Part shown: positions 1 through 64,000 of the stretch, piece by piece
Layout: every line of letters starts with the position of its first letter
How positions within the stretch are numbered: the stretch's first letter is position 1
Assembly (NCBI GenBank): GCA_965204765.1
Contig: CBDBFG010000002.1
Location: forward strand, 73,910 to 137,909
Reading direction: 5' to 3'
Length of the DNA: 64,000 nt
DNA from: Alphaproteobacteria bacterium
Lineage (GTDB): Bacteria > Pseudomonadota > Alphaproteobacteria > Caedimonadales > UBA9215
The notes under the pieces: generated by a model
Database searches by the model: none
What the model was told of the DNA's origin: nothing
The model's input: only the letters and a program-made list of their open reading frames with translations
Program-made: the position numbers and the translations under genes

Positions 1-183
1 TACACAATCATCATCCCATGAATAATGGGGTTGTGTACTGGATAATGAATGAAACTCTGGATGAACAGTCCTTGAGGATTTAAATCCCGTTATTTTGAAC
101 CTGGTTGCTGTCGCTAGTATCTCACCTGTCTCACAATTTAAATCTGAAGATAAAATAAAATAAAACTCTGAACGTTCATCCAT
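1..183 (-). CDS. hypothetical protein, N-terminal part (runs off the left edge)
   Basis: ATG at 183 on the minus strand, open to position 1 (MDERSEFYFILSSDLNCETGEIL...). No recognisable motif. Confidence 0.25.
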   Translation of the reverse strand, partial: MDERSEFYFILSSDLNCETGEILATATRFKITGFKSSRTVHPEFHSLSSTQPHYSWDDDCV

Positions 184-206
184 ACTTTTAAAAGAATGGG
201 CACAAG

Positions 207-689
207 TTAAGTATGACCATCATCACTACCAAAATGCAGACAAGCACTAGAATAACCTTGTTGCATACCATCCACTATGCGATATATTATGCCGGTAATA
301 GATTTTACTAAGTTAAAAGCATCTTCTGGCTGTCTTGCTGATCCTACCACGGAACTATCGTGAAAAACACACTTCTGTGCCACTCTGGCGGCACTTTCTC
401 GATCCAAGAGATTTCTATCTAATACATCATCAATCATCTTTCTAGTAGCACCACCATCACCAGTAGCCGGAAAATCAATATCTAATGTCGCACGAAGTCT
501 ACTAGTCACTTCTAATACCTTATCTGCGTCTTCATCAGGACACGATTCCAACATTCCATCTAACGCATGTAAATTAGCTACAGTCGGAGAGGAATGAAAT
601 CTTTCATACTCAAATCGAACAAAGTCATGATAAGACGGTGTGCACAATACACTGGCAATAGTAAGGTAACAAATAAATAATATACGCAT
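207..689 (-). CDS. secreted hypothetical protein
   Basis: ORF track 207-704. The internal Met gives MRILFICYLTIASVLC, a signal-peptide-like N-terminus. No family recognised. Confidence 0.45.
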   Translation of the reverse strand: MRILFICYLTIASVLCTPSYHDFVRFEYERFHSSPTVANLHALDGMLESCPDEDADKVLEVTSRLRATLDIDFPATGDGGATRKMIDDVLDRNLLDRESAARVAQKCVFHDSSVVGSARQPEDAFNLVKSITGIIYRIVDGMQQGYSSACLHFGSDDGHT

Positions 690-814
690 ATCAACATCGA
701 TCAATTATATCAAACTTATACAACGAAAAAGACTTTTTGTCAATATATGGTCATTATGATTGAGTTGCTTACTGTCTTTTAATAAATTAGAATGACATAA
801 CAATAATTAGTTAA

Positions 815-1336
815 CTAGCAATGCTTTAGCTCATGTTTAAGCAAGAAATCTTTTATAACTAAACCAGCCTTATAACCACCCAAACCACCGTCACTGTGAA
901 CCACCCGATGACAAGGAACAATAATGTGAATTTTATTACTACCATTTGCATTAGCAACTGCTCTATAAGCTTTTGGGCTGTTGATATTAGCAGCCTGTTG
1001 TTTATAACTTATAGTATATCCGTATTCAATATCTAACAAACTTTGCCATACCATATTTTGAAACTGTGATCCTATCAAGCTAATAGGAGTACTAAATATT
1101 CGTAAAGCCCCACAAAAATACTCATTTAATTCATAACGTAATAAGGCAGTTAATTCGTTTTCTTGCTCGATGAGATTAGAATACTTTCCTTGTAAAAGAC
1201 ACAACAACGATTGTTTATCATCATAAGAGTCAATGAACTGTAATTCATACAAACAATCATCATCCGATATTGCATACATCATACCTATCGGTGTTGTTAT
1301 AAGACTAATGATCTGCGGTTTAGTAACATCTATCAT
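815..1336 (-). CDS. ogt: methylated-DNA-protein-cysteine methyltransferase (Ogt/MGMT)
   Basis: Active-site motif IVPCHRVV followed by GGLGGY. The size of 173 aa fits the family. Confidence 0.85.
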   Translation of the reverse strand: MIDVTKPQIISLITTPIGMMYAISDDDCLYELQFIDSYDDKQSLLCLLQGKYSNLIEQENELTALLRYELNEYFCGALRIFSTPISLIGSQFQNMVWQSLLDIEYGYTISYKQQAANINSPKAYRAVANANGSNKIHIIVPCHRVVHSDGGLGGYKAGLVIKDFLLKHELKHC

Positions 1337-1462
1337 TAACGATAGAATAGCAACACATCTTGGTAATTACAAGGCATCACATTATTAGTAATACAATATA
1401 GAGAAAGCAGAGATTGTTTAATCTCTGCTACAAATAATTGAAAGGAATTGTGGTTAAAAATT

Positions 1463-1756
1463 TTATTCGCTCTCTTGTCGTGCTCTAGCAACATCTCCTT
1501 GTTGTCTTTCTCTTAACAAATCACTAGGAGATCTAGTCATAGCACAAGATTTACCAGATTTTTCAAGTATCTTATCCGTGGAATCTCCACGAGCAAACTG
1601 TGCATGCACTCTCGCTACAACAGATGGACGTCTCATTACCTGTTCCACTGTTTGTTCTGCACCTACATCCGGCATAGAATAACCGCTGTTCATCATAAAA
1701 TATCCAGCTAATAAAATTATCTTTGTTTTTGTTGTCATGCTACTTGTATCTCCCAT
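1463..1756 (-). CDS. small hypothetical protein with a hydrophobic N-terminus
   Basis: 97-aa ORF with a KTKIILLAGYFMM segment. No known motif. Confidence 0.3.
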   Translation of the reverse strand: MGDTSSMTTKTKIILLAGYFMMNSGYSMPDVGAEQTVEQVMRRPSVVARVHAQFARGDSTDKILEKSGKSCAMTRSPSDLLRERQQGDVARARQESE

Positions 1757-1919
1757 TTACTTATCAAACCCTATAGCTAGATGGTTAACCCCCTGTTAAC
1801 AAATGGTTAGCAAACGGTAAAACTGGTAAATTAAAATAATCGTACTATCACTAAATTTTCTGTACATTCAAGGCAACTTATTATATAAGCTATAGCATAA
1901 AATTACTATAGTACAGACA

Positions 1920-3734
1920 ATGACAAAATTAAGAAATATTGCAATTATCGCCCACGTTGATCACGGTAAAACTACCTTGGTTGATGGATTATTCCAACAA
2001 AGTGGCATGTTTCGAGAAAATCAAGCGGTGCAAACCAGAGCAATGGACTCTAACGACTTGGAACGTGAACGTGGGATTACTATCCTAGCGAAATGTACTT
2101 CTGTACTATGGAACGATGAACGTATTAACATTGTTGACACCCCTGGACATGCTGATTTTGGTGGCGAGGTAGAACGTACCTTATCAATGGTTGATGGAGT
2201 AGTGCTATTAGTCGATGCAGCCGAAGGCCCAATGCCACAAACTAAATTCGTAGTTAGCAAAGCACTTGCAATTGGATTAAAGCCAATAGTAGTAATTAAC
2301 AAAGCTGATAAACCTGACGCACGTGCAGACGAAGTATTAGACGAAGTTTTTGATTTATTTATTAGCCTAGAAGCAACAGATGAACAACTAGACTTTCCAG
2401 TTATTTATGCATCTGCTAAAGAAGGATGGGCGGTAAAAGAACTATCCGATGAGCGTAAAAATCTTAATCCATTATTTGATACCATTATTCAACATATTCA
2501 TGCCCCTCAATTTGATACCAACAAACCGTTTTCTATGCTAGTAACAATGCTGGATGTCGATCCTTATTTGGGTAGAGTGTTAACAGGACGAGTGCAAAGC
2601 GGTAGTGCGAAACTTAATATGCCTGTACATGCATTATCCTTAGAGGATGAAAAAGTTGAAAATGCAAAATTATCTAAGCTATTGGCTTATCGTGGCCTTA
2701 CCAGAGAAGCTGTAGAAGAAGTACATGCTGGGGATATCGTCGCGATTGCCGGCCTAGCCAAGGCAACCGTTGCACAAACTATATGTGACCCGGAAATAAT
2801 GCAATCGATAAAAGCACAACCAATAGACCCGCCTACTCTGTCGATGACTTTTACGGTCAATGATTCTCCATTATCCGGCCAAGACGGTAAAAAAGTAACC
2901 AGTCGTTTAATATACGATCGTTTAATGAGCGAAGCCGAAAGTAATGTATCTATTAGAGTAACTAAAAACACGGGGGATGAATCTTTCGAAGTTAGTGGTC
3001 GAGGAGAATTACAACTTGGCGTATTAATAGAAAATATGCGCCGTGAAGGATTTGAACTGTCTATCAGTAAACCACAAGTTGTCTACCAAGAAAAAAATGG
3101 TAAAAAGCTTGAACCAATAGAAGAAGTTGTAATTGATGTAGATGAAGAATTTTCCGGAGTTATCATAGAAAGCCTTGGTATACGTAGAGCAGAAATGACA
3201 GATATGTCTCCGATGATTGGTGGTAAAACCAGATTGAAATTTCACGCACCATCGCGTGGTTTAATCGGATATCAAAGCCAATTTATGACCGAAACTAGAG
3301 GCACTGGAATAATGACCAGAATTTTTAGTCATTATGCTGAATTCAAAGGAAATATTGAAAAACACAGAAATGGCGTACTAATCTCTAATGGACAAGGTAA
3401 AGCTGTCGGTTACGCTCTATTTAATCTTGAAGATCGCGGTATATTTTTTATCGAACCTGGCTCTGAAGTTTATCAAGGAATGATCATAGGAGAACACAAC
3501 AGAGGAAACGACCTTGAAGTAAATGCCATGAAAGCAAAACAACTTAGCAATGTTAGAGCATCGGGTAAAGATGATGCTATAAAATTACCGACACCAAGAA
3601 AAATGTCTTTGGAACAAGCATTAACCTATATAGATAACGATGAATTGGTTGAAGTAACCCCGAATAATATCCGGCTGCGCAAAAGATATTTAGATCCTAA
3701 TGAAAGAAAAAGAGCTACCAAAAACAACTCGTAG
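1920..3734 (+). CDS. typA: translational GTPase TypA/BipA
   Basis: G1 motif [28 protein letters not shown], and a full-length 604-aa EF-G-like architecture. Confidence 0.95.
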
Positions 3735-3866
3735 CATCATAAAGCAAGCAATAAAATTATAATATTATTCATGGACGATGATGCTAGTTACATACACCGT
3801 ACTCCACTTAACTCTTTATTAAACATTTTATTGTAACGTACATATGTGGTGATGATGGAGGAAACA

Positions 3867-3983
3867 ATGAAATTAAATATCATTACATTACTGGTAATAG
3901 GATTACTTTCTATTGGCAACACAAATATTTCCATGGAAATCGGTGCTGTATGCAACGATGATGGTTACGCCACCGGCGCATAA
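3867..3983 (+). CDS. 38-aa small peptide with a signal-like N-terminus (below the ORF-track cutoff)
   Basis: Strong SD (GGAGGAAACA) before the ATG. Peptide is MKLNIITLLVIGLLSIGNTNISMEIGAVCNDDGYATGA. An 11-bp stem hairpin lies at 3992-4021, just after the stop. Confidence 0.3.
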   Translation: MKLNIITLLVIGLLSIGNTNISMEIGAVCNDDGYATGA

Positions 3984-4322
3984 TATTTAACAGGCTTAGT
4001 TAGTTTAATATAGCTAAGCCTATCACCATATAAAATCACGATAAAATTTATACGACATTAATTTACGAATACCTTATCTGCGAAAATATATGGCTCCACG
4101 TGTCAGCTAAATCTATCATACAGCTCTCCTTTTACCTTAAACCTGTCGATACATCTGATATTTTTCTGTATTCCGCCGCAATATCGCGTGATATGTATAT
4201 ACTTACAGTAAATAATTCATTCACCCAATTACTACTTACAGAAAAACATCCATCACATTAAAAGCATAGTAGACTTTTCATCTCTTGTTTGTATACTACG
4301 TGATGATTGAAAATATATTGAT

Positions 4323-5045
4323 ATGACTACAGCTATTTTTATACCAGCACGACTGGGATCTACTAGACTACCTAATAAAATTATTGCTGATATTAACGGT
4401 ATTCCCCTCATCGCAAGAGTAGTAACACAAGCAAAAAAAGCTGATATTGGCAAAGTATATGTTGCTTGTGATTCAAAACAAATAGCTGAAATTGCTGAAA
4501 ATTATGGAGCACATGCTATTATCACCGATCCAGACCTGCCATCTGGTTCTGACAGAATTTACGCTGCACTATCGCAAATAGATGCAACCAAAAAAATCAC
4601 TAGAATAGTAAATTTACAAGGAGATCTACCAAATATATCACCACAGGCTATACAACAATCCATAATACCAATAGACAATGGATTCGAAGTAGGAACCCTA
4701 GCCAGCATAATTGATAATAAGCAAGATCTAGCTAATAATAGCGTTGTTAAAATAGCAATGAATGCCAAAGATGATAATTTATATAATGCGTTGTATTTTA
4801 GTCGATCGGCAATCCCGTATAACGCCCAGCGATATTATCACCACATTGGGATATATAGCTATACTAGAAATGCTATAGAAAAATTTATCCAATTACCAGT
4901 TGGAGAATTAGAGCAAATAGAAAAACTAGAACAACTAAGGTTATTAGAAAATAACTTTAAGATAGGTGTTGCAACTGTAAATGAAACCCCTATTAGTATT
5001 GATACCAAACAAGATTTAGAAAACGCACGCAAAAAAATATTATAA
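4323..5045 (+). CDS. kdsB: 3-deoxy-manno-octulosonate cytidylyltransferase
   Basis: N-terminal IPARLGSTRLPNK motif, 240 aa, NTP-transferase fold pattern. Confidence 0.9.
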   Translation: MTTAIFIPARLGSTRLPNKIIADINGIPLIARVVTQAKKADIGKVYVACDSKQIAEIAENYGAHAIITDPDLPSGSDRIYAALSQIDATKKITRIVNLQGDLPNISPQAIQQSIIPIDNGFEVGTLASIIDNKQDLANNSVVKIAMNAKDDNLYNALYFSRSAIPYNAQRYYHHIGIYSYTRNAIEKFIQLPVGELEQIEKLEQLRLLENNFKIGVATVNETPISIDTKQDLENARKKIL

Positions 5046-5158
5046 CATTTTTAATTTGCATCAATATGCATTATAAGCCGTACAAAATTAATGCTTTTGC
5101 ATAAATTAAATGTTATAGTACCCTGGCTTTTGTAGCGATACCATTGATATAAATTAAA

Positions 5159-5233
5159 GGGTGCGTAGCTCAGCGGGAGAGCGCTATGTTGACATCGTAG
5201 AGGTCGCTGGTTCAATCCCAGCCGTACCCACCA
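5159..5233 (+). tRNA. tRNA-Val (anticodon GAC)
   Basis: Hand-folded cloverleaf: acceptor GGGTGCG/CGTACCC (one G-T pair), anticodon loop TTGACAT, T-loop GGTTCAATCC, encoded 3' CCA. Confidence 0.9.
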
Positions 5234-5361
5234 TGAATATTAATAGGACTGATTTAAAAGAAATATAGAGATTTACAATACATATTGCATATATAAAACA
5301 TAGCATATGCTGTTTTTATTTGTATTAAAAACATTGTACAATCTAATATGATGTGACGATT

Positions 5362-6180
5362 ATGAGCAATTTAAAAAATAAAGTACTTTTCATTACTGGT
5401 GCCTCGCGAGGGATAGGTAAAGCTATTGCGCTAAAAGCAGCAAAAGATGGTGCCAAGATAGTAATAGCTTCAAAAACTACGGAAAACCACCCTAAGTTAC
5501 CTGGCACGATCTATCAAACAGCACAAGAAATAGAGCAATTAGGCGGATGTGCTCTTGCCATTAAATTAGATGTTAGAGATGATGAGCAAATTAGATATGC
5601 CATAGAACAAACAACAGAAAAATTTGGCCATATAGATATTCTGATTAATAATGCAAGTGCAATTGCTCTTGATGGCACCTTGAAAACACCCATGAAAAAA
5701 TTTGATTTGATGATGGATGTAAATGTTAGAGCAACCTATGCCTTGTCTCAGGCTTGTTTACCATATATGCCTAAGTCGGGAAACTCTCATATACTGACGT
5801 TATCTCCACCAATATCTCTTAATCCTAAATGGTTTATATCACACTGTGCATATACTATTTCCAAATATGGTATGAGCATGTGCACCATTGGCATGGCAGA
5901 AGAATTCAAAGATGAGAACATTCATATCAATTCACTTTGGCCCAAAACTACGATTGCAACCTCAGCCGTACAAATGTTGGGCGGAGACGCTCTTATACAA
6001 GCGTCACGTACTACGGAAATAGTTGCTGATGCTGCATACTGGATATTGACTAAATGTAATCAAACAGGACAATTCTTCATCGATGAAGAAATTATTACCA
6101 ATAAAATGAATTGTAACAACCTAGACAAATATTCTATCGCCAGTGGAAAGAGTCTAGCAAAAGACCTATTCGTAGAATAG
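5362..6180 (+). CDS. short-chain dehydrogenase/reductase family oxidoreductase
   Basis: TGASRGIG cofactor motif, NNAS, and the YxxxK region (YTISKYG). ATG at 5362 preferred over GTG at 5353. Confidence 0.8.
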   Translation: MSNLKNKVLFITGASRGIGKAIALKAAKDGAKIVIASKTTENHPKLPGTIYQTAQEIEQLGGCALAIKLDVRDDEQIRYAIEQTTEKFGHIDILINNASAIALDGTLKTPMKKFDLMMDVNVRATYALSQACLPYMPKSGNSHILTLSPPISLNPKWFISHCAYTISKYGMSMCTIGMAEEFKDENIHINSLWPKTTIATSAVQMLGGDALIQASRTTEIVADAAYWILTKCNQTGQFFIDEEIITNKMNCNNLDKYSIASGKSLAKDLFVE

Positions 6181-6306
6181 TATAATCAATGATCTTACCG
6201 TATTAGGATATGCTTATTATGATGTGAAGTATTGTGGGCGTACCATAATATCTTGCTATTTATATTGCAATATTGTACCATCGCCAATTAACTATGGAAT
6301 TTTGAT

Positions 6307-7947
6307 TTGCTTAAGATAAATAAAAATCAATTATGCTTTTTACCACTTGGTGGCTCTGGTGAAATCGGAATGAATCTAAATCTTTACCATTACAATGGAA
6401 AGTGGTTGATGGTAGATCTAGGTGTTTCATTCGACCGTAAATTGGGTATAGAACTAGTGATGCCCAACATACAATTTGCAAGAACAATTGCAAAAAAAAC
6501 CGTGGGTATAGTTATAACTCACGGTCATGAGGACCATATAGGTGCCATACCCCATCTTTGGCAACAACTTAATTTACCTATTTATGCGACAAAATTTACG
6601 GCTGAATTAATTAGAGCCAAATTAAAGTCAGCTGGTTTGTTAGATCAAGCAAAAATTATAGAAATTGATATAAACCATGCTATTGATCTTTATCCCTTTA
6701 ATATTAAATATGTCCCCATTACTCATTCGATACCAGAATCGCATTTATTAAAAATTTCTACAGAAAAGGGTACAATAGTTCACACAGGAGATTGGAAGTT
6801 TGATAATAATCCGCTGATTGGGGATAACTCAGACACCAAGCAAATGAAATCCATCGGAGACGAAGGAGTATTAGCACTTGTTTGCGATTCTACCAATGTT
6901 TTCGAACCAGGCAGTTCCGGATCAGAACTAGATGTAAAAAAATCGTTGGAAAAATTAATTGCTAAACAAAAACAAAGGATAGTTGTTACTTGTTTTGCCA
7001 GCAATATTGCACGATTAATCACTTTTATTACTATTGCTAAAAAATATAATAAAAAAATCATTTTAGCAGGAAAATCTTTGTGGAAAATGATTAAAAATGC
7101 TGAAAAATGCGGTTATATAGACTCAACAGAGGATATTTTAACCGATAAATCCTTTGATAAAATACCTCCGACAGAAACTATGATCATCTGTACGGGTTCG
7201 CAAGGCGAAGAAAGAGCCGCACTTTTTCGTATCGCAACAAAACAACATCCATCAATTAAACTAGATAAAAAAGATACATTAATTTTTTCCTCTAAAATTA
7301 TACCTGGAAATGAAAAAGAAGTATTATTACTACATGAACTATTCCTGCAACAAGGAGTCAAGATAATAAATGAACAAGACAAACTAGTACATGTTTCTGG
7401 TCATCCTCACCAAGATGAATTAAAACAGATGTATTCTTTCATCAAACCAAAAATCCTTGTACCAGTACATGGAGAAAATCGCCATTTAAGAGCGCATCAA
7501 GAGTTTGCTAAGAAGTGTGGTGTATCTAATGCTATTATTGGCTACAATGGCTCAATTGTAGAACTTAATGAAAACAAACCGAAAATCATTGGTTCGGTAG
7601 AACATGGAAGATATGTATTGGATGGTAGTATTGTCACTGACATAAATTCTAATCATTTACAACAGCGTAATGTTCTTGCCAATAATGGTACGGTATTTAT
7701 CAGTATCAACAAACAACAAATACCTGATAACGGTGTAAATGTTTCTGTTACCGGCTTACCTAATCAAAACGATAAACATTCGATAGAATTTGATATAGAA
7801 ACAGTTATCTACGATACTCTACACAATTCTTCAGATAAAACACTAAAATCTAAGGATAAACTATCGCAACATATCATTAATGTAACACAAAAGTTGATTA
7901 AGATTTTGATTAGCAAAAAACCAATTATCCACTGTCACATACATTAA
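6307..7947 (+). CDS. rnj: ribonuclease J (metallo-beta-lactamase/beta-CASP)
   Basis: LPLGGSGEIGMN N-terminus, HGHEDHIGA zinc motif, beta-CASP region, 546 aa. Apparent TTG start. Confidence 0.9.
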   Translation: MLKINKNQLCFLPLGGSGEIGMNLNLYHYNGKWLMVDLGVSFDRKLGIELVMPNIQFARTIAKKTVGIVITHGHEDHIGAIPHLWQQLNLPIYATKFTAELIRAKLKSAGLLDQAKIIEIDINHAIDLYPFNIKYVPITHSIPESHLLKISTEKGTIVHTGDWKFDNNPLIGDNSDTKQMKSIGDEGVLALVCDSTNVFEPGSSGSELDVKKSLEKLIAKQKQRIVVTCFASNIARLITFITIAKKYNKKIILAGKSLWKMIKNAEKCGYIDSTEDILTDKSFDKIPPTETMIICTGSQGEERAALFRIATKQHPSIKLDKKDTLIFSSKIIPGNEKEVLLLHELFLQQGVKIINEQDKLVHVSGHPHQDELKQMYSFIKPKILVPVHGENRHLRAHQEFAKKCGVSNAIIGYNGSIVELNENKPKIIGSVEHGRYVLDGSIVTDINSNHLQQRNVLANNGTVFISINKQQIPDNGVNVSVTGLPNQNDKHSIEFDIETVIYDTLHNSSDKTLKSKDKLSQHIINVTQKLIKILISKKPIIHCHIH

Positions 7948-7978
7948 TTTTAATATTAATAACATCTAGTGATTTATA

Positions 7979-8206
7979 ATGAATTTAGTATCTGGAATAG
8001 TGGTCTTTATAATAATTTGGTGGGTAGTAATATTCATTATATTACCATTTGGCGTAACAAAAAGTGACACACCAGCACCAGGTCATGATACAGGTGCCCC
8101 CAGAAAAAGTCATATCAGAATTAAAATATTAATCACCACCTTGATAACCATAATATTATGGTGTGTGATAAACTATATAATCACCAAAGATATCATTACA
8201 TTATAA
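7979..8206 (+). CDS. DUF1467-family small membrane protein
   Basis: IIWWVVIFIILPFGV...APGHDTGAP pattern typical of the alphaproteobacterial DUF1467 family. Confidence 0.6.
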   Translation: MNLVSGIVVFIIIWWVVIFIILPFGVTKSDTPAPGHDTGAPRKSHIRIKILITTLITIILWCVINYIITKDIITL

Positions 8207-8239
8207 AATATTTACTATATTAATTCTAACGATTATTTC

Positions 8240-10129
8240 TTAATACCATATAAAATTATTTAATTCTCTTAACTCTCTTTTTAAGTTCTCTCGATCTCCC
8301 CAATTTGTGGTGTCAAGATCTCCGACTCTAAATTCGTCAAACATTTCTTTAAAGTTTCTTAATATCAAGGATGTATTAGAAACATGTGAATACCAATGAG
8401 GATGTTTAGCTTTTAATTCTGCAAGATTTGGCCTTTTCTTTGCTTCCTCTACCATTTTTTTGGCATCCTCAACATTTTGTTCTGGATTACGCGGAGTAAT
8501 CAGAAACATTAAAGAATTTCTAACGTTCTTAGCATGCTCTCTATTAAAGAAATATTGTATTAAAGGTATTTTTTGCAAAAAGGGTACCCCATCATCCACT
8601 GAATCACTTTCGTGTTCATGGATACCGGCTAACATCAAAGTTTCACCAAATTTTACTTTAACCGTAGTTCTTATCTGATTCTTTGTAGTTTCAAAACTGG
8701 CTTGATTATTTTGTCTCTCTACTGTTTTAATATCACTAAGTATCCTACTACTAAGAATTTCAATAGCTAAAAATACGTAATCATCCTCAACAGATATCGG
8801 TGTTACATAAACTGTGGTACCAATAGGTGAATCCACAAAACTTGAAACCTCACTTCCTGAGGATGAGATAAACTTCTGGCTACCGGTAAAAAACTTTGCC
8901 TTCTTTCCGACTAAGGTTGTCAAAGTAGGTTTACCTAGAATATGCACATGACGCTTATTAGAGTTGGCAATATTCAAGGCATAGGATATAGAACCAGGTT
9001 CACCGCCCTCGCCCACAAGACCAATACCAAAATTTTTCGTCAAGCCATTTGTTGTGTCGCCACTATCACTCCAATTGACTACCCTTGTCAAGTCCAAGGA
9101 AGTTTTCAATGCATTTAAGATATTTATACCCTTGCTAGCCGCCTTACTGTCTTTTATATTCATTAGCACTGCATCTATTACTACCATCTGTTTCGAGGTA
9201 ATTTTTAATGCATCAGGGTCATCCTCCTCTTCCTCATCCTCTGAGCCATCTCCGCTTTCATCAGTGCTATCTTCCTCATCACCCTCATCATCACTACTGT
9301 CTTCACTACCACTATCTGCATCACCTTCATCATCCTCATCACTATGAGCATCAGAAATATTAATCAAAACGCCTCTATTATGCGCTTGTTTCCATTCCTG
9401 AACCCTTTTGGATAAGTGAATATAAGGCTGTTGCGCATTCGTAATTTGCTTATACTGCGTCAAATAAACCGAAGACGCATTCATATCACCATTAGCAGCA
9501 GATATAAGTGCAGCTGCACGTAAATGTTTTGCCTGTTTATTATCAAGACTAATAAGGCGCTTGACCATTACTTGAGCATTTTTAATATCACCCATATGGT
9601 AAGAAGCAACAGATATCTCGTATAGTGCACTAACATTGGATGGTTCCAAAGTCAATACCTTGGCAAACTTCTCCTGCGCAACTGTATAATTCCTTTGCGC
9701 AAGCTCAATCCTACCAAGTTGCAGCAAAGCAAAAACATTCTGTGGATTACGTTTTAAAGCTTTTTCATATCCCCTCTTCGCAATACTATATCTTGATATA
9801 TCACCCTGTGAAGCCATTAAGTGATACACAAATGCATTAATAGCATGCAAGGAATCATTGGCTTGATCAGTTAATAGCAAAGAATTAAAAATTGTTGAGG
9901 CCTCTTGCAAATTACCTTCAACAATCGCCATCATTCCCTTAGCAATATTTTGGTTTTTTTGCGAGTGATAGGACTTAGCAACAGGGGTAAACTTTGCACT
10001 TGAATTAGTATCAGCAGATAAAAAATCGTCAACCTTATCGTGATGACAGCCACTAGAAATTAATATAAAACAAATAACGAAACACCACTTTAGTGCCTTT
10101 ACTAATGGTGTTTTAAGTGTGTGTTGCAT
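8240..10129 (-). CDS. lipoprotein with N-terminal TPR repeats, polyacidic linker and C-terminal secretin domain
   Basis: Lipobox ILISSGC. TPR-like helices at roughly aa 60-250. About 45 aa of D/E/S/G low-complexity sequence. C-terminal secretin signature GETLMLAGI...DDGVPFLQKIPLIQYFF...LMFLITPR. Confidence 0.8.
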   Translation of the reverse strand: MQHTLKTPLVKALKWCFVICFILISSGCHHDKVDDFLSADTNSSAKFTPVAKSYHSQKNQNIAKGMMAIVEGNLQEASTIFNSLLLTDQANDSLHAINAFVYHLMASQGDISRYSIAKRGYEKALKRNPQNVFALLQLGRIELAQRNYTVAQEKFAKVLTLEPSNVSALYEISVASYHMGDIKNAQVMVKRLISLDNKQAKHLRAAALISAANGDMNASSVYLTQYKQITNAQQPYIHLSKRVQEWKQAHNRGVLINISDAHSDEDDEGDADSGSEDSSDDEGDEEDSTDESGDGSEDEEEEDDPDALKITSKQMVVIDAVLMNIKDSKAASKGINILNALKTSLDLTRVVNWSDSGDTTNGLTKNFGIGLVGEGGEPGSISYALNIANSNKRHVHILGKPTLTTLVGKKAKFFTGSQKFISSSGSEVSSFVDSPIGTTVYVTPISVEDDYVFLAIEILSSRILSDIKTVERQNNQASFETTKNQIRTTVKVKFGETLMLAGIHEHESDSVDDGVPFLQKIPLIQYFFNREHAKNVRNSLMFLITPRNPEQNVEDAKKMVEEAKKRPNLAELKAKHPHWYSHVSNTSLILRNFKEMFDEFRVGDLDTTNWGDRENLKRELRELNNFIWY

Positions 10130-10282
10130 AATATCCCCATAAAAAATACTAGACCATTGTATAAAATTTTAATCAATTTGCAAATACTATATATTGAAAA
10201 TACTATGGGTGGACAATTTAACAGTATAGAATATAATCATCAGACTAGAATAAATGATATAAAACTAAAATTTGAGGAAACA

Positions 10283-10642
10283 ATGAATAAAAGATTTTAT
10301 ATATCCTTTGCCATAATTATAGCGTTACTACCTATCATATTTTATTTGAATAAAAATAACAATAATACTACTCAAGTTGTAAACCAAACAGTTACAGTAA
10401 AAATGTATTCTTTAGACAGATGCAGATACTGTACTTTAGCAAAAGACCTTTTACACAACAAAGGTGTACAATTTGATACTTTAGATGTCAGCAACCCTAT
10501 TTACAGAAATCAAATGATAACAGAAACTGGCTTGCGCACAGTTCCACAGATTTTCATTAATTCCAAACATATAGGAGGATGGACGCAGTTAAAAGACCTG
10601 GAAGATAACAATAAACTTATCGATCTACTAGAAGGTAGATAA
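10283..10642 (+). CDS. membrane-anchored glutaredoxin-like protein
   Basis: SD GAGGAAACA before the ATG at 10283. N-terminal TM helix, active site CRYC, and TVPQIFI...HIGG glutaredoxin motif. The track ORF begins upstream at a GTG (10121) that overlaps the secretin start. Confidence 0.75.
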   Translation: MNKRFYISFAIIIALLPIIFYLNKNNNNTTQVVNQTVTVKMYSLDRCRYCTLAKDLLHNKGVQFDTLDVSNPIYRNQMITETGLRTVPQIFINSKHIGGWTQLKDLEDNNKLIDLLEGR

Positions 10643-10668
10643 CTATCATCCTAGCTAAAGTATAGGTT

Positions 10669-11313
10669 ATGCACAAATCTGATATTAATAACATTTTTAA
10701 CATTTTTAAAAATGCTAATCCGCTTCCTAAAACAGAATTAAACTATACTAATAATTATACATTATTAGTGGCAGTAGTTTTGTCTGCACAATCAACTGAT
10801 AAAGGGGTAAACAAAGCTACAAAAGAGTTGTTTAATACTATTTCCACTCCACAAGCCATGATTGCCATAGGAGAAGCAAGACTAAAACAACATATAAAAA
10901 CTATAGGATTATATAATTCCAAGGCAAAAAATATAATTGCTCTATCAAAGATCCTAGTAGAACAGCACAATGGAATAATTCCTCACTCAAGAGAAGAGCT
11001 AGAAAAATTACCAGGAGTAGGTAGAAAAACAGCCAATGTTGTCTTAAATGTTGCTTTTAACAAGCCTACAATGGCAGTAGATACCCATATTTTTAGAGTC
11101 AGTAACAGAATAGGACTAGCCCGTGCTAATACTCCTTTGATGGTTGAAAAACAATTAATAAAGGTCATTCCAAAAGCATATTTACGCGATGCGCATCACT
11201 GGCTTATTTTGCACGGAAGATATGTATGTAAATCTCGTGGACCGATGTGTGACATATGCAAAATTTCACATCTTTGCACTTATCCACACAAAAACATAGC
11301 ACAAGATATTTAA
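10669..11313 (+). CDS. nth: endonuclease III
   Basis: HhH-GPD motif LPGVGRKTANVVL, catalytic DTH, C-terminal 4Fe-4S cysteine cluster CKSRGPMCDICKISHLC. Confidence 0.9.
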   Translation: MHKSDINNIFNIFKNANPLPKTELNYTNNYTLLVAVVLSAQSTDKGVNKATKELFNTISTPQAMIAIGEARLKQHIKTIGLYNSKAKNIIALSKILVEQHNGIIPHSREELEKLPGVGRKTANVVLNVAFNKPTMAVDTHIFRVSNRIGLARANTPLMVEKQLIKVIPKAYLRDAHHWLILHGRYVCKSRGPMCDICKISHLCTYPHKNIAQDI

Positions 11314-11455
11314 TGACAACCTTGCCTCTATATGTGCATTACTGATCTTACGAACACACAAGCATAATGTACACCTTCAGCTAGCAAGTACGACAATCCT
11401 TAACCATCATAATAAAACTATAAATTTTTGCTAAATAATCTGGACAATGCAATAG

Positions 11456-12658
11456 TTATAAATATTCAAGAATTGTTTTTGATGCGACATAGCTAGGCGA
11501 ATTGCCTGTATCATTAGTCACTGTGTCGCTTAATTCTAATAATTCTTTTTTCTGGTGTTTATAATACTGTGATTTTATGCTTAAAAGTTGATTTAACTCA
11601 GACACACAATTATCAGCAGTGCAATTTTCTTGTAATAACTCTGTCACTACTTTTTTTCCCAATAGTATATTAACCAGCGATACATACTTAGTAAGCAACA
11701 TATGTTTAACAATGAAAGCGGTTAATTTATTAATGCGATATGCCACCACCATAGGAATACCCATAATACCTAATTCAAGGGTCACTGTACCAGAAGCAGC
11801 CAAGGCCGCTGTACAACTCTTCATTGCCAGATATTTGTGTTTTTCATCCGTAATAACGAAAGCATTAACCCCGCGCACCTTAACCAGCCTTTCTATTTGT
11901 TCTTTAAATTCAGGCAATGTTGGAATTACTACTAATAATTTACGATAATTAACCTTTAATATCTCTACTGCATCCAAAAATATATCAAGATGTTTTTTTA
12001 TTTCGTCTTCTCTGCTACCAGGAACAAGACACAATATTGGTATCGATTTACTTATGCCATATTCTTGATGCAGAAAATCTTTTGGCAAGTTGTGTAATTC
12101 TTTTTCTGTAATTGGATGTCCCATAAATGTAGTACTTAATCCATGCTTAGTGAAATAAGGCGGTTCAAATTTAAATAAAGTAAGCAAATGAGTGATATAC
12201 TGCGATATTTTTTCTGCTCTTCTAGGTTTCCAAGCCCATACTGTAGGAGCCCCGATATGTACAATGGGTATATTCAATGATTTTAATAGCTTGGCTAATC
12301 TAAAATTAAATCCAGGAGAATCAATGGTCACTATTACGTCTGGTTTGATTTTCTTAATATCATCAACAACCTGTATTAACCGTGCAATTAAATTCGGTAT
12401 ATGCCTTAATATCTCAAATAATCCAATTAATGATAAGTCAGACATGGAAAAAAGGCTATTTAATCCATTCGCCATCATATTCTTGCCACCAACGCCAAAA
12501 AACCCTACGGACATCCCCAATGAAGAAGAATTAACTTGCAATGCTTCCATGACAGACGCACCGATATTGTCTCCACTGCTTTCACCAGCAATAATATATA
12601 TCTTTTTATTTTGTAATATCTGTAATTTCTTACATGAATCGTTTATTTTTTTTGTCAT
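11456..12658 (-). CDS. lpxB: lipid-A-disaccharide synthase
   Basis: IIAGESSGD N-terminal motif, about 400 aa, adjacent to lpxI as in alphaproteobacterial lpx clusters. Confidence 0.9.
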   Translation of the reverse strand: MTKKINDSCKKLQILQNKKIYIIAGESSGDNIGASVMEALQVNSSSLGMSVGFFGVGGKNMMANGLNSLFSMSDLSLIGLFEILRHIPNLIARLIQVVDDIKKIKPDVIVTIDSPGFNFRLAKLLKSLNIPIVHIGAPTVWAWKPRRAEKISQYITHLLTLFKFEPPYFTKHGLSTTFMGHPITEKELHNLPKDFLHQEYGISKSIPILCLVPGSREDEIKKHLDIFLDAVEILKVNYRKLLVVIPTLPEFKEQIERLVKVRGVNAFVITDEKHKYLAMKSCTAALAASGTVTLELGIMGIPMVVAYRINKLTAFIVKHMLLTKYVSLVNILLGKKVVTELLQENCTADNCVSELNQLLSIKSQYYKHQKKELLELSDTVTNDTGNSPSYVASKTILEYL

Positions 12659-12659
12659 T

Positions 12660-13466
12660 TCATACCCCTATAACAAAAATCTTCAATTTATTGGCTTGAT
12701 CTATCACTTTTGCTTTATCAATTATTATTACTTTGTTTGCCTCCACCGCTATACCACATAATCCTGATTGTGCTATATTAGCTATGGTATCTGGCCCAAT
12801 AACCGATCTATCAATACGAGTATCTTGGTTTGGTTTGATCACTTTGACAAAGGTAGCCTTTGTGCCAGATTTTTGTAACTTACCTGCGCGCCTAATCAAT
12901 GCATCAGATCCATCTATTGCCTCTACTCCCAACACTAATCCTTGCTGTACAACAACTGATTGCCCTATATCAAGATTGCCAATAACTTTGGCCACCTCTA
13001 AACCACGATTAATATCAATTAATGATTGCTTGCTTGGTGTAGTTTTAGTTAAGCAGCTCTGCTCTATTAAAATATCTTGCCCTAAAATCTCTTCCGGACT
13101 TATAACTTGGAATCCTTCTTGTTCTAAAAAATTAGCAATTATTCTAAACATTCCATCGTCACCAAATGGCTTGCCTATGATTTTACTTAGCAATTGCATA
13201 CCTTTGATATCTGGACGCAAATCAGACCATGAGGGACGATTAAAATAGCCTATTAATACTATTTTACGTACCCCGTACTTTTGTAAAACGTCGATGGATT
13301 TGCCGATTTGCCCCAGCTCTAACCAAGTATAGGAGGCTCCCTTTAATAAATCAGGATTTGTATGCCCTTTATAGGCTAGTATATGATAATCACAATGCAT
13401 TTTTTTACACTGTTTAATCACATTGCCAGCAAGATCACCATAACCCGCTATGATACCTATACTCAT
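12660..13466 (-). CDS. lpxI: UDP-2,3-diacylglucosamine pyrophosphatase LpxI-like (DUF1009)
   Basis: IGIIAGYGDL N-terminus, 268 aa, immediately upstream of lpxB. Confidence 0.75.
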   Translation of the reverse strand: MSIGIIAGYGDLAGNVIKQCKKMHCDYHILAYKGHTNPDLLKGASYTWLELGQIGKSIDVLQKYGVRKIVLIGYFNRPSWSDLRPDIKGMQLLSKIIGKPFGDDGMFRIIANFLEQEGFQVISPEEILGQDILIEQSCLTKTTPSKQSLIDINRGLEVAKVIGNLDIGQSVVVQQGLVLGVEAIDGSDALIRRAGKLQKSGTKATFVKVIKPNQDTRIDRSVIGPDTIANIAQSGLCGIAVEANKVIIIDKAKVIDQANKLKIFVIGV

Positions 13467-13585
13467 TTATCATCCTTTAATTGGATTACACCTAGTATGC
13501 TACCTTGTATAATACTTTCAACTCGCATTTATTCAAAATAAAAGTGATACTGTAATATTCTATATTATAATAGATTATTTAAGCA

Positions 13586-13967
13586 AAGGTTAAGGGCTTG
13601 TAAGCCGAATCCTGTACTACGAATAGCAGCGATCATTTATCTAGCTTTTTTGTTACCAAAAAAGTCATGCAACCTACCCAAATGAAGATGTAGAAACACA
13701 CCTGAAAAATAAATTTTCTTCCATTTCTATTTGGTCTTGCTCTAGGTGGGGTTTACCATACCGTTTCTGTTACCAAAAACGTGGTGCGCTCTTACCACAC
13801 CTTTTCACCCTTACCAATTACCAAGTAATATGGCGGTATATTTTCTGTGGCACTTTCCCTTGAGTTATATACTCCGCTGGACATTATCCAGCACCTTGTT
13901 TCTATAGAGTTCGGACTTTCCTCGATAATTAAATACTAACTACCGCGATCGCCCCACCCTTAACCTA
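13586..13967 (-). ncRNA. rnpB: RNase P RNA, bacterial type A
   Basis: Minus strand reads GGTTAAGGGTGGGGCGATCGCGG...GAGGAAAGTCCGAAC...GGGAAAGTGCCACAGAAA...GGTAAGGGTGAAAAGGTGTGGTAAGAGCGCACC...ACAGGATTCGGCTTACAAGCCCTTAACC. P1 pairs GGTTAAGGG with CCCTTAACC. Ends are approximate to a few nt. Confidence 0.85.
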
Positions 13968-14075
13968 ATAGTACTTATATTATAAGCATTTGTGAGATTC
14001 AATAGATTTATGATACTACAATCATACATTAACAATTATTTAATCATTACATGCTAAACATTGTAATAGTAAAAT

Positions 14076-14546
14076 GTGAGAAGAATAATGAAAACAAATA
14101 ATCTTATAAAATTAGTTATACCAGCTTTTATCTTTTGTAACTCTGTAACCAATACATATGCTGGACAAATACCATTTAGTAAATCAAAAACCTTTAACAA
14201 AAAAGTACATTTCAACGGCACACTTTCTATCATGTGTCCAAAAAAACTAAAAGATAAAAAAGGTAAATGGCATAACGTAAAACGTTGTGAAAGGTGGGAA
14301 AAATTTGAACCACGCCCATTTAGAAAAAGCGAACGCAAAACCGAAGTGTTCAAAACAGGTAAATATGTTGACGTCGGCGTCAAAAAAATCAAAATATGGC
14401 GCAAAGGTAATAAAAATCGCAGTGTATGGGTAAATTACACTGGCAATCATACAGTAATGTACTACAACAGCAAAGTTTATAAATTAAATCATTTGCTTAA
14501 CTCTTTAGAAATAGATAAAAAAAGAATAATGCGCAAAAAAAGATAA
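14076..14546 (+). CDS. secreted lysine-rich protein
   Basis: Signal peptide (LVIPAFIFCNSVTNTYA) and a very basic mature part. Possibly a distant relative of the proteins at 42680 and 47466. Confidence 0.5.
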   Translation: MRRIMKTNNLIKLVIPAFIFCNSVTNTYAGQIPFSKSKTFNKKVHFNGTLSIMCPKKLKDKKGKWHNVKRCERWEKFEPRPFRKSERKTEVFKTGKYVDVGVKKIKIWRKGNKNRSVWVNYTGNHTVMYYNSKVYKLNHLLNSLEIDKKRIMRKKR

Positions 14547-14573
14547 TATCACCAATAACAATCTTATTATATG

Positions 14574-14605
14574 ATTAAGCAGCACTAATGTTAGTGCTGC
14601 TTAAT
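14574..14605. terminator. perfect 14-bp inverted repeat between convergent genes (bidirectional terminator candidate)
   Basis: ATTAAGCAGCACTA-atgt-TAGTGCTGCTTAAT. Overlaps the stop of the minus-strand ORF at 14591. Confidence 0.5.
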
Positions 14606-15181
14606 TAATTTACCATTAGTAATGGTGCCGTCAATATGCGAGCTTGAATCTAAATAAACAGCCCCTGGTTTATCAATGAATGAAACATTTTTCGCGACTG
14701 TATTTTGTAAAAATAACTTTGGCATTTTTTCCTTGTGCTTAATTGCTATATCCTGTACAACGCTACCTTCTATCCACATACTATCGGTATGAATCGTCAA
14801 CAACTTATAAATTTTTGAATCTTTTAGTAACAACTTACCACGAAATTCAGCAGTCTTAAGTAAGACAGAAGATTCAACCGTTGCCTTACCAAATACTTTG
14901 ACTGCACCATTACATTGCAACCCTTTAGCCACAAACATGCCATGAACCTGTAGATTCCCATCTATGGTGCATTTTTCCAACAACAATTTACCAGAAAATT
15001 TTATATTATCCCGACAATGCAAATTGGTAATAGACAACAGACCATTGCCAGCAAGAGATCCACAAGCTGTGCCATCACCAACAACAGTCTTATATTCAGT
15101 AGCACTAAGAAGAGTAGTTAGCGCCACCAGATTAAACAACCTAACAACAAAAACAGATATTAATAACAACAAGTTAACCAT
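14591..15181 (-). CDS. bactofilin-like (beta-helical, polymer-forming) protein with an N-terminal TM/signal segment
   Basis: Repetitive G-x-hydrophobic pattern (GKLLLEKCTIDGNLQVHGMFVAKGLQCNGAVKVFGKATVE...) resembling the bactofilin/DUF583 fold. Confidence 0.45.
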   Translation of the reverse strand: MVNLLLLISVFVVRLFNLVALTTLLSATEYKTVVGDGTACGSLAGNGLLSITNLHCRDNIKFSGKLLLEKCTIDGNLQVHGMFVAKGLQCNGAVKVFGKATVESSVLLKTAEFRGKLLLKDSKIYKLLTIHTDSMWIEGSVVQDIAIKHKEKMPKLFLQNTVAKNVSFIDKPGAVYLDSSSHIDGTITNGKLIKQH

Positions 15182-16099
15182 CTATTACAACATCACAACT
15201 AAAAAAGCCTACTACTCGTAAATCATGGAGTCAATATACAAGAGTTAACAAGATCAATGATTGTAAATACGGTAATGTACAGGTAAATATTAAGCTATAG
15301 AAATTCTTCACAAATGTAAAAACGATTATTTTTACCAAATCTAAACAAAATCATTAAACAATCTTAACAAGATACCAACATAATGTCTAATAGGCAAAAC
15401 ACAGGATTATTGATGTATAAACTCACTCGTACTACTATAAGTATATTTCTAGTATCATTGCCATTACTGAATGCTAACTCCTCATCTGATACTTCCTCAG
15501 AAGATGATTTGACCGTTTTTACTCGACTATATATTTCTGGCGAGGAGATGAAGAAAGAAAAAGAAAAGCAGAAGAAAAATCGTTTCGTAGACATCACGAC
15601 TCTTGCGCGAATATAAATAAATTACATGCGTTAAGGGTTCCATTTACATTGGTTGGAAGATCAACAGTTAGAATCACTATAGGGTAGTATATTTCACCTT
15701 ATAAAGGTGCGATAGATACAAGAAGAAATGTTCACAAGAATCGTGCTGATACAAAAAAAAGCAAACAGCGCAAAGAGAAATACTTACCAAAAGTTAACTC
15801 TAAAACAACGTATGCGTCATATGCAGCACGTAAATTAAGAACAAGTATGTAGTCACGGGTGTAAACCTGTGAAAGATCTATATAGCTCAGAACCCATGCG
15901 AAAACTCACAGCCCGCACACAATTTGATTGCCAAGAATTAGTTATGCAAAAAAGACAAGTAACAATAATAACAAAAAATGTTTTGTCATAATAACTCTTT
16001 TTAAAAATCTATATGCAGTCTAGGGGTATAAAAAAAACACTTTGTCAAGAAAAATACAATTCTGATTTCGAATGAAAATAAATAAATATTACTGACAGA

Positions 16100-16414
16100 C
16101 TAAGGCAAACAATCAATGACTACTCGTTCATTCTTGTGGGCATATCCCAGCACTATCTTTGCTCTTTCTTCTAAGAAATCAAGACATAACGAATCTGAAC
16201 GCAGCAATTTGACTCTGTGTAATAATTTATCATGATCTAATTTTAGATTACTTAATTCACTGCTGGCTGTGGATAACGAACCATTCAAAGAAAAGAGCTT
16301 AATCAACCCCCTATCCCCTTGCAATAAATGATATGCAAAATAAATAACCAAGCAAATTATAATGCTTTGTGAGAAATGAGTATTAACGTTTCTTTTTACA
16401 TTCCTTAAAGTCAT
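16100..16414 (-). CDS. ftsB: septum formation initiator FtsB/DivIC family
   Basis: Single N-terminal TM helix then a coiled coil (SELSNLKLDHDKLLHRVKLLRSD) and LDFLEERAK...GY, typical of FtsB. Confidence 0.7.
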   Translation of the reverse strand: MTLRNVKRNVNTHFSQSIIICLVIYFAYHLLQGDRGLIKLFSLNGSLSTASSELSNLKLDHDKLLHRVKLLRSDSLCLDFLEERAKIVLGYAHKNERVVIDCLP

Positions 16415-16727
16415 ATTTATACTTATATATTTGTGATAGAATACGCAATAAAACTTAAATTTCTATTAAAACTGTTCTCTATTCTATATTTTAATGACAC
16501 AAAGGAATTTATTAAATACCCAGCATCATACGCATTATTATCACAATTAAGGCCAAAGCCTATTCTATTGTTTCAACTACGACTTAATTTGTTCATTACC
16601 CAGTCCGGAAAAGATATGCCCTTATTCACCAACCGCTTAATCTTATTAAAACTAACGCATATTCATGCATTTCGTTATCAAATTAGCATCAGCCAAAAGC
16701 AAAACACCACACAAGGCTTTACACGAA

Positions 16728-17480
16728 TCAAATCGCTACACCACCAATAATCGAGCAAAAAGATGAAGCTTGCAAACTCGCCCCACCAACTAATAGTCCA
16801 TCAACTTTATCCAAAGCCAATATCCTAGCAGAATTATGCTCGTTAACCGACCCACCATATAAAACCTTAGTTCCTTTATAACCATATTTTTCTAAAAGTC
16901 CATAGATATATTTGCAGATAGGCACAATATCTTGTACTTCGGCAACTTTTCCAGTACCAATTGCCCATACAGGTTCATAAGCAATGATAATATCGTCCAA
17001 TTTACAATCACGTAAAATTGATAACTGCTCTGCCAATACCTGTTGCGTATGACCATCTTCTTTATGTTGCAAAGTTTCACCGATACACAAAATAGGCACT
17101 AAACCGTTGCTAACCACATTATATATTTTGCTGGTCAGTGTCTTATTTGTTTCATAATAATGTCGCCTTCGCTCTGAATGACCAATAATAACATATTGCA
17201 CCCCTAAATCTTGCAACATAGATGCGGAATTATCACCAGTATAAGCTCCACAATTATGTTCCGAACAATCCTGTGCACCAATCTTTACATGCGAATCCAT
17301 AGAAGACAACAAGTTACGCAATCTATCAAGATATAAGTGGGGTGGACAAATTACTACTTCATTTTTTAAGCTATTATTCTTGCTTAGCTCATTGAATGAT
17401 TGAATGTAATCTTCCATAAATGCACTATTACCATTCATCTTCCAATTTGCTACTATAATTTTGCTATTCTGCTTTAACAT
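16728..17480 (-). CDS. tpiA: triosephosphate isomerase
   Basis: ANWKMNG, IIGHSERR, AYEPVWAIGTG, GGASL motifs. Confidence 0.92.
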   Translation of the reverse strand: MLKQNSKIIVANWKMNGNSAFMEDYIQSFNELSKNNSLKNEVVICPPHLYLDRLRNLLSSMDSHVKIGAQDCSEHNCGAYTGDNSASMLQDLGVQYVIIGHSERRRHYYETNKTLTSKIYNVVSNGLVPILCIGETLQHKEDGHTQQVLAEQLSILRDCKLDDIIIAYEPVWAIGTGKVAEVQDIVPICKYIYGLLEKYGYKGTKVLYGGSVNEHNSARILALDKVDGLLVGGASLQASSFCSIIGGVAI

Positions 17481-17484
17481 TTAT

Positions 17485-19002
17485 TTAATCTATCCTAGGA
17501 AATATTCCTGTTGGCTTATTTATTTTACCCCTACTCACAATAGGTGCACTCAAAGACTGAATATCTCTTGCACAGCTATCATTAGGTACCCCAAGTTGAT
17601 CCAATACCTTAGCGGACCCTTCTGGAATAATTGCTTGCGCTAATACCGCAATATGTCTAATCACCTCAATTAATACATATAATACTGTTTGCATACGATC
17701 AATATCGGTCTTACGCAATGCCCACGGCTGTTCCTGATCTATATATTTATTGGCCAAGGAAATAACTGACCAGATTGTCTCACACATTTTATGCAAAGCT
17801 TGCTCATCACAATAATTTCTTACCTTATAAACCATTGTACAAGCCTCATCTAAAATAATATTATCTTGGGCAAGCAACGAACCTTTTATTGGTAAAGTGG
17901 CATCCAGATTTTTATAAACAAAAGATAAAGTACGCTGTACCAAATTACCAAAATCATTTGCTAAATCAGAATTAATCCTACGCTTTAGCGCACTGTATGA
18001 AAAATCTGCATCTCGTCCGAAAGTAACCTCACTAAGCAAAAAATAACGCAATTGATCCGCACCATAATCTTGAACCAATTGAACAGGATCTATGACATTA
18101 CCTAATGACTTAGAAATTTTTTTGCCTTCATTAGTCCACCAACCATGAGAAAAGATCCTTTTAGGCGGATTTAATCCAATAGCCATTAGGATAGCCGGCC
18201 AATAAACCGCATGGAAACGTAAAATATCTTTTCCAATAATATGCACTGAATTCTGCCAATAATTATTGAATTCACTGGTCTGTTCGGGATACCCTAGATA
18301 AGAAATATAATTTGGCAAGGCATCAAGCCATACATATATTATATGACCTTCATCTCCCGGCACCGGCACCCCCCAAGAAAATGTACTTCTTGAAATACAT
18401 AAATCGTTCAAACCAGACTTTACAAAGCTAATTACTTCATTCATGCGAGCTTTGGGAGCAATAAAACTTGGATTATTCTGGTAATAATCTAGTAATTTAT
18501 CCTGCCATTCTGCAAGACGAAAATAATAACACGGCTCTTCTATAAAAGACACATCTGTTCCCGTTGGGGCTTTGCCATTTATTAACTCTGATTCTTGATA
18601 AAACGCCTCATCTTTTACAGAATACCAGCCAGAATACACCCCTTTATAAATTTGATCATTGGCCAGCAACTTTTTCCATAAACATTGTACTGCATATCTA
18701 TGATTAGCATCAGTAGTACGAATAAAATGATCATTCGTAAAGTTAAATAACTTATTCATTGCCACAAAATCTTTATTGGCCTGATCAACATAATCCTGAG
18801 GCGATATTTGCTTAGTGTTTGCTACCTGCTCTACCTTTTGCCCATGTTCATCGGTACCAGTTAAAAATTTAACCTTACAATTATCTAAACGTTTGAAACG
18901 AGACAAAGTATCCGCTGCAATAGTGGTATAAGCACTACCTACATGAGGCTTGGCGTTCACATAATAAATTGGCGTGGTGACATAATAATAGTCGTCTTTC
19001 AT
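17485..19002 (-). CDS. metG: methionyl-tRNA synthetase (short form)
   Basis: Class I HIGH-type motif (PHVGSAYT), KISKS (KMSKS) motif, 505 aa. Confidence 0.93.
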   Translation of the reverse strand: MKDDYYYVTTPIYYVNAKPHVGSAYTTIAADTLSRFKRLDNCKVKFLTGTDEHGQKVEQVANTKQISPQDYVDQANKDFVAMNKLFNFTNDHFIRTTDANHRYAVQCLWKKLLANDQIYKGVYSGWYSVKDEAFYQESELINGKAPTGTDVSFIEEPCYYFRLAEWQDKLLDYYQNNPSFIAPKARMNEVISFVKSGLNDLCISRSTFSWGVPVPGDEGHIIYVWLDALPNYISYLGYPEQTSEFNNYWQNSVHIIGKDILRFHAVYWPAILMAIGLNPPKRIFSHGWWTNEGKKISKSLGNVIDPVQLVQDYGADQLRYFLLSEVTFGRDADFSYSALKRRINSDLANDFGNLVQRTLSFVYKNLDATLPIKGSLLAQDNIILDEACTMVYKVRNYCDEQALHKMCETIWSVISLANKYIDQEQPWALRKTDIDRMQTVLYVLIEVIRHIAVLAQAIIPEGSAKVLDQLGVPNDSCARDIQSLSAPIVSRGKINKPTGIFPRID

Positions 19003-19082
19003 TTACAAACCTTAAATACTTTAATTATCGTCATTCCTTTTAATTTTTATCTACATATATAAACTATATCAATAAAAAATTA

Positions 19083-20126
19083 TTATCTTTTCACACTAGT
19101 ATATGCCACGCCAAGCAACTTATGCATAATCACTAAGAATGTGTGCTTTTTATCTAAATTAAAGACATGGCAATCATTAATTATACCTTGTATAGCAAAC
19201 CAGTTCTTAATTAGTATTTCATTGTTATCGCTGTTGAATAACCAATTTAACTCATTAATTTTTGCCGTTTTACAATTCAAGATAATATTATGCGATATCC
19301 AAAACTGTAAAAAATCACAGAACCATTCCCAAGCCATCATCGGTGACTCACTATTAAGCAAATAATTATTGTAAAAACTATACAAACCTGTGAACTTACT
19401 CTCTCGACTATCACTAACTATCGCAAGAAAATCCCGATAAAACTCATCACCACCCAGCTTAATAGCAGCAAGTAATAATCCGGGAGTAATATTGGCTATA
19501 TTTGACAGATAAGATATATTATCAACCGCAACCTCTTGTGATTTTAATACATCCATTGTCTGATCAGAACTTAAGGAATCAAAAGAAATAACCTGACACC
19601 TCGACCTAATCGTCGGTAACACATTATAAATATTATGACTGATCAGTAACAGTAAACATTTATTAGGTGGTTCTTCTAGTATCTTTAATAAAGAATTTGC
19701 CCCTGCTATTGCTAAATCATCAACACTATCTATGATAGCAATCCTCCAGTTATTATTGACCGAAGTTTGATTGAAAAATTTAACTATTTTTTTTACATGA
19801 TCTAGAGGAATATCTTTACTTAACGCGCCTTGAGCAGTTTGTCTACTTATAGACAAACAATCGGGATGACTATTAGCAAAAATTAATGCATCATTATTAC
19901 TAAAGCTTGTTATTTCATCAGCACCAAACAAATCTATATTTCTATTTAAAATAGCGCGCGATAAATTGTACGCAGCAGTTGCCTTGCCAACTCCCTTACA
20001 ACCTGTAAAAATGATACTGTGCGACAAGGTGTCGTTATGGTATAACTTCCTTATCTGTTGCACTACATTTTTATGACCAAATAACTTACTAACCTGATTA
20101 GGACAAAGATTTAACTCTTGGCTCAT
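19083..20126 (-). CDS. holB: DNA polymerase III subunit delta-prime
   Basis: GCKGVGKATAAYNLSRAIL Walker-like segment, KILEEPP, SRCQ motif. Adjacent to tmk, as is common. Confidence 0.8.
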   Translation of the reverse strand: MSQELNLCPNQVSKLFGHKNVVQQIRKLYHNDTLSHSIIFTGCKGVGKATAAYNLSRAILNRNIDLFGADEITSFSNNDALIFANSHPDCLSISRQTAQGALSKDIPLDHVKKIVKFFNQTSVNNNWRIAIIDSVDDLAIAGANSLLKILEEPPNKCLLLLISHNIYNVLPTIRSRCQVISFDSLSSDQTMDVLKSQEVAVDNISYLSNIANITPGLLLAAIKLGGDEFYRDFLAIVSDSRESKFTGLYSFYNNYLLNSESPMMAWEWFCDFLQFWISHNIILNCKTAKINELNWLFNSDNNEILIKNWFAIQGIINDCHVFNLDKKHTFLVIMHKLLGVAYTSVKR

Positions 20127-20137
20127 GTGTCGCCGTA

Positions 20138-20770
20138 CTATAAAATTTTATCAATATTAACTATAATGTTTTGAGATATTTCTTCAATGTTTAAATTGGC
20201 ATCTATACGAACACATCTGTCCTTATTAGCTGCACAAAGTTCCTCAAAACCCTTTTGTACTTTGCATAGAAAAGTATTATCCTTGTTTTCAAATCTTGTT
20301 TCACCTTTATTATCACGATTGTTAGTTCTTTTTAATCCTATTTGGAAATCAACATCAAAAACAAAGGTCAAATGAGGTCTAAACCGTTCTTCGACAATGT
20401 GATCATAAACCATCTCCAGAAAATGTTTTGATAAATTTTGTGCTACACCTTGATAGACGTAAGACGAATCATAAAACCTATCACAAATTACCCATTTCCC
20501 TTGCATAAGGGCAGGTTTAATTACTTTTTCCACATGGTCTCTGCGCGCTGCACTAAATAATAAATATTCTGTTACCGCATCTATTTTAATATCATTATTT
20601 TGCACTACAATATTTCTTATCTGTTCTGCAAATCTTGTACCACCAGGTTCTCTGGTTACGATATGAGGAATATTTTTACCGTTTAAATAATTAGATAACA
20701 AGGATATCTGAGTAGTTTTGCCACTACCATCAACACCTTCAAATGTAATAAAATGGTTCGCTCTATTCAT
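20138..20770 (-). CDS. tmk: thymidylate kinase
   Basis: FITFEGVDGSGKTTQ P-loop, REPGGT, DRF motifs. Confidence 0.92.
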   Translation of the reverse strand: MNRANHFITFEGVDGSGKTTQISLLSNYLNGKNIPHIVTREPGGTRFAEQIRNIVVQNNDIKIDAVTEYLLFSAARRDHVEKVIKPALMQGKWVICDRFYDSSYVYQGVAQNLSKHFLEMVYDHIVEERFRPHLTFVFDVDFQIGLKRTNNRDNKGETRFENKDNTFLCKVQKGFEELCAANKDRCVRIDANLNIEEISQNIIVNIDKIL

Positions 20771-20794
20771 GATAAATTTGCTTAACTATAGCTA

Positions 20795-21931
20795 TCAACT
20801 ACCAAAGATCAAGTATTTAACCGCCAAAAATATTCTTAAAAATATATTAGCTTTTTCTACGTCCCTAGACACGACTAATGGATATTCTGCAGCCTCCTTA
20901 CCAGGAACATAAACCATAAGTTTAGCTACTATATCTCCTTTTTTAATAGGAGCAGATAAAGGAGCATTATAAACTAATTCTACCTTCACATTTTTTAATT
21001 TTGATCTTGGTGCAGTAATCATGACATCGGTTAAAGCTAGCAAAGGTATTTTATTTTGCTTACCCATCCACACATCCGCATATTCCACTATATCACTATG
21101 CGCTTTAAATAACGTTTCCGTGGTATAATAACGAAATCCCCAACTCATTAGTCTCTTTGAGTCTATTGCTCTCTCCTTAGTAGACTTACATCCATTAATT
21201 ACCAAAAGCAATCTGCGCCCCTCTTTTTTAACAGAAGCAACCAATCCAAATCCTCCAGCATCAGTTTGCCCAGTTTTTAATCCATCACAACCTGAACAAG
21301 AATAAAGCAAAGGGTTTCTATTCCTTTGGGTAATACCATTATATTCAAAAGAAATTTCGCTATAAAAAGGATAATATTCTGGAAAATCTTTAATGGTCCG
21401 CTCTGCTATTTTTGCTATATCATATGCTGACATCAAAGGATCACCATCTGGTAACCCAGTGGAATTAGTAAAATAAGCAGTATATGCCCCTAGTTCTTTG
21501 GCTTTTTGCTGCATAAGCTCTACAAATGCCTCTTCACTACCGGCAATACCTTCGGCCAACGCAACCGCCGCATCATTACCAGATTGCACTATTAAACCAC
21601 GTAATAAATCTATAACTTGCACTTTAGAACCAACATTTAAAAAAGTCCTAGATCCTTCTGCTCCTTTAGCCCAAGCTCGCTTGCTAACAACGAATTTATC
21701 TTCCATAGTTAAGGTGCGATTTTTTAGTTCATTGAACGCCATATAGGCGGTCATTATTTTAGCCATAGAAGATGGTGGTAATGGAGTATCAGCGTTCTTT
21801 GAAAACAATATAGTATTACTAGTTAAATCAATTAGTAAAGCTTGCTTTGCAGGTATGTTAATTGTACTGGCATAAATATAAGATAGACCACAAAACAAAA
21901 CCACTAAACTTTTTATAATAAGTTTTTGCAT
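20795..21931 (-). CDS. D-alanyl-D-alanine carboxypeptidase (PBP5/6 class)
   Basis: Signal peptide from the Met at 21931 (MQKLIIKSLVVLFCGLSYIYA). SMAKIMT (SxxK), SGND (SxN) and KTGQT (KTG) motifs. Confidence 0.85.
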   Translation of the reverse strand: MQKLIIKSLVVLFCGLSYIYASTINIPAKQALLIDLTSNTILFSKNADTPLPPSSMAKIMTAYMAFNELKNRTLTMEDKFVVSKRAWAKGAEGSRTFLNVGSKVQVIDLLRGLIVQSGNDAAVALAEGIAGSEEAFVELMQQKAKELGAYTAYFTNSTGLPDGDPLMSAYDIAKIAERTIKDFPEYYPFYSEISFEYNGITQRNRNPLLYSCSGCDGLKTGQTDAGGFGLVASVKKEGRRLLLVINGCKSTKERAIDSKRLMSWGFRYYTTETLFKAHSDIVEYADVWMGKQNKIPLLALTDVMITAPRSKLKNVKVELVYNAPLSAPIKKGDIVAKLMVYVPGKEAAEYPLVVSRDVEKANIFLRIFLAVKYLIFGS

Positions 21932-22217
21932 ATATTCCCCATAATAGAAATTAAAAACACTTGAACCTGAACCAACATCAATAAGAGTCAACCGAATTGT
22001 AACAAAAATCCAATAATTTACAATCCAAATCTATCAAATCATGCTTTTTATTACATAAATTTATTATAATATTTTGTTAGTAAACATATCATCCCGTTTA
22101 CCTGCAGATAACAATCGATTTTTTAGTAGCGCCTATCAAACTAATAAAAATTGCTGTGATACAATTAATCATTTGACTAGAATCATGCTAATTCATAGAA
22201 TATTTTAGTGTGTTTTG

Positions 22218-22883
22218 ATGGCGGAGAAAAACGTGAGAAAAAAAATATATATCTCGATAGTGGCTATAGGATGTGCTGTATCAGCGTGTTTATTTATAAA
22301 AAAGTTTTGTTTTAACAATAAACATGGGTATCACCTCGGCAATGCAAAGAACAAAAAAACAGTCACAATTCTGCACAGCAAAAATAGCGGTCAAGCCCTT
22401 ATCGGGGGAGACTTTAACTTAATCGACCACAATGGACAAAAAAAGACTCTTGCTGATTTTAAGGGCAAATTTATGCTGGTCTATTTTGGCTATAGTTTTT
22501 GTCCCGATATTTGTCCAGCAGCATTAAACAACATCACCCATGCTCTAAAAATGATCCCTCATGAAAAACTTAAAAATATCAATCCCATATTTATCACCGT
22601 TGACCCAGAGAGAGATGATGTCAGGCATTTACAAATGTATATCAACAACTATCACGAACTATTTATCGCTCTTACTGGCAATAGGAAACAAATTGATCAA
22701 ATTATACAAAAATATAAAGTATATGCTCAAAAAGCTACTCCTGATGGTACATCTACGGAATATCTAATTGATCATTCATCTATAATTTACTTGATGGATA
22801 GACAAGGAAGATTTATCACCTCGTTTAATCATCAAACACCACCGAAAGAAATATTTACTACTTTAACCAAATATTTAAAATAA
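22218..22883 (+). CDS. SCO1/SenC copper chaperone family protein
   Basis: TM anchor, FGYSFCPDICP (CxxxC) motif, DHS motif near the C-terminus. Confidence 0.85.
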   Translation: MAEKNVRKKIYISIVAIGCAVSACLFIKKFCFNNKHGYHLGNAKNKKTVTILHSKNSGQALIGGDFNLIDHNGQKKTLADFKGKFMLVYFGYSFCPDICPAALNNITHALKMIPHEKLKNINPIFITVDPERDDVRHLQMYINNYHELFIALTGNRKQIDQIIQKYKVYAQKATPDGTSTEYLIDHSSIIYLMDRQGRFITSFNHQTPPKEIFTTLTKYLK

Positions 22884-22901
22884 CAATAAAGAATTCCAAT
22901 T

Positions 22902-23573
22902 ATGAAGCAATTATTAATCATTTTATATCTATTATCTATAGGCATCCTATGTGCACAAGATACCAAGGAAACTATACCAGAGCTACCTGATCTAGTAATA
23001 GGGTCAGAGCAAGCACAAGTAACACTAATAGAATATTCTTCTATTAATTGTGGATATTGCGGATATTTTCATAATGAAATGTTTGCACATATATATAACA
23101 AGTTTATTAAAACTGGAAAAATTAGATATATATATCGACACTTTCCTATAGATTTTCAAGCAGTGCAAGCTATGGTAATCATTGCTAAACAGCCACCGGA
23201 ACAATGGTATAACCTTATAACCAAAGCCTATAAACACCAAGAAGAATGGGTGATGGAAGAAAACCTAACTCAATTTACTCAAATTCTGGGCTTGAATCAT
23301 ATCAAAGACATAGCAAAGTATAAGGACTGTGAAGAAACTAAAGCTTTGGTAGGTGCCAAACGTTACAATGCTGAACAACACATGCAAATTGAGGCTACTC
23401 CTATATTTATACTGGAATATAAAGAAAACGGTACAGAAAAACAAAAAATGATTGATGATGAATTACCATCATTAGAAAATATGATAAAAACGATAAATTA
23501 TGCCCTTTATGATCCCGCAAAGTTACAGAAAAAAAAGGGAATATGCGCATTTTTCCAAAGATTGTTTAAGTAA
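22902..23573 (+). CDS. DsbA-family thiol:disulfide oxidoreductase
   Basis: Signal peptide, thioredoxin-type CGYC active site, DsbA-like length. Confidence 0.75.
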   Translation: MKQLLIILYLLSIGILCAQDTKETIPELPDLVIGSEQAQVTLIEYSSINCGYCGYFHNEMFAHIYNKFIKTGKIRYIYRHFPIDFQAVQAMVIIAKQPPEQWYNLITKAYKHQEEWVMEENLTQFTQILGLNHIKDIAKYKDCEETKALVGAKRYNAEQHMQIEATPIFILEYKENGTEKQKMIDDELPSLENMIKTINYALYDPAKLQKKKGICAFFQRLFK

Positions 23574-24057
23574 CGCCACCTAATCTTAAATAACTTAAGA
23601 TCTGTATAATACTGCAAGCACATTGCAGTAGAAAAACACACGACAAGGCTGAACTGTCACAAGATTTATTAGTACCAACAAATATTATTGCTTTCTAAAA
23701 TGAGAAACCGCTATACCTAAACTATACATAATAAACACTCCACCAGGTGAATCCTATGCTCTGTTGCTCGATCCCATAGCTCAAGAGCAGTCTGCTCTTT
23801 CACCACTCCCTTATCTTGTTGCCCTATATAGTTTGTATCCTTCCCCACCAACATGGCACAAGGATACAGTATCCCTGCTCTGCGCGCTCTGTAACAAAAT
23901 TACAAGCTAATATTAGAAAAATAGTTATGGTTATTTCCTAATATAATTTATTCACATAAGTTTCTTAGCGCTATGAGACATGCAACATTACTAAGTAATA
24001 TAGAGGGAAAAAACCGCGCAACAGTTAATCTACCATACCCAATCTTAAACAAGACAT

Positions 24058-24837
24058 TTATGATGTATTACGCACAGCAGCCGCAAGCAAAGGAGTATTA
24101 CCGCTTGTAATATCATCATGATATGGCTTAGATAAATCAGCTTTTAGGATACGATAAATAGTGATATTTCTTTGTGATACGTTATCACATTCAAGCAACA
24201 ACCTTTTGCTAGATGCCAATTCTACTCTTTTGTGATGCGGTAACATCCTTAAAGTACGCAATAAACAAAGCTTCAGATTTATATCAACAATATCTATGTT
24301 GTCGAAATAATCATCCATAGCTAACAGCTCACTGCGTTCAGATTGCGCAATACTACCCAACAATTGCAACAAATCATCACAATCATTTGTGTTGCATACT
24401 CCTCTAAATAATCTATCAATATATGGTGCGGTTATTTCTCTTTCTGTTTCCGGTATTAACATTAAAGCTTGATTAAAATGAGGAGAACTATTAAAAGGAG
24501 AAAAAGTTACTATCTTCAGCTTCCTTTCAAGTAACTGTGTTAGTGAAAATGGAGTTGTTGAAGTATGATGGGGTCTAGCAACTGTTACTTTTCTTTCAAG
24601 TAACTGTGTTAGTGAAAATGGAGTTGTTGAAGTATTATGAGGTCTAGCAACTGTTACTTTCCTTTCATGTAACTCTATTGCGGAAAATGGATTTGTTGAA
24701 GTATTATGAGGTCTAGCAAATGTTGTTTTTCTTTCAAGTAACTGTGTTAGTGAAAATGGATTTTTTGATGGCATGTAATACGCTCGCTGACAATAAACTT
24801 GTTGTAACAGCAATAAAACTACTAATAATGTACGCAT
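24058..24837 (-). CDS. secreted protein with 23-aa tandem repeats and a helical C-terminal domain
   Basis: Signal peptide MRTLLVVLLLLQQVYC. 3.5 copies of NPFSLTQLLERKxTxARPHNTST. The C-terminal part has ER/KR-x-E-L type helices like the ORF at 53742. Confidence 0.55.
   Translation of the reverse strand: MRTLLVVLLLLQQVYCQRAYYMPSKNPFSLTQLLERKTTFARPHNTSTNPFSAIELHERKVTVARPHNTSTTPFSLTQLLERKVTVARPHHTSTTPFSLTQLLERKLKIVTFSPFNSSPHFNQALMLIPETEREITAPYIDRLFRGVCNTNDCDDLLQLLGSIAQSERSELLAMDDYFDNIDIVDINLKLCLLRTLRMLPHHKRVELASSKRLLLECDNVSQRNITIYRILKADLSKPYHDDITSGNTPLLAAAVRNTS
24520..24762. repeat. 69-bp coding tandem repeat, about 3.5 copies
   Basis: Near-identical 69-nt units visible in the DNA (…ctttcaagtaactgtgttagtgaaaatgga…) and in the translated 23-aa units. 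Confidence 0.8.
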
Positions 24838-25534
24838 AAACTATGTTTCTGTATTATTAATGTAATTAATCGAATGATATATGCTATTCATTAATAATTT
24901 ATTATGAAGAAACTAATGTTTTACTAATACGTAATTATGTTATTACCTGCAAAATAAATTATTACCATGTAAGAATTAGGAAAAAATCCAATCTGTGTAT
25001 AAAAATTATCTGCTTTTATCTCTATATTACTTGAAACAAAACTAATACAGATTGAATAAAGAGAACCTGAACACACTATGTATTTATATCAATGTTTTAT
25101 TATAATTGATCACAGTACTTTATTGCACTATCGTTTATTAATAAGAACTGTAACGACCTGTGATCGCAATACTAAAAGAACATCGTCAATTAAAGACTGT
25201 GCTGTCTCGCTCTAACCAAATGAAATCTAATCGAGCACAATATACATAATAGAATTAAGGCAACCCTATAATGATATATTAATAATCATTATATACCTAC
25301 GAAACGTCCATATAGAACATCTTTTTTATCGGTTACAATCTTTTAAATTCAAGACTTTACCGTAGCCATTGATTAAACACAGATTCTATTTTGTTTTGCA
25401 TTTAAAACTATGTTCAAAGTATTAATGTATTTTAACAAACATCTACATACCAAAACGCCGAGAGTGCACAATCATCACGCACATCGACACACACAGCAAA
25501 ATAGCAGCAATTAGTTCCGATTAATTATAACAAA

Positions 25535-25801
25535 CTAAAGCGTTGCCAAAGATTCGTATGCATTAGGAGATTGAATAGGAGCCTCAACAATATCAACCGA
25601 TACAGCACGCAACCTACCATTTCTTATCTCGGCATCAAATTGTACAAATTGCCCTTCTTCTACGTATCGCAAGCCAGTTTTCTCTAGAACTGTGATATGC
25701 AAGAAAACATCGTTCGTTTTATTATCTTTATCTTCCCCATCCGGTATGATAAATCCGTAACCTTTGGTTTTGTTGAACCATCTAATCGTTCCTGTGGACA
25801 T
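25535..25801 (-). CDS. cspA: cold-shock protein (CSD) with a short C-terminal extension
   Basis: GTIRWFNKTKGYGFI (RNP1-like) and VFLHI (RNP2-like) motifs. Confidence 0.9.
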   Translation of the reverse strand: MSTGTIRWFNKTKGYGFIIPDGEDKDNKTNDVFLHITVLEKTGLRYVEEGQFVQFDAEIRNGRLRAVSVDIVEAPIQSPNAYESLATL

Positions 25802-26056
25802 ATAAGCTCTCCGCGTTTTTATTACTGTTTCTACGCTACCATGGCATTATCTCAAATTTTAATTATTTTTAAAAGTATTTTTATTATTTTTTTACAAATT
25901 ATTAATTTTTGCAATATATCGTAATTGTTTTGCAATATTTTGTAAGAAATGCAGCGCAAAAATAACTATATAAAATCAATTGTTTTATCTGGTGAAAATA
26001 TATCAAACAACTACGAAACAATGCACAGAAATATCCAAAAATGATAGAGACGCTAA

Positions 26057-26090
26057 ATGATAGATGATAGATGATAGATGATAGATGATA
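26057..26090. repeat. heptanucleotide tandem repeat (ATGATAG) x about 4.9
   Basis: Direct reading: atgatag atgatag atgatag atgatag atgata, in the ctrA-cspA intergenic region. Confidence 0.8.
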
Positions 26091-26388
26091 ATTACCTGCT
26101 ATAATACAAAGAAACCAAACAATAGCACAAATTTTCTAGTCTGAAGTAATATAAACGGAATAAATACTGTGCTGCGGAGCGGGAAATCAATAAATAGAAT
26201 TAGAGCACAAAGAATATTGCGCCCATTATTCCATAACCCAATAAAATCACTTATCACACTAATAATGATATACTAGTAGCAACGCAAACCTGTTATATTA
26301 ATGTCACAACCAACTCTTATACCACCAGCATCATAACGACACTAATACAACAGACTAATACACCAAAATTAAGCAAACAACACCAGAC

Positions 26389-27156
26389 TTATACAGGCCT
26401 ATGCCTCTCACCTACTAGCTGTTCATCTATATGGTTCTTTTTTGATTCCTCATTAATAATAGAATGAGGATTATCGTGCTCCTTAGGGGCGCGCAACACA
26501 TACCCTCTACCCCATACGGTCTCTATATAATTCTTGCCATCAAGATTATCAGCTAATTTTTTGCGTAATTTACAGATAAATACATCTATTATCTTGAATT
26601 CGGGCTCTTCCATACCACCATACAAATGGTTAAGAAACACATCCTTGGATAAAGTAGAACCTTTTCTAACAGCAAGCAGCTCAAGAATGGCATACTCACG
26701 CCCTGTTAACCTAATAGGAACACCTTTGGCCTCTATTGTTTTAGTATTCAAATCTATTTTTAACTGACCCACGGTAATCGAAGAGTTAGAATGACCTTGA
26801 GCCCTACGGATAATGGCCCTAACCCTAGCAACCAATTCTTCTTTGTTAAATGGTTTTGTCAAATAATCATCTGCTCCAAAACCTAAACCCTTTATTTTAT
26901 CATCTATATCTGACAAGCCAGACAGAATTAAAACCGGAGTAGAAATTCTTACAGCACGCAATCTACGTAAAATTTCATATCCATCAATATCAGGTAACAT
27001 TAAATCCAAAATAATAAGATCATACTCGTAATGACGCGCAACTTCTAAGCCATCTTCACCAATAGAACAGGTATCACAGACAAAACCCTCTGTCTTCAGC
27101 GACAATTGAATTGTTTTTGCCGTCGCTTGATCATCTTCAATAACTAAAACTCTCAT
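26389..27156 (-). CDS. ctrA: cell-cycle response regulator CtrA (OmpR family)
   Basis: Near-colinear with Caulobacter CtrA as I recall it: MRVLxIEDD, ILDLxLPD, [14 protein letters not shown], [28 protein letters not shown], [13 protein letters not shown]. Confidence 0.9.
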
Positions 27157-27216
27157 AATTACTCCCCTGTCTGTTTTTGTTTTTGTTCAAGACATGATAT
27201 CATACTTCGCCAAACG

Positions 27217-27231
27217 TTAACAACCGGTTAA
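27217..27231 (-). promoter_or_regulatory. candidate CtrA box (TTAA-N7-TTAA) upstream of ctrA
   Basis: TTAACAACCGGTTAA lies about 60 nt upstream of the ctrA ATG. The motif is palindromic in its half-sites, and chance occurrence is possible in AT-rich DNA. Confidence 0.4.
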
Positions 27232-27460
27232 TAAGCTACTTACAAGTCATACAAAATACAAACACAAGATAATGAAATACCGACCAAGTCGATTGTAATA
27301 TATTTTTTTGTCAAAATAAACTATTCTTTTACCTTTAGTACATAAAAAATTAACTTTTACTTTATTTAGACACTACACTAAAAATTATATTGTAAAAAAT
27401 AACATTTTATATGATTATCAGTGGCAATAGTGAATTTATATTTATCTAAAGAGAGCAATT

Positions 27461-30400
27461 ATGACAAATAATGCTGGTTATTACAGTTACCCTATAATTT
27501 TCGATAAAAATATAGCATTTGTTAGCGAATGCGATCTGTGGACCGTTAGTACAGATAACTTAGTTGCCCGCAGATTAACTTGCAACCGTGGCATTATTAA
27601 GACACCTGTCTACTCTCCATGCGGGCAATATATAGCTTTTTCCTGTACAACAGAAGGCAAATCAGATCTTTATCTTATCCCTGCTAATGGTGGAGAAATG
27701 AAAAGGATCACTTACATGGGTGACGATGTAAATGTGCTTTGCTGGAATAAAGAAGGAATATATTTCTCATCATCTTATAATCAGCCATTTATAAAGTTAA
27801 ACGCCATTTGGAAAATTGCACACCCTAACTTAGAACCAAAAATGTTAAATATTGGTCCCGCAAATTATATCAGCTTTTCCAGCGACAATAAAGAAGCCGT
27901 TATTCAGCGTCATGGCTACAAAGAATACAGTTATTGGAAAAGATATCGCGGCGGAACCGCGGGCGATCTGTGGATTTCAGAAAGTGGCATGACAAATTTC
28001 AAGAAATTACTAAAATTAGATTCTGATTTAGCCAGACCAATCTGGATTAAAGACCAAATTATATTTAGTTCTGATCACGATGGTATTGGCAACTTGTATT
28101 CTACTGATAAAAATGGCAAAGATATCAAGCAGCTTACACACCATCAAGACTATTACGTACGCAACCAATACAGTGACGGCAAAAATATTATATATCAATC
28201 AGGAGGTGATATTTGGTTATTAGAACTATCAACCAATAAATCTCAAAAATTAGATATTAAATACCATAGTGATAGACAAGGAAGATGCCGTAAATTTTTT
28301 AATATAGAAAAACATTTGCAAGGATACGAGCTACATCCTAACGGGAAATTTATCGCGATTATTAGTCGAGGCAAACTCTTTGTACTAGGTAACTGGGAAG
28401 GACACGTTAAACAAATAGACGATCAAAGCACTGTGCGTTACAAACTTCCTAAATGGCTTAACGATGGTAAAAGATTGCTATTAATTAGTGATGACTCAGG
28501 CGAGGAAGAAATCAAAATTTATGATATAGAACAATCTCAGTTCGTTAATCAATCTAACAACATAGATATTGGCAGAATAACTGATATTTGGGTTAATCCT
28601 AAAAATGACAGCCTAATAATTTTCAACCATAGAAACGATATATTACATATTACCCTTCCCAATTGGGAAGTCAGCATAATAGATAACAGCGAATACAACA
28701 AACCTATAGGAGGAAGCTGGTCTCCAGACGGTAAATGGTTTACGTATTCTGTATCATCAGTATCTAGAAAACAAATGGCCATCAAATTATTTAATACAGA
28801 GACAAAAAAAGTATCTCAAATCAGCAATCCTGTTTTGGTAGATGAGACTCCTGTATTCGATCCAGAAGGAAAATTTATTTATTTTATCTCACACAGAACA
28901 TTAGAAGCAAACCTTGATAATGTCATGTTTGAATATGGCTTTGGTCCGTCTGCCAAAATTTACGCTATTGCGCTACAGCAGAATACCCCATCACCATTCC
29001 TGAAGCCCTTATCCACCATGGCAATTAATGATGAAGAAAATACGAAAAGCAATAATAAAAATGATGAAACTAAAGAAAAACAGTGTGATGTCAATATCGA
29101 TTTAGACAATATACATAATCGTGTATTTGAATTTCCTATTGATGCTGGCCATTATTATAATTTGACAGCGACCAAGGATAAATTATTTTTTATTTCGCGC
29201 CTGCCTGAAACAGATAGCGAAGAAAACCACCAAGACAATGAAGCCTCCAATGTTGCTCTGGAATATTTTGACTTTGAACATTTAAAAACTGATAGCATAG
29301 GTATGGGAGTACATGACATCCAAATCTCGCATAATCATGACACAATGCTTCTCAGAATGAACCATAAACTTAGAGTGCTAAAAACAGGAGAAAAACTAAA
29401 CTCGGAGCAAGGATTTAATCCTAAAAGTGGCTGGGTAGATATTAATAGAGCGAAATTAATAGTCAACCCAGTGGAAGAATGGAAACAAATGTACGGCGAA
29501 GCCTGGAGATTACAACGTGATCATTATTGGGTAGAAGATATGTCATCTATTGATTGGCAAATGATTTTCGATAGATATCGTACTCTACTAGAAAGAATAT
29601 CCAATCGTAATGAGTTTAGCGACTTGATGTGGGAAATGCAGGGTGAACTTGGCACTTCTCATTCGTATGTGATAGGAGGAGATACCAAAAAATCAGTATG
29701 CTGGTCACAAGGATCACTTGGTGCTGATTTTATCTGGGATGAAAATGAAAAAGCATACAAAATTAGCAACATTGCACGAGGAGATATCTGGGATACTGAC
29801 GCTTCTTCTGCTTTAATTAATACAGGAATTAATGTAAAAAATGGTGATTATTTATTATCCATCAATCAACAAAAATTAACTAAAGAAATCACCCCTAATC
29901 AATTATTATTCAATCAGCAACATTCTATAATTGAATTAAAGGTTTGTAGCAAAAATGCAAAAAATAAAAAAACATTTTTAACAAAACCATCAACCAATTT
30001 ATATAAAGCAAGATACCGAGACTGGGTAGAAAACAATAGAAAATACATCGACAAAAAAACTAATGGCAAAGTAGGCTACATACATATACCCAATATGGAC
30101 TCCTTGGGCTTTGCAGAATTTCATCGCTATTTTATGCAAGAATTAGATAAAGACGGCCTGATAATTGATGTTAGATTTAATGGCGGTGGTCATATCTCCC
30201 AATTACTACTGTCTAAATTGGTGCGTAAACGTCTGGGCTATGACAAGACTAGATGGCACGGCACAGTCCCTTACTTTGACGAATCTCCGACAGGACCTAT
30301 GGTGACCCTTACTAATGAATACGCTGGCTCTGATGGAGATATCTTTTCGCATGCATTTAAAATGTTAGAACTTGGACCATTGATTGGTAAAAGAACTTGG

Positions 30401-30685
30401 GGAGGAGTTATTGGAATTTGTCCACGCTATGGATTAGTTGACGGTGGAATGACCACACAACCAGAATTTTCCTTTTGGTTTAAAGATGTCCATTGGTCTG
30501 TTGAAAACTATGGCGTAGACCCTGATATAGAGATCGAAATCAAACCACAAGATTACATGGATAATAAAGATCCACAAATTGATGCAGGATTGCAAGAGCT
30601 AGATAAGATTATGCAAAATGACACTTTACCAAAAGAGCCAGATATGGTAACCAGGCCAGACTTGTCTCTTCCATTTACAAAATAA
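27461..30685 (+). CDS. tricorn-protease-like S41 peptidase (beta-propellers + PDZ + S41)
   Basis: N-terminus YYSYPIIFDKNIAFVSECDLWTV...SPCGQYIAFS and repeated TolB-like propeller blades. C-terminal S41 region (GYIHIPNM, DVRFNGGG, AGSDGDIFS, GKRTWGG). 1074 aa. Confidence 0.85.
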   Translation: MTNNAGYYSYPIIFDKNIAFVSECDLWTVSTDNLVARRLTCNRGIIKTPVYSPCGQYIAFSCTTEGKSDLYLIPANGGEMKRITYMGDDVNVLCWNKEGIYFSSSYNQPFIKLNAIWKIAHPNLEPKMLNIGPANYISFSSDNKEAVIQRHGYKEYSYWKRYRGGTAGDLWISESGMTNFKKLLKLDSDLARPIWIKDQIIFSSDHDGIGNLYSTDKNGKDIKQLTHHQDYYVRNQYSDGKNIIYQSGGDIWLLELSTNKSQKLDIKYHSDRQGRCRKFFNIEKHLQGYELHPNGKFIAIISRGKLFVLGNWEGHVKQIDDQSTVRYKLPKWLNDGKRLLLISDDSGEEEIKIYDIEQSQFVNQSNNIDIGRITDIWVNPKNDSLIIFNHRNDILHITLPNWEVSIIDNSEYNKPIGGSWSPDGKWFTYSVSSVSRKQMAIKLFNTETKKVSQISNPVLVDETPVFDPEGKFIYFISHRTLEANLDNVMFEYGFGPSAKIYAIALQQNTPSPFLKPLSTMAINDEENTKSNNKNDETKEKQCDVNIDLDNIHNRVFEFPIDAGHYYNLTATKDKLFFISRLPETDSEENHQDNEASNVALEYFDFEHLKTDSIGMGVHDIQISHNHDTMLLRMNHKLRVLKTGEKLNSEQGFNPKSGWVDINRAKLIVNPVEEWKQMYGEAWRLQRDHYWVEDMSSIDWQMIFDRYRTLLERISNRNEFSDLMWEMQGELGTSHSYVIGGDTKKSVCWSQGSLGADFIWDENEKAYKISNIARGDIWDTDASSALINTGINVKNGDYLLSINQQKLTKEITPNQLLFNQQHSIIELKVCSKNAKNKKTFLTKPSTNLYKARYRDWVENNRKYIDKKTNGKVGYIHIPNMDSLGFAEFHRYFMQELDKDGLIIDVRFNGGGHISQLLLSKLVRKRLGYDKTRWHGTVPYFDESPTGPMVTLTNEYAGSDGDIFSHAFKMLELGPLIGKRTWGGVIGICPRYGLVDGGMTTQPEFSFWFKDVHWSVENYGVDPDIEIEIKPQDYMDNKDPQIDAGLQELDKIMQNDTLPKEPDMVTRPDLSLPFTK

Positions 30686-30881
30686 AATTGGGTAATCAAA
30701 GCAAATCAACAGAAAAGTATCAAACCTAAAACTGGTACATACTAGCTGGGCAAGTTGAACGGCTATACAAAGTTAAATAAATTGCTATTCCTCATCAACA
30801 ACTACCTACTCAACAGAATGCCAGATAATTACCTCATAACTACTAAGCCATTCTACACAATTATATCGCATAATAACCTTA

Positions 30882-31760
30882 CTAGCCCATTTTAGAAAGA
30901 TGAACTAGCATCTTCCTAGCTTTGTCATGACCATGACTTGATGCTTTAATGAACCATTGCTTCGCTTCTTCTTTGTTCTCATAACCAAATTCTTTTCTAA
31001 AATAGATCATACCCAGCCAATATTCTGCTGTTGGGTTAAGCTTCTCAGCCGCTGCTTTCAGTAACAAAATTGCTTTTGGTATATCCCTAATATCTTGCTC
31101 TAATTTTAATATCCCCATATAAAAGAACCCTAAGTGCATATATGACACAGGAACACCAGCCCCTTGTTCAACAACTTCTTCGAGCATAGCAAACGCCAAC
31201 GGAAGATCTTTGTCCACTTCTTCACCACCCATAGCATGCATAAATCCTAAAAGTCCTTTTGCCGCCGAACATCCCTTCTCATTTGACTCAGATAACACCC
31301 TAAAAGCTTTACCAACATCTTTTTCCACAGCATGACCAAATAATAAAAATGCTCCTGTCATATATTTTCCTAAACAACAACCATTTGCTGCAGATCCTTG
31401 ATATAACCTAAATGCCTCGTTAATATCTTGCTCTACTCCAATTCCTTTATCATACATAAAACCTAATAAAAATTGCGCCAATCCATGGTGACTAGCCCCA
31501 TATCGACGCATTAGGTCACTATCAATTTCTAACTGGTCCTGTTCTGTACATTGCAATTGCTCTACCACTGACACACAATACTTACTGACCTCATCTGTTT
31601 TGTCACAAAAATCGCGCAGTGTGTGTTGCCAATTAACAAAACAAGGCGAATGTAATGCTTTAGAGGGATAGCCATCTAAAGCTTGATCATCTTCAGAAAC
31701 TGCATTAAGGCATTGCATCACGATACTTATTATTATCATTATTTTACATATTTGTGTCAT
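30882..31760 (-). CDS. secreted Sel1-repeat (SLR/TPR-like) protein
   Basis: Signal peptide and multiple Sel1 units (e.g. AQFLLGFMYDKGIGVEQDINEAFRLYQGSAANG, AEYWLGMIYF...NKEEAKQWFIKASSHGH). Confidence 0.8.
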   Translation of the reverse strand: MTQICKIMIIISIVMQCLNAVSEDDQALDGYPSKALHSPCFVNWQHTLRDFCDKTDEVSKYCVSVVEQLQCTEQDQLEIDSDLMRRYGASHHGLAQFLLGFMYDKGIGVEQDINEAFRLYQGSAANGCCLGKYMTGAFLLFGHAVEKDVGKAFRVLSESNEKGCSAAKGLLGFMHAMGGEEVDKDLPLAFAMLEEVVEQGAGVPVSYMHLGFFYMGILKLEQDIRDIPKAILLLKAAAEKLNPTAEYWLGMIYFRKEFGYENKEEAKQWFIKASSHGHDKARKMLVHLSKMG

Positions 31761-32108
31761 AACCTGTCTTCCATAAATTACTATCTTGATCTATATACAT
31801 GCATTATTAATAAATTGTTAATATAGCATTTGCAACCTGAATTATTAACTACTCCAATTAATCACCAGGTATTCTAACTCAACTATTTATTCTTATAATA
31901 AAAGATTGTCTAAAACTCCATGAATATCAAACACAGGATAGAATGAGACCATTAAAAATATAAATTATTACATTTACATATTCACAACATTACATGAAGC
32001 CTTGCAATAAATACAAAAATTAGAGCTAAGGACATTTTTACTCTAATCAATAAAATAATCATTTATAAAATTTTGTAAACTACCCAAAATTTACAATCTT
32101 GAATCATG

Positions 32109-32645
32109 TCATATTTTACCTAATATGGCACTCATATCCTTTGATTTACTACCTCTAGATGATCCAAATTCAAAGGAATAAGCATCTTTTAAACAAGATC
32201 CAAATATTCCAGCAATAGTCGAAATAATCCCTACCGCCTCACCTGGCAATTCTGACTTGTAATGCGCCAATGCAACTAAACATGCTAATAAACCTGCGGC
32301 AGCGGCCAATACCATCACATCTGCTCTAACATTATATTTACCAGAATTAATAAAACTAATATCCCTTGCTCTAGCATTCTGTATATCTTGCAAGTAATTT
32401 ACTTCTATTTCTTTTTCTAAAGACAAAACCTCTGTTTGAAAACGCAATAATAACTTAGGATCTGTTTGTAAAACTTTTACGGCCTCACCTGGATCAGAAC
32501 TACCAGAAACTTTTTTCGCAATTTCTATTAAACTTTTGGCAATCTTATGCTGATCAGCAATATTTGATCTGTTTACCCCAAACCACTTTGCGATCGACGG
32601 AACCAAATCTGCTAAGGAACTTGCAATCTTTATAAATGACATCAT
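32109..32645 (-). CDS. holin-like membrane protein (resembles the 3TM GTA-release holin family)
   Basis: Soluble N-terminal half, the motif QDIQNARAR, then hydrophobic helices (VMVLAAAAGLLACLVAL, AVGIISTIAGIFG). Sits directly after the hydrolase gene. Confidence 0.5.
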   Translation of the reverse strand: MMSFIKIASSLADLVPSIAKWFGVNRSNIADQHKIAKSLIEIAKKVSGSSDPGEAVKVLQTDPKLLLRFQTEVLSLEKEIEVNYLQDIQNARARDISFINSGKYNVRADVMVLAAAAGLLACLVALAHYKSELPGEAVGIISTIAGIFGSCLKDAYSFEFGSSRGSKSKDMSAILGKI

Positions 32646-32680
32646 TGTATCCTATATGATTTATATCTTATGTATTATAT

Positions 32681-33121
32681 CTATTGGTAAAATACATGAT
32701 TACCTATCTCCAACTGATATTTCTTACCATTTGACCATTCTGGGAATTTAGACATTTTTTTACTATGATAATTAATGGAACCACCTGTAAGATCAGGCCA
32801 TTGATCAGTTAACACTTTTTCGGCCACATGCAAACAAATATCAAATATCTTATCGTCCCCCTTTTTGACATTACTAATAATTGCATAATTGGGATCTCTG
32901 GGATTCCAACACGAAAATTGATAAGGTTTTCTACATACCTCTTGTACTGTTGTGCCATACCATTTTTTCTTACTCTTGACCCTATTCATAATAACATTAG
33001 CAACTGAGATAAGAGAAGATAAACCACCATTCTTCTGATAATACTCTCCTCGTGATTCACCGTATATAGTACGCGCCATTAATTCTTTTTCTATAGCACT
33101 ATGTTTATTGTCTCTTGTCAT
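32681..33121 (-). CDS. SleB-type cell wall hydrolase (Hydrolase_2 family)
   Basis: ARTIYGESRGE...VANVIMNR...YQFSCWNP motifs characteristic of SleB-like phage and spore-cortex lytic enzymes. Confidence 0.85.
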   Translation of the reverse strand: MTRDNKHSAIEKELMARTIYGESRGEYYQKNGGLSSLISVANVIMNRVKSKKKWYGTTVQEVCRKPYQFSCWNPRDPNYAIISNVKKGDDKIFDICLHVAEKVLTDQWPDLTGGSINYHSKKMSKFPEWSNGKKYQLEIGNHVFYQ

Positions 33122-33266
33122 TCTTCCCCTCTGTTTTAATTAAATATAGCTTTTATTTTCATTACTGCCGTAAAATTATAAATTACTATACGACCATCCA
33201 TATATGCTTCTCTCAAATTATTATTGAAGCTATAGTGCAGGTATCATCATGTAAAAATCCTAAATT

Positions 33267-33629
33267 TTACAATTCCAACATAACAACACAATTAGTTAAA
33301 TCATCATCAAAATGAACTCCGCTTATATGGCTAGTTCTGCAGTAATATATTGTCTTATTTATTGTACACAGATCATACACTTCATACTGTTTATTACTTT
33401 GCCAAACTCCTGTTGGATTAAAAGTTAACATAGGCATCTCTGCCCGATAAATCTCATCACCAGCATGATTTTTAAATACCAACTCTACACCCTCAAGACT
33501 AATTGCAGATAAAGTATTGATACTTTCTCCTCCCTCTAATGAATTTAATCTACTATCTAATTCACGAAAATTATTATCAATTTCAACGATAGATAATGGA
33601 CTACCCTTTTCTTGCCTATAAATGATCAT
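33267..33629 (-). CDS. mini fibre/receptor-binding-like protein (fibre N-motif + CBM5/12-like C-terminus)
   Basis: N-terminus GSPLSIVEIDNNFRELD resembles the anchor motif of many phage fibres. The C-terminus WQSNKQYEVYDLCTINKTIYYCRTSHIS aligns to the CBM5/12 pattern W-x5-Y-x3-(D/Q)-L-x-T-x-N-x-x-x-Y-x-C-x3-H-x-S. Confidence 0.45.
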   Translation of the reverse strand: MIIYRQEKGSPLSIVEIDNNFRELDSRLNSLEGGESINTLSAISLEGVELVFKNHAGDEIYRAEMPMLTFNPTGVWQSNKQYEVYDLCTINKTIYYCRTSHISGVHFDDDLTNCVVMLEL

Positions 33630-33749
33630 GAGTATCTCTCCCTATGTGCAAATTAATCAAATTACGAAAATACCAATTAACAGAAATGTTATAAATAACC
33701 ATGTACTGAATTAATCAAAAACGATCTATAAAATAATACGAAAGTATGA

Positions 33750-34625
33750 CTACTTTTCTGCGATAAAATTTATTAATAATTGCCTTTTAACACGATTCAC
33801 CACCTTATAACCATTAGAGACATATCTTCTGTTATCATGACTCATTATTGTAATTTTCCCAGAATCTACATCTTCCCCTAATGAGGTAATATTTGGTTCC
33901 ATAATGTCTATCATTGTATAACAACAATCATTTACCATATGGCTAGACTCTACTTCTATACCGTGCTTTTGTGTCCAATTATGAGAAGTAAATAATAACG
34001 ATGTTTTCTCATTTTCAATGTTTGGATAGCACAAGCAATATGATTGAATACATTTGTTTAAATCTAGATTGCCACCTAATACACCACCCATAGGTATTAA
34101 TGGTGTAGAATCTTTGTAAACTTTACTAGATAAGGAACAAATTGTATTCAATCTACCATCACCCTCATCTATTTCATCTTTAAAAGAAATCTGGTCTAAT
34201 TCAGGAAGAATAAAATCTTTCTCATACAATATTGCAGGAATACCAAAATCTTTACTATTTTCTATACTTGTTAAAAACCCATTATTATTTTTATAACATT
34301 TATTAGCAAAAATTATTGTTAATCCAGAATAACCGTGCCTGATATTATAAGATTCAGAATCAGCAATACTAGTAGAGGCATACGCCATACCCTTCTGGTA
34401 TTGAAAAGTTATATTTCCACATCGATCTATTAAGGATGACTTAGGCACAATATCCGCCGACACAATAAACTGTTGCATACCAGAATCTAACTCAATATCT
34501 AGCAAAACATTCTTTGAACTCTGAGTATCTAAATCACGACGTTTATATTTTTTACTACCAAGATATGATAACGAGTCTACTGTAACAGTGGTATACTGAC
34601 CATTTAAGTAATTAAGTATATTCAT
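33750..34625 (-). CDS. hypothetical phage-cluster protein (291 aa)
   Basis: Abuts the upstream 575-aa ORF (4-nt gap) and is co-oriented with it. No motif recognised. Confidence 0.4.
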   Translation of the reverse strand: MNILNYLNGQYTTVTVDSLSYLGSKKYKRRDLDTQSSKNVLLDIELDSGMQQFIVSADIVPKSSLIDRCGNITFQYQKGMAYASTSIADSESYNIRHGYSGLTIIFANKCYKNNNGFLTSIENSKDFGIPAILYEKDFILPELDQISFKDEIDEGDGRLNTICSLSSKVYKDSTPLIPMGGVLGGNLDLNKCIQSYCLCYPNIENEKTSLLFTSHNWTQKHGIEVESSHMVNDCCYTMIDIMEPNITSLGEDVDSGKITIMSHDNRRYVSNGYKVVNRVKRQLLINFIAEK

Positions 34626-34628
34626 GCA

Positions 34629-36356
34629 TTAGCCATTATTGAGCAATTCTATTTGTTTTGGAGGATAATACTTTTCTGGAACACTGATATTAATCTGATC
34701 TTTTAATAAAGACCTACTATGAATTTTCTTTAAAGAAATTTTTACTCTAGTTTTACATTGCTGCATAACCTTGGGCAAATTATTTACAATGCCATTACAT
34801 GATACACTATCAATGTATTCTTCTTGCTCATCAGCATGATACTGCAAATTTATATCCTCTACTATATCAGATGCCAATAACCTCTCTGGATACATAACAT
34901 ACTCCTTATCCTCACAAGATCTGTAATCCAGATATCGTACACCAGCCTGCGTAGATAATAACTTATCCCCTAAGCTATAATCATTGCCAAACGCATTATC
35001 TTCGGCATAACGATTACCTTCAAAAAAATATTGCTGTCGATCACTTCCTATTGCAGAAGCAATAGTTATATATGCCAAGTTTATACCATTATTGGCTTTA
35101 AAGTTTATCTTCTTTATTTTTCCAACAACACAGCCTCCAGGTATCCTTTTATCTCTTATTTTAATCGTACTATCACAATCTAACGCAATTGCTACGTCCC
35201 AAGGACAACAAAAACTAATCTCTACACACCGCGAACTAAATGCCAAATATGCCTTTGCTATGTCCATTGCTCTATCCACACATTTTTTACCTTCATCAGT
35301 AATAAAAAAACTACCTTTTTTCTGAGTAAAAGACTGTGAATCCACTATATCATCAACACTATAAAGTTTAATATTTAATACCTTGGTTTTGCTGGGGCTA
35401 TATTGAAAATCTTGCACTCCACTTTGTAAGGTAAAGTTAACAGTTTCTGACCTTGGTTGTATATATTCCCAACCCAATTTTAAATAAGGACGAAAAGAGC
35501 GTTTCTTTAAACTTATAGTTTTTGTAGAATGCGATAATGAATTATATTCATCACACATGTTATCAAAACGACTAATAGTAATTTTTTTCTCCTCTAAAGA
35601 GGAAGATATTTCAGTAAGATCAGATTGTAATATCTGGTAGCCATTATTATAATTGTTCTCTATTTTCCACCAATTTTCTAATAGATTATTCCCTGTATAT
35701 GTTTGGATAACTTGGTTGTGAAAATGTGAATGAAAAATGTGATCTAAATTACTTGCCCCATCGTAATATTGCAACCAATTAGCCACTAAATTAACAGTAA
35801 TATTGTTCAAAGGAGAATGTAATATTTTTATTTTTAATGATTTAGGTAAAAAATGCTTACTAATGTCAATCTCTTTACTACCATAAAAAATATTTGATAA
35901 ACCTAATTTATCTTCATATCTATGCCAATATAACAACTCCTCTCGATTATCCAACATATCTTCTATTGCAGGCTGATCTGTATGATAATTATTTGAAAAT
36001 AACTCATTCCATTTTTCATTTTCTTTTAATTGTATCAACAGATTTTGGTAAAGATGCTCTTTCTTTTCGGTGATTGCTAAAAATTCCAATACAACTGTGT
36101 GCTGTTTGATATCAATAGGGCAATTAACTAATCTACCCTTAAAGACAGGATAGATCCTATCTTTATGCTTTGCACTTATAATTGCAAAACTTTCTTTTAC
36201 TAATCCTAATCTCTTGTGCTTAATTGTAATTTGTGCATAAGGAATTAAACCCTCTTCTTCCAAAATATTAATAGCAAATATTTCTTCGTCATATCGACAA
36301 TGAACATTCTGATCAAATGCTTCATCCGCAGCAACCCAAGCAAAATAAAATATCAT
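34629..36356 (-). CDS. hypothetical phage-cluster protein (575 aa)
   Basis: Largest ORF of the cluster, co-oriented. No motif recognised. Too short and not repeat- or coiled-coil-like enough to be a tape measure. Confidence 0.4.
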   Translation of the reverse strand: MIFYFAWVAADEAFDQNVHCRYDEEIFAINILEEEGLIPYAQITIKHKRLGLVKESFAIISAKHKDRIYPVFKGRLVNCPIDIKQHTVVLEFLAITEKKEHLYQNLLIQLKENEKWNELFSNNYHTDQPAIEDMLDNREELLYWHRYEDKLGLSNIFYGSKEIDISKHFLPKSLKIKILHSPLNNITVNLVANWLQYYDGASNLDHIFHSHFHNQVIQTYTGNNLLENWWKIENNYNNGYQILQSDLTEISSSLEEKKITISRFDNMCDEYNSLSHSTKTISLKKRSFRPYLKLGWEYIQPRSETVNFTLQSGVQDFQYSPSKTKVLNIKLYSVDDIVDSQSFTQKKGSFFITDEGKKCVDRAMDIAKAYLAFSSRCVEISFCCPWDVAIALDCDSTIKIRDKRIPGGCVVGKIKKINFKANNGINLAYITIASAIGSDRQQYFFEGNRYAEDNAFGNDYSLGDKLLSTQAGVRYLDYRSCEDKEYVMYPERLLASDIVEDINLQYHADEQEEYIDSVSCNGIVNNLPKVMQQCKTRVKISLKKIHSRSLLKDQINISVPEKYYPPKQIELLNNG

Positions 36357-36387
36357 AAAACACCCAAAATTTAAGATAATATATATT

Positions 36388-36912
36388 TTAAATCTCTTCT
36401 AAAGATATAGACCAGTTATTGGATTTTCCCCATTCACGCTCCAAGATAGCGAAATTTATTATCCTCATATATAATATAGGAGAATAAATTGCTATTAAAT
36501 CATCCGTCATAGAAGAGTTAATTTTTATAGTATTATCACCAACTATCTCATAATCTACGCTATGCAAATTTTCATTTTGTAACACGAGGGACTTTTTGAC
36601 AAAAGGCTTACTCAGGCTATATATATCACCATCCAAATTACTTACATCAATTATTTCGGATATCTTACTGACACAATATACTTTAACCGCCTTACCTATC
36701 CAAGACCGAGTAAAACCAGGCACATTTCTATCACTACACCTTATAGTCGAACTGTACTTACCTATCACTTCATTATTCACTAAGTAACACAGTTCTCCAT
36801 TCACGGTCCTAATAAATTGCCCACTATCAATAGGAGATAAAGTTTGCTCTATTTCTCGACAAGACAATAAAGGAAAGGTAACTCCCTCTATACATAATTG
36901 TGATTCATTCAT
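36388..36912 (-). CDS. hypothetical phage-cluster protein (174 aa)
   Basis: ATG at 36912 (MNESQLCIEGVTFPLL...) preferred over the GTG at 36939. No confident family match. Confidence 0.4.
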   Translation of the reverse strand: MNESQLCIEGVTFPLLSCREIEQTLSPIDSGQFIRTVNGELCYLVNNEVIGKYSSTIRCSDRNVPGFTRSWIGKAVKVYCVSKISEIIDVSNLDGDIYSLSKPFVKKSLVLQNENLHSVDYEIVGDNTIKINSSMTDDLIAIYSPILYMRIINFAILEREWGKSNNWSISLEEI

Positions 36913-36920
36913 TTTCTTCT

Positions 36921-37064
36921 CTAAACAAATAAAGACCACCTAGGCAAATTGCAATATTTACTCATTGCTCGCCTACGCAATTGATTTTCCAAGATTTCCG
37001 AAACTATTTCATCCTGATTATAGTAATATTCATCATCTAATAATTTTTCCTTATCATGTTGCAT
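36921..37064 (-). CDS. 47-aa ORF inside the phage cluster (below the ORF-track cutoff)
   Basis: Strong SD AGGAGGAAGCA before the ATG. MQHDKEKLLDDEYYYNQDEIVSEILENQLRRRAMSKYCNLPRWSLFV. Fills the gap between the g8-like and 174-aa ORFs. Confidence 0.35.
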   Translation of the reverse strand: MQHDKEKLLDDEYYYNQDEIVSEILENQLRRRAMSKYCNLPRWSLFV

Positions 37065-37078
37065 TGCTTCCTCCTACT

Positions 37079-37447
37079 CTAATATTTATTCACTAAAAAA
37101 TTAATATTTATAATACTAGTCAATTTACTATCATCTTTACTGAGACCACATGACTGATACTTAAAAACCAAGTCATCATGGTAAACATGGTAAAATTCTA
37201 AACAGTCTATAATTTGTTGTTTAATCGATAAAACCTCAGCCATACCTTTATAATTACTGCATATCTTAAGACAGAATGGTAAAACTGTATTCTGGATATC
37301 GCCAGGAATAAAAACCAGAAACGGCCTAGACAATTCCAAATTCATCACAGTCAATAGTTTTGTATTTTTTAATAATTGATTATATGCAAATACATGTTTT
37401 AAGCGTTGAAAAACTATTTTTTCCATCATCACACTATCAATCCTCAT
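37079..37447 (-). CDS. RcGTA g8-like / DUF3168-like head-tail joining protein (tentative)
   Basis: The call rests on position and size (122 aa, overlapping the gp7 stop). Sequence similarity is weak by eye. Confidence 0.4.
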   Translation of the reverse strand: MRIDSVMMEKIVFQRLKHVFAYNQLLKNTKLLTVMNLELSRPFLVFIPGDIQNTVLPFCLKICSNYKGMAEVLSIKQQIIDCLEFYHVYHDDLVFKYQSCGLSKDDSKLTSIININFLVNKY

Positions 37448-37787
37448 ATCCTATAAATGTCACATAGCTATTATTATTCGAGACATTTTCACTCACCACT
37501 TTTACAATAGTATTTTTATATTCTATTTTAGCATTGTATTGAATGTTTGATCCTTGTTGTGTAGATATTTCAAAAACTCTCTTATGCCTTGTAATAAAGC
37601 CAGAACTATTCTTAATAAAATTATACTTCTGAATATCATGAGAAGAGATAATCCGCACAGATGCCCAAATTTCCTGTTTATCTGACCATTGCAATTCATA
37701 ACCACCAAAATCATCTTCATAGTAGCACGGACTATATACGCGTATCCTATCATCCATACGCTGTTGATTATATTTCATGAATATCAT
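37437..37787 (-). CDS. phage head-tail adaptor (SPP1 gp16 / RcGTA g7-like)
   Basis: 116 aa. DDRIRVYSP...DDFGGYELQWSDKQEIWASVRIISSHD fits the head-tail adaptor pattern (R-x-i-x...G-x...W...vWA-x-v-x-p-x-s). Confidence 0.7.
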   Translation of the reverse strand: MIFMKYNQQRMDDRIRVYSPCYYEDDFGGYELQWSDKQEIWASVRIISSHDIQKYNFIKNSSGFITRHKRVFEISTQQGSNIQYNAKIEYKNTIVKVVSENVSNNNSYVTFIGYED

Positions 37788-37926
37788 CCTCAGTTCTAAA
37801 ATAATAATTATCTGATTTCGATGTTTACGAACAGGCCATTATAAAAACCAATGCAGGGAATACTTAATATTATTGGATGACAATATAATGTCTGATAGAA
37901 TCTAGCAAATTTTCACTATTAAAATT

Positions 37927-38535
37927 CTACCCTAAACGATAGATTTTATAAGGCTTAATAAGTGTAACCACGCTATTATCTATTAACATACTAACGTTAT
38001 CATTTACCGCTGGTCTATTATTATATAAATGAGACAAAATTAACAGCACTGCCTGTTTAAGAGGTGCTGGTAACGTTTCTGAGTCATATCCTGCAATAAA
38101 CTCCAACTTGATAGATCCAGAAGTACAGCTATTTACTAGAGTATTATCACCAAAATGTATTTTTGCCGTACTACCTGACTCATCTACCCTAAAGTTTTCA
38201 ATATCCTTTTCATCATGATTTACAATCAGAGCTGGTAATGATGTTAATTCTATGAATGGTGATCGTGGAAATTCAATTCCTGCTACACCCTTAGATTTTA
38301 TACCACTAAGATACTTTTGATCACTTTTTGCTAATGCAAAACCACAATTAATTGTAAGCATCCATTTTTGTCGCAACAACGATCTAGAAGTATAAGATTC
38401 TATAGACACGCGCGCTGATTGAATCAAGGTATTTATCAATTCATTTTCTACATCATGATCAATTCTTAAAAAACTTTTTGCCTCTTCAAGGCTTACAGGT
38501 TCTTTATCTACTGTACTTATTCTTTTTAGCGCCAT
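37927..38535 (-). CDS. phage gp6-like head-tail connector (phiE125 gp8 / RcGTA g6-like)
   Basis: VSLEEAKSFLRIDHDVENELINTLIQSARVSIESYTSRSLLRQKW and C-terminal LPAPLKQAVLLILSHLYNNR are the classic signatures of this family. Confidence 0.8.
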   Translation of the reverse strand: MALKRISTVDKEPVSLEEAKSFLRIDHDVENELINTLIQSARVSIESYTSRSLLRQKWMLTINCGFALAKSDQKYLSGIKSKGVAGIEFPRSPFIELTSLPALIVNHDEKDIENFRVDESGSTAKIHFGDNTLVNSCTSGSIKLEFIAGYDSETLPAPLKQAVLLILSHLYNNRPAVNDNVSMLIDNSVVTLIKPYKIYRLG

Positions 38536-38840
38536 CTATTCCTCATAATCAATACATAATTATCAATTTTGCCTATATCTATTGATGTTTAAACTAAAAT
38601 AATCCCTAGACTTCCTCTAATTTTTAAAATAACGATCATAAAAACAAACAAACATCACAAAAATATATGTAAAATTTTACTGAATATAACTTTAATATTC
38701 ACCATACAATAACTTTGTATATAAATAGTTAAAACTATAATATTTGATTTATAATCAAGTAAATATAGCAATATTGACAATATTAATCCCATATATTATT
38801 TGCAGCTCTAATGCATACACAAATCTAAACAACGATTTTA

Positions 38841-39944
38841 TTATGCAACTTTTAAGATACTCAAAGCATCAAAATTTATTACATCTCCACCCACTCTTTT
38901 AGTAGTATAAAACTCAACATGCGGTTTTGAACTATAAGGATCACGTAAGACATTCATCCCTTGACGATCAACAATTTGATAAGATTTAGCAAAATTACCA
39001 AAAACTATAGCCAAATTATCACTGCTCTCCAATGATGGCATATCATCGCATATTTCAACATTATAACCTAAAATAGTAGATGGATTACCAGCTCCAACAC
39101 TAGGTTGCCATAAATATCTACCATCATTATCTTGTAATTTCCTTATCTGTGCCAAAGTAGATCTAGACATTAACCAATTCGCATTATGCAAGTACTCGGT
39201 CTTAATCTTAGCATACATATCAATCAATTTATCTGCTAAATTATCATGATCTGCATCATAAGCGACACTAGCAAATTTACCCCATTCTGCATTTTCCACT
39301 GTATCATAACGCAAAATACCCTTAGGTTTATTGTTGCCATCACCATGCAAAAAAGCATGATTTTCTGTCTCTGCCATTTTGCATGCTATTTCCATAGCAA
39401 TCCATTCTTCAACATTAATTGCCGCATCATCCAATAATTTTTGTGTTGCTTTTGGTTTGGCATATATCTCATGTGCTGGAATAACCTTTTTACGCAATTC
39501 TGGTGTATCAGTTTCATCACGAGCATCATTTTCGGCACTCCACCCAACATCAAGATTTTTTCTATGCAATAAAATATCCACAGATGAACTTGATATTTGC
39601 ATTACACTAGATAGCTTACGCACCGGACTTAATCCATCTATATTTTGTTGGATACTATTTCTAATAATTTGGGGTATCAAATAACCACCATCACTATCTG
39701 TACCTGTGGATAGACTTTTCTTATCAAACGAGTGCATCTGATCTGTATTGCCAGATCTAACATAATGCACAAAATAGTTTTTATACTCGACCTCTTGTGA
39801 CCTATCTTCGATTATGTTACCAAGCTCTGGCCTCTTATTAGACAAATGCAATTGCTCTACTTCTTTTATTCGTTGCTCATTTTGAGTTTTATATTCTTGA
39901 AAAGACTGTACCAAGGTATCCACTGTTTTATTTAATGATGACAT
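38841..39944 (-). CDS. HK97-family major capsid protein
   Basis: N-terminal coiled delta/scaffold-like region, DSDGGYLIPQ, ENHAFLHGDGNNKPKGIL, LRDPYSSKPHVEFYTTKRVGG. AGGAG SD before the ATG. Confidence 0.92.
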   Translation of the reverse strand: MSSLNKTVDTLVQSFQEYKTQNEQRIKEVEQLHLSNKRPELGNIIEDRSQEVEYKNYFVHYVRSGNTDQMHSFDKKSLSTGTDSDGGYLIPQIIRNSIQQNIDGLSPVRKLSSVMQISSSSVDILLHRKNLDVGWSAENDARDETDTPELRKKVIPAHEIYAKPKATQKLLDDAAINVEEWIAMEIACKMAETENHAFLHGDGNNKPKGILRYDTVENAEWGKFASVAYDADHDNLADKLIDMYAKIKTEYLHNANWLMSRSTLAQIRKLQDNDGRYLWQPSVGAGNPSTILGYNVEICDDMPSLESSDNLAIVFGNFAKSYQIVDRQGMNVLRDPYSSKPHVEFYTTKRVGGDVINFDALSILKVA

Positions 39945-39961
39945 ATTCTGCTCCTATAATT

Positions 39962-40440
39962 TTATATATTTATATTTGATATTTTGGCTTTATTATTGGC
40001 GGGAAAGGTTACTAAAGAAATTTCTACTAAATCCACTTCTGTTAATAAACGTATACAAGATTCATTACTATTTTTAACAGCCTGTACTACTTATAACCAA
40101 TTGATAACCCATCTATTGCTTTTGATTTCACAAGAGTATATGCTTCTTGTGCTTTTAATAAATCCAGTAATAATCTACCCTTTACTTTTAGCCCTTTATG
40201 GTCTTCTTCGATACTTAACCAAGTACCAATTATATGTTCAGGATTATGTTGCCATAACATCTTAGGCATTTGCTGACATAATTTCCACGATGCAATGGTT
40301 TGCGCAAAAGCACCTCTTACTACTCGATCATTCTGCTGATCAACTTCATCATAAATACTTGCATACCCTTCAAATATTCCTGAATTATCGATACTTTTAT
40401 TTAAACTCACATAGCGTTCTGCACGTTTGAATTCTAGCAT
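39962..40440 (-). pseudogene. HK97-family prohead protease interrupted by a frameshift
   Basis: Frame A (40440-40087) encodes 117 aa ending ...AIDGLSIGYK then TAG. The -1 frame from 40090 continues VVQAVKNSNESCIRLLTEVDLVEISLVTFPANNKAKISNINI to the stop at 39962, i.e. the conserved C-terminal L-x-E-V/I-S-L-V-x-x-P-A-N motif. Confidence 0.8.
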
Positions 40441-41642
40441 TTATCTAAACTATCTCCTCCTACTATTGGTTGATATCCAACTGCTTTTCTTTTTTCATTT
40501 ATTGTTAAAAAATCAGCCTTGGCAATCTTGGCCCATGCTTCCTCTCGTTTAGAAGAAAGTGCTGGTATAGAATCAATATCATAATTTAATCTAATATCTT
40601 CTCCAAACCACTGTGCTAACCAAGCGTTTAACTCATCAGTGACTAAATCTAACAAAGGCAAAATATTATCTTCCCATAAATGTAATCGAGCTTCTTTATA
40701 ATTTGCAAAAGTTGCATCCCCTAAAATACCTATTAAAATTGGAGGGACATTAAATGCCTGAGAAATTTCTCTAGAACTCAAATTTTTACCAGAAATAAAA
40801 TCTAAATCTTTAGGAGACAATCCCATCTCTTGCCAAACAAAATCACCATCAAGTATCATTACGCGACCTGAATTTTTTTCTCCTTCAATGATATTTTTCA
40901 AATCTGTTCTTAATTCAGTTAGTTGCTCTTTGGTTAATGATTCTTTGTATGCACCAGAGGATTTATTGACAATTAACGCTCCAGAAGGCCTACCACCATT
41001 TTGTAACAAAGATAAATTATGACTAGCCACCGCATTATGCTGATCTATTGAACAAGCAGCTGCTTCAATAGGACTCATACCATACCAATCATTTAAGGGA
41101 TTAAATAATTTAATGTGCAATACTCTAGATTTACCACTAGCAAAATTCGCTGGTAACAATTTTGTTCTACCATTGACATTATATTCATATCCAGAAACTA
41201 CACCATTTGAACTTGGCACTATTTTTACTCTATCAGGGCGCAGAACATACATTTCTTTAGGCAAACTAGCAATCTCAGATAGTTCAATATAACTATTACC
41301 CGCCAATAATAAATAAGCAAAAATAGATTCCATAAATGCACTACCAGCCTGATTGAAAGCTGGTCGATGCAATAAATCTAATATTGGATGATTGGTTAGC
41401 TCTTGCTCTCCCTTATACAATCTCCATGGCACACTAGCAGCACTTCTTGCAATCAGATTAACACATCGATAAACTATGACATTTTTATTATATCCATGCT
41501 TAGTTAGTGATTCATAATTTCTAGGAGTCCATATAGCTTTACCAACATTATTATACGCCACCATTGAACCAACCTGACTGGCTTTTACATCTTGATGATT
41601 GTTATTTTTTTTACGTGTAAATAATTGCGCTAAAATGCTCAT
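40434..41642 (-). CDS. HK97-family phage portal protein
   Basis: 402 aa. NDWYGMSPIEAAACSIDQHNAVASHNLSLLQNGGRPSGAL and later ILGD...NYKEARLHLWEDNILP fit the HK97 portal family. Overlaps the protease start. Confidence 0.9.
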   Translation of the reverse strand: MSILAQLFTRKKNNNHQDVKASQVGSMVAYNNVGKAIWTPRNYESLTKHGYNKNVIVYRCVNLIARSAASVPWRLYKGEQELTNHPILDLLHRPAFNQAGSAFMESIFAYLLLAGNSYIELSEIASLPKEMYVLRPDRVKIVPSSNGVVSGYEYNVNGRTKLLPANFASGKSRVLHIKLFNPLNDWYGMSPIEAAACSIDQHNAVASHNLSLLQNGGRPSGALIVNKSSGAYKESLTKEQLTELRTDLKNIIEGEKNSGRVMILDGDFVWQEMGLSPKDLDFISGKNLSSREISQAFNVPPILIGILGDATFANYKEARLHLWEDNILPLLDLVTDELNAWLAQWFGEDIRLNYDIDSIPALSSKREEAWAKIAKADFLTINEKRKAVGYQPIVGGDSLDKC

Positions 41643-41656
41643 AATTTCCTCACAAA

Positions 41657-41678
41657 AAGGCCCGCTATAGCGGGCCTT
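41657..41678 (-). terminator. GC-rich hairpin + U-tract 13 nt upstream of the portal ATG (minus-strand sense)
   Basis: GGCCCGC-tata-GCGGGCC. On the minus strand it is followed by TTTTTGTGAGGAAATTATG (the portal SD and start). Confidence 0.4.
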
Positions 41679-41971
41679 ATTTTAAATACATAGTCATAAA
41701 TCAGCTAAATTAAATAGCTTTAAACACATACGCATTTAATAATTATTTTAACTGTACAAAGTGAATTATTTCGTAACTAGTATTAGCTCAAATTCCATAT
41801 AATCTTAACAAGTGGGATTAGTCTTGAAACGAAAAATCAAGTCGTATAAACATACAATTTTTTGATCGTATATTTTTTAAAACACAATTATATTTTTTTT
41901 GCAACTTTTTGCTAGAAAAAGGACAAATTTATTAATATATAAAGAATAAACACAAATTGTAAATAGCACCC

Positions 41972-42622
41972 ATGATTAAAGTTGATAGTCATTTATATAG
42001 TTATATTATCGAGCACAGCCTACATGAACACCAGGTACTGCAAAATTTAAGAGCCTACACTGAAAACGAAATTAAATCTACAAAACAGGTGTCTCCTGAT
42101 CAGGGACAATTTTTGGCCTTCTTAGTTAAATTAATTAATGCCAAAAATATTCTAGAGCTTGGCACTTTTACCGGATATAGCTGTCTTAGCATGGCACTTG
42201 CCTTACCTGATGATGGCTATATAACAACTTGTGATATTTCAAATAAATACTTATCACTAGCACAACATTACTGGCAACAAGCAAATGTTAGGCACAAAAT
42301 TACGCATCAAATATCTCCTGCTGTGGATTTTTTTCAATTATTATTAGCGCAAAAAAATCCTAAATTATTTGATTTGATATTCCTTGATGCTGATAAAACT
42401 AACCAAGAAAAATATTTTGAATATTCTTTGCAATTACTTCCCAAAGGAGGAATGATGATTATTGATAATACTTTATGGAAAGGCAGGATAATTGATGCAT
42501 CATTTCAAGACAAAAATACCATTGCTATTCGTAATCTGAATAACAAACTATCTATGGATAATCGTATTGATTTATCTATTATTCCAATTGGGGACGGTAT
42601 GACTCTAATCAGAAAAAGATAA
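41972..42622 (+). CDS. class I SAM-dependent O-methyltransferase (caffeoyl-CoA OMT-like, Methyltransf_3)
   Basis: ILELGTFTGYS SAM motif, FDLIFLDADK, GGMMIIDNTLWKG. Confidence 0.85.
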   Translation: MIKVDSHLYSYIIEHSLHEHQVLQNLRAYTENEIKSTKQVSPDQGQFLAFLVKLINAKNILELGTFTGYSCLSMALALPDDGYITTCDISNKYLSLAQHYWQQANVRHKITHQISPAVDFFQLLLAQKNPKLFDLIFLDADKTNQEKYFEYSLQLLPKGGMMIIDNTLWKGRIIDASFQDKNTIAIRNLNNKLSMDNRIDLSIIPIGDGMTLIRKR

Positions 42623-42679
42623 AATACTTAACTATGTTTTAATAATTAAATTATAATCTAATAAAAATAAGGTAGAACT

Positions 42680-43435
42680 ATGTTTAAAAAAATCCCCGTA
42701 ATATTGTCTGTTATCAGCTTTGTAATCCCAAATAGTTACGTACATGCAAAATATAATCACAAAAAAGAAAATAATCTTACATCAGTCGTCACAACACGTA
42801 TGATTAACCATTATGGTACGCAAAAATATATGCATGGTAAATCGCATTGGAAAGCAAACCGCTCTACCATGGGATGGAAAAAATTTGGAGAGGTATGGGG
42901 TTTTAAAAAATGGAATAATGTCAAATTAAAAGCTAAAAATGAACGTGGTAACAAATTCAGCAGATCAATAAACAAATCCAGCTGTCGCAAAAGCGATATT
43001 ACCCTAGTATCTTTTGACGTAATCTGGGCACAAGATAATTTTACTAAACAACTCAAAGTGCAATGCGTGCCCAAAAATACGCAAAATAAATTAAAAAACA
43101 TAGCAAATATTCTTAATAAATCTGAAATAAAAATAGACAGACCAAGTGCATACCTTGGCACATGGAAATTAGCAACAGATAATAACGGTACAAAAAAACT
43201 AAAAAAATTAATTGCGGCTGTACAAAAAGCATTTAATAAAAGAGCACAACTAGGTAAAGATAGCTCTTATAGTGCTGATTTTGACCAATATGATGAAGGA
43301 TTTGATAAATTTAGCAAAACACAACTGGTGCATAACGAAAAATCAGAAAAATATAATCAAATAGCAAAAGCACATAATCGACTGGTAGATGCTAGAAATA
43401 ATTTAGCAGATTATCTAAGCAAGATATATTCATAA
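42680..43435 (+). CDS. secreted lysine-rich protein, paralog of 47466-48659
   Basis: Signal peptide. Shares an N-domain with the 397-aa protein (GEVWGFKKW...SSCRK...LKVQCVPKN versus AEVWGYKKRW...KSCDRK...AKIHCVSNN). Helical C-terminus. Confidence 0.5.
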   Translation: MFKKIPVILSVISFVIPNSYVHAKYNHKKENNLTSVVTTRMINHYGTQKYMHGKSHWKANRSTMGWKKFGEVWGFKKWNNVKLKAKNERGNKFSRSINKSSCRKSDITLVSFDVIWAQDNFTKQLKVQCVPKNTQNKLKNIANILNKSEIKIDRPSAYLGTWKLATDNNGTKKLKKLIAAVQKAFNKRAQLGKDSSYSADFDQYDEGFDKFSKTQLVHNEKSEKYNQIAKAHNRLVDARNNLADYLSKIYS

Positions 43436-43693
43436 ACTACAACACTGACGTTATGAAAAAGCTATATGCTTGCATTGCCCAAAAACTTTAAAACTAAATA
43501 TAAACTCAGAGAACATGTATATCTATATTACATCACTTAAACATGTTCTCTACAATTTATATCACTATTCGTGATATTCTCTATGATCAATATCAACCCA
43601 TCAATAATGAACTCACGCCACAACACAGAAAAAAATTAACATGATATCACCGTAAAGCGGTAATTTTGTATTGGTATTTCAATACGCAACACA

Positions 43694-46648
43694 CTAATGA
43701 GCATCATCCCAATTATCACCAACACCGTGATCTACAGTTAATGGAATTTTTAGATATGCAATTGATTGCATAACATGTTTAATTTTGGGTATTATTTCAT
43801 CAATCACTGATTCATGCACCTCAAAGATTAACTCATCATGCACTTGCAATAATAACCTTGCTTTTTCACCAACCAAAAGCTTTGTATCAGCATAATAAGG
43901 CCCGTAAAAAAAATTTTCGTCATTATACTCTTGTCTAACACTATCGTTTTTTACAGGCATACCAAGCGATACTCCCTCAGGCAATTTAATAGCACCTGTC
44001 TTACTTTTATTATTACTAAATAAATCTAATTGTTTACCTACCGTGACTTGCTCTACGTTTTTTGTTGTTATCTCACCAATATTATATTCCGCCAACAAAC
44101 GTGGCATAGCATTCATAGCCTTCTTAATAATATCTGCTGACGATCCTTGCAGCGGAGCATTAATAGCTTGACGTTCTGCAAAAGTTCTTTGTAAATAACT
44201 ATTAGCATTTATATCTCGTATATAACATTTTCTTCCCCAAATAGTTTCAACATAACCATTTTTACGCGCAAAATCCTTTTGCTCTTCCATATAATCCAGA
44301 ATTCCTGGGTAATGTTGATTATATTTTAGGATATAATCTGATGCTTCCTGTTTAGAAATACCCAATTGCTTACTCAGACCAAAGGCACTAATACCATAAA
44401 TGATCCCAAAATTTATCGCCTTTGCAGCTCTTCTGGTATTATGATCAATATCATGTATAGATTTGCCAAAAACTTCGGCTGCGGTTCTGGCATGAATATC
44501 TTCCTTATTTTTAAAACATTGGATTAATGAATCAATTTGCGCCATATGCGCTAACAAGCGTAGCTCTATTTGTGAATAATCCATAGAAACAAGCTTATAG
44601 TTCTTTTCCGCTATAAATGCCTTCCTAATTGCTCTACCATCACTAGTTTTAATTGGAATATTCTGCATATTGGGATCAGAAGAAGATAACCTACCCGTCA
44701 AAGTATTAAGACCATAACTAGTATGAATTCTATTGTGCGAATCAACCTCGTTACTTAAAGATTCAGTATAGGTACTATTTAATTTAGTATAGTGACGCCA
44801 TGCTATTAACTGTTCAGCTATACTGTATCCCTGCTCTTTTAAAGATTCTAATACTTCAATACCTGTTGCATAAGTCCCTGATTTGTTTTTCTTAGGCTTG
44901 GGCAGATCTAATTTATCAAATAATACTTCACCTAATTGTTTAGGTGAGGCAATATTAAATTCCTCTCCAGATAACTTATATATTTCGCTCGTAATTAATT
45001 TTAGTTTACTATTAAATTCGTTGTGTAGATGATCCAAGTGCTTAACATCAGTCCTGATACCTTTATGCTCCATCAATGCTAATAATTTGATTAGAGGTAA
45101 ATCAACATTCATATATATAGAGTGTGATTTGTTTTCCACCATCCTTTGCTGTAACACGTAATATATCCTAAGGGTATAATCGGCGTCCTCAGCTGCATAC
45201 TGTGTTGCATCACCCAAATCAACTTCATTGAATTGCAACTGTTTATTGCCTGATTTTTTACTTACTTCCTCAAATTTTATCATTTCATGATTACAATAAC
45301 GTAACGCCATTGCATCTAAACTATTACTTAAACGCAAACCATTAATGGTATAAGACATGACCATTGTATCTTCATAAGCATTAATCTCGATACCGTACTT
45401 GAGCATCACTCTCATGTCGTACTTGATATTTTGCCCAATAATTTTTGTTGATGAATCTTCTAAGACCACTTTCAATTCGCTCAAGGCATCATCAAAGTTA
45501 ATTTGATCCCCTGTATCATGCGCTAACGGGACATAACATGCCAACCCTGGTTGCAACGCCAACGAAAAACCTACCAATTCGGCGGTACTAGGATGAAGCG
45601 AAGTAGTCTCCGTATCAAAAGCCACTGTGTGTAGGTATTTTGCCCGCTCTAACCAAGATTTTAATTCATCTATTGATTGTATGGTATAATAATTTTTTTC
45701 TACAGCATTTACTTTCTTAGCGACTATTTCACTTGTTTTACTTTCCAAAGGATTACTATCAGCAATATTTTGTCTATTAATTAAACCTCTTTTCTCAAAG
45801 CGCGAGATTAAATTACTAAATTCTTGCTCTTTCAGGAAATTATACAAAGAATTACTGTCTGGCTGCTCTAACACCAAATCATTCACATTTAGTGGCAGAG
45901 GCACTTCATCACATAAAGTAACTAGTTTTTTAGACACTATCGCATCATTACTGTGATTAATAAGTCTTTCTCTTCTCTTAGGTTGTGTAATTTCAGCAAT
46001 ATTATCTAATAAATCTTCCAAACTACCGTATTTTAGTATAAGTTCTGCTGCGGTTTTGACTCCTATTCCTGGCACACCTGGCACATTATCAGAACTATCT
46101 CCTGCTAATGCTTGCACATCAATTACCTGCTCTGGCTGCACACCAAATTTCTTTTCGACTTCTGCAAAATGAATAAGACTATTTTTTATCGGATCAAGCA
46201 TTTTAATATTATTGTTGATCAACTGCATTAAGTCCTTGTCTGAACTAACAATAATAACATTATATCCCAGTTCATCAGCTTGTTTAGCATAGGTTGCAAT
46301 AATATCATCTGCTTCATACCCTTTCATCTCTACCGCTGGAATATTAAATGCTTTACAAGCTTGACGAATCAAACCAAATTGCGGAATTAAATCTTCCGGA
46401 GTTTCAGCGCGGTTGGCTTTATAGGCTGGATATATATCATGGCGATAATTTTGCCTAGCGCTATCAAATATTACGGCAATTTTACTAATATGATTTTGAT
46501 CCAGCAATTTTAACATTATATTACAAAAACCTAATACAGCGCCAACGGGAGTACCATCTTCTCGCGTTAATGGAGGCAAAGCGTGATAGGCTCTAAAAAT
46601 AAACCCTGATCCATCTATTAGATATATATTTTTCTCTAGATTACTCAT
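43694..46648 (-). CDS. polA: DNA polymerase I
   Basis: 5'-nuclease N-terminus (LIDGSGFIFRAYHA), 3'-5' exo motif (AFDTETTSL), polymerase motifs A (DYSQIELR), B (RRAAKAINFGIIYG) and C (QVHDEL). Confidence 0.95.
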   Translation of the reverse strand: MSNLEKNIYLIDGSGFIFRAYHALPPLTREDGTPVGAVLGFCNIMLKLLDQNHISKIAVIFDSARQNYRHDIYPAYKANRAETPEDLIPQFGLIRQACKAFNIPAVEMKGYEADDIIATYAKQADELGYNVIIVSSDKDLMQLINNNIKMLDPIKNSLIHFAEVEKKFGVQPEQVIDVQALAGDSSDNVPGVPGIGVKTAAELILKYGSLEDLLDNIAEITQPKRRERLINHSNDAIVSKKLVTLCDEVPLPLNVNDLVLEQPDSNSLYNFLKEQEFSNLISRFEKRGLINRQNIADSNPLESKTSEIVAKKVNAVEKNYYTIQSIDELKSWLERAKYLHTVAFDTETTSLHPSTAELVGFSLALQPGLACYVPLAHDTGDQINFDDALSELKVVLEDSSTKIIGQNIKYDMRVMLKYGIEINAYEDTMVMSYTINGLRLSNSLDAMALRYCNHEMIKFEEVSKKSGNKQLQFNEVDLGDATQYAAEDADYTLRIYYVLQQRMVENKSHSIYMNVDLPLIKLLALMEHKGIRTDVKHLDHLHNEFNSKLKLITSEIYKLSGEEFNIASPKQLGEVLFDKLDLPKPKKNKSGTYATGIEVLESLKEQGYSIAEQLIAWRHYTKLNSTYTESLSNEVDSHNRIHTSYGLNTLTGRLSSSDPNMQNIPIKTSDGRAIRKAFIAEKNYKLVSMDYSQIELRLLAHMAQIDSLIQCFKNKEDIHARTAAEVFGKSIHDIDHNTRRAAKAINFGIIYGISAFGLSKQLGISKQEASDYILKYNQHYPGILDYMEEQKDFARKNGYVETIWGRKCYIRDINANSYLQRTFAERQAINAPLQGSSADIIKKAMNAMPRLLAEYNIGEITTKNVEQVTVGKQLDLFSNNKSKTGAIKLPEGVSLGMPVKNDSVRQEYNDENFFYGPYYADTKLLVGEKARLLLQVHDELIFEVHESVIDEIIPKIKHVMQSIAYLKIPLTVDHGVGDNWDDAH

Positions 46649-46711
46649 AATATTGATTTCACAAACTTTTTTATTAATGTAGTATGTTACTGGCAGTATA
46701 TAAATAGAAAA

Positions 46712-47266
46712 ATGTTTGAAAGTGATAAATCAGTACCGTTATGCATTGACCTTGATGGCACTTTGGTCAAAGAAGATACATCTATCCTACTCCTGCGCAA
46801 ATTTATTAAACAAAACCCATTTAATATCTTTAAAGTATTATTTTGGTTTGTTAGTAGCTTTAATAATGCACATGTAAAGGCAAAACTAGCCAATAACTGT
46901 ACTCTAGACATTACAAAACTTACTTTTTCTTCATTGATAAAAAATTTAATTAATCAAGCTGCACAACAGGAACGTAAAATTTATCTTGTAACTGGCTCTA
47001 ATCAAATCATTGCAAAACAAATTACCAAGGAAATAAAAGAATTTACTAGCTATTTTGCTAGTGACGACAAAATAAACCTTGTTGGTAATACAAAAGCAAG
47101 CAATTTAAATATAAAAATAGGCAAAAATGAATATATTTATGCCGGCAATAGCAAGCAAGACATACCTGTTTGGGACAATTCTTTTGGAGTAATAGTGTCA
47201 CCATTTGCCTCAAAAAAAATTGTACAATTCGCACGAAAAAAGTATAAAAACATCATTATTCTATAG
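46712..47266 (+). CDS. HAD-superfamily hydrolase-like protein
   Basis: DxDxT motif in LCIDLDGTLV. Size and pattern fit a HAD fold, but the specific subfamily is unclear. Confidence 0.5.
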   Translation: MFESDKSVPLCIDLDGTLVKEDTSILLLRKFIKQNPFNIFKVLFWFVSSFNNAHVKAKLANNCTLDITKLTFSSLIKNLINQAAQQERKIYLVTGSNQIIAKQITKEIKEFTSYFASDDKINLVGNTKASNLNIKIGKNEYIYAGNSKQDIPVWDNSFGVIVSPFASKKIVQFARKKYKNIIIL

Positions 47267-47465
47267 CGTAGCTTAAAATATTTTGTCCATTTTAAAATTG
47301 ACATCATGACTAAACGAGTTAATCACATACACAGACAAATATTAAGATCTAAGACCGGTATTGAAAAACAAAATTGCTTATAAAACACATGGCCATCAAA
47401 AAATACACAACAGACAAGGACTGCATAATCAATGCAAAAACATACCGCTATTTTTACCTAAGTAA

Positions 47466-48659
47466 TTAAAGCTTTTCTAACAAAGCAAAATCATCATCAC
47501 CTAGGCTATCAATAATATCGCTATCTTCTATAAATTGCATTATGTCCCCTTCTTTAAATTTTGCATCGGACAATTTTTTAAAGAACTTACCTCTGAACTT
47601 CTTATCTTTATCTAGCTTGCCTATTAATGAATTCTTTGGAGAAGTTTTTTGAATAAAACTTTCTATCTCCATTAAGCCTTCTATTTTATTGTCTAAAACC
47701 TTCTTAAATCCTTTTAGGCCATTTTCTGCATCTGCTAAAGATTTACGCTTATCCTTAATATCATTCAACTTGCTGTTTACTTCTTTATCACCAGCATCCA
47801 AATCCTTCAGTAAACCTTTAACTTTCTTTATAAATTTGAACTTTTTTAATAGCGACTTACTACGCTTAATATCGTATTGCGTTTGTTGCAAAAATTTCTC
47901 TACCCCGCGTAACAGCACTCTACCTTCTGCAACCAAGTCATACCCTTCATTCATCAATGTTGATAGTTTGTCTGCATTCTGCCTTACTACTAACATTAAT
48001 CCACTTTCGCTGTTGGACAAATCTCTCATAAATTTATTAGATATATTGTTTTGCTCTTTTTCTAATTTCTTTTGAAATTTTTTCATCTTTTCTTCGTACG
48101 CCTTACCTCTGCTTTCCCAATAATTACTGCTCTCTTCTATTTTCTTTAAGCGATCTATCGAACCTAATCGACCAGCTAACTTAGTTTGATTATAATTAGT
48201 CTTTGGTCCTGTATATCTCTCTCGGTAGCTGTTATTTATCAGCCAATTATTTAGATCGTTATTGCTAACACAATGAATCTTGGCGTTACATTTATCACCG
48301 CGTTTACCATGTATTTGTACAACCGTAACTTTCCTATCACAGCTTTTACGCTTTAACCTTATGTGACAGTATTTTTTGTGTTTTATCTTACCTTTTTTGG
48401 CCTTTGTTACTTTATCAATATTGATTTTAATTTTACCCCATCTCTTTTTATAACCCCATACTTCTGCAGGTTTATGACGACCATCAAAACTATTAGTACT
48501 TGACCACACATGTTCTGGCATTTTTTCATCAAAAGCTTTTGAGGGCACCACCACAATATTAGTTTTCTTACTGCCCGTAAATTCGGCACAAGCAGCATTA
48601 ACCATCACTAGCAATGATAGTGTTTTGACAATATTGATTTTGAACATAGCTTTTATCAC
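47466..48659 (-). CDS. secreted lysine-rich protein with a long coiled-coil C-terminus, paralog of 42680-43435
   Basis: Signal peptide (LSLLVMVNAACA), shared EVWGYKK/Cys-pattern N-domain, K/E-rich heptad-like C-terminal half. Confidence 0.5.
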   Translation of the reverse strand: MIKAMFKINIVKTLSLLVMVNAACAEFTGSKKTNIVVVPSKAFDEKMPEHVWSSTNSFDGRHKPAEVWGYKKRWGKIKINIDKVTKAKKGKIKHKKYCHIRLKRKSCDRKVTVVQIHGKRGDKCNAKIHCVSNNDLNNWLINNSYRERYTGPKTNYNQTKLAGRLGSIDRLKKIEESSNYWESRGKAYEEKMKKFQKKLEKEQNNISNKFMRDLSNSESGLMLVVRQNADKLSTLMNEGYDLVAEGRVLLRGVEKFLQQTQYDIKRSKSLLKKFKFIKKVKGLLKDLDAGDKEVNSKLNDIKDKRKSLADAENGLKGFKKVLDNKIEGLMEIESFIQKTSPKNSLIGKLDKDKKFRGKFFKKLSDAKFKEGDIMQFIEDSDIIDSLGDDDFALLEKL

Positions 48660-48817
48660 AATCTGTTATATTGGTTTATTATCAAATATAAAAATTAATA
48701 ATATATTAAGATAAATTATTCTAAAAAACCACCTATTACATTAATATCGCTAGGTATACATTACTTTTATTACTTATAATTTTTACCTGGAATACTACCC
48801 ACATCAAAAAGGTAAAC

Positions 48818-48894
48818 GGCAAAAGGCAAAAGGCAAAAGGCAAAAGGCAAAAGGCAAAAGGCAAAAGGCAAAAGGCAAAAGGCAAAAGGCAAAA
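48818..48894. repeat. perfect heptanucleotide tandem repeat (GGCAAAA) x11
   Basis: Counted directly: 11 identical 7-nt units. Lies in the divergent intergenic region, 80 nt upstream of the nusB ATG and 159 nt upstream of the 47466-48659 start. Confidence 0.9.
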
Positions 48895-48973
48895 ATATTA
48901 TGCGCCACATATTTACCTATTGCATTATTGATATTTTTTATATACTTTCGCCTATTATAAACATTTCACAGCC

Positions 48974-49441
48974 ATGAGTACCGAAAATACTACTGCTACC
49001 ACTAAACGAGGCACACGTTTTCAACGTCACCGTGTTGCTAGAATAATGGCTATTCAAGCTATTTACGAAGCCAATCATAGCAAACAAGATTACCAAATCA
49101 TAACAGACAGGTTTTTAACCTATAACTTTTATAACCATACCCACCCTGTTGTACCAGAAAAAGAATTATTTATTCATGTTCTAAACGCTCTTGAAGCAAA
49201 TAAAGCAAGCATAGAACTGGTAATAACAAACTCTACCGTGCAAGGATGGCAATTAAAAGATATTGATCCAATAGTTATCTCTATTCTACAAGCTGCACTA
49301 GCAGAGTTAAAACAACATTATAACCAAACTGCAGTTTCTATTATTATTAGTGAATATATCGAAATATGTAAGGGCTTCTGCGAAACTAAGGAAGCAAATT
49401 ACGTACATAAAGTACTAGATAATTATATTGCAAGCCTATAA
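48974..49441 (+). CDS. nusB: transcription antitermination factor NusB
   Basis: RHRVARIMAIQAIYE N-terminal pattern and C-terminal ISEYIEICKGF...YVHKVLDN, 155 aa. Confidence 0.85.
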   Translation: MSTENTTATTKRGTRFQRHRVARIMAIQAIYEANHSKQDYQIITDRFLTYNFYNHTHPVVPEKELFIHVLNALEANKASIELVITNSTVQGWQLKDIDPIVISILQAALAELKQHYNQTAVSIIISEYIEICKGFCETKEANYVHKVLDNYIASL

Positions 49442-49550
49442 TTACACCTATTATACTTTTTTATCTTTAAAACTAGCATACAGTTAGAAAAATACAGTAG
49501 AAAATAAAGCAAAAATGCTATAGTTTTACTACAACATTTATGGACATAAC

Positions 49551-50861
49551 ATGCGCAGAACATCCTGTTTTCTACCGACATTAAAAGAGAATCCTAAAGA
49601 AGCACAAATATCTTCTCATCGTTTAATGTTACGTGCCGGCATGATTAATCAATCCAGCGCAGGAATATATTCATGGTTACCAATTGGCAATTTAGTGTTA
49701 CAAAACATCGCCAATATTGTTAGACAAGAACTAAATAACATAGGCGCACAAGAAATCATTATTCCAACCATACAGTCTTCTGATCTATGGCTTGAAAGTA
49801 ATCGATATGAATCTTATGGCAAAGAAATGCTGACTATACAAGATCGTCATAATCGTGATCTACTATACACTCCTACTGCCGAAGAAGCTGTTAATAATCT
49901 AGCCCGTCAATATATGAAAAGTTATAAAGATTTACCGTGTATAATGTATCAAATTAACTGGAAATTTCGTGATGAAATCAGGCCAAGATTTGGAATAATG
50001 CGTGGCCGCGAGTTTTTAATGAAAGACGCATATTCTTTAGACATAGATGAACCTAATGCTCGTCAAACCTATTACAAGATGTTGCACACATATGTTAAAA
50101 TCTTTCATCGCATGGGGCTAACAGCAATACCTCTGCGCGCGGAAACTGGACCAATTGGCGGTGATTTGAGCCATGAATTTCATATTTTATCAAAAACTGG
50201 TGAAAGTGGCTTATATTATGATAGTAAATTAGAAGAAATTATAGAAAATCCAAACAAGCAGCTGGATATTGATAAGTTATTAAGTTTGTATGCCTCAACA
50301 GAGGACTTACATGATGAAAATAATCCCCTAGCACAATCCTGTCAGGTACTAAAACAAGCCAGAGGTATAGAAATTGGACATATATTCTATTATGGCACCA
50401 AATACTCTGATGCATTAAATATTTCTCTTGCAGGAAAAAATAACGATAAAGTCATTCCTCATGGCGGCTGTTATGGCATAGGAGTATCACGCCTGGTAGG
50501 CGCAATAATAGAAGCCAACCACGACGAAAATGGCATTATATGGCCACATAACATTAGTCCTTTTAAGATTGGAATGATTAATATTAAACAACAAGACGAA
50601 GAAAGTACAAAAATTTGTGAAGAGCTATATAGTAAACTGACCAACAATGATATTAGTGTACTGTATGATGATCGACATGAAAGATCAGGCGTCAAATTTG
50701 CAGAAATGGATTTAATTGGCGTACCATGGCAAATAAAAGTAGGACCAAAAGGAGTTAGTGATAACACCGTAGAACTTAAAAATCGCCGTACAAATGAGAC
50801 CCAAACCCTAAGTATAGGAAAAGTGATGGATACAATAAATAAAATATTCCAATACAAATAA
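49551..50861 (+). CDS. proS: prolyl-tRNA synthetase (short, INS-less type)
   Basis: Class II motifs (FRDEIRPRFGIMRGREFLMKDAYS; GCYGIGVSRL), 436 aa. Confidence 0.93.
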   Translation: MRRTSCFLPTLKENPKEAQISSHRLMLRAGMINQSSAGIYSWLPIGNLVLQNIANIVRQELNNIGAQEIIIPTIQSSDLWLESNRYESYGKEMLTIQDRHNRDLLYTPTAEEAVNNLARQYMKSYKDLPCIMYQINWKFRDEIRPRFGIMRGREFLMKDAYSLDIDEPNARQTYYKMLHTYVKIFHRMGLTAIPLRAETGPIGGDLSHEFHILSKTGESGLYYDSKLEEIIENPNKQLDIDKLLSLYASTEDLHDENNPLAQSCQVLKQARGIEIGHIFYYGTKYSDALNISLAGKNNDKVIPHGGCYGIGVSRLVGAIIEANHDENGIIWPHNISPFKIGMINIKQQDEESTKICEELYSKLTNNDISVLYDDRHERSGVKFAEMDLIGVPWQIKVGPKGVSDNTVELKNRRTNETQTLSIGKVMDTINKIFQYK

Positions 50862-50872
50862 ATAGCAAATAT

Positions 50873-52117
50873 ATGTTTTTCTCACGATTTGAACGAACTA
50901 TAGCACTACGTTATCTTAGCCCCGCCAAAAAAGAAGGGGCTATTTCCCTTATTGCCTTCTTTTCTTTTATAGGTATTAGCCTGGGAGTGGCTGCACTAAT
51001 AATCGTCATGTCCGTCATGAATGGCTTTCGACAAGAGTTATTAAATAGCATACTAGGCTTTAAAGGTCATATATGCTTTTATTCTAAAACAGGCAGCGGT
51101 ATCGACAAGCACAATGACATTACCGCTGCACTAAACAAGATAAATCTTGTAAAATCCAGCACACCTTTAATTGAAGAACAATCTATAATTGCAATTAATT
51201 CAAGATATACCGGCGCACTGATTAATGGCATAAGCAAAGAAAGTTTGCAAAACAAGTCTATCATTGCCAATAATATAATCCAAGGCAGTATCCATAATTT
51301 TCAAGGTGCTAAAGCAATTATTGGATATAAAATGGCTATAAACAACGGATTAAAAATTGGGGACACCATCTCTATAATATCACCTAATGGAATTAATAGT
51401 GCATTTGGTACTGTGCCTAAAATACGCCCTCTGGTAATAGCGGCTATTTTTAAAGTCGGTATGAATGATTATGATAAGGGAGTAGCGTTTATTCCATTGG
51501 ATCAAGCACAAAGTTTTTTTAACTACAAAAAGACAGTAAACAGCATAGAAATATTTTCTCATAATCCAGAGCAAATTTATAAATTAAAAAAAATATTATT
51601 GCAAAAATTTCACCAATTCAGAATTATTGATTGGCAACAGGCCAACAGCGTATTTTTTAACTCACTAAAGATAGAAAAGAATGTAATGTTTATAATTTTA
51701 ACCTTAATTATATTAGTTGCAGCTTTGAATATAATTTCTTCCCTGGTCATGCTGGTCAAAGATAAAGCAAAAAATATCGCTATTTTGCGCACTATGGGTG
51801 CTAATAGAAATTCTATTATTAAAATATTTTTTCTTACTGGCTTTATCATTGGTACCACTGGAATAATTGTTGGGTTACTGTTTGGTCTGTTGTTTGTTTA
51901 TAACATCGAAACAATAAGGCAATACCTAGAATCATTTTCCGGTGCCACATTATTTAGTGATGAAATATATTTCTTATCTCAATTACCGGCAAAAGTAGAT
52001 ACAATGGAAGTAACAGCAATCATTACAATTTCCATATTGCTAGTGTTTATCTCATCAATAATTCCGGCTTGGCGTGCAGCTAAACTTAATCCAGTTGAGG
52101 TTTTGCGCTATGAATAA
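50873..52117 (+). CDS. lipoprotein-releasing system permease LolC/E family
   Basis: FERTIALRYL N-terminus, MacB-like periplasmic domain, C-terminal FtsX-type TM bundle. Followed by lolD. Confidence 0.85.
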   Translation: MFFSRFERTIALRYLSPAKKEGAISLIAFFSFIGISLGVAALIIVMSVMNGFRQELLNSILGFKGHICFYSKTGSGIDKHNDITAALNKINLVKSSTPLIEEQSIIAINSRYTGALINGISKESLQNKSIIANNIIQGSIHNFQGAKAIIGYKMAINNGLKIGDTISIISPNGINSAFGTVPKIRPLVIAAIFKVGMNDYDKGVAFIPLDQAQSFFNYKKTVNSIEIFSHNPEQIYKLKKILLQKFHQFRIIDWQQANSVFFNSLKIEKNVMFIILTLIILVAALNIISSLVMLVKDKAKNIAILRTMGANRNSIIKIFFLTGFIIGTTGIIVGLLFGLLFVYNIETIRQYLESFSGATLFSDEIYFLSQLPAKVDTMEVTAIITISILLVFISSIIPAWRAAKLNPVEVLRYE

Positions 52118-52790
52118 ACAATCAATCGCAAGAGTATACCAGCTGCATAAATCATTTACACAAGGTAGTAAAAAATTAAAGATACTCAATGGAGTAAATA
52201 TAGAGTTATTTAGCGGTGAAATAGTAGCCTTACTTGGCAGTTCAGGCTCAGGAAAATCTACTTTACTACAGCTAATAGGGCTACTTGATTCTTTTGATAA
52301 GGGAGAAATTATTATTAATTTGCAACAAACCTCTTTATTATCTTCTATACAAAGGAATCAATTAAGGCAAACTACACTAGGTTTTGTTTATCAATTTCAT
52401 CATCTGTTACCAGAATTTACTGTGCTAGAAAATGTTATGATGCCACTGTTGATTGCTGGAGAAAACAGTAATATAGCCTCTACTAAAGCGCTAGAAATCC
52501 TTGCGACTATGAATATGAGTAAAAGATCAAACCACCGCCCATCACAATTATCAGGTGGTGAACAACAAAGAGTAGCGATTGCCAGAGCAATGATAAATAA
52601 TCCTCAAATATTATTGGCTGATGAACCAACTGGTAATCTAGACACAAAGAATGCTGAAATAGTATTCAATGAAATGTTGAAAATGGTTAAAACACATAAT
52701 ACCACGGCATTAATTGCTACCCATGATTTAAATCTTGCAAAAAAAGCAGATCGAACTATAGTGTTGGACCAAGGTATAATAATTACTTGA
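52110..52790 (+). CDS. lolD: lipoprotein-releasing system ATP-binding protein
   Basis: Walker A GSSGSGKST, signature LSGGEQQR, Walker B LLADEPTGNLD. The ATG at 52110 overlaps the lolC/E stop. Confidence 0.88.
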   Translation: MNKQSIARVYQLHKSFTQGSKKLKILNGVNIELFSGEIVALLGSSGSGKSTLLQLIGLLDSFDKGEIIINLQQTSLLSSIQRNQLRQTTLGFVYQFHHLLPEFTVLENVMMPLLIAGENSNIASTKALEILATMNMSKRSNHRPSQLSGGEQQRVAIARAMINNPQILLADEPTGNLDTKNAEIVFNEMLKMVKTHNTTALIATHDLNLAKKADRTIVLDQGIIIT

Positions 52791-52855
52791 TTTACTTTTA
52801 GTAAGTTTTAATGTATCAAACAGCAATATTAAGACAAAAAGGCAAAATATAATTC

Positions 52856-53764
52856 ATGAAAAATATAATCAATATTTGCGTATGTACCTTTACTATAATA
52901 TTGCTATACAGCTGTGCACCAACAAGATATTTTTACTCTTCTGGTATGTTTGGCAGCACCCCAGCATCCAAAAAACATGCAAAGAGAGGATATAACAAAC
53001 CATATGTTATCAAAAATAGACGATATTATCCACGTAAACACTATGAATATTCTCAAGTTGGTATGGCATCGTATTATGGTGGAACAGATATCTTCCACGG
53101 ACGTGCAACTTCTACCGGAGAAACATTTAGCAAACATGGTTTAACTGCAGCACATAAAACCTTACCGCTGCCATCTATTGCTAGAGTAACTAACTTAAAA
53201 AACGGACGTAGCGTTGTTGTCAGAATCAATGATAGAGGTCCTTTTGCTAAAAATCGTATAATAGACGTCTCGGAATATGTCGCAAAATTACTAGGTTTTC
53301 ATCATGATGGAGTGGCTAAAGTACATGTTGAATGCTTGGTAAAAGAAAGCATGCTACTTGCCACCAGATATAAACCCAAAAGTTGCGGACCCAGAAACGT
53401 ACATTGTTACAATTTTTATAATAGGATATTTCACTCTGTATTCCCTCGATCTTACAGCTATACATCGCCATATATCAAACAGCCTAGCTCAAGAATATTA
53501 AATGCCAAGCTACGACCTAGACGCGCTACGATAAAAAAAACATATATTCAAACAGGGACATTCAATTCTACCAAACGAGCGCAACAGTTAAAAAGAGTAA
53601 TTTATCAAAAACTAAGGTTACCCAGTAAAGTAGATAGTTACACTAAGAATAGAAAAAAATATTATCGCGTGCTTATTGGCCCGATCAAACCAGGATATGA
53701 GCAAAGAATAGCCGCGAAACTTAAAGAAATCAAAATTAAAGATGCGTTTATCATTAAAAAGTAA
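52856..53764 (+). CDS. rlpA: septal-ring lytic transglycosylase RlpA family protein with a C-terminal SPOR domain
   Basis: Lipoprotein-like N-terminus (LLYSC), DPBB domain (GMASYYGG...HGRATSTGE...AAHKTLPLPS...RINDRGPF), SPOR-like C-terminus (YIQTGTF...YRVLIGP). Confidence 0.85.
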   Translation: MKNIINICVCTFTIILLYSCAPTRYFYSSGMFGSTPASKKHAKRGYNKPYVIKNRRYYPRKHYEYSQVGMASYYGGTDIFHGRATSTGETFSKHGLTAAHKTLPLPSIARVTNLKNGRSVVVRINDRGPFAKNRIIDVSEYVAKLLGFHHDGVAKVHVECLVKESMLLATRYKPKSCGPRNVHCYNFYNRIFHSVFPRSYSYTSPYIKQPSSRILNAKLRPRRATIKKTYIQTGTFNSTKRAQQLKRVIYQKLRLPSKVDSYTKNRKKYYRVLIGPIKPGYEQRIAAKLKEIKIKDAFIIKK

Positions 53765-54518
53765 CAAGAACACACGAGGATCAATTTTGATTTTTCTTAG
53801 CAGAGCAGTATACGCAATCGTTAGCATATGTTTATCACACAATATTAACCAAGCTTCCCATTGTTATTATGAGCAACAATACAGTGATACGACAAAGGCA
53901 ACTTATGCCTTTTGTCCAGACGATAATCATATGAAAGATCTGACCTGTGCAGTGGAAACGCCAATGTCACAACAAGACATTGATGAATCAAGACGACTGG
54001 TGCAACATTTAGGTAGAATCAACGCATATGATATATTATCACATACCAAACCTGTTTATACCTTAATGTTGCCACTAGGGATGAGAAATGCCTTCATAGA
54101 TATAATCCTAAATATGAAACGATCTTTTGCTATACAATTGATTGAAGAACTAAAACTATTGTTTACCGCTTTAAACATTCATAGTATTAGCCTACACGCA
54201 AAAGAAACCATTTTATTCATACAATCCATAGCACCATTGCATTCAGAAAATAGAAAAAACGTATTTCACAACATGCTAAAGTTAAATGATTACTTACCAG
54301 AGTGTAATAGAGAATTCAACATAATGAGTATTGGACAAACTTTAGTACCAATCAATATGTGTGAACGTGATGAGTTTATCAATACAATCCAAGTTGTCTT
54401 TACTGGCTTTGTACAAGATTATACACAAATAGCACAAATAATCCCTACACTGTACCATAACGGCAATCGTTCATATACAATAGGTCTTTGGACAAACTAT
54501 CACACAATCGCAGTCTAG
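53742..54518 (+). CDS. hypothetical secreted/membrane-anchored helical-repeat protein
   Basis: Hydrophobic N-terminus. Iterated roughly 17-19-aa helices with an L-x-x-x-(E/N)-R-x-x-F/L pattern (LHAKETILFIQS, LHSENRKNVFHNM, ECNREFNIM, CERDEFINTI). Confidence 0.4.
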   Translation: MRLSLKSNKNTRGSILIFLSRAVYAIVSICLSHNINQASHCYYEQQYSDTTKATYAFCPDDNHMKDLTCAVETPMSQQDIDESRRLVQHLGRINAYDILSHTKPVYTLMLPLGMRNAFIDIILNMKRSFAIQLIEELKLLFTALNIHSISLHAKETILFIQSIAPLHSENRKNVFHNMLKLNDYLPECNREFNIMSIGQTLVPINMCERDEFINTIQVVFTGFVQDYTQIAQIIPTLYHNGNRSYTIGLWTNYHTIAV

Positions 54519-54768
54519 CAGGCATGTTTTCTAATGCCCAAGCGATGATATATTTTCTACAGTCAGTACATATGGAAAATATGCAATCATAAATATAGTA
54601 TTGGCAAATATTACTGCAAATAACACAGTATTTGATAAATAGTATTGTTAATGGTAACTTGCTTTTATTATATCAGCGTAGGTTATGTATATTTTTATCA
54701 TTTTATTCAACCTAATCGTTACTATTACATAACAGTGTACCGCTCTAGACGCAGAGCAATCATTTTCC

Positions 54769-55568
54769 TTGGCCATCAGTACCGGAAGAAATTTTGCGCG
54801 AATCAAAACTCCACCTATAGCAAATATAAGTATTGATCAAAATACCAAAATACTAGCAGAGAGAAGGTTAAAAGCACTACTAGCGAATTATAGCGCAACA
54901 GATTTTACTTACCTGCAATCTAAAATGTGGCGCAACCCATGTGCTAAGGTAATAGCTACTGGAACAACCGCAGCTGTGGCTGCTTGGGGTACCAGTGTCG
55001 CATTTCTACCAATGGCTGTTGGATTAGGGTTAAGTTGGGGAGCAGAAGAATTAATCAAAAGAAAATCACGACTGTGGAGATTAACGGCAAGTGGTTGTAC
55101 CATTACTGGTAGCACAATTACAATTGCAAGTAGTTGCGCTAAAGAAACAGCAACTGAATGCGTTGTATCTATGCCTTGCTTAGTAGCTATTCCATTTACC
55201 GCTGCTAGTGGCGCTATCTTTACCCGAGGACAAGTAGTTGCGCTAAAGAAACAGCAACTGAATGCGTTGTATCTATGCCTTGCTTAGTAGCTATTCCATT
55301 TACCGCTGCTAGTGGCGCTATCTTTACCCGAGGATTGGTTGCACATTTTACCGATCAAAATACAATCTGTAATGAACATAAGAAAACTGTCGTAGACGTA
55401 CTAAGCAACTATATAGCTGCTCATCATTCAGAACGTGATAGAACGAGATTAACTAGATTATTAGATGGTAAATTAGCTAATATTGACGATGACAGGATCA
55501 ACAAAACAAATATCAATCTAGCTACTTGGGTTTGGAATGTATTACATCCTGATAATCAACAGCAATAA
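54769..55568 (+). pseudogene. membrane protein gene disrupted by a 104-bp tandem duplication
   Basis: ORFs 54769-55287 and 55275-55568 become one 231-codon frame if one duplication copy is removed. TM-like segments (TAAVAAWGTSVAFLPMAVGLGLSWGA). The only start in frame at 54769 is TTG. Confidence 0.6.
55127..55334. repeat. exact 104-bp direct tandem duplication (2 copies)
   Basis: 55127-55230 and 55231-55334 are identical on base-by-base reading (caagtagttgcgctaaagaaacagc...ctttacccgagga). Confidence 0.95.
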
Positions 55569-55628
55569 TAATAGGAATTTATTGACCATGGTGTAATTTA
55601 CTTTTACAATGGTGATAAGGAGTAAAAG

Positions 55629-56099
55629 ATGCCCAAGTTGTTAATATTTATGTTACTTTGCTGCAATGCTTTATCGCTATAGGCGTATTTCCTAGAAAGT
55701 TTGCGCTTCCCCGATGATTCTGAATCATCACGTAACAGCTTTTGCAGGTTTTCTTATGCGATCAGACTGCATCTTGCCGAAAATGATGATGAGGTAAGAA
55801 AACACGTAGCACAAGGTAATAAATATTTCAATAGGTACACACGTACCGATTCGCCATATGATGGCGCGCTTACTTTACATGAATATATTCAAGCAGCAGA
55901 ATTAGGGCATGTTGGATCATTAAGATTTATTGGCCTCATGTTTAAAAAAGGCACAATGGGTATTTCAAAACAATGGTTTCGAGGATCGACGTATTTAAAA
56001 AAAGCAGATGAATTAGACCAAAGTCACCTCTACTCCACCAGATTAACGCCCAGAGGTTATTCACCTTTACTTAGTTACGACCATAAAAAGCAAGATTAG
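55629..56099 (+). pseudogene. Sel1-repeat protein gene with an in-frame TAG after the signal peptide
   Basis: ATG at 55629 encodes MPKLLIFMLLCCNALSL then TAG (55680-55682). The same frame continues into ORF 55701-56099, which has a Sel1-like unit (AAELGHVGSLRFIGLMFKKG). Confidence 0.45.
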
Positions 56100-56117
56100 C
56101 TCCCCCCTCTATATTCT

Positions 56118-57437
56118 TTACTCAATAGAGAATATCGCAGGAATATTTTTCACAGTTTTAGGGAGTAATAATTCTGTCACTGCCCAAACCAACGCATCTA
56201 ATCTATCCGGTGATTTTGCAGTTTTGCCAGGAACATAGTCAATCATTTGTTGCTCTAATATAGCTAAATCTCCATTGGACAAATGCTTTACTTTATTTCT
56301 TTGATATAGGCATAATACTGGCTCTGCTCGCAAAACTTTACCACGACTGGCATATACCCCTTTAAATGGAATACTATGGTCTATTGAGCGAATAATACTT
56401 TCAACTAAATCGCCGCCCTGATTATTTTCTGCTACTATACAATCCGCATTATAATTATGATATTCATGGATTGCTTTTCTGGCCCATTCTGCTGGACCAT
56501 ATCTACCACTTATATCCTTTAGCACATACACCGTATCACCATTATCCTTACCGGCCACTATAATACCAGTCTCATCACTTTTCACACCAGAAGTAACCGC
56601 AGGATCAATAGCGATGATTATTCGTGATAACTCAGGTATCTCTTTATTAATCACTTGTGCTTGATTGATTAAAGTGCGAGACCACAATGCCCCGGTATTA
56701 TCATTTAATATTTTCCCTTCAATTTCTTGTTGCCCCAAATTAGTACCAGAATATTTATTTTTTAAATAAGCAATAAACTGCGGAGATAAATTTTCTTGGT
56801 TATCAAATGTTGATCCTCGTGTAACATATACATCACCACTTTTTTCAGCCTCCAACAACTCTTGCAGCAATTTATTAGGCCTTGGAGTTGTCGTAATTAT
56901 TGCCCTGGGACATTTGCCTAATCTTAGGGAAAAATTCAACTGATCCCATACCGCTTTATCATTATTAAACTTAGCTAATTCATCTATCCAAGCAAAATCA
57001 AATTGTGGCCCACGTAATTGTTCATAATTTTCCGCACTAAATATTGTTGCAATACTACCATTAGACCAGGTTAAACGACGTTTAGATGGTTCAAATACTG
57101 GCCTTTCCTTGTCTGGGTACACTGCCAATAATCCACTCGAACCTTCGATCATTACATCGCGCACTTCTGTCTCACTTTGTCCGATTAAAGCAATTCTCTT
57201 GATAGCGTTAGTACTAACGAATTTTTTTATTGTTTCCGCCCCAGTCCTGGTCTTGCCAAACCCTCTACCGGCTAAAATCAGCCACACTCTCCAATTACCT
57301 GGCGGTATTTTCTGGCTAGGACGCGCGTATTTATCCCAATTATATTTTGCAATTAATTCTTGTTTAATATTGATTAGCAATGATATTTTACTACGTAATA
57401 TATGAAGTAATTTTCTATAATTCTTTGATCTTTTCAT
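56118..57437 (-). CDS. phage terminase large subunit, RcGTA g2-like
   Basis: WRVWLILAGRGFGKTRTGAETIKKF matches the Walker-A region of GTA-type TerL (W-x-x-W-L-x-x-G-G-R-G-x-G-K-T-R-x-G-A-E). Walker B-like FAWIDE. C-terminal nuclease region (IIAIDPA...DETGI...CIVAENNQGGD...DRLDALVWA). Confidence 0.88.
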   Translation of the reverse strand: MKRSKNYRKLLHILRSKISLLINIKQELIAKYNWDKYARPSQKIPPGNWRVWLILAGRGFGKTRTGAETIKKFVSTNAIKRIALIGQSETEVRDVMIEGSSGLLAVYPDKERPVFEPSKRRLTWSNGSIATIFSAENYEQLRGPQFDFAWIDELAKFNNDKAVWDQLNFSLRLGKCPRAIITTTPRPNKLLQELLEAEKSGDVYVTRGSTFDNQENLSPQFIAYLKNKYSGTNLGQQEIEGKILNDNTGALWSRTLINQAQVINKEIPELSRIIIAIDPAVTSGVKSDETGIIVAGKDNGDTVYVLKDISGRYGPAEWARKAIHEYHNYNADCIVAENNQGGDLVESIIRSIDHSIPFKGVYASRGKVLRAEPVLCLYQRNKVKHLSNGDLAILEQQMIDYVPGKTAKSPDRLDALVWAVTELLLPKTVKNIPAIFSIE

Positions 57438-57619
57438 TGCCTCACCTTTTCAATACGGCAAGCATGACTATAAAAAACTACATAAACAAATATTTATCTA
57501 AAATAGACAACTATCGTAGCATAGAAATTATGGGTTATAATATTTAAGGACAATAGAAACAACTGGAGTACTCACAAGAAACAAAACTGTGTTCAAATAG
57601 TTATACAAAATATGTAAAA

Positions 57620-57696
57620 TGGTGGACCCTGTAGGACTCGAACCTACGACATCACCGTTATGAGCGGTGTGTTCTAACCAACTGAACTAAGGGTCC
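57620..57696 (-). tRNA. tRNA with CAT anticodon (Met, or lysidine-type Ile2)
   Basis: Cloverleaf: acceptor GGACCCT/AGGGTCC, anticodon loop CTCATAA, T-loop GGTTCGAGTCC, encoded CCA. The acceptor GGaCCCU resembles E. coli tRNA-Ile2 (GGCCCCU) as I recall it. It is not initiator-like. Confidence 0.9.
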
Positions 57697-58288
57697 ACAA
57701 TGTATTTCCAGAACAGTGATAAAATGCAAGAAATAATCTAACTAGTCAATATAAAAAACCGTTATATTCATTTAAGTTTTTTATTTTTTTACACCTCTAC
57801 AGCAGATTAATATTAATGATTACAAAATTAACCTAGGACAGTTAACTAGCATTCATCTGCATCCATAATATTGCCCCCACCACTCGGTTCATATAGAACA
57901 CATTGGTACCAAAAAATTATGAATAAATTAGATTGAATTTGATTAGCATAGATTATCGATACCTTTTCTATTCCAGGTAATTACCATTGCTACTTTGTGA
58001 TCTAAACAATTTTATGCGATTCCTATTATTCAGCATTTCTATAACAACTAATTATTTCATTCCCGCTATTATGATTTGTACTGAACAATACTAACAAACT
58101 GTATAGGTCAATATACATGGTATTACTAAGCCCTACAAGACCTAGCAACAACCATGAATAAACAGGCATCACTAACAATACAAAAAAAATTAATTGTAAC
58201 CCCATAATTAAATCAGCCAAACATACGATCACTACGCCTTTATATGCAATCGTAGTAATCTAAGCTAGATAACTCAATTTACACCCTG

Positions 58289-60712
58289 TTAATGAGCAAC
58301 AATTACGTCATCTTTCTTACCTGTGGGATGATGCTCACGATCATTACTCCAGATAATAGATTTTGGCTGTTTTACTAATGCCGTTCTAATTACATCACCA
58401 ACATAAGAGACCGGCACTATGCGCAAACCATCTGTCACGTTCGCGGGAATTTCCACTAAATCTTTCTCGTTTTCTTTTGGTATAATTACTGTTTTAATCC
58501 CTGATCTATGCGCAGCTAATAATTTCTCTTTTAACCCACCGATAGGCAACACCCTTCCTCTTAATGTAATTTCACCAGTCATTGCCACATCTTTTTTTAC
58601 CGGGATACCGGTCAACATAGATACTATTGAAGTACAAATCGCAATACCAGCAGACGGACCATCTTTTGGCGTTGCCCCTTCAGGTACATGAATATGAATA
58701 TCATTTTTTTCAAATATTACCGGTGTAATGCCAAAATTGGTAGCGTTGGATTTAACGAAACTAGCCGCAGCTTGTACGGACTCTTGCATCACCTCACCCA
58801 ATTTTCCAGTGATAGTCATTTTTCCTTTACCAGCAACCATCAAAGCCTCTATAAATAAAATATCCCCTCCTACCTCAGTCCACGCCAGACCAGTAGTTGT
58901 TCCAACCATATCATTACTTTCTTGTTCGCCGTAAAGATATTTACGTACCCCCAGATACTTACTGACGGTACGTTCAGTAATTTTTATAGTCTTCTTCTTT
59001 TTATCACTAATAATATCTTTCAGTGCTTTTCGTAATAATTTTGATATTTCACGCTCAAGTGCACGCACCCCAGCTTCTCTTGTATAATATCTAATTACCT
59101 CACGTAACGCCTTGTCAGATATACTCCATTCACTCTCTGCTAGACCGTGTTTTTCTTTTTGCTTAGGAATTAAATGCTTACAAGCTATTTTTACTTTCTC
59201 ATCTTCTGTATAACCAGATAATCTAATAATCTCCATACGATCAAGCAAAGGTTGCGCCATATTCATACTATTAGCAGTAGTTACAAACATCACATCCGAC
59301 AGATTATAATCAACCTCAAGATAATGGTCATTAAATTTATCATTTTGCTCTGGATCAAGAACTTCTAGTAATGCCGAAGATGGGTCTCCACGCCAATCGG
59401 AACCTAACTTATCGATTTCATCTAATAAGAACAAAGGATTCGAAGAACCAGCTTTTTTCATCCCTTGTACTAACTTACCTGGCATAGAACCTATATAAGT
59501 CCGGCGATGACCACGAATTTCTGACTCATCACTTACCCCACCTAATGCCACTCTCACAAACTTTCTACCAGTAGCCTTGGCAATAGATTCACCTAATGAT
59601 GTTTTTCCAACACCAGGAGGACCAACTAAACATAAGATACTACCATTTACTTTTCCGACTCTTGACTGTACAGCTAGGTGCTCAATGATACGTTCTTTTA
59701 CCTTTTCAAGGCCATAATGATCTTTATTAAGTGTCTTTTCAGCCTCAAAAATATCTTTTTTTATTTTTGTGCTATTGCTCCATGGAATACCTAATAACCA
59801 ATCAAGATACCCTCGTACTACTGTTGCTTCAGATGACATGGGGTTCATAGCCTTTAATTTTTTCAATTCCCCTTCAGCCTTCTCTCTTGCTTCCTTGGTC
59901 AATTTTAATTTTTTTATCTTTGTGAATATCTCGTCTGCTTCATTCACTAAATCTGTTTCAGTACCTAATTCTTTTTGAATAGCCTTGATTTGTTCATTCA
60001 GATAGTACTCACGTTGAGATTTTTCCATTTGATGTTTTACTCGGCTTCTAATGCGCTTTTCAGCTTCTAGAATACCAATTTCTGCCTCCATAAAGCCGCA
60101 TATCGCCTCTAATCTGTCATTGATGTCTATAATCTCTAACAAATGCTGTTTTTTTTCGACTTTAATCAATAAATGAGCCGCTAATGTATCAGCAAGACCA
60201 CTAGGATTAGTTATCTTCATAACATTAGTTAATGCTTCTTGTGGAATCTTTGGGTTTAGCTTCAAGTATTTTTCAAACAATTTATTGGCTGTTCTAACAT
60301 GCGCTTCTGATTTGTTACGCACAACATTATCATTTATCGGGGAAAGCACAGTTACATCAGCCCTAAAACAATCCTTGGATAAATTTAAATCAACAATCTT
60401 CGCACGTTTTTCACCTTCAACTAATACTTTTACAGTACCATCGGGTAGTTTCAGCATCTGCAGTACCTGCGCCACTGTACCCATCTTATATAAGTCATCG
60501 TTTTTTGGCGTTTCTAACGATGGATCTTTTTGTGTAAGCAAAAGTATTTTTTGATTGCTACTCATAGCGTTTTTCAAAGACTGTATAGATTGCTCTCTTC
60601 CTACAAAGAGAGGAACTATCATATTAGGAAAAACAACAATATCACGCAAAGGCAACACTGGTAAATTACTTAAGTGGCTAGATCCACTTGGTGTACTGAC
60701 TATTTTGTCCAA
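58289..60712 (-). CDS. lon: ATP-dependent Lon protease
   Basis: LPVLPLRDIVVFP N-domain, Walker A GPPGVGKTS, catalytic PKDGPSAG. Likely TTG start at 60712, preceded by AAGGAG. The ORF track extends to a TTG at 60772. Confidence 0.93.
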   Translation of the reverse strand: MDKIVSTPSGSSHLSNLPVLPLRDIVVFPNMIVPLFVGREQSIQSLKNAMSSNQKILLLTQKDPSLETPKNDDLYKMGTVAQVLQMLKLPDGTVKVLVEGEKRAKIVDLNLSKDCFRADVTVLSPINDNVVRNKSEAHVRTANKLFEKYLKLNPKIPQEALTNVMKITNPSGLADTLAAHLLIKVEKKQHLLEIIDINDRLEAICGFMEAEIGILEAEKRIRSRVKHQMEKSQREYYLNEQIKAIQKELGTETDLVNEADEIFTKIKKLKLTKEAREKAEGELKKLKAMNPMSSEATVVRGYLDWLLGIPWSNSTKIKKDIFEAEKTLNKDHYGLEKVKERIIEHLAVQSRVGKVNGSILCLVGPPGVGKTSLGESIAKATGRKFVRVALGGVSDESEIRGHRRTYIGSMPGKLVQGMKKAGSSNPLFLLDEIDKLGSDWRGDPSSALLEVLDPEQNDKFNDHYLEVDYNLSDVMFVTTANSMNMAQPLLDRMEIIRLSGYTEDEKVKIACKHLIPKQKEKHGLAESEWSISDKALREVIRYYTREAGVRALEREISKLLRKALKDIISDKKKKTIKITERTVSKYLGVRKYLYGEQESNDMVGTTTGLAWTEVGGDILFIEALMVAGKGKMTITGKLGEVMQESVQAAASFVKSNATNFGITPVIFEKNDIHIHVPEGATPKDGPSAGIAICTSIVSMLTGIPVKKDVAMTGEITLRGRVLPIGGLKEKLLAAHRSGIKTVIIPKENEKDLVEIPANVTDGLRIVPVSYVGDVIRTALVKQPKSIIWSNDREHHPTGKKDDVIVAH

Positions 60713-61233
60713 AATTATCTCCTTACTATTGGCAATCAAAAGATGTCGAACAAGACTACAATAAAACAACAAAAACGAAAAGCAACAATATACATCACTT
60801 GCAACTTTTTATATTTTAAAATACTTCAAATTGTAAAATAACCAAAACAAATACAACGTTTCATCTACTTTTTGTAATATAACATTAACAAGAAAATTTT
60901 TATCTAAAAAAATAGCAATTAACATAAATATAGTTTCACATTGACAAATGACTATAAAAACTGATAGGATTCGCCTAGAAAATTATTGTACCGCAATGTA
61001 ATAGGGAGGAGCTCTTACATAACCCCTCCCCATATTGAGGAAACAGTAAGTGGTTGGTTAAAGACAGGGAAAAAACCAACCACAGTAATTTCAAAGGCAA
61101 CACACACCGTTTAAAACTACAAAATCAAACAGATAGTTAAGTTTTCTATTGGAACTTGAACCACTGCTATGTATAATTTATTACATATACTTTTTTGCGT
61201 GTCAAGAAAAAAAATGGAGTTATTTACAATAAA

Positions 61234-62115
61234 ATGATAAAGTTTGACTGGAACCTCTTACATCAATTTAAAGAAATAGTAGATTCCCAAACCATCGATA
61301 CAGCAATTAGTCAGCATGGTATCTCAAGGGCAACCATAAGTAGAATATTTATAAAACTTGAAGAACTCGTTGGCGGGCAAATAGTTGAACGACACACAAA
61401 AGGTAACATACAGCTAACCAATCTAGGTAAACTTATCCTGCACAAGACTAACAGTATTAATGAAGGAGTAGAAGAACTATTTAAAAAGTCTCTTAATGCT
61501 AAAAAACCTCTATTTATCGGATGTACACAAGGTATATCCACACTAGAGCTGTCAGAAAAAATGTCCGCCTTAAAAAACAGCCTTGGTAACGCAGTAATAC
61601 ATATTAAGACTCATTACCCGGAACTAAGCGATGCAATCGCTTCAAATGATATCGTCATTTATCCCAATGTTAAGCACGGTACTAATATAATAAAACGTAA
61701 GATAAAAGATTATGAGTTTGGTCTATTCGCGTCAAAGAAGTATCTTGAAAAACATGGTAACATAACTAGTACCGCAGATTTATTACGACACAAAATAATA
61801 GGATATTCAGCACAAAAAGATTTTTTATTTTCCGGATCAAATGAGTTTATACTCGACCTTATTTCTCCTCATGTAGATGATGATCAAAAAGAAAAGCTAT
61901 TTTCTGTATATGTAAACTCTACCATGTCAGAATTTGCTTTTTGCAGTGAGGGACTAGGCATAGCATGTGTGCAAACTAATAGTGCAATAGGTAAAAAACT
62001 AGAATTGGTTAGAGTCCTACCGCAATATTCTTATAAATCTGGTATATACATGTACTATAAATCAGATGACTTTCATACACCAACAGAGCAAATATTTGAA
62101 GTACTATCATCATAA
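61234..62115 (+). CDS. LysR-family transcriptional regulator
   Basis: N-terminal wHTH (FDWNLLHQFKEIVDSQTIDTAISQHGISRATISRIFIKLEELVGGQIVERH) and a substrate-binding-domain-length C-terminus. The ATG at 61234 is preferred. Confidence 0.8.
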   Translation: MIKFDWNLLHQFKEIVDSQTIDTAISQHGISRATISRIFIKLEELVGGQIVERHTKGNIQLTNLGKLILHKTNSINEGVEELFKKSLNAKKPLFIGCTQGISTLELSEKMSALKNSLGNAVIHIKTHYPELSDAIASNDIVIYPNVKHGTNIIKRKIKDYEFGLFASKKYLEKHGNITSTADLLRHKIIGYSAQKDFLFSGSNEFILDLISPHVDDDQKEKLFSVYVNSTMSEFAFCSEGLGIACVQTNSAIGKKLELVRVLPQYSYKSGIYMYYKSDDFHTPTEQIFEVLSS

Positions 62116-62259
62116 TAACGCGATGGATGTAATAGATCTACTAGCAAGAGAAATAACGTGAGATCTTGGCACGCTATCTAAAAAGCAAGACCAATGAAAA
62201 CTAATTACATCAACTAATCCGCATAACAAGAATTGTTGATGATTTGTGCCAACAAATAG

Positions 62260-62736
62260 TTAGCTAATATTATCCGTATAATCCAAAAAGTTTTGTAAAA
62301 TATAGCTAGCAGCAAGTTTATCAATGATCTTTTTCCTTTTATTACGAGTAATGTCCGCCTTAATCAGTGTTGATTCAACAGCAACTGTAGAAAGTCTTTC
62401 ATCCCAAAATGCAATATCGATATCGTTATATAAATTAAGTAAATTTACAGAAAAGTCCTTAATTGATTGTGCCTTTGGGCCATAACTACCATCCATATTA
62501 AGAGGCAAACCAACTACAAGACCACACGCATTATTTTGTAGAAATATTTTATAAATCTGTTGTGCAGTCAAAGTGAATTTCTTATTTTCAATTACCTGAT
62601 ATGCACTGGCAATCATCCAACGAGTATCAGATATTGCAACGCCTAACTTTTTATTACCCACATCCAAACCGATAATGGGCCTGTTACTGTTATGATATCT
62701 ATCGATAAAATCCTGAACTTTTAATATATAATTCAT
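62260..62736 (-). CDS. ruvX: Holliday junction resolvase-like RuvX/YqgF
   Basis: IIGLDVGNKKLGVAISD N-terminal motif, DERLST motif, about 158 aa from the ATG at 62736. The track ORF extends upstream through the repeat to 62961. Confidence 0.8.
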   Translation of the reverse strand: MNYILKVQDFIDRYHNSNRPIIGLDVGNKKLGVAISDTRWMIASAYQVIENKKFTLTAQQIYKIFLQNNACGLVVGLPLNMDGSYGPKAQSIKDFSVNLLNLYNDIDIAFWDERLSTVAVESTLIKADITRNKRKKIIDKLAASYILQNFLDYTDNIS

Positions 62737-62738
62737 AC

Positions 62739-62900
62739 ACAAACTGCACAAACTGCACAAACTGCACAAACTGCACAAACTGCACAAACTGCACAAACTG
62801 CACAAACTGCACAAACTGCACAAACTGCACAAACTGCACAAACTGCACAAACTGCACAAACTGCACAAACTGCACAAACTGCACAAACTGCACAAACTGC
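62739..62900. repeat. perfect 9-bp tandem repeat (ACAAACTGC) x18
   Basis: Counted directly, 18 identical units. Starts 2 nt upstream of the ruvX ATG. Open in all three minus-strand frames (SLC, FVQ, AVC repeats in the ORF track). Confidence 0.95.
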
Positions 62901-62998
62901 ACAAAACACTTCTGCTGCACTTGCAGACAAAAAGCAAGATTAACAATGAACAGTTTATCATATTTAATTAAATTAACCTCTTCTACATAACCAACTAA

Positions 62999-63136
62999 TT
63001 AATTAGTGCTATCAGGGCTAGACTTTGTTTCCTGTCGAGACCTTTCCTGTTGCTTACGTTTCTTAATGTTCTCTCTTAAAGCTTTAGCCAGTTTTTCCTG
63101 CTTACTTTCTTGCTTAGAGCTATCATATTTACTCAT
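62999..63136 (-). CDS. 45-aa basic small protein (below the ORF-track cutoff)
   Basis: MSKYDSSKQESKQEKLAKALRENIKKRKQQERSRQETKSSPDSTN. The L-A-x-A-L-R-x-N-(L/I)-x-(K/R)-R-K motif resembles a small protein widespread in alphaproteobacteria (from memory). Confidence 0.4.
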   Translation of the reverse strand: MSKYDSSKQESKQEKLAKALRENIKKRKQQERSRQETKSSPDSTN

Positions 63137-63320
63137 TTTCACTATATTTCCAATACCTACTGACATCGCAATCTACCCTTTCACTATCAAAAACACAATA
63201 ACCAAAAGGATTAAACTGTTAACGTATAATATTTTTTTAGAATGTGAATACTAAGATAACCTTCATGATCACTGTATCACTAAGGTAATGCGTAAGAAAC
63301 TAAGGTTATAATCAATATAA

Positions 63321-63746
63321 TTAATTAATCATGTCCGGTGCATAGTTTATACTTTTGATTTTCATCTCTAATGCACGCATCTTATTTTTATAATGCAGCA
63401 ATTCTTTCGATCCTTTGTTAACTAAACCATAAGCACTACAACTGTTATACAAATCTTTTAGAAAAGACATTGCATCTATGTCACCCATATCCGCGGCCTT
63501 TTCCAGCCATTTCATAGATTCTCTATACATTGCAATAGATTCATTAGTATTACATCGCAATCTACATTCTTCCGCTTTATAAAAAAGCAAAATTCCTATA
63601 GCAACTTGACTAGCAACAATTCCTTGCTCTGCTTCTTTTCGTATACTGGATAATTTTACGATATCTTGCGTAATAACATCATCTGCAACAGCACAATCAC
63701 ACAAAGTACCACAGATTAAAATACATTGCATTACTCGTTTCCACAT
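63321..63746 (-). CDS. secreted Sel1/TPR-like repeat protein
   Basis: Signal-like N-terminus and Sel1-like units (QVAIGILLFYKAE...; MYRESMKWLEKAADMGDIDAM). Confidence 0.55.
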   Translation of the reverse strand: MWKRVMQCILICGTLCDCAVADDVITQDIVKLSSIRKEAEQGIVASQVAIGILLFYKAEECRLRCNTNESIAMYRESMKWLEKAADMGDIDAMSFLKDLYNSCSAYGLVNKGSKELLHYKNKMRALEMKIKSINYAPDMIN

Positions 63747-63872
63747 TATTTACTCATATGATAAACAGTGTGATGTTATATCATAATTATAACTCCATTA
63801 TTAACAAATAACTTATATAATATTAATTATACAGGATAAGTTCTATCTATATTGAATGTGAACTAAAATAAT

Positions 63873-64000
63873 TTATTGTTGTACAGCAATTTTACTGTTT
63901 CTATGAGATAATAACTCATTCCTCACAAACAAAAATGCCATACTAACAAAAGACACCATCATACCAAATACAAAAGCATATTTTAACGCAGCATCCGCAA
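63873..64000 (-). CDS. C-terminal end of a membrane protein (runs off the right edge)
   Basis: Minus strand reads ...AALKYAFVFGMMVSFVSMAFLFVRNELLSHRNSKIAVQQ then stop at 63873-63875. Confidence 0.3.
   Translation of the reverse strand, partial: ADAALKYAFVFGMMVSFVSMAFLFVRNELLSHRNSKIAVQQ

Follow-up and report, generated by a model that had tools for sequence, protein, structure and literature searches.

A GTA head cluster from which the tail is missing has been described in Holosporaceae and in Rickettsiales endosymbionts (George et al. 2022, Genome Biol Evol 14:evac099; PMC9254644). Transcripts of that cluster were detected, its head genes were under purifying selection, and TEM of >850 endosymbiont cells revealed no particle; the genes downstream of the adaptor were unassigned, and the structure was described as being without tail components (PMC9254644). 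Because of that description, the kind of cluster analysed here, at positions 32109–41642 of a 64,000-nucleotide window (the whole stretch of DNA that was analysed), is already published and common, not the unusual element of the original prediction. As in the published clusters, the host belongs to the Holosporales, the order runs portal, protease, capsid, adaptor, stopper (and terminator), the terminase lies elsewhere, tube and tape measure are undetectable, unknown genes follow 3′ of the adaptor and selection is purifying. It departs from them in that those downstream genes here form a conserved seven-gene block (hub fold, CBM5/12 modules, lysis pair) and in the frameshifted protease of this window. 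RcGTA (Bardy et al. 2020; PDB 6TBA and related entries) supplies the best solved relative of the capsid and a counterpart of the stopper, and shares the g3–g8 gene order and a T4-type TerL; in contrast to RcGTA, TerL is here non-adjacent, a CtrA box is absent, and there is no sequence match to the g9 tube, g10/g10.1, the g11 tape measure or g12–g15. HK97-type temperate siphophages such as Azospirillum phage Cd resemble the locus in their capsid (43% identical) and in a homologous head–neck module, but have tube, large tape measure, integrase and replication genes, and none has the distal genes seen here.

The cluster probably represents the alphaproteobacterial RcGTA-lineage set of particle genes in its Holosporales form: an operon of phage origin, passed on by vertical descent and retained under selection, that supplies head and neck, a stub-like tail tip and lysis genes of its own. 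Encoded in it are a head of HK97 type (portal, maturation protease and capsid), three neck proteins (g6, g7, g8), a predicted gp27-type baseplate hub and CBM5/12 glycan-binding protein, and a lysis set in which a cytoplasmic SleB-type muralytic enzyme precedes a predicted phage-type membrane protein. New here are the distant TerL gene, the hub fold, the CBM5/12 modules and the phrog_1544 lysis partner. An ORF check of the window confirmed all 13 co-oriented minus-strand ORFs, in the order portal, frameshifted S78 protease, HK97 capsid, adaptor, stopper, g8-type tail-completion protein and seven more, of which the penultimate is a SleB-type hydrolase and the last a membrane protein. Their packing, originally called tight, is close but gapped (305 nt, for example, separate capsid from gp6).

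Although the 13 ORFs stood, that inventory had overlooked the large terminase (TerL, g2-type; 56118..57437, minus strand), which is unlinked, lying 14.5 kb off the cluster and adjoining tRNA-Met and lon. Its matches to PF03237 Terminase_6N (1.9e-28), PF17289 Terminase_6C (3.5e-14) and a local TerL HMM from capsid-related phages (5e-18) identify it as a T4-type large terminase. Within the cluster, on the same strand throughout, the portal protein (g3; 40434..41642) matched PF04860 (7.6e-82) and TIGR01537 (4.3e-67). The prohead serine protease (g4) is divided: its N-terminal part (40087..40440) covers profile positions 9–113 of 165 in PF04586 (3.1e-23) and carries the GLSIGY serine motif, and its C-terminus, VVQAV...LLTEVDLVEISLVTFPAN, sits beyond that ORF in the −1 frame (39962..40090), where the translated sequence aligns with the C-terminal end of an intact ortholog (L001). 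This is a true 1-nt shift at a non-slippery site, right after GLSIGYK; orthologs are intact (141–207 aa), and the frameshift in this genome reflects a recent defect or else an error of assembly. The HK97-fold major capsid protein (g5; 38841..39944) matched PF05065 (7.3e-83), and its top PDB relative was the RcGTA capsid 6TBA (1e-74).

The neck genes come next. The head–tail adaptor, or gp6 connector (g6; 37927..38535), matched PF05135 (1.1e-13), TIGR02215 (8.4e-26) and phrog_40, and aligned with the phage g6-position family at 99.9% in hhalign. For the stopper, or head-completion protein (g7; 37437..37787), the window protein gave only a weak match to PF05521 (6.9e-6), and its family profile matched both the RcGTA stopper Rcc01689 (1.7e-6) and SPP1 gp16. 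The divergent g8-type tail-completion or terminator protein (37079..37447) had no family match by itself and was recognised via orthologs, 11/17 of which matched PF11367 Tail_completion_gp17 (best 5.5e-10); its family aligned with the g8-position family of capsid-related phages at 96.5% in hhalign. The identities originally proposed for these genes and for the SleB protein are thus borne out by profile matches, with g7 and g8 resting on family profile or orthologs, as is an RcGTA-lineage head–neck set in g3–g8 order.

The distal half, taken in the original prediction to be non-canonical, turns out to be a divergent tail tip plus lysis cassette rather than tail-less. The 575-aa ORF (34629..36356) had no Pfam, PHROG or PDB sequence match, but its AF2 model (pLDDT 90.5, pTM 0.87) gave 46 Foldseek matches in the PDB at E≤1e-3 (best 5e-11), every one of them a hub or central-spike protein from a phage, tailocin, eCIS or T6SS, and 375 matches in BFVD (best 1.2e-20), Mu gpP and protein D among them. 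The TM-scores are modest (0.25–0.51 on query) because the domain arrangement differs. The model indicates a baseplate hub or tail-associated protein of the gp27/Mu gp44/VgrG type, a predicted fold shared with P2 gpD, siphophage Tal and the eCIS spike as well as T4 gp27; sequence identity to known hubs is just 5–11%, and unlike them the protein occurs here without tube, sheath or tape measure. A CBM5/12 module is inserted in 17/44 of its orthologs. The 120-aa protein (33267..33629) has a tail-fibre-like N-terminus, with a weak phrog tail-collar match, and a CBM5/12-like C-terminus (PF02839: E=0.012 for the window protein, and 1.9e-8, which clears the cutoff, for the L084 ortholog).

Three further distal proteins have orthologs among the relatives. 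The conserved 47-aa micro-protein (36921..37064), with orthologs in 14 loci, bears the C-terminal motif ...ALE.YFR..AL.....LPRW (dN/dS 0.07–0.32). The conserved 174-aa protein (36388..36912) lies where a distal-tail (Dit) or tube-like ring would be encoded; it had no match in Pfam, PHROG or PDB, and its 42 orthologs showed 41% mean column identity (dN/dS 0.04–0.14). The 291-aa protein (33750..34625), a hypervariable candidate receptor-binding or fibre protein with no family match, had an ortholog in 60 loci at just 10–20% identity to the window protein (dN/dS 0.11–0.21). As originally predicted, profile searches (Pfam, PHROG, TIGR and others) of every cluster ORF and its orthologs turned up no tube or tape-measure family; such genes may lie in another part of the genome, beyond the searched ORFs.

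The cluster closes with the lysis pair. In RcGTA the lysis genes are located elsewhere, apart from the particle cluster, whereas here they lie inside it. The SleB-type cell-wall hydrolase (endolysin; 32681..33121; PF07486, 1.1e-18) showed no signal peptide, TM or hydrophobic segment in a sequence scan. Its neighbour, a 178-aa membrane protein (32109..32645), is homologous over its full length to phrog_1544 (7e-21) and has a TM segment at ~105–130 plus a second hydrophobic helix. Homologs from two unrelated phage groups (Polaromonas phage Tiera and Vibrio phage MAR; related proteins occur in VHML-like and other Vibrio phages) likewise sit directly 3′ of a muralytic enzyme, GH108 there and SleB-type here, suggesting a putative holin-type partner of the hydrolase. 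However, phrog_1544 is annotated 'unknown function', and the C-terminal 40 residues, near-invariant in Holosporales, are unusual for a holin.

In the mechanism we propose, TerL would pack the capsid via the portal and g6–g7–g8 would close it once filled. With tail tube and tape measure lacking, the 174-aa protein would serve as a ring onto which the trimeric hub builds directly, and the outcome would be a stub tail. Target binding would fall to two proteins decorating the hub, the CBM5/12 protein and the hypervariable 291-aa protein, and the membrane protein would give the hydrolase access to the wall, allowing particle release. The ring-plus-hub stub tail is put forward as a model, since neither the 174-aa nor the 291-aa protein could be assigned a fold. 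So read, the cluster is a candidate GTA, and its cargo may be host DNA. Against this reading stand the lack of any particle sighting, the frameshifted protease, the missing CtrA box and the modest hub TM-scores. Some reduced relatives, moreover, have kept capsid and membrane protein alone, which is hard to square with the latter acting simply in lysis.

A repurposed particle that does not transfer bacterial DNA is distinctly less probable. Such a capsid, stub-tailed particle or encapsulin-like compartment would act in host interaction or storage, protein delivery, or binding of eukaryotic or bacterial glycans, for which the chitin/glycan-binding CBM5/12 modules on distal proteins would be apt; moreover, Holosporales populations are small, near-clonal and intracellular, with little to gain from DNA exchange (George et al. 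2022; PMC9254644). Seven reduced genomes retain, between housekeeping genes, only an intact capsid gene and the phrog_1544 membrane protein, a pair that cannot package DNA through a portal. Here and in most relatives, however, strong purifying selection preserves the portal and the complete neck together with an intact TerL, and since these are needed only for DNA packaging and retention they argue against repurposing; the lysis cassette, too, suits particle release.

The reading as a selected RcGTA-lineage gene set gains further from the conservation of the locus. All 13 ORFs have same-order orthologs in one relative at just 22–67% protein identity, and the order recurs in dozens of MAGs as well as in Nucleicultrix and Odyssella. 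An intracellular host had been thought to make such an element rare, but the full order occurs at dozens of Holosporales loci and the terminal gene in 172 species-level genomes; in most relatives the cluster also harbours, at one common position, a host gene for an EamA transporter. The distal genes were absent from GenBank phages and from 79/79 IMG/VR capsid relatives. All 13 families gave dN/dS of 0.01–0.32 (8 species pairs), supporting maintenance by purifying selection, not uniform decay. A functionless, decaying prophage remnant, to which the protease frameshift, the failure to find tube, tape measure, integrase or regulators, and occasional split ORFs in some MAGs (L010, L044, L048) might point, is accordingly very unlikely: the families keep their order across genera, 12/13 window ORFs are full-length relative to orthologs, and the cluster survives in strongly reduced genomes.

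As predicted, the cluster is flanked by ordinary chromosomal genes, one encoding a Sel1 protein and one an O-methyltransferase, and no bracketing direct or att repeats, integrase, tRNA or replication module was found at the borders (the only tRNAs in the window are at 5159 and 57620). Capsid-forming satellites (cf-PICIs) possess genes for head, neck and packaging but none for tube or tape measure. That likeness notwithstanding, a mobile satellite of this type, or an active phage taking tails or replication from a helper, is scarcely credible given these borders, the unlinked TerL, the host gene that most relatives carry within the cluster, and hub and lysis genes of the cluster's own. Helper phage genes are, in addition, unreported in these genomes (George et al. 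2022; PMC9254644).

The expectation of an AT-rich, intracellular-type host agrees with the 34% GC of this bacterium and with its intracellular Holosporales relatives. That of CtrA control was not upheld: TTAA-N7-TTAA is absent from the portal leader, and its window-wide count is at chance level. The leader does contain a GC-rich hairpin followed by a T-run (41657..41678, minus strand), 15 nt upstream of the portal ATG, and similar hairpins lie upstream of portal in 15/68 relatives, compared with 6% of coding controls. In the closest relatives, the pre-portal hairpin terminates an upstream TPR gene.

The 13 co-oriented minus-strand ORFs at positions 32109–41642 of the window, which run from a portal (g3) gene to a 178-aa membrane protein gene, are present exactly as the original prediction listed them, and the cluster they form has genes for a head and a complete neck, for a tail-tip module and for a lysis cassette, with no detectable tube or tape measure. 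Relatives of the terminal 178-aa ORF numbered more than 1000, at 50–70% identity, and those bearing names were all Holosporales (Caedibacter, Nucleicultrix, Caedimonas, Paracaedimonas, Bealeia and Odyssella). According to George et al. (2022, PMC9254644), capsid-portal clusters of GTA type that have ‘missing tail components’ are common in Holosporaceae and Rickettsiales, and the window resembles the reduced Holosporaceae cluster in its Holosporales host, its capsid-portal complex and unlinked terminase, the lack of an identifiable tail tube and its unassigned post-adaptor genes. On the basis of that paper, the element belongs to a published kind and is not an oddity of one genome. The original prediction was largely right in its interpretation but not in regarding such an element as unusual, since the kind is known and is common in Holosporales, its terminal gene being found in 172 genomes when one genome per species was scanned. 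Taken alone, the window gives a mainly confirmatory result; the useful new point is that the ‘unknown’ half of the cluster consists of a divergent tail tip and a lysis module and does not reflect the absence of a tail.

Iterative HMM mapping of 85 loci revealed one gene order common to dozens of species; its architecture is also that of Nucleicultrix amoebiphila and Odyssella thessalonicensis. The consensus ran portal, protease, capsid, g6, g7 and g8-like in the head-neck half, and then (micro-ORF), 174-aa protein, in most loci an EamA gene on the opposite strand, hub, 291-aa protein, (120-aa protein), hydrolase and 178-aa protein. For the 575-aa ORF, the sole word-index relative had 32% identity, and on its contig the 13 genes stood in identical order; the protease there is intact, and a host EamA gene on the other strand interrupts the series. 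An EamA-family transporter gene lay between the 174-aa and hub genes in the Holosporales locus L001 (8925–9881), in N. amoebiphila (L003:5251–6252) and in about 35 other loci; it is missing from the window (where the gap is 31 nt, 36357–36387), from Odyssella (L005 and L024) and from the MAG L072. This embedded gene is a sign that the cluster has long been inherited vertically.

The portal (PF04860, 7.6e-82), the S78 prohead protease (g4; PF04586, the match ending at profile position 113 of 165) and the HK97 capsid (g5; PF05065, 7.3e-83) make up an HK97-type head module homologous to that of RcGTA, the best solved relative of the capsid being the RcGTA capsid 6TBA (1e-74). The protease (39962–40440, minus strand) is frameshifted in the window, as had been noticed: a single-base split falls right after the GLSIGYK serine motif, and the C-terminal 42 codons, alignable with an intact ortholog, resume in the −1 frame at 39962–40090. 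Programmed frameshifting was considered and rejected, as the site (T TAT AAG TAG) is non-slippery and the orthologs are all single-frame. The split is either a recent inactivating mutation, in which case the element in this particular genome may be defective, or an assembly error.

The neck genes g6, g7 and g8 follow in RcGTA order, in agreement with the original prediction. The adaptor (g6) is of gp6 type (PF05135, TIGR02215), and the head-completion protein (g7) matched PF05521 weakly, its family profile matching the RcGTA stopper Rcc01689 and SPP1 gp16. No family match was obtained with the window's own 122-aa g8 ORF, and the g8 assignment rests on its orthologs, 11/17 of which matched PF11367 (Tail_completion_gp17), and on profile-profile comparison of the family with the g8-position gene of capsid-related phages (96.5%). 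From these ortholog matches and the profile-profile link, homology to RcGTA-type elements extends through g8 and stops there.

Beyond g8, searches covering the cluster, its orthologs and the six-frame window recovered no Pfam, PHROG, NCBIfam, PDB-sequence or local-HMM match to a tail tube (g9), to the g10/g10.1 chaperones or to a tape measure (g11), bearing out the earlier report that tube and tape-measure genes were not recognisable. The distal families matched no Pfam or PHROG tail family; when members of the 174- and 291-aa families were scanned one by one against Pfam and PHROG, nothing consistent emerged, and the 174-, 575- and 291-aa family profiles had 0 matches among PDB sequences. In hhalign comparisons, with g6, g7 and g8 as positive controls, no distal family matched any of 20 gene families downstream of IMG/VR capsid relatives, and the distal genes were carried neither by any GenBank phage nor by 79 IMG/VR capsid relatives. 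Single-sequence AF2 modelling of the 174-aa ORF gave a pLDDT of 40, Foldseek found nothing with that model, and a protein search with the concatenated 174-aa and hub profile returned only the query. The 47-aa ORF (36921–37064, minus strand), which sits where siphophage chaperone or tape-measure genes would, is a genuine conserved gene, present in 14 loci with a C-terminal LPRW motif and a dN/dS of 0.07–0.32.

Structure was more informative for the 575-aa protein. The cluster has no sequence homology to baseplate genes g12–g15, though the AlphaFold2 model of this protein (64-sequence alignment, pLDDT 90.5, pTM 0.87) has a predicted baseplate hub fold of gp27/gpD/VgrG type: its significant matches when Foldseek was run on the PDB, 46 in number, were all baseplate hub or central-spike proteins, including the spikes of eCIS and of PVC/AFP, Mu gp44, the MuSo2 tail protein, the pyocin R2 hub, VgrG, T4 gp27 and the siphophage tail tips of 80alpha, Bxb1 and T5. 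A viral structure library returned 375 further matches to the model, Mu gpP and protein D among them. The hub family comprises 1213 clusters at 50% identity, and a CBM5/12 module is inserted in 17 of 44 hub orthologs. The same module is shared by the 120-aa family (above threshold in the Holosporales locus L084, E=0.012 in the window), in which the N-terminus is tail-fibre-like. N. amoebiphila has, in addition, a VgrG-type gene (L003:18381–20555; Phage_GPD, Phage_base_V, Gp5_trimer_C) 8 kb downstream of its cluster, with no sequence relation to the cluster's hub.

The last two genes have the features of a lysis cassette, in which a signal-less muralytic enzyme stands beside a small membrane protein. 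The SleB-type hydrolase, recognised previously and here matched to PF07486, is without signal peptide, TM or hydrophobic segment; in the 178-aa protein a strong TM helix is joined by a second hydrophobic one, and the two genes adjoin in 73/85 loci. The full-length 178-aa protein matched phrog_1544 (7e-21), and homologs were present in 148 phage genomes; the family is linked to endolysins in phages, a homolog coming directly after a GH108 + PG_binding_3 endolysin in Polaromonas phage Tiera and in the VHML-like Vibrio phage MAR. Judged by sequence and gene context, hydrolase and membrane protein fit a candidate endolysin-holin pair. The C-terminal 40 residues of the 178-aa protein are near-invariant across Holosporales, which is unusual for a holin.

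A stub-tailed particle is the most economical model of the cluster. It would be a siphovirus-derived GTA that lost tube and tape measure and came to carry its tail tip on the g8 neck ring; the conserved 174-aa protein, which occupies the Dit position, would bridge g8 and hub, and binding would fall to the hypervariable 291-aa protein and to the CBM5/12 protein. The tail-tip module would then consist of the 174-aa ring protein, the gp27-type hub, the 291-aa protein and the CBM5/12 binder, and the outcome would be a podovirus-like particle that targets glycans and brings its own lysis cassette. The analysis directly supports the hub fold, the assignment of the neck genes, the gene context of the lysis pair and the selection on the families. 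We infer the ring role, along with particle assembly and cargo, and propose only tentatively, at somewhat less than even odds, that the ‘tail-less’ GTAs of Holosporales are really stub-tailed. Particles of this order have hitherto been regarded as tail-less heads, and the hub, glycan-binding modules and lysis pair, all under purifying selection, alter the targets for cryo-EM and proteomics. They bear on why genes for virus particles persist in obligate intracellular bacteria whose genomes are shrinking, and make ‘DNA transfer between symbionts’ versus ‘host-interaction device’ more directly testable, for which amoeba-grown Nucleicultrix and Paracaedibacter, carrying the same cluster, are suitable.

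Repurposing of the cluster for a function not involving DNA is the rival that survives best, and we consider it rather unlikely. It finds support in symbiont biology, in the glycan-binding modules and in a lineage that retains only the capsid and the 178-aa protein. In seven Holosporales MAGs (L047, L049, L055, L064, L068, L075 and L081), an intact capsid gene (~322 aa, PF05065 8e-58) was followed by the 178-aa phrog_1544 protein (L049:1921–2889 and 3129–3665, for example), with no portal, neck, hub or hydrolase near the pair and with housekeeping genes as flanks (ruvB and a thymidine-kinase-like gene in L049). Such pairs, lacking the hydrolase, cast doubt on a lysis role for the 178-aa protein, and the lineage hints that the shell may have a second use unrelated to packaging.

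The borders of the cluster, the host gene embedded in most of its relatives and the unlinked terminase contradict the alternative of a mobile satellite or prophage. No integrase, replication or repressor/regulation module of the sort that defines a prophage or capsid-forming PICI occurs at the borders, where the flanks are, as first described, ordinary host genes (a Sel1 protein and an O-methyltransferase, together with a tricorn-type protease and polA); direct-repeat and tRNA scans of the window likewise upheld the absence of bracketing repeats, the only tRNAs being far off. GC content is 31–38% across the window, and the composition of the cluster is that of its surroundings. The T4-type TerL gene (Terminase_6N + 6C; 56118–57437, minus strand) is on the same strand as the portal, not directly upstream of it as a g2 would be but 14.5 kb away, among housekeeping genes (tRNA-Met at 57620–57696 and lon at 58289–60772, both on the minus strand); adjacency of TerL and portal was confined to distant relatives with portal identity of at most 50%. 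The borders, conservation and dN/dS instead indicate a fixed chromosomal locus, vertical inheritance and purifying selection, as expected of a GTA. A decaying remnant, the uniformly pseudogenised alternative raised with the original prediction, is contradicted by this conservation and by dN/dS of 0.01–0.32 in every family, unassigned ones included (Nei-Gojobori, eight species pairs).

As for regulation, the portal leader contains no full CtrA box (TTAA-N7-TTAA), and the window count of such boxes, 12 against 9.4 expected, is at chance level. About 5 kb from the cluster lies an OmpR-family response regulator (26389–27156, minus strand) that may be ctrA; its receiver domain aligned with that of Brucella CtrA (4qpj) over 118 residues at 153 bits, and in the closest relative, L004, the same gene comes after the tricorn protease. 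A perfect 9-bp GC-rich hairpin with a T-run (41657–41678) stands 15 nt before the portal ATG in a region of 32% GC, and since the upstream neighbour is divergent it ends no co-oriented gene in the window. A general role as a conserved attenuator was rejected, as similar portal-leader hairpins occur in no more than 15 of 68 relatives and, in the closest of these, simply terminate a TPR gene that lies upstream; the hairpin has probably been retained as a terminator or insulator.

Follow-up and report, generated by a model that had tools for sequence, protein, structure and literature searches.

A minimal siphovirus-type tail tip probably follows the neck genes of a GTA-like HK97 head cluster fixed in an alphaproteobacterial chromosome

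The window, that is, the whole stretch of 64,000 nucleotides analysed, carries a cluster of HK97-type head genes followed by neck genes, all on the minus strand. The head genes encode an HK97-type portal (402 aa, 40434..41642; TIGR01537, E = 4e-67), a frameshifted HK97-family prohead protease (39962..40440; TIGR01543, residues 21-117 only) and an HK97-type major capsid protein (367 aa, 38841..39944; TIGR01554, E = 7e-105). They are followed by a head-tail adaptor of the Ad1 type (202 aa, 37927..38535; PF05135, E = 1e-13; phrog_40, E = 5e-21; TIGR02215), a head-completion or stopper protein (116 aa, 37437..37787; PF05521 Phage_HCP, E = 6.9e-6, 27 bits against a cut-off of 25) and a 122-aa protein (37079..37447). 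The 122-aa protein itself matches nothing in Pfam, PHROGs or NCBIfam. Its positional orthologues match PF11367 Tail_completion_gp17 (E = 1.3e-6 in L021, over the cut-off; 7e-5 in L009; 2e-3 in L020), and the link between the window-type family and the PF11367 family is weak (hhalign P = 1e-3), so that the protein can be called tail-completion- or terminator-like indirectly, through these orthologues. A solitary large terminase (439 aa, 56118..57437, also minus; Terminase_6N, E = 2e-28; Terminase_6C, E = 4e-14) lies about 14.5 kb from the portal, and the genes adjoining it include no recognisable phage gene.

Downstream of these head and neck genes, positions 33267-37064 contain five ORFs of 47, 174, 575, 291 and 120 aa, also on the minus strand. 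An earlier note, made from the letters of the DNA, could not place them in known families. This was borne out, as the 47-, 174-, 575- and 291-aa proteins have no significant match in Pfam, PHROGs or NCBIfam, sequence-profile searches of the PDB with the module proteins found no match, and neither did tblastn against 50,697 phage records. The gene block that the note proposed to look for in related genomes does exist: for most of the five ORFs, positional orthologues of similar length occur in a dozen or so distinct loci from genomes or metagenome contigs, several of which are partial. In the bacterial loci the order is adaptor, stopper, tail-completion-like protein, small ORF and the 174- and 575-aa genes, and from the neck to the 174-aa gene it is compact and unvarying in every locus examined. 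Between L001 and L004, module genes have dN/dS values of 0.04-0.18 (polA, 0.06), which are rough because dS is near saturation (1-4). Purifying selection thus acts on the bacterial module. The five ORFs are genuine genes, neither chance ORFs nor the frameshifted remnants of larger genes that the note had considered.

The 174-aa protein (36388..36912, counted from an ATG; the mechanical ORF, from a GTG, has 183 aa) belongs to a family of 222 members. Its AF2 model, built from a deep alignment, has a pLDDT of 91.8, and the high-probability Foldseek matches are mainly chains of the tube fold, of distal tail proteins (Dit) or of tail complexes, among them T5/DT57C pb9, the JBD30 baseplate, RcGTA tail chains, the R4C tube and diffocin. 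The full-length matches are Dit and tube proteins. Foldseek E-values for this model are weak (best 1.5e-3), with TM scores of 0.3-0.45. In known systems Dit forms a hexameric ring and has a tube fold. The assignment relies mainly on homology and gene position: with hhalign, the family matches the gene that directly follows the tape measure of the phage loci L014 and L013, with probabilities of 99.9% and 99.5% (E = 2e-32 and 8e-23). The Dit homologue lies directly upstream of a homologue of the 575-aa protein in 79 of 80 IMG/VR viral loci, most of which have a tape measure of 570-1500 aa directly upstream of Dit. Distant relatives sit in siphophage-like modules made of a putative tube protein, a chaperone, a tape measure (648-957 aa; PF10145 in two), Dit and hub homologues.

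The 575-aa protein (34629..36356) has 1213 representative family members at E<=1e-3, and its AF2 model, likewise built from a deep alignment (pLDDT 91.6, pTM 0.89), resembles gp27, VgrG and Mu gp44. Foldseek returned 46 PDB matches at E<1e-3. With two exceptions their probability is at least 0.99, and those that could be identified by name are central hubs or spikes (eCIS, PVC, Mu gp44, MuSo2 43 kDa protein, VgrG, pyocin R2, 80alpha, T4 gp27, Bxb1, T5). Such a hub, or Tal, is trimeric in known systems. The secondary structure of the model shows no evident beta-helical needle. Bacterial hubs, at 508-644 aa, are shorter than the five phage-type members with which they were compared (849-905 aa), and relatives carry a CBM5/12 insertion at about residues 335-345. 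We consider it very likely that the 174-aa protein is Dit and the 575-aa protein is the baseplate hub.

In the window and in all bacterial loci, only about 0.8-1.0 kb and three small genes separate adaptor and Dit. The earlier note had rightly pointed out that the tube protein, the chaperones and a normal tape measure are absent here: a search with the phage-lineage families and Pfam detected no homologue of the phage proteins in the 64-kb window, nor in the flanks of the related loci, up to 10 kb on each side of the matched gene. At the level of the locus, the module holds no tube protein, no chaperones and no tape-measure body. As the note also stated, the five ORFs have neither the length nor the repetitive character expected of a normal tape measure.

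The position of the tape measure in related phages, directly upstream of Dit, is taken by the 47-aa ORF (36921..37064), which is preceded by a strong Shine-Dalgarno sequence, AGGAGG. A small ORF of 30-66 aa is kept in every locus examined, with dN/dS = 0.07 in relatives, and near its C-terminus the motif [LK]P[RH]W stands just a few residues ahead of the stop. Related phage tape measures end in ...SAGRKP[SGT]W.., and of the 447 ORFs with 100 aa or more, the four tape measures are the only ones to have P.W within the last eight residues. Aligned by hhalign with 53 tape-measure C-termini, the small-ORF family scores 18.7 (P = 8e-4, probability 24-28%), whereas 300 column shuffles gave 7.1 +/- 1.6 and at most 14.2, and the reversed profile gave 6.9; plain HMM searches of the small ORF against tape measures were not significant (E = 4.6 to 11). 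In long-tailed phages the C-terminal segment of the tape measure is located in the lumen of Dit and hub. In RcGTA, a tape measure of 216 residues is enough for five tube discs and Dit, with 38.3 A to each disc (PMC7296036), and on that scale the 30-66 residues of the small ORF would span about 1-2 discs. It is thus tempting to propose, with somewhat better than even confidence, that the 47-aa ORF is a relic of the tape measure in which only the C-terminal segment is left, and that the small protein may act as a plug in the Dit/hub lumen.

Four further genes follow the hub. The 291-aa protein (33750..34625) has positional orthologues in the loci reaching that far (HMM E = 1e-17 in L008, 2e-10 in L021, 7e-5 in L009 and 3e-4 in L007) and no match in Pfam, PHROGs, the PDB or the phage records. 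It is conserved yet fast-evolving (dN/dS = 0.17), and its position downstream of the hub suggests a putative peripheral tail-tip or receptor-binding protein. The 120-aa protein (33267..33629) has weak tail-collar or tail-fibre PHROG matches at its N-terminus and a C-terminal match to CBM_5_12 under the Pfam cut-off (E = 0.012); in orthologues this module reaches E = 5.8e-6 (L008, over the cut-off) and 1.7e-4 (L009), and the gene is absent from L005 and L007. On these matches it is a fibre- or knob-like protein with a CBM5/12-like glycan-binding module. Next come a SleB-type cell-wall hydrolase (146 aa, 32681..33121, minus; PF07486 Hydrolase_2, E = 1e-18; PHROG endolysin), syntenic in every locus reaching that far, and a hydrophobic, apparently membrane-associated protein of 178 aa (32109..32645, minus; phrog_1544, E = 7e-21). 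The latter is highly conserved (phmmer E = 1e-53 to 1e-69; dN/dS = 0.04); its gene invariably follows that of the hydrolase and is the last of the module, a position that would suit a holin-like protein.

Beyond the folds, homologies, gene order, conservation and purifying selection established above, we hypothesize that region 33267-37064 encodes a minimal siphovirus-type tail tip mounted directly on the neck of a GTA-like HK97 head that is fixed in the chromosome, and we regard this as the probable reading. Since tube protein, chaperones and tape-measure body are absent, the particle is predicted to have a stubby, non-contractile tail. If particles are produced, their order would be portal, adaptor, stopper, tail-completion ring, one Dit ring and hub, the completion ring docking directly on Dit. 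Dit and hub would have the stoichiometries of known systems, and the single-chain gp27/VgrG-type hub would close the channel. The 120-aa protein may form a small fibre or knob ending in a glycan-binding module, while the hydrolase and the 178-aa membrane protein could act in lysis or in penetrating the wall. The most economical reading is still the one that the earlier note had put forward, a short-tailed particle built on an HK97/GTA head and neck, and we lean slightly towards a short tail without any tube.

An ordinary long, non-contractile tail like that of RcGTA would require that tube, chaperones and a normal tape measure be encoded elsewhere in the genome. GTA genes are indeed scattered in these lineages (PMC9254644), as is seen here in the distance between terminase and portal, and our search covered only 64 kb of the genome. 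We nevertheless find this unlikely, because homologues of the phage genes were found neither in the window nor in any locus flank, complete Holosporaceae genomes lack tube and tape-measure genes by DELTA-BLAST and HMMs (George et al., PMC9254644), the tape-measure slot is occupied by a conserved small ORF with a tape-measure-like C-terminus, and the neck-to-Dit order is tight and invariant.

Similarly unlikely is that the module, functional in ancestors and relatives, is a decaying remnant in the present organism that yields no particles. The C-terminal 42 residues of the prohead protease continue in another frame, since 1 nt present in L006 has been lost at about 40090/40091, and thus the organism may not make mature particles at all. 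The protease orthologues called in relatives are intact (159-187 aa). Tail-gene pseudogenisation is also common in endosymbionts (George et al., PMC9254644). However, this single frameshift could be an assembly or sequencing error; every other module gene of the window is full-length and can be aligned with its orthologues from one end to the other, and the low dN/dS values of relatives argue against decay. Decay would concern present activity only and leaves the gene identities unaffected.

The RcGTA tail consists of the g7 stopper, g8 terminator, g9 tube, g11 tape measure, g12 distal tail protein, g13 hub and g15 megatron (PMC7296036). Both clusters are chromosomal, without replication or integration genes, and share an HK97-type portal, protease and capsid, an Ad1 adaptor and a stopper; in the present one the terminase is separate. 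In each, a hub that contains gp27-like domains comes after a distal tail protein of the tube fold, and proteins of the tail tip bear glycan-binding modules. In contrast to RcGTA, the present cluster lacks the g9 tube, the g10/g10.1 chaperones and the 216-aa tape measure, and includes a SleB-type hydrolase and a membrane protein. The gp27-like domains of RcGTA are split between g13 and g15 (PMC7296036), whereas the present hub is one unsplit chain. None of the DUF2460, DUF2163/BR0599, NlpC/P60 and megatron families was detected in the cluster, and the module has no detectable homology to RcGTA g12-g15, as the earlier note had observed. Its alternative of ordinary diverged g9-g15 homologues therefore holds by half: the 174- and 575-aa proteins are functional counterparts of g12 and g13, but they come from different sequence families.

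Dit-Tal initiators of long-tailed phages (T5 pb9/pb3, 80alpha, Mu gp43/gp44 and the lambda-like L014/L026) have matching folds and the same Dit-hub order, and pairs of the L014/L026 type from uncultured phages are clearly homologous in sequence. There, a tube gene and a tape measure of 570-1500 aa precede the pair; here, the neck genes and the 47-aa ORF do.

Across nearly the whole 575-aa model, the best Foldseek matches are VgrG and eCIS spikes (PVC8, AlgoCIS, Anabaena CIS, T6SS VgrG), at E = 1e-9 to 1e-10 over 520-560 aligned columns. The cluster nevertheless has no sheath, baseplate wedge or PAAR genes, and its capsid and neck context is not that of a contractile machine. This resemblance, together with the CBM5/12 modules on hub and fibre in relatives, would suit a device, speculated on by George et al. 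(PMC9254644), in which head and hub would mediate interaction with the host, for instance by attaching to or piercing host or vacuolar membranes, and DNA delivery between bacteria would have been lost. Such clusters are kept in clonal endosymbionts, for which gene transfer is of little obvious value (PMC9254644). We regard such repurposing as quite improbable: our data indicate no effector or cargo, and the retention of portal, large terminase, adaptor and stopper argues for DNA packaging.

A podovirus-type tail, with the 174-aa protein as adaptor (tail tubular A) and the 575-aa protein as nozzle (tail tubular B), was suggested in the earlier note from size and order. The pair does resemble T7 gp11/gp12 in both, lies right after head and neck genes and would likewise give a short tail, and two partial Foldseek matches of the 174-aa model are podophage tail-complex chains (HRP29 8es4_F and Kp7 7y22_e, 68-75 columns). 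Such a tail is highly improbable, since the folds differ, the 50 PDB matches listed for the 575-aa model include no nozzle or tail-tubular protein of a podophage and are nearly all baseplate or tail-tip hub, spike or VgrG entries, and both proteins belong to the Dit/Tal families found after the tape measure in long-tailed phage contigs. A T7 gp11/gp12-type pair was rejected, the 575-aa model matching gp27, VgrG, Mu gp44 and Tal hubs.

A close parallel is found in Holosporaceae GTA clusters, which keep the head genes, have no detectable tail genes and carry unknown genes downstream of the adaptor (PMC9254644). These 'head-only' clusters of Holosporaceae and Rickettsiales (George et al. 2022, PMC9254644) are the same kind of locus as the present one, with head and neck genes under purifying selection and the terminase elsewhere. 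That paper left the genes downstream unassigned; in the present locus we assign them as Dit, hub, a fibre-like protein of the CBM5/12 kind and, probably, a relic of the tape measure. A tube-less tip would thus help to explain the seemingly tail-less GTA-like clusters of endosymbiont-type Alphaproteobacteria. One of the loci related to the window carries the label Candidatus Paracaedibacteraceae.

The module lies on the minus strand and begins with a head and neck set consisting of a portal protein of 402 aa (41642-40434, TIGR01537), a prohead protease with a frameshifted 117-aa ORF (40440-40087 within the region 39962-40440, TIGR01543), a major capsid protein of 367 aa (39944-38841, TIGR01554), an Ad1 adaptor of 202 aa (38535-37927; PF05135, TIGR02215) and a head-completion protein or stopper of 116 aa (37787-37437, PF05521). 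As family matches in sequence, these assignments are solid. The HK97-type portal, prohead protease, major capsid and gp6-type adaptor are all present, and their families are not specific to GTAs. The next gene, the g8-like gene of 122 aa (37447-37079), gave no PF11367 match (SPP1 gp17-type Tail_completion) in the Pfam scan of the window's own protein. Its positional orthologues in related bacterial loci do match: L021 at 29 bits (E = 1.3e-6, which passes the cut-off), L009 at 23.3 bits (7e-5) and L020 at 18.6 bits (2e-3). The window-type subfamily is weakly tied to these orthologues (hhalign P = 1e-3). Beyond the five puzzling ORFs (33267-37064), the module closes with a SleB-type hydrolase of 146 aa (33121-32681, a Hydrolase_2 family match) and a hydrophobic protein of 178 aa (32645-32109, phrog_1544). 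A solitary large terminase of 439 aa (Terminase_6N/6C, 56118-57437, minus strand) lies 14.5 kb from the portal. No recognisable phage gene adjoins it, the next large gene on one side being a Lon protease (58289-60772), and its detachment agrees with the separate terminases reported for Holosporaceae GTA loci.

The five ORFs had been described accurately in the earlier note, the 174-aa length included, and as families they are unrecognisable by sequence in Pfam, PHROGs and NCBIfam. The 47-, 174-, 575- and 291-aa proteins gave no usable match in these collections or in PDB sequence-profile searches. Nor did the 575-aa and 291-aa proteins, or two phage-type hubs, find anything by tblastn in cultured phage genomes (50,697 phage records). 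The start of the 174-aa protein is an ATG, as in its orthologues, and not the upstream GTG of a mechanically called 183-aa ORF.

Further information was obtained from predicted structures. For the 575-aa protein (36356-34629), only one relative turned up in a word-indexed search, even when a four-sequence profile was used; an exhaustive HMMER search recovered 1213 representative proteins at E ≤ 1e-3. Its AlphaFold2 model, built with 144 relatives in the alignment, has a pLDDT of 91.6 and a pTM of 0.89, and shows a gp27-like multi-domain fold. A Foldseek search of the PDB gave 46 matches at E < 1e-3, with a probability nearly always ≥ 0.99. Those that can be named are all central hubs or spikes: AlgoCIS, Anabaena CIS, PVC, Streptomyces CIS, T6SS VgrG, the MuSo2 43-kDa protein, Mu gp44, the pyocin R2 hub, 80alpha, Listeria gp18, T4 gp27, Bxb1 and T5. 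TM-scores normalised to targets of Mu gp44 size are 0.5-0.57. The 575-aa protein is a hub of the gp27/VgrG type. In three of its relatives (P0002, P0193 and P0231), a CBM5/12 module of about 60 residues is inserted at hub residues ~335-345, in a low-confidence loop (E = 4e-12 in P0193), a site consistent with an exposed loop on a tail-tip protein. The window hub does not carry this insertion, and a module resembling it forms the end of the neighbouring 120-aa protein.

The 174-aa protein (36912-36388), encoded after the 47-aa ORF and before the hub, belongs to a family with 222 relatives of 160-189 aa in a profile search. Its AlphaFold2 model (117 relatives in the alignment, pLDDT 91.8) has a tail-tube-like beta-sandwich fold. 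Foldseek gave probabilities of 0.87-0.99 to the JBD30 baseplate, T5/DT57C pb9, RcGTA tail chains and the R4C tube, matches that are individually weak (E from 1.5e-3 at best to 0.2; TM-scores 0.3-0.45). T5/DT57C pb9 is the archetypal distal tail protein. The matches with a probability of about 0.8 or more are mostly tail, neck and baseplate chains of phages or phage-like particles, many of them with the tube fold. Phage 812 neck chains and diffocin are further PDB matches, and BFVD returned distal, minor and major tail proteins together with a Mu-type 'DNA circularization' domain. Comparison with hhalign placed the family with 171-aa and 157-aa genes that directly follow phage tape measures, at 99.9% (E = 2e-32) and 99.5% (E = 8e-23), and these phage genes are, by profile comparison, clear homologues. 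The 174-aa protein is a distal tail protein (Dit).

The earlier note had likened the 174-aa and 575-aa proteins, in size and order, to a podovirus adaptor/nozzle pair, which would sit on an HK97/GTA head, a T7-type (tail tubular A/B) reading that is rejected on homology and on the AlphaFold2 and Foldseek folds, which give Dit-Tal: no T7-type nozzle, adaptor or tail-tubular protein occurs among the 50 matches listed for the 575-aa model, and podophage tail-complex chains contribute only two partial matches, of 68-75 columns, to the 174-aa model.

Distant members of the hub family sit in siphophage-like tail modules of phage-type loci. In L014/L015 the tape measure has 880 aa (PF10145). Ahead of it come a lambda-type decoration protein, capsid E and Phage_attach, then a putative tube protein (UCP028589) and two genes in the chaperone position; after it come a 171-aa gene and a hub of 858 aa. 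L026 has a chaperone (Pre_tape_measure), a 957-aa tape measure, a 170-aa gene and an 849-aa hub, and two more loci (L025 and L013) share this layout. Scanning IMG/VR with the phage-type hubs yielded 80 loci. In 79 of them the gene immediately before the hub is a homologue of the 174-aa family, and in most of these viral loci a tape measure of 570-1500 aa precedes this Dit homologue. Homology and gene order in the phage loci therefore make the 174-aa and 575-aa proteins a Dit-Tal pair and not adaptor and nozzle. To judge from its sequence relatives, the pair is the Dit-Tal of a large group of uncultured long-tailed phages.

The five-gene block was also sought in relatives and found, with the 120-aa gene optional, in about a dozen distinct loci of uncultured Alphaproteobacteria, one of them labelled Candidatus Paracaedibacteraceae. 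In these loci the gene order of the module is fixed. Portal, protease, capsid and adaptor come first, then two genes of ~110 and ~125 aa, the small ORF (30-66 aa) and, in turn, genes of ~170, 508-644 and 222-310 aa; an optional gene (125-184 aa), the hydrolase and a last gene of 177-178 aa complete it. Housekeeping genes flank it, and polA is close by in several loci and in the window. The module is chromosomal and vertically inherited, contains neither integrase nor replication genes and is under purifying selection. Between the bacterial loci L001 and L004, the small ORF and the 172-aa gene (Dit) had dN/dS values of 0.07 and 0.04, the hub 0.09, and the 291-aa family and the 125-aa gene 0.17 and 0.18, respectively, next to 0.06 for polA; the full span, 0.02-0.24, is far under 1 throughout, and the values are rough because dS is 1-4, near saturation.

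In most relatives a gene for an EamA-family transporter lies on the opposite strand between Dit and hub, at the same site in distantly related genomes (L001 8925-9881, L004 8923-9927, L005 547-1536, L007 10540-11478, L008 10519-11517, L009 10510-11487 and L010 5877-6812). This insertion is missing in the window and in its closest relative, L006. Three loci catalogued as viral in IMG/VR (L010, L011 and L012) carry the bacterial GTA-like module from portal to Dit, L010 also with the EamA gene and the hub, and not a phage genome. These three are probably GTA loci that were wrongly filed as viruses.

The space between adaptor and Dit measures 0.8-1.0 kb in the window, as it does in all the bacterial loci, and holds the stopper, the ~120-aa gene and the small ORF. 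The absence of a major tail protein, chaperones and a usual tape measure, claimed in the earlier note, thus holds at the locus, where only three small genes stand from adaptor to Dit. Neither a tube gene, nor chaperones, nor a long tape measure was found in the module, which has no such tail matches in Pfam or PHROGs. Homologues of the related phages' tube, chaperone and tape measure were likewise not found in the 64-kb window or in the flanks of the loci. It is unlikely that a tube and a tape measure are encoded elsewhere in the genome, a reading that gains what room it has from the fact that the visible part of the genome is 64 kb.

The only tape-measure candidate in the module is the small ORF (37064-36921), which at 47 aa (30-66 aa in the orthologues) is not the long helical protein expected of a tape measure. 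It has a strong ribosome-binding site, is found in every locus and in all of them has the motif [LK]P[RH]W near its end, shortly ahead of the stop. The tape measures of the related phages close with a conserved '...L.RFA..RQ..SAGRKP[SGTN]W..'. In the first locus set, 447 ORFs reach 100 aa; P.W stands within the last eight residues of four of these, which are the four tape measures, and its background among other ORFs is 0.6%. Plain HMM searches between the small ORF and tape-measure C-termini, in both directions, were not significant (E = 4.6 to 11). Using hhalign, the small-ORF family aligned with 53 tape-measure C-termini at a score of 18.7 (P = 8e-4, probability 24%), as compared with 7.1 ± 1.6 for 300 column shuffles (maximum 14.2) and 6.9 for the reversed profile. 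The alignment is short and reaches within a few residues of both C-termini. Together with the position before Dit, this tape-measure-like C-terminus makes the small ORF the probable remnant of a tape-measure gene, of which the 3' end would have survived. In RcGTA, a tape measure of 216 residues spans five tube discs and the distal tail disc, at 38.3 Å per disc (PMC7296036). By this measure, 30-66 residues would span one or two discs, in effect just the Dit ring. A 42-aa ORF between tape measure and Dit in the phage-type locus L013 (8983-9111) encodes a strongly hydrophobic peptide; it was considered as a counterpart of the 47-aa ORF and rejected as unrelated.

Two of the five ORFs remain. The N-terminus of the 120-aa protein (33629-33267) has weak tail-collar and tail-fibre PHROG matches. 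PF02839 (CBM5/12) scores 16.1 bits on the window protein, under the cut-off of 26.2, and 26.7 bits (passing) and 22 bits on the orthologues in L008 and L009, respectively. The gene is missing from two loci. We read its product as a small glycan-binding fibre or knob, CBM5/12 fibre-like in sequence. The 291-aa family (34625-33750) keeps its position and diverges fast, with 14-23% identity and HMM E-values up to 3e-4 in the most distant members, and searches of Pfam, PDB and the phage records found no relative of known function. Two possible counterparts were rejected: the genes that follow the hub in phage L014 (hhalign probability 0.3%) and the C-terminal extensions of long phage hubs, for which the proteins compared gave no match. 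Position and evolutionary rate suggest a tip or receptor-binding protein.

In Holosporaceae and related endosymbionts, GTA head genes have been described as being under strong purifying selection, with no apparent tail and with post-adaptor genes that could not be assigned (George et al. 2022, PMC9254644). The window module is a locus of that kind. It departs from the RcGTA tail set g9-g15 in every feature tested. Scanning ten proteins, from the adaptor (37927-38535) to position 32109, by hmmscan against Pfam at E ≤ 1 gave no DUF2460, DUF2163/Phage_BR0599, NlpC/P60 or GTA TIM-barrel/megatron domain, and the 50 best matches of the hub model include no RcGTA baseplate chain. Moreover, RcGTA splits its gp27-like domains between g13 and g15, whereas the window hub is a single unsplit gp27-like chain. 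In how it would work, the locus resembles a GTA and also a siphovirus tail tip. We found no paper in the literature that assigns these distal genes. The type of locus has already been described; the identities of the distal genes, the absence of tube and tape-measure body at the level of the locus and the probable tape-measure stub are new. Two large uncharacterised families can now be named, Dit (222 matches) and hub (1213 representative proteins).

Given the Dit, hub, fibre-like and tape-measure-stub assignments, the particles are therefore probably not tail-less, and they likely carry a minimal device for adsorption and channel closing. In the particle we propose, portal, Ad1, stopper and completion ring would be followed by a single Dit hexamer and a trimer of the hub, giving a stubby non-contractile tail, with the small peptide inside the lumen and the 291-aa and 120-aa proteins at the periphery. 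CBM5/12 modules would mediate adsorption to a glycan and the hub would open for DNA release, while the SleB-type hydrolase and the conserved 178-aa membrane protein could serve in host lysis or wall penetration. We infer all stoichiometries and contacts of this model from the known behaviour of these folds. The model is concrete and can be tested by cryo-EM and cryo-ET.

It is tempting to propose, tentatively and at somewhat less than even odds, that the locus records a natural conversion from siphovirus to stubby tail, fixed in a bacterial lineage, by which tube and chaperones were lost, the tape measure was cut down to a tip-binding C-terminus of 30-66 codons, and one Dit ring with a VgrG-like hub came to sit on a siphovirus-type neck. 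If this is true, the stubby-tail architecture would be one that has not been described in any phage or GTA, and it would give a structural answer to the 'tail-less' look of endosymbiont GTAs. The particle model also offers a rare example of a long tail turned short with the tip proteins of long-tailed phages kept, and thereby bears on the interconversion of tail morphotypes.

The state of the protease bears on whether this particular organism matures particles. A DNA alignment with L006 places a single-base deletion in the window gene, with the break at ~40090/40091, which splits the protein into pieces of 117 and 42 aa. The ORF ends in ...GLSIGYK, and the conserved C-terminus (VVQAVKNS...LVTFPANNKAKISNINI) resumes in another frame. 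The protease orthologues examined are intact, at 159-187 aa. The frameshift is either an assembly error or the mark of a pseudogene, in which case the organism would no longer be maturing particles.

Some neighbouring genes also deserve mention. Two lysine-rich proteins with hydrophobic, signal-peptide-like N-termini flank polA (42680-43435, plus strand, 251 aa; 47466-48659, minus strand, 397 aa) and gave no Pfam match. By eye, they have in common the short motifs EVWGFKKW / EVWGYKKRW and a Cys-containing stretch, and they may be paralogues with a secreted or effector role. A Sel1-repeat protein of 292 aa with a hydrophobic N-terminus (30882-31760, minus strand) is encoded about 350 bp downstream from the last module gene, which ends at 32109. 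Sel1-repeat proteins are typical of intracellular symbionts, and the presence of this one is consistent with an endosymbiont-type origin of the window.

Follow-up and report, generated by a model that had tools for sequence, protein, structure and literature searches.

The locus considered here raises a simple question. A large terminase gene (terL) lies among housekeeping genes and beside a tRNA: does it belong with the GTA-like head-tail genes found further along the same strand, or is it something else? The stretch of DNA that was analysed (the window, 64,000 nucleotides) is C2:73910-137909 of a genome of 1,191,160 bp (G000), and the host is a reduced Holosporales-type alphaproteobacterium. 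A sequence-only reading of the window had offered two explanations, namely that one element was split by rearrangement while its terminase remained intact, or that there are two unrelated prophage remnants.

The best explanation is that terL is the g2-type terminase of a reduced, vertically inherited RcGTA-like GTA of Holosporales-type bacteria. It became unlinked from g3 and the head-tail cluster in the ancestor of a clade, in which g1 was lost or has diverged, and it has been a singlet since then, presumably still with a role in packaging. We put the probability of this reading at roughly 0.8. The features on which the argument is built are collected in Table 1.

Table 1. Positions of terL, the head-tail cluster and neighbouring features (window coordinates unless stated otherwise)
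Feature	Position	Strand	Remarks
terL (g2-type large terminase)	56118-57437	-	439 aa, ATG start, single genome copy
Main RcGTA-like head-tail-lysis cluster	32109-41642	-	Portal to cell-wall hydrolase, plus 178-aa ORF
Portal	40434-41642	-	Phage_portal, E 7.6e-82; heads the cluster
Intrinsic-terminator-like hairpin	41654-41677	-	GC-rich stem of 8-9 bp, loop UAUA, U5
Housekeeping block between portal and terL	41972-53764	.	O-methyltransferase to rlpA
Orphan or decaying lineage-specific ORFs at the 3′ end of terL	53742-56099	+	None with a homologue beside terL in relatives
terL upstream region	57438-57619	-	182 bp, Shine-Dalgarno-like GGTGAGG
tRNA, anticodon CAT	57620-57696	-	G1:C72 pair, not initiator
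cI-like repressor, divergent from 204-aa + 164-aa operon	G000:C4:518635-520834		Outside the window

The terminase gene

The terL ORF contains no internal stops, in line with its first description as undisrupted, and all its motif residues are kept. Pfam matches are Terminase_6N (PF03237) at residues 53-258 (E 1.9e-28) and Terminase_6C (PF17289) at residues 275-421 (E 3.5e-14), and large-terminase families of PHROG are matched as well. In an alignment of TerL with nine relatives, the Walker A motif (G57-R-G-F-G-K-T63), the Walker B motif with its catalytic glutamate (W150-x-D152-E153), the coupling motif TTT(P) (T182-T-T-P185) and the acidic residues of the nuclease (D278, E337, D411 and D414) are all invariant. 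The ATPase of T4 gp17 aligns with that of TerL across the motifs SRQLGKT, IYIDE and TTT. From its sequence, TerL is therefore predicted to have the two domains of the Terminase_6 (T4-like/HK97-associated) family, an N-terminal ASCE ATPase and a C-terminal RNase-H-like nuclease. It is the only terL match in the genome (four contigs), which likewise has a single portal gene. The composition of terL (GC 0.367, GC3 0.27) is typical of this genome, which has 35% GC, and the best named matches to the protein are from Caedimonas, Paracaedimonas, Odyssella, Paracaedibacter and Holosporales bacterium UBA9215.

The Walker A context WLILAGRGFGKTRTGAE had been taken as a signature of GTA terminases. This does not hold, since true phages carry it too: the pattern WLILAGRGFGKTR[ST]G is present in Siphoviridae ctuI7215, Desulfofustis phage MD02 and Brevundimonas phage Strzyga. 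Phage TerLs are 44-49% identical overall to the TerL of the window, which makes them as close to it as the canonical GTA TerLs of other alphaproteobacteria. Canonical GTA and phage TerLs intermix outside the clade to which this TerL belongs, and the label "GTA-type" therefore rests on context and phylogeny rather than on sequence alone.

Two of the head genes have an unusually low GC3, the portal (0.199, 2nd percentile) and the capsid (0.236, 9th percentile), both in window 38841-41642 on the minus strand. The percentiles are among the ORFs of at least 250 aa in the genome, and terL is average on the same scale.

Arrangement of the window

The head-tail cluster encodes the portal, a short prohead protease, the capsid, an adaptor, a head completion protein, a cell-wall hydrolase and the ORF of 178 aa. 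The protease ORF (window 40087-40440, minus strand) is only 117 aa long and aligns with the S78/HK97 protease profile over the first two thirds of that profile. In relatives the tblastn match is likewise short (about 100 aa), though the ORFs can be longer (179 aa in G013), and it is concluded that the conserved part of the protease is about 100 residues across the clade.

Measured from the stop of terL to the start of the portal gene, the distance is 14,475 bp, with terL upstream and on the same strand and about 13 ORFs between them. The spacing and orientation are thus as reported earlier, and so is the presence of rlpA, lolCD, proS, nusB and polA in the interval. The full set of interval genes comprises an O-methyltransferase, a 251-aa orphan, polA, a HAD hydrolase, a 397-aa orphan, nusB, proS, a lolC-like gene (LolC/E-like permease), a lolD-like ATPase and rlpA. 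Between the gene for the 397-aa orphan and nusB, the spacer contains about 12 tandem copies of the 7-bp unit AAAAGGC (window 48807-48895).

On its 3′ side, terL is flanked by a 258-aa ORF, a broken membrane ORF and a Sel1-like ORF. The membrane ORF is broken by an exact tandem duplication of 104 bp (55127-55334). On the other side, the 182 bp that separate terL from the tRNA are free of any same-strand ORF. This tRNA, which we take to resemble tRNA-Ile2 (lysidine type), is one of three CAT tRNAs in the genome.

A lone terminase in such a place could be what is left of an unrelated prophage that integrated at tRNA(CAT), with an ancestry unlike that of the head genes. The gene adjoins the 3′ end of the tRNA and an islet of orphan genes, which would fit such an origin, as would the identity of 44-49% reached by phage TerLs. 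However, the 3′ end of the tRNA (25 nt, up to three mismatches) occurs only once in the window, so that there is no att duplicate, and a search near terL found no integrase or other phage gene, the neighbours being Sel1-like and orphan ORFs and lon. The locus thus lacks the att repeat and the flanking integrase or phage genes of a tRNA-integrated prophage remnant. Rfam, scanned around terL and the portal leader, returned nothing except the tRNA. Neither is the adjacency conserved, because relatives have different tRNAs near terL or none. We therefore reject tRNA(CAT) as an integration site, and with it the significance earlier attached to its position; it is a mere neighbour of terL and not part of the element.

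Separation of terL across relatives

terL and the portal gene were located in 60 related genomes, and the flanks of both genes were then compared. In all 22 related genomes whose TerL groups with that of the window, terL is unlinked from the portal, and no neighbouring portal accompanies terL in any genome of the window's order or of five further families. The portal-to-hydrolase cluster of these split genomes is syntenic, minus terL. Where both genes are on one contig, their distance is 12.7 kb in G013 (on opposite strands), about 20 kb in G021 and 816 kb in G008. In five more distant alphaproteobacteria (G032, G047, G043, G026 and G034), a g1-like ORF, terL and the portal gene are contiguous, and terL (g2) of the window is not immediately upstream of the portal (g3), as it is in RcGTA-like clusters.

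The genes that flank terL are housekeeping genes, and they vary between lineages. In relatives, terL is preceded by ApaG and a PBP-like protein, not by TerS. One set of genes recurs, however: in G013 and G021, two members of another family, terL and the portal likewise have proS-lolC-lolD between them, although orientations differ. Each of the four genomes of genus g4 has proS about 2 kb from terL, and in another genus the distance is 57-63 kb. The recurrence of proS-lolCD in G013 and G021, together with the closeness of proS to terL in genus g4, suggests with moderate confidence that terL and the portal first came apart locally, inside a terL / proS-lolCD / portal neighbourhood. With similar confidence, it suggests that later rearrangements took terL further off in most lineages.

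The same comparison bears on whether the distance seen here could stem from faulty assembly, or from a recent rearrangement in this genome alone. With an assembly of four contigs a wrong join might be suspected; but there are no Ns between 41.0 and 58.4 kb, the cumulative GC skew falls smoothly across the interval, and G013 and G021 show the terL / proS-lolCD / portal neighbourhood again, on contigs of 1.72 Mb and 179 kb respectively. Since unlinking is universal in the clade, a private rearrangement fits no better. We consider either event highly improbable.

What remains of the suggestion that one element was split by rearrangement is the single element with its intact terminase. The split itself is not a rearrangement of this genome, because it maps to the stem of a clade that comprises the window's order and at least five further families. 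The separation is most simply placed on that single stem branch. In the history that we favour, terL would have been separated from g3 (the portal gene) and the remaining head-tail cluster in the ancestor of the clade, where a recognisable g1 would also have been lost or have diverged past detection. From then on terL would have been a single-copy singlet with an upstream region of its own, moved among housekeeping genes by rearrangement, and in this genome it would have come to lie 14.5 kb upstream of the portal, on the far side of proS-lolCD.

Not every relative has an intact terL. None was found in the assemblies of G002 (93% complete) and G017 (92%), even with a TerL profile at E<=1, although their portal-to-hydrolase clusters are complete; this is either genuine loss or missing sequence. 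In G021, terL is in two frames with an overlap of 8 nt and a junction free of homopolymers (10613-11801 of the fetched locus), and in G029 it is in two pieces on two contigs. In both, the pieces meet near residue 250, in the linker between ATPase and nuclease. The cluster may be able to persist without an intact terL, as G002, G017 and G021 would indicate, or these MAGs may be incomplete or erroneous.

The surroundings of the cluster itself have also changed. polA and the HAD hydrolase gene adjoin the tail end of the GTA cluster in G001 and G002, and lie upstream of the portal in the window (43694-47266); in G017 only the HAD gene is seen, at the portal end. The polA/HAD neighbourhood is kept, and the GTA cluster is inverted or moved relative to it.

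Small terminase and regulators

The absence of a small terminase or g1-like ORF between TerL and the tRNA had been pointed out before, and it extends beyond these 182 bp. A g1/TerS profile, made from the upstream ORFs of the five canonical clusters, matches only its five source genomes and finds nothing in G000 or the other split genomes to which it was applied; the profile is shallow and its sensitivity low. A small terminase upstream of g2, as in RcGTA-like clusters, was thus not detected with this profile. The unlinking and the loss of a recognisable small terminase may go back to one and the same event in the ancestor.

Similarly, DUF6456 (PF20057), which marks the GafA/GafZ-type regulators, has no match in G000 at E<=0.1, while the Caulobacter control matches, so that no direct activator of the GafA/GafYZ type was detected. 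With neither a TerS/g1 homologue nor a DUF6456 match, two parts that model GTAs need are unaccounted for here.

One candidate for TerS came from outside the window. An operon encoding proteins of 204 and 164 aa was found through a third conserved site of the motif TGTCTTTTT, which is described below, and was dropped as TerS when hhalign to g1 gave probabilities of 0.2 and 0.1. The 204-aa protein has an N-terminal HTH-like motif by eye and no Pfam match, and the 164-aa protein has an AT-hook-like GRP motif. The divergent cI-like repressor is 268 aa long in G000, and its orthologue in G001 contains HTH_3 and Peptidase_S24. The arrangement of repressor, operon and TGTCTTTTT motif is conserved in G001, G002, G004 and G005, and the locus may be a relic phage-type switch.

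Ancestry and selection

A maximum likelihood tree of TerL was calculated for 28 taxa with LG+C20. It places the window inside its own taxonomic family (f1) with support of 99/97 and recovers the other families, and in the portal tree, which also recovers the families, the window again falls in f1, with support of 100/99. A second TerL tree included the eight best phage TerLs. In this tree all 23 singlet TerLs form one clade (100/99), with none of the phage TerLs and none of the TerLs of the adjacent type within it, while phage and canonical GTA TerLs are intermixed outside. The phylogenies of TerL and portal are congruent and track the hosts. A comparison of TerL with the head genes had been suggested as a way to tell whether they share a donor lineage; made here with the portal, it gives no sign of different ancestries. 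The family-tracking trees, the phage-free clade, the lack of an att repeat and the native composition all indicate that inheritance has been vertical and host-tracking, as in RcGTA-like GTAs.

These results also settle the matter of the prophage remnant. The nearest relatives of this TerL are singlet TerLs from the same bacterial family in a clade without phages, its composition is native, and its adjacency to the tRNA is not conserved. We regard the integration of an unrelated prophage as most improbable, and the proposal of two unrelated remnants is rejected given the congruent trees of TerL and portal.

Selection on singlet terL was estimated from pairs of relatives whose dS is unsaturated. 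dN/dS is 0.078 for G001-G005 (dS 0.67) and 0.114 for G006-G016 (dS 0.30), which shows that singlet terL is under purifying selection in these relatives. In the lineage of the window itself the synonymous sites are saturated (pS 0.83-0.89), and pN is 0.27-0.30. Identity to orthologues within the family is 58% for TerL (67th percentile) and 66% for the portal (82nd percentile), among 49 gene pairs between this genome and its family relatives with a median identity of 50.6%, a sample that is biased towards the loci fetched. The ORFs that abut terL are orphan or broken, unlike the conserved terL. The congruent, host-tracking phylogenies and the purifying selection on singlet terL support the view that a single element was split.

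It could nevertheless be that the GTA is being lost, and that terL is a non-functional relic which simply has not decayed so far. Decay is visible next to it, in the frameshift caused by the 104-bp duplication and in a Sel1-like ORF behind an in-frame stop, and neither TerS nor the known regulators were found; in other Holosporaceae, TEM showed no GTA particles (PMC9254644). A relic would hardly be expected to show a dN/dS of about 0.1 in several singlet lineages, however, nor to keep all of its catalytic residues invariant across lineages in which dS is saturated, nor to be retained in genomes down to 0.5 Mb. This makes a relic very unlikely.

A conserved gene need not have kept its original partners, and terL might have been exapted by the host as an independent ATPase/nuclease, with a role in, for example, DNA repair or defence, that no longer works with the capsid cluster. 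Its unlinking throughout the clade without conserved neighbours is in line with this, and so is the failure to find TerS with the weak g1 profile. The 0.5-Mb genome G041 keeps a conserved terL (48% identity) and has only a weak portal match (29%); G022 and G054 also show terL without portal, but are just 67% and 84% complete. Against this, nearly every reasonably complete genome of the clade has both terL and the portal, the trees of the two are congruent, and the ATPase and nuclease centres are both kept, as expected for packaging. We know of no stand-alone function for this TerL family, which also counts against exaptation. On balance we consider it unlikely.

The preferred reading, of a terminase that still serves the GTA, leads to the following picture of its function. 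TerL would be made from its own transcription unit, possibly also by read-through from the upstream tRNA. It would dock on the portal vertex of procapsids produced from the 32109-41642 cluster, and would translocate and cut DNA by means of its conserved ATPase and RNase-H-like nuclease centres. That both centres have been retained favours particles that still package DNA.

Comparison with known GTAs and phages

The separation of a GTA terminase is not new. George et al. (2022, Genome Biol Evol 14:evac099, PMC9254644) described a Holosporaceae GTA whose terminase is encoded away from the main cluster, and singlet GTA terminases occur in Rickettsiales and Rhodospirillales (PMC9254644). They also reported purifying selection on the Holosporaceae GTA head genes, and transcripts of most GTA genes were detected in two of the Holosporaceae endosymbionts studied (PMC9254644). 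The window has the same overall organization as the GTA of Cytomitobacter and Nesciobacter (Holosporaceae; PMC9254644), in that a reduced genome of the Holosporales type has a single syntenic capsid-portal cluster minus terL, and one unlinked terL. The strong purifying selection on the head genes of the Holosporaceae GTA (PMC9254644) is a further point of likeness. The differences are that the Holosporaceae endosymbionts have genomes of about 0.6 Mb whereas this one is 1.19 Mb and from an uncultured family, and that terL has here stayed within 14.5 kb of the portal, in the same orientation. The pattern of separation is thus old, common to the whole bacterial group and already published, and the window is a well-supported new example of it. 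What is added here is the placing of the unlinking on one ancestral branch, the congruent trees of TerL and portal, the singlet clade free of phages, and the finding of no g1 in the split genomes searched.

RcGTA of Rhodobacter capsulatus, and the related elements of other alphaproteobacteria, provide the reference arrangement. Its g2 (rcc01683) is of the same Terminase_6N/6C family with the same motifs, the TerL of the window being 44-49% identical to TerLs of the adjacent type, and the HK97-type portal, protease, capsid and adaptor are shared as downstream partners. Unlike the g1-g2-g3 order of RcGTA, g2 does not adjoin g3 here, and the searches for g1/TerS and for a GafA-type DUF6456 regulator found neither.

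For Rickettsiales, dispersed sets of GTA genes and singlet terminases have been described (Lang & Beatty, 2007; Shakya et al., 2017; Christensen & Serbus, 2020; all as cited in PMC9254644). These obligate intracellular alphaproteobacteria likewise have scattered GTA homologues, and a terminase on its own was noted there too, but in the present case only terL is detached and the remainder forms one cluster. Shakya et al. (2017) merged regions separated by fewer than 15 ORFs, and by this rule the terL and the cluster of the window would count as one region.

Among phages, the TerLs of Microcystis phage Mae-JY09, Roseobacter phage CRP-6 and Brevundimonas phage Strzyga resemble that of the window, with 44-49% identity and an identical Walker A context. 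They differ in that the phage terL belongs to the genome of a replicating phage and is mostly beside the small terminase or the portal gene (in those examined), and in that none of them is in the singlet clade.

Endosymbiont-type bacteria discard nearly all dispensable genes. That a DNA-packaging motor has stayed intact and strongly constrained, even in genomes as small as 0.5 Mb, argues that the GTA-like particles probably still handle DNA. This bears on the question put by George et al. (2022), whether such particles serve gene transfer, the storage of cargo or some action on the host. For annotation, terL would belong functionally with the 32109-41642 cluster, there is no prophage scar at the tRNA, and the arrangement is inherited and not an assembly error.

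Upstream regions of terL and the portal gene

In the window the motif TGTCTATTTT is found at 57509-57500 (minus strand), at position -72 from terL, with a TTG 20 nt from the motif start. An exact TGTCTTTTT occurs at -78 upstream of terL in three relatives from the family. In genus g2, TGTCTTTTT with a TTG about 20 nt from the motif start precedes both terL and the portal gene; the motif is exact in all of eight regions checked, and a ninth occurrence precedes the G005 portal. The window has versions with one mismatch, at -72 from terL and at -283 from the portal. Only five intergenic matches were found in G000, two of which are the terL and portal sites, using a relaxed pattern that had been tuned on these sites.

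We considered whether TGTCTTTTT might be a co-regulation element of the GTA, and rejected this: it also precedes secG-pyrG and an ORF of 157-169 aa in relatives, its genome-wide count in G000 is no higher than in shuffles, and the pattern was tuned. It is therefore read as a general promoter-upstream (UP-like) element, with no evidence of a GTA regulon.

The hairpin listed in Table 1 ends 11 nt before the start codon of the portal gene and has a fold z-score of -3.4. In family f1, the portal gene is preceded by a terminator hairpin and U-run just before the ribosome-binding site. The stem sequences differ among G000, G001, G002 and G004, and the hairpin is retained. A sigma-70-like promoter (TTGAC[TA]-N16/17-TATATT) lies about 40-60 nt upstream of the hairpin in G001, G002 and G004; no clear promoter was identified upstream of it in the window. 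No upstream gene ends at the hairpin in G000, G001 and G004, and in G002 a same-strand ORF of 584 aa ends about 100 nt upstream of it.

By its position, the hairpin looks like an attenuator or antitermination gate, for which the antitermination by GafZ in Caulobacter (PMC11150451) can serve as an analogy only. One might go further and propose that the clade has a working DNA-packaging GTA with two transcription units under separate control and no recognisable TerS or GafA-type activator. In this scheme terL would have its own promoter with a short leader and, in family f1, the head-tail operon would be gated by a terminator, conserved in structure and not in sequence, between the sigma-70-like promoter and the portal start. 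We hold this proposal to be unlikely. If the terminator-gated reading were true, particle production would need an antitermination factor, analogous in its logic and not homologous to GafZ of Caulobacter or Q of lambdoid phages.
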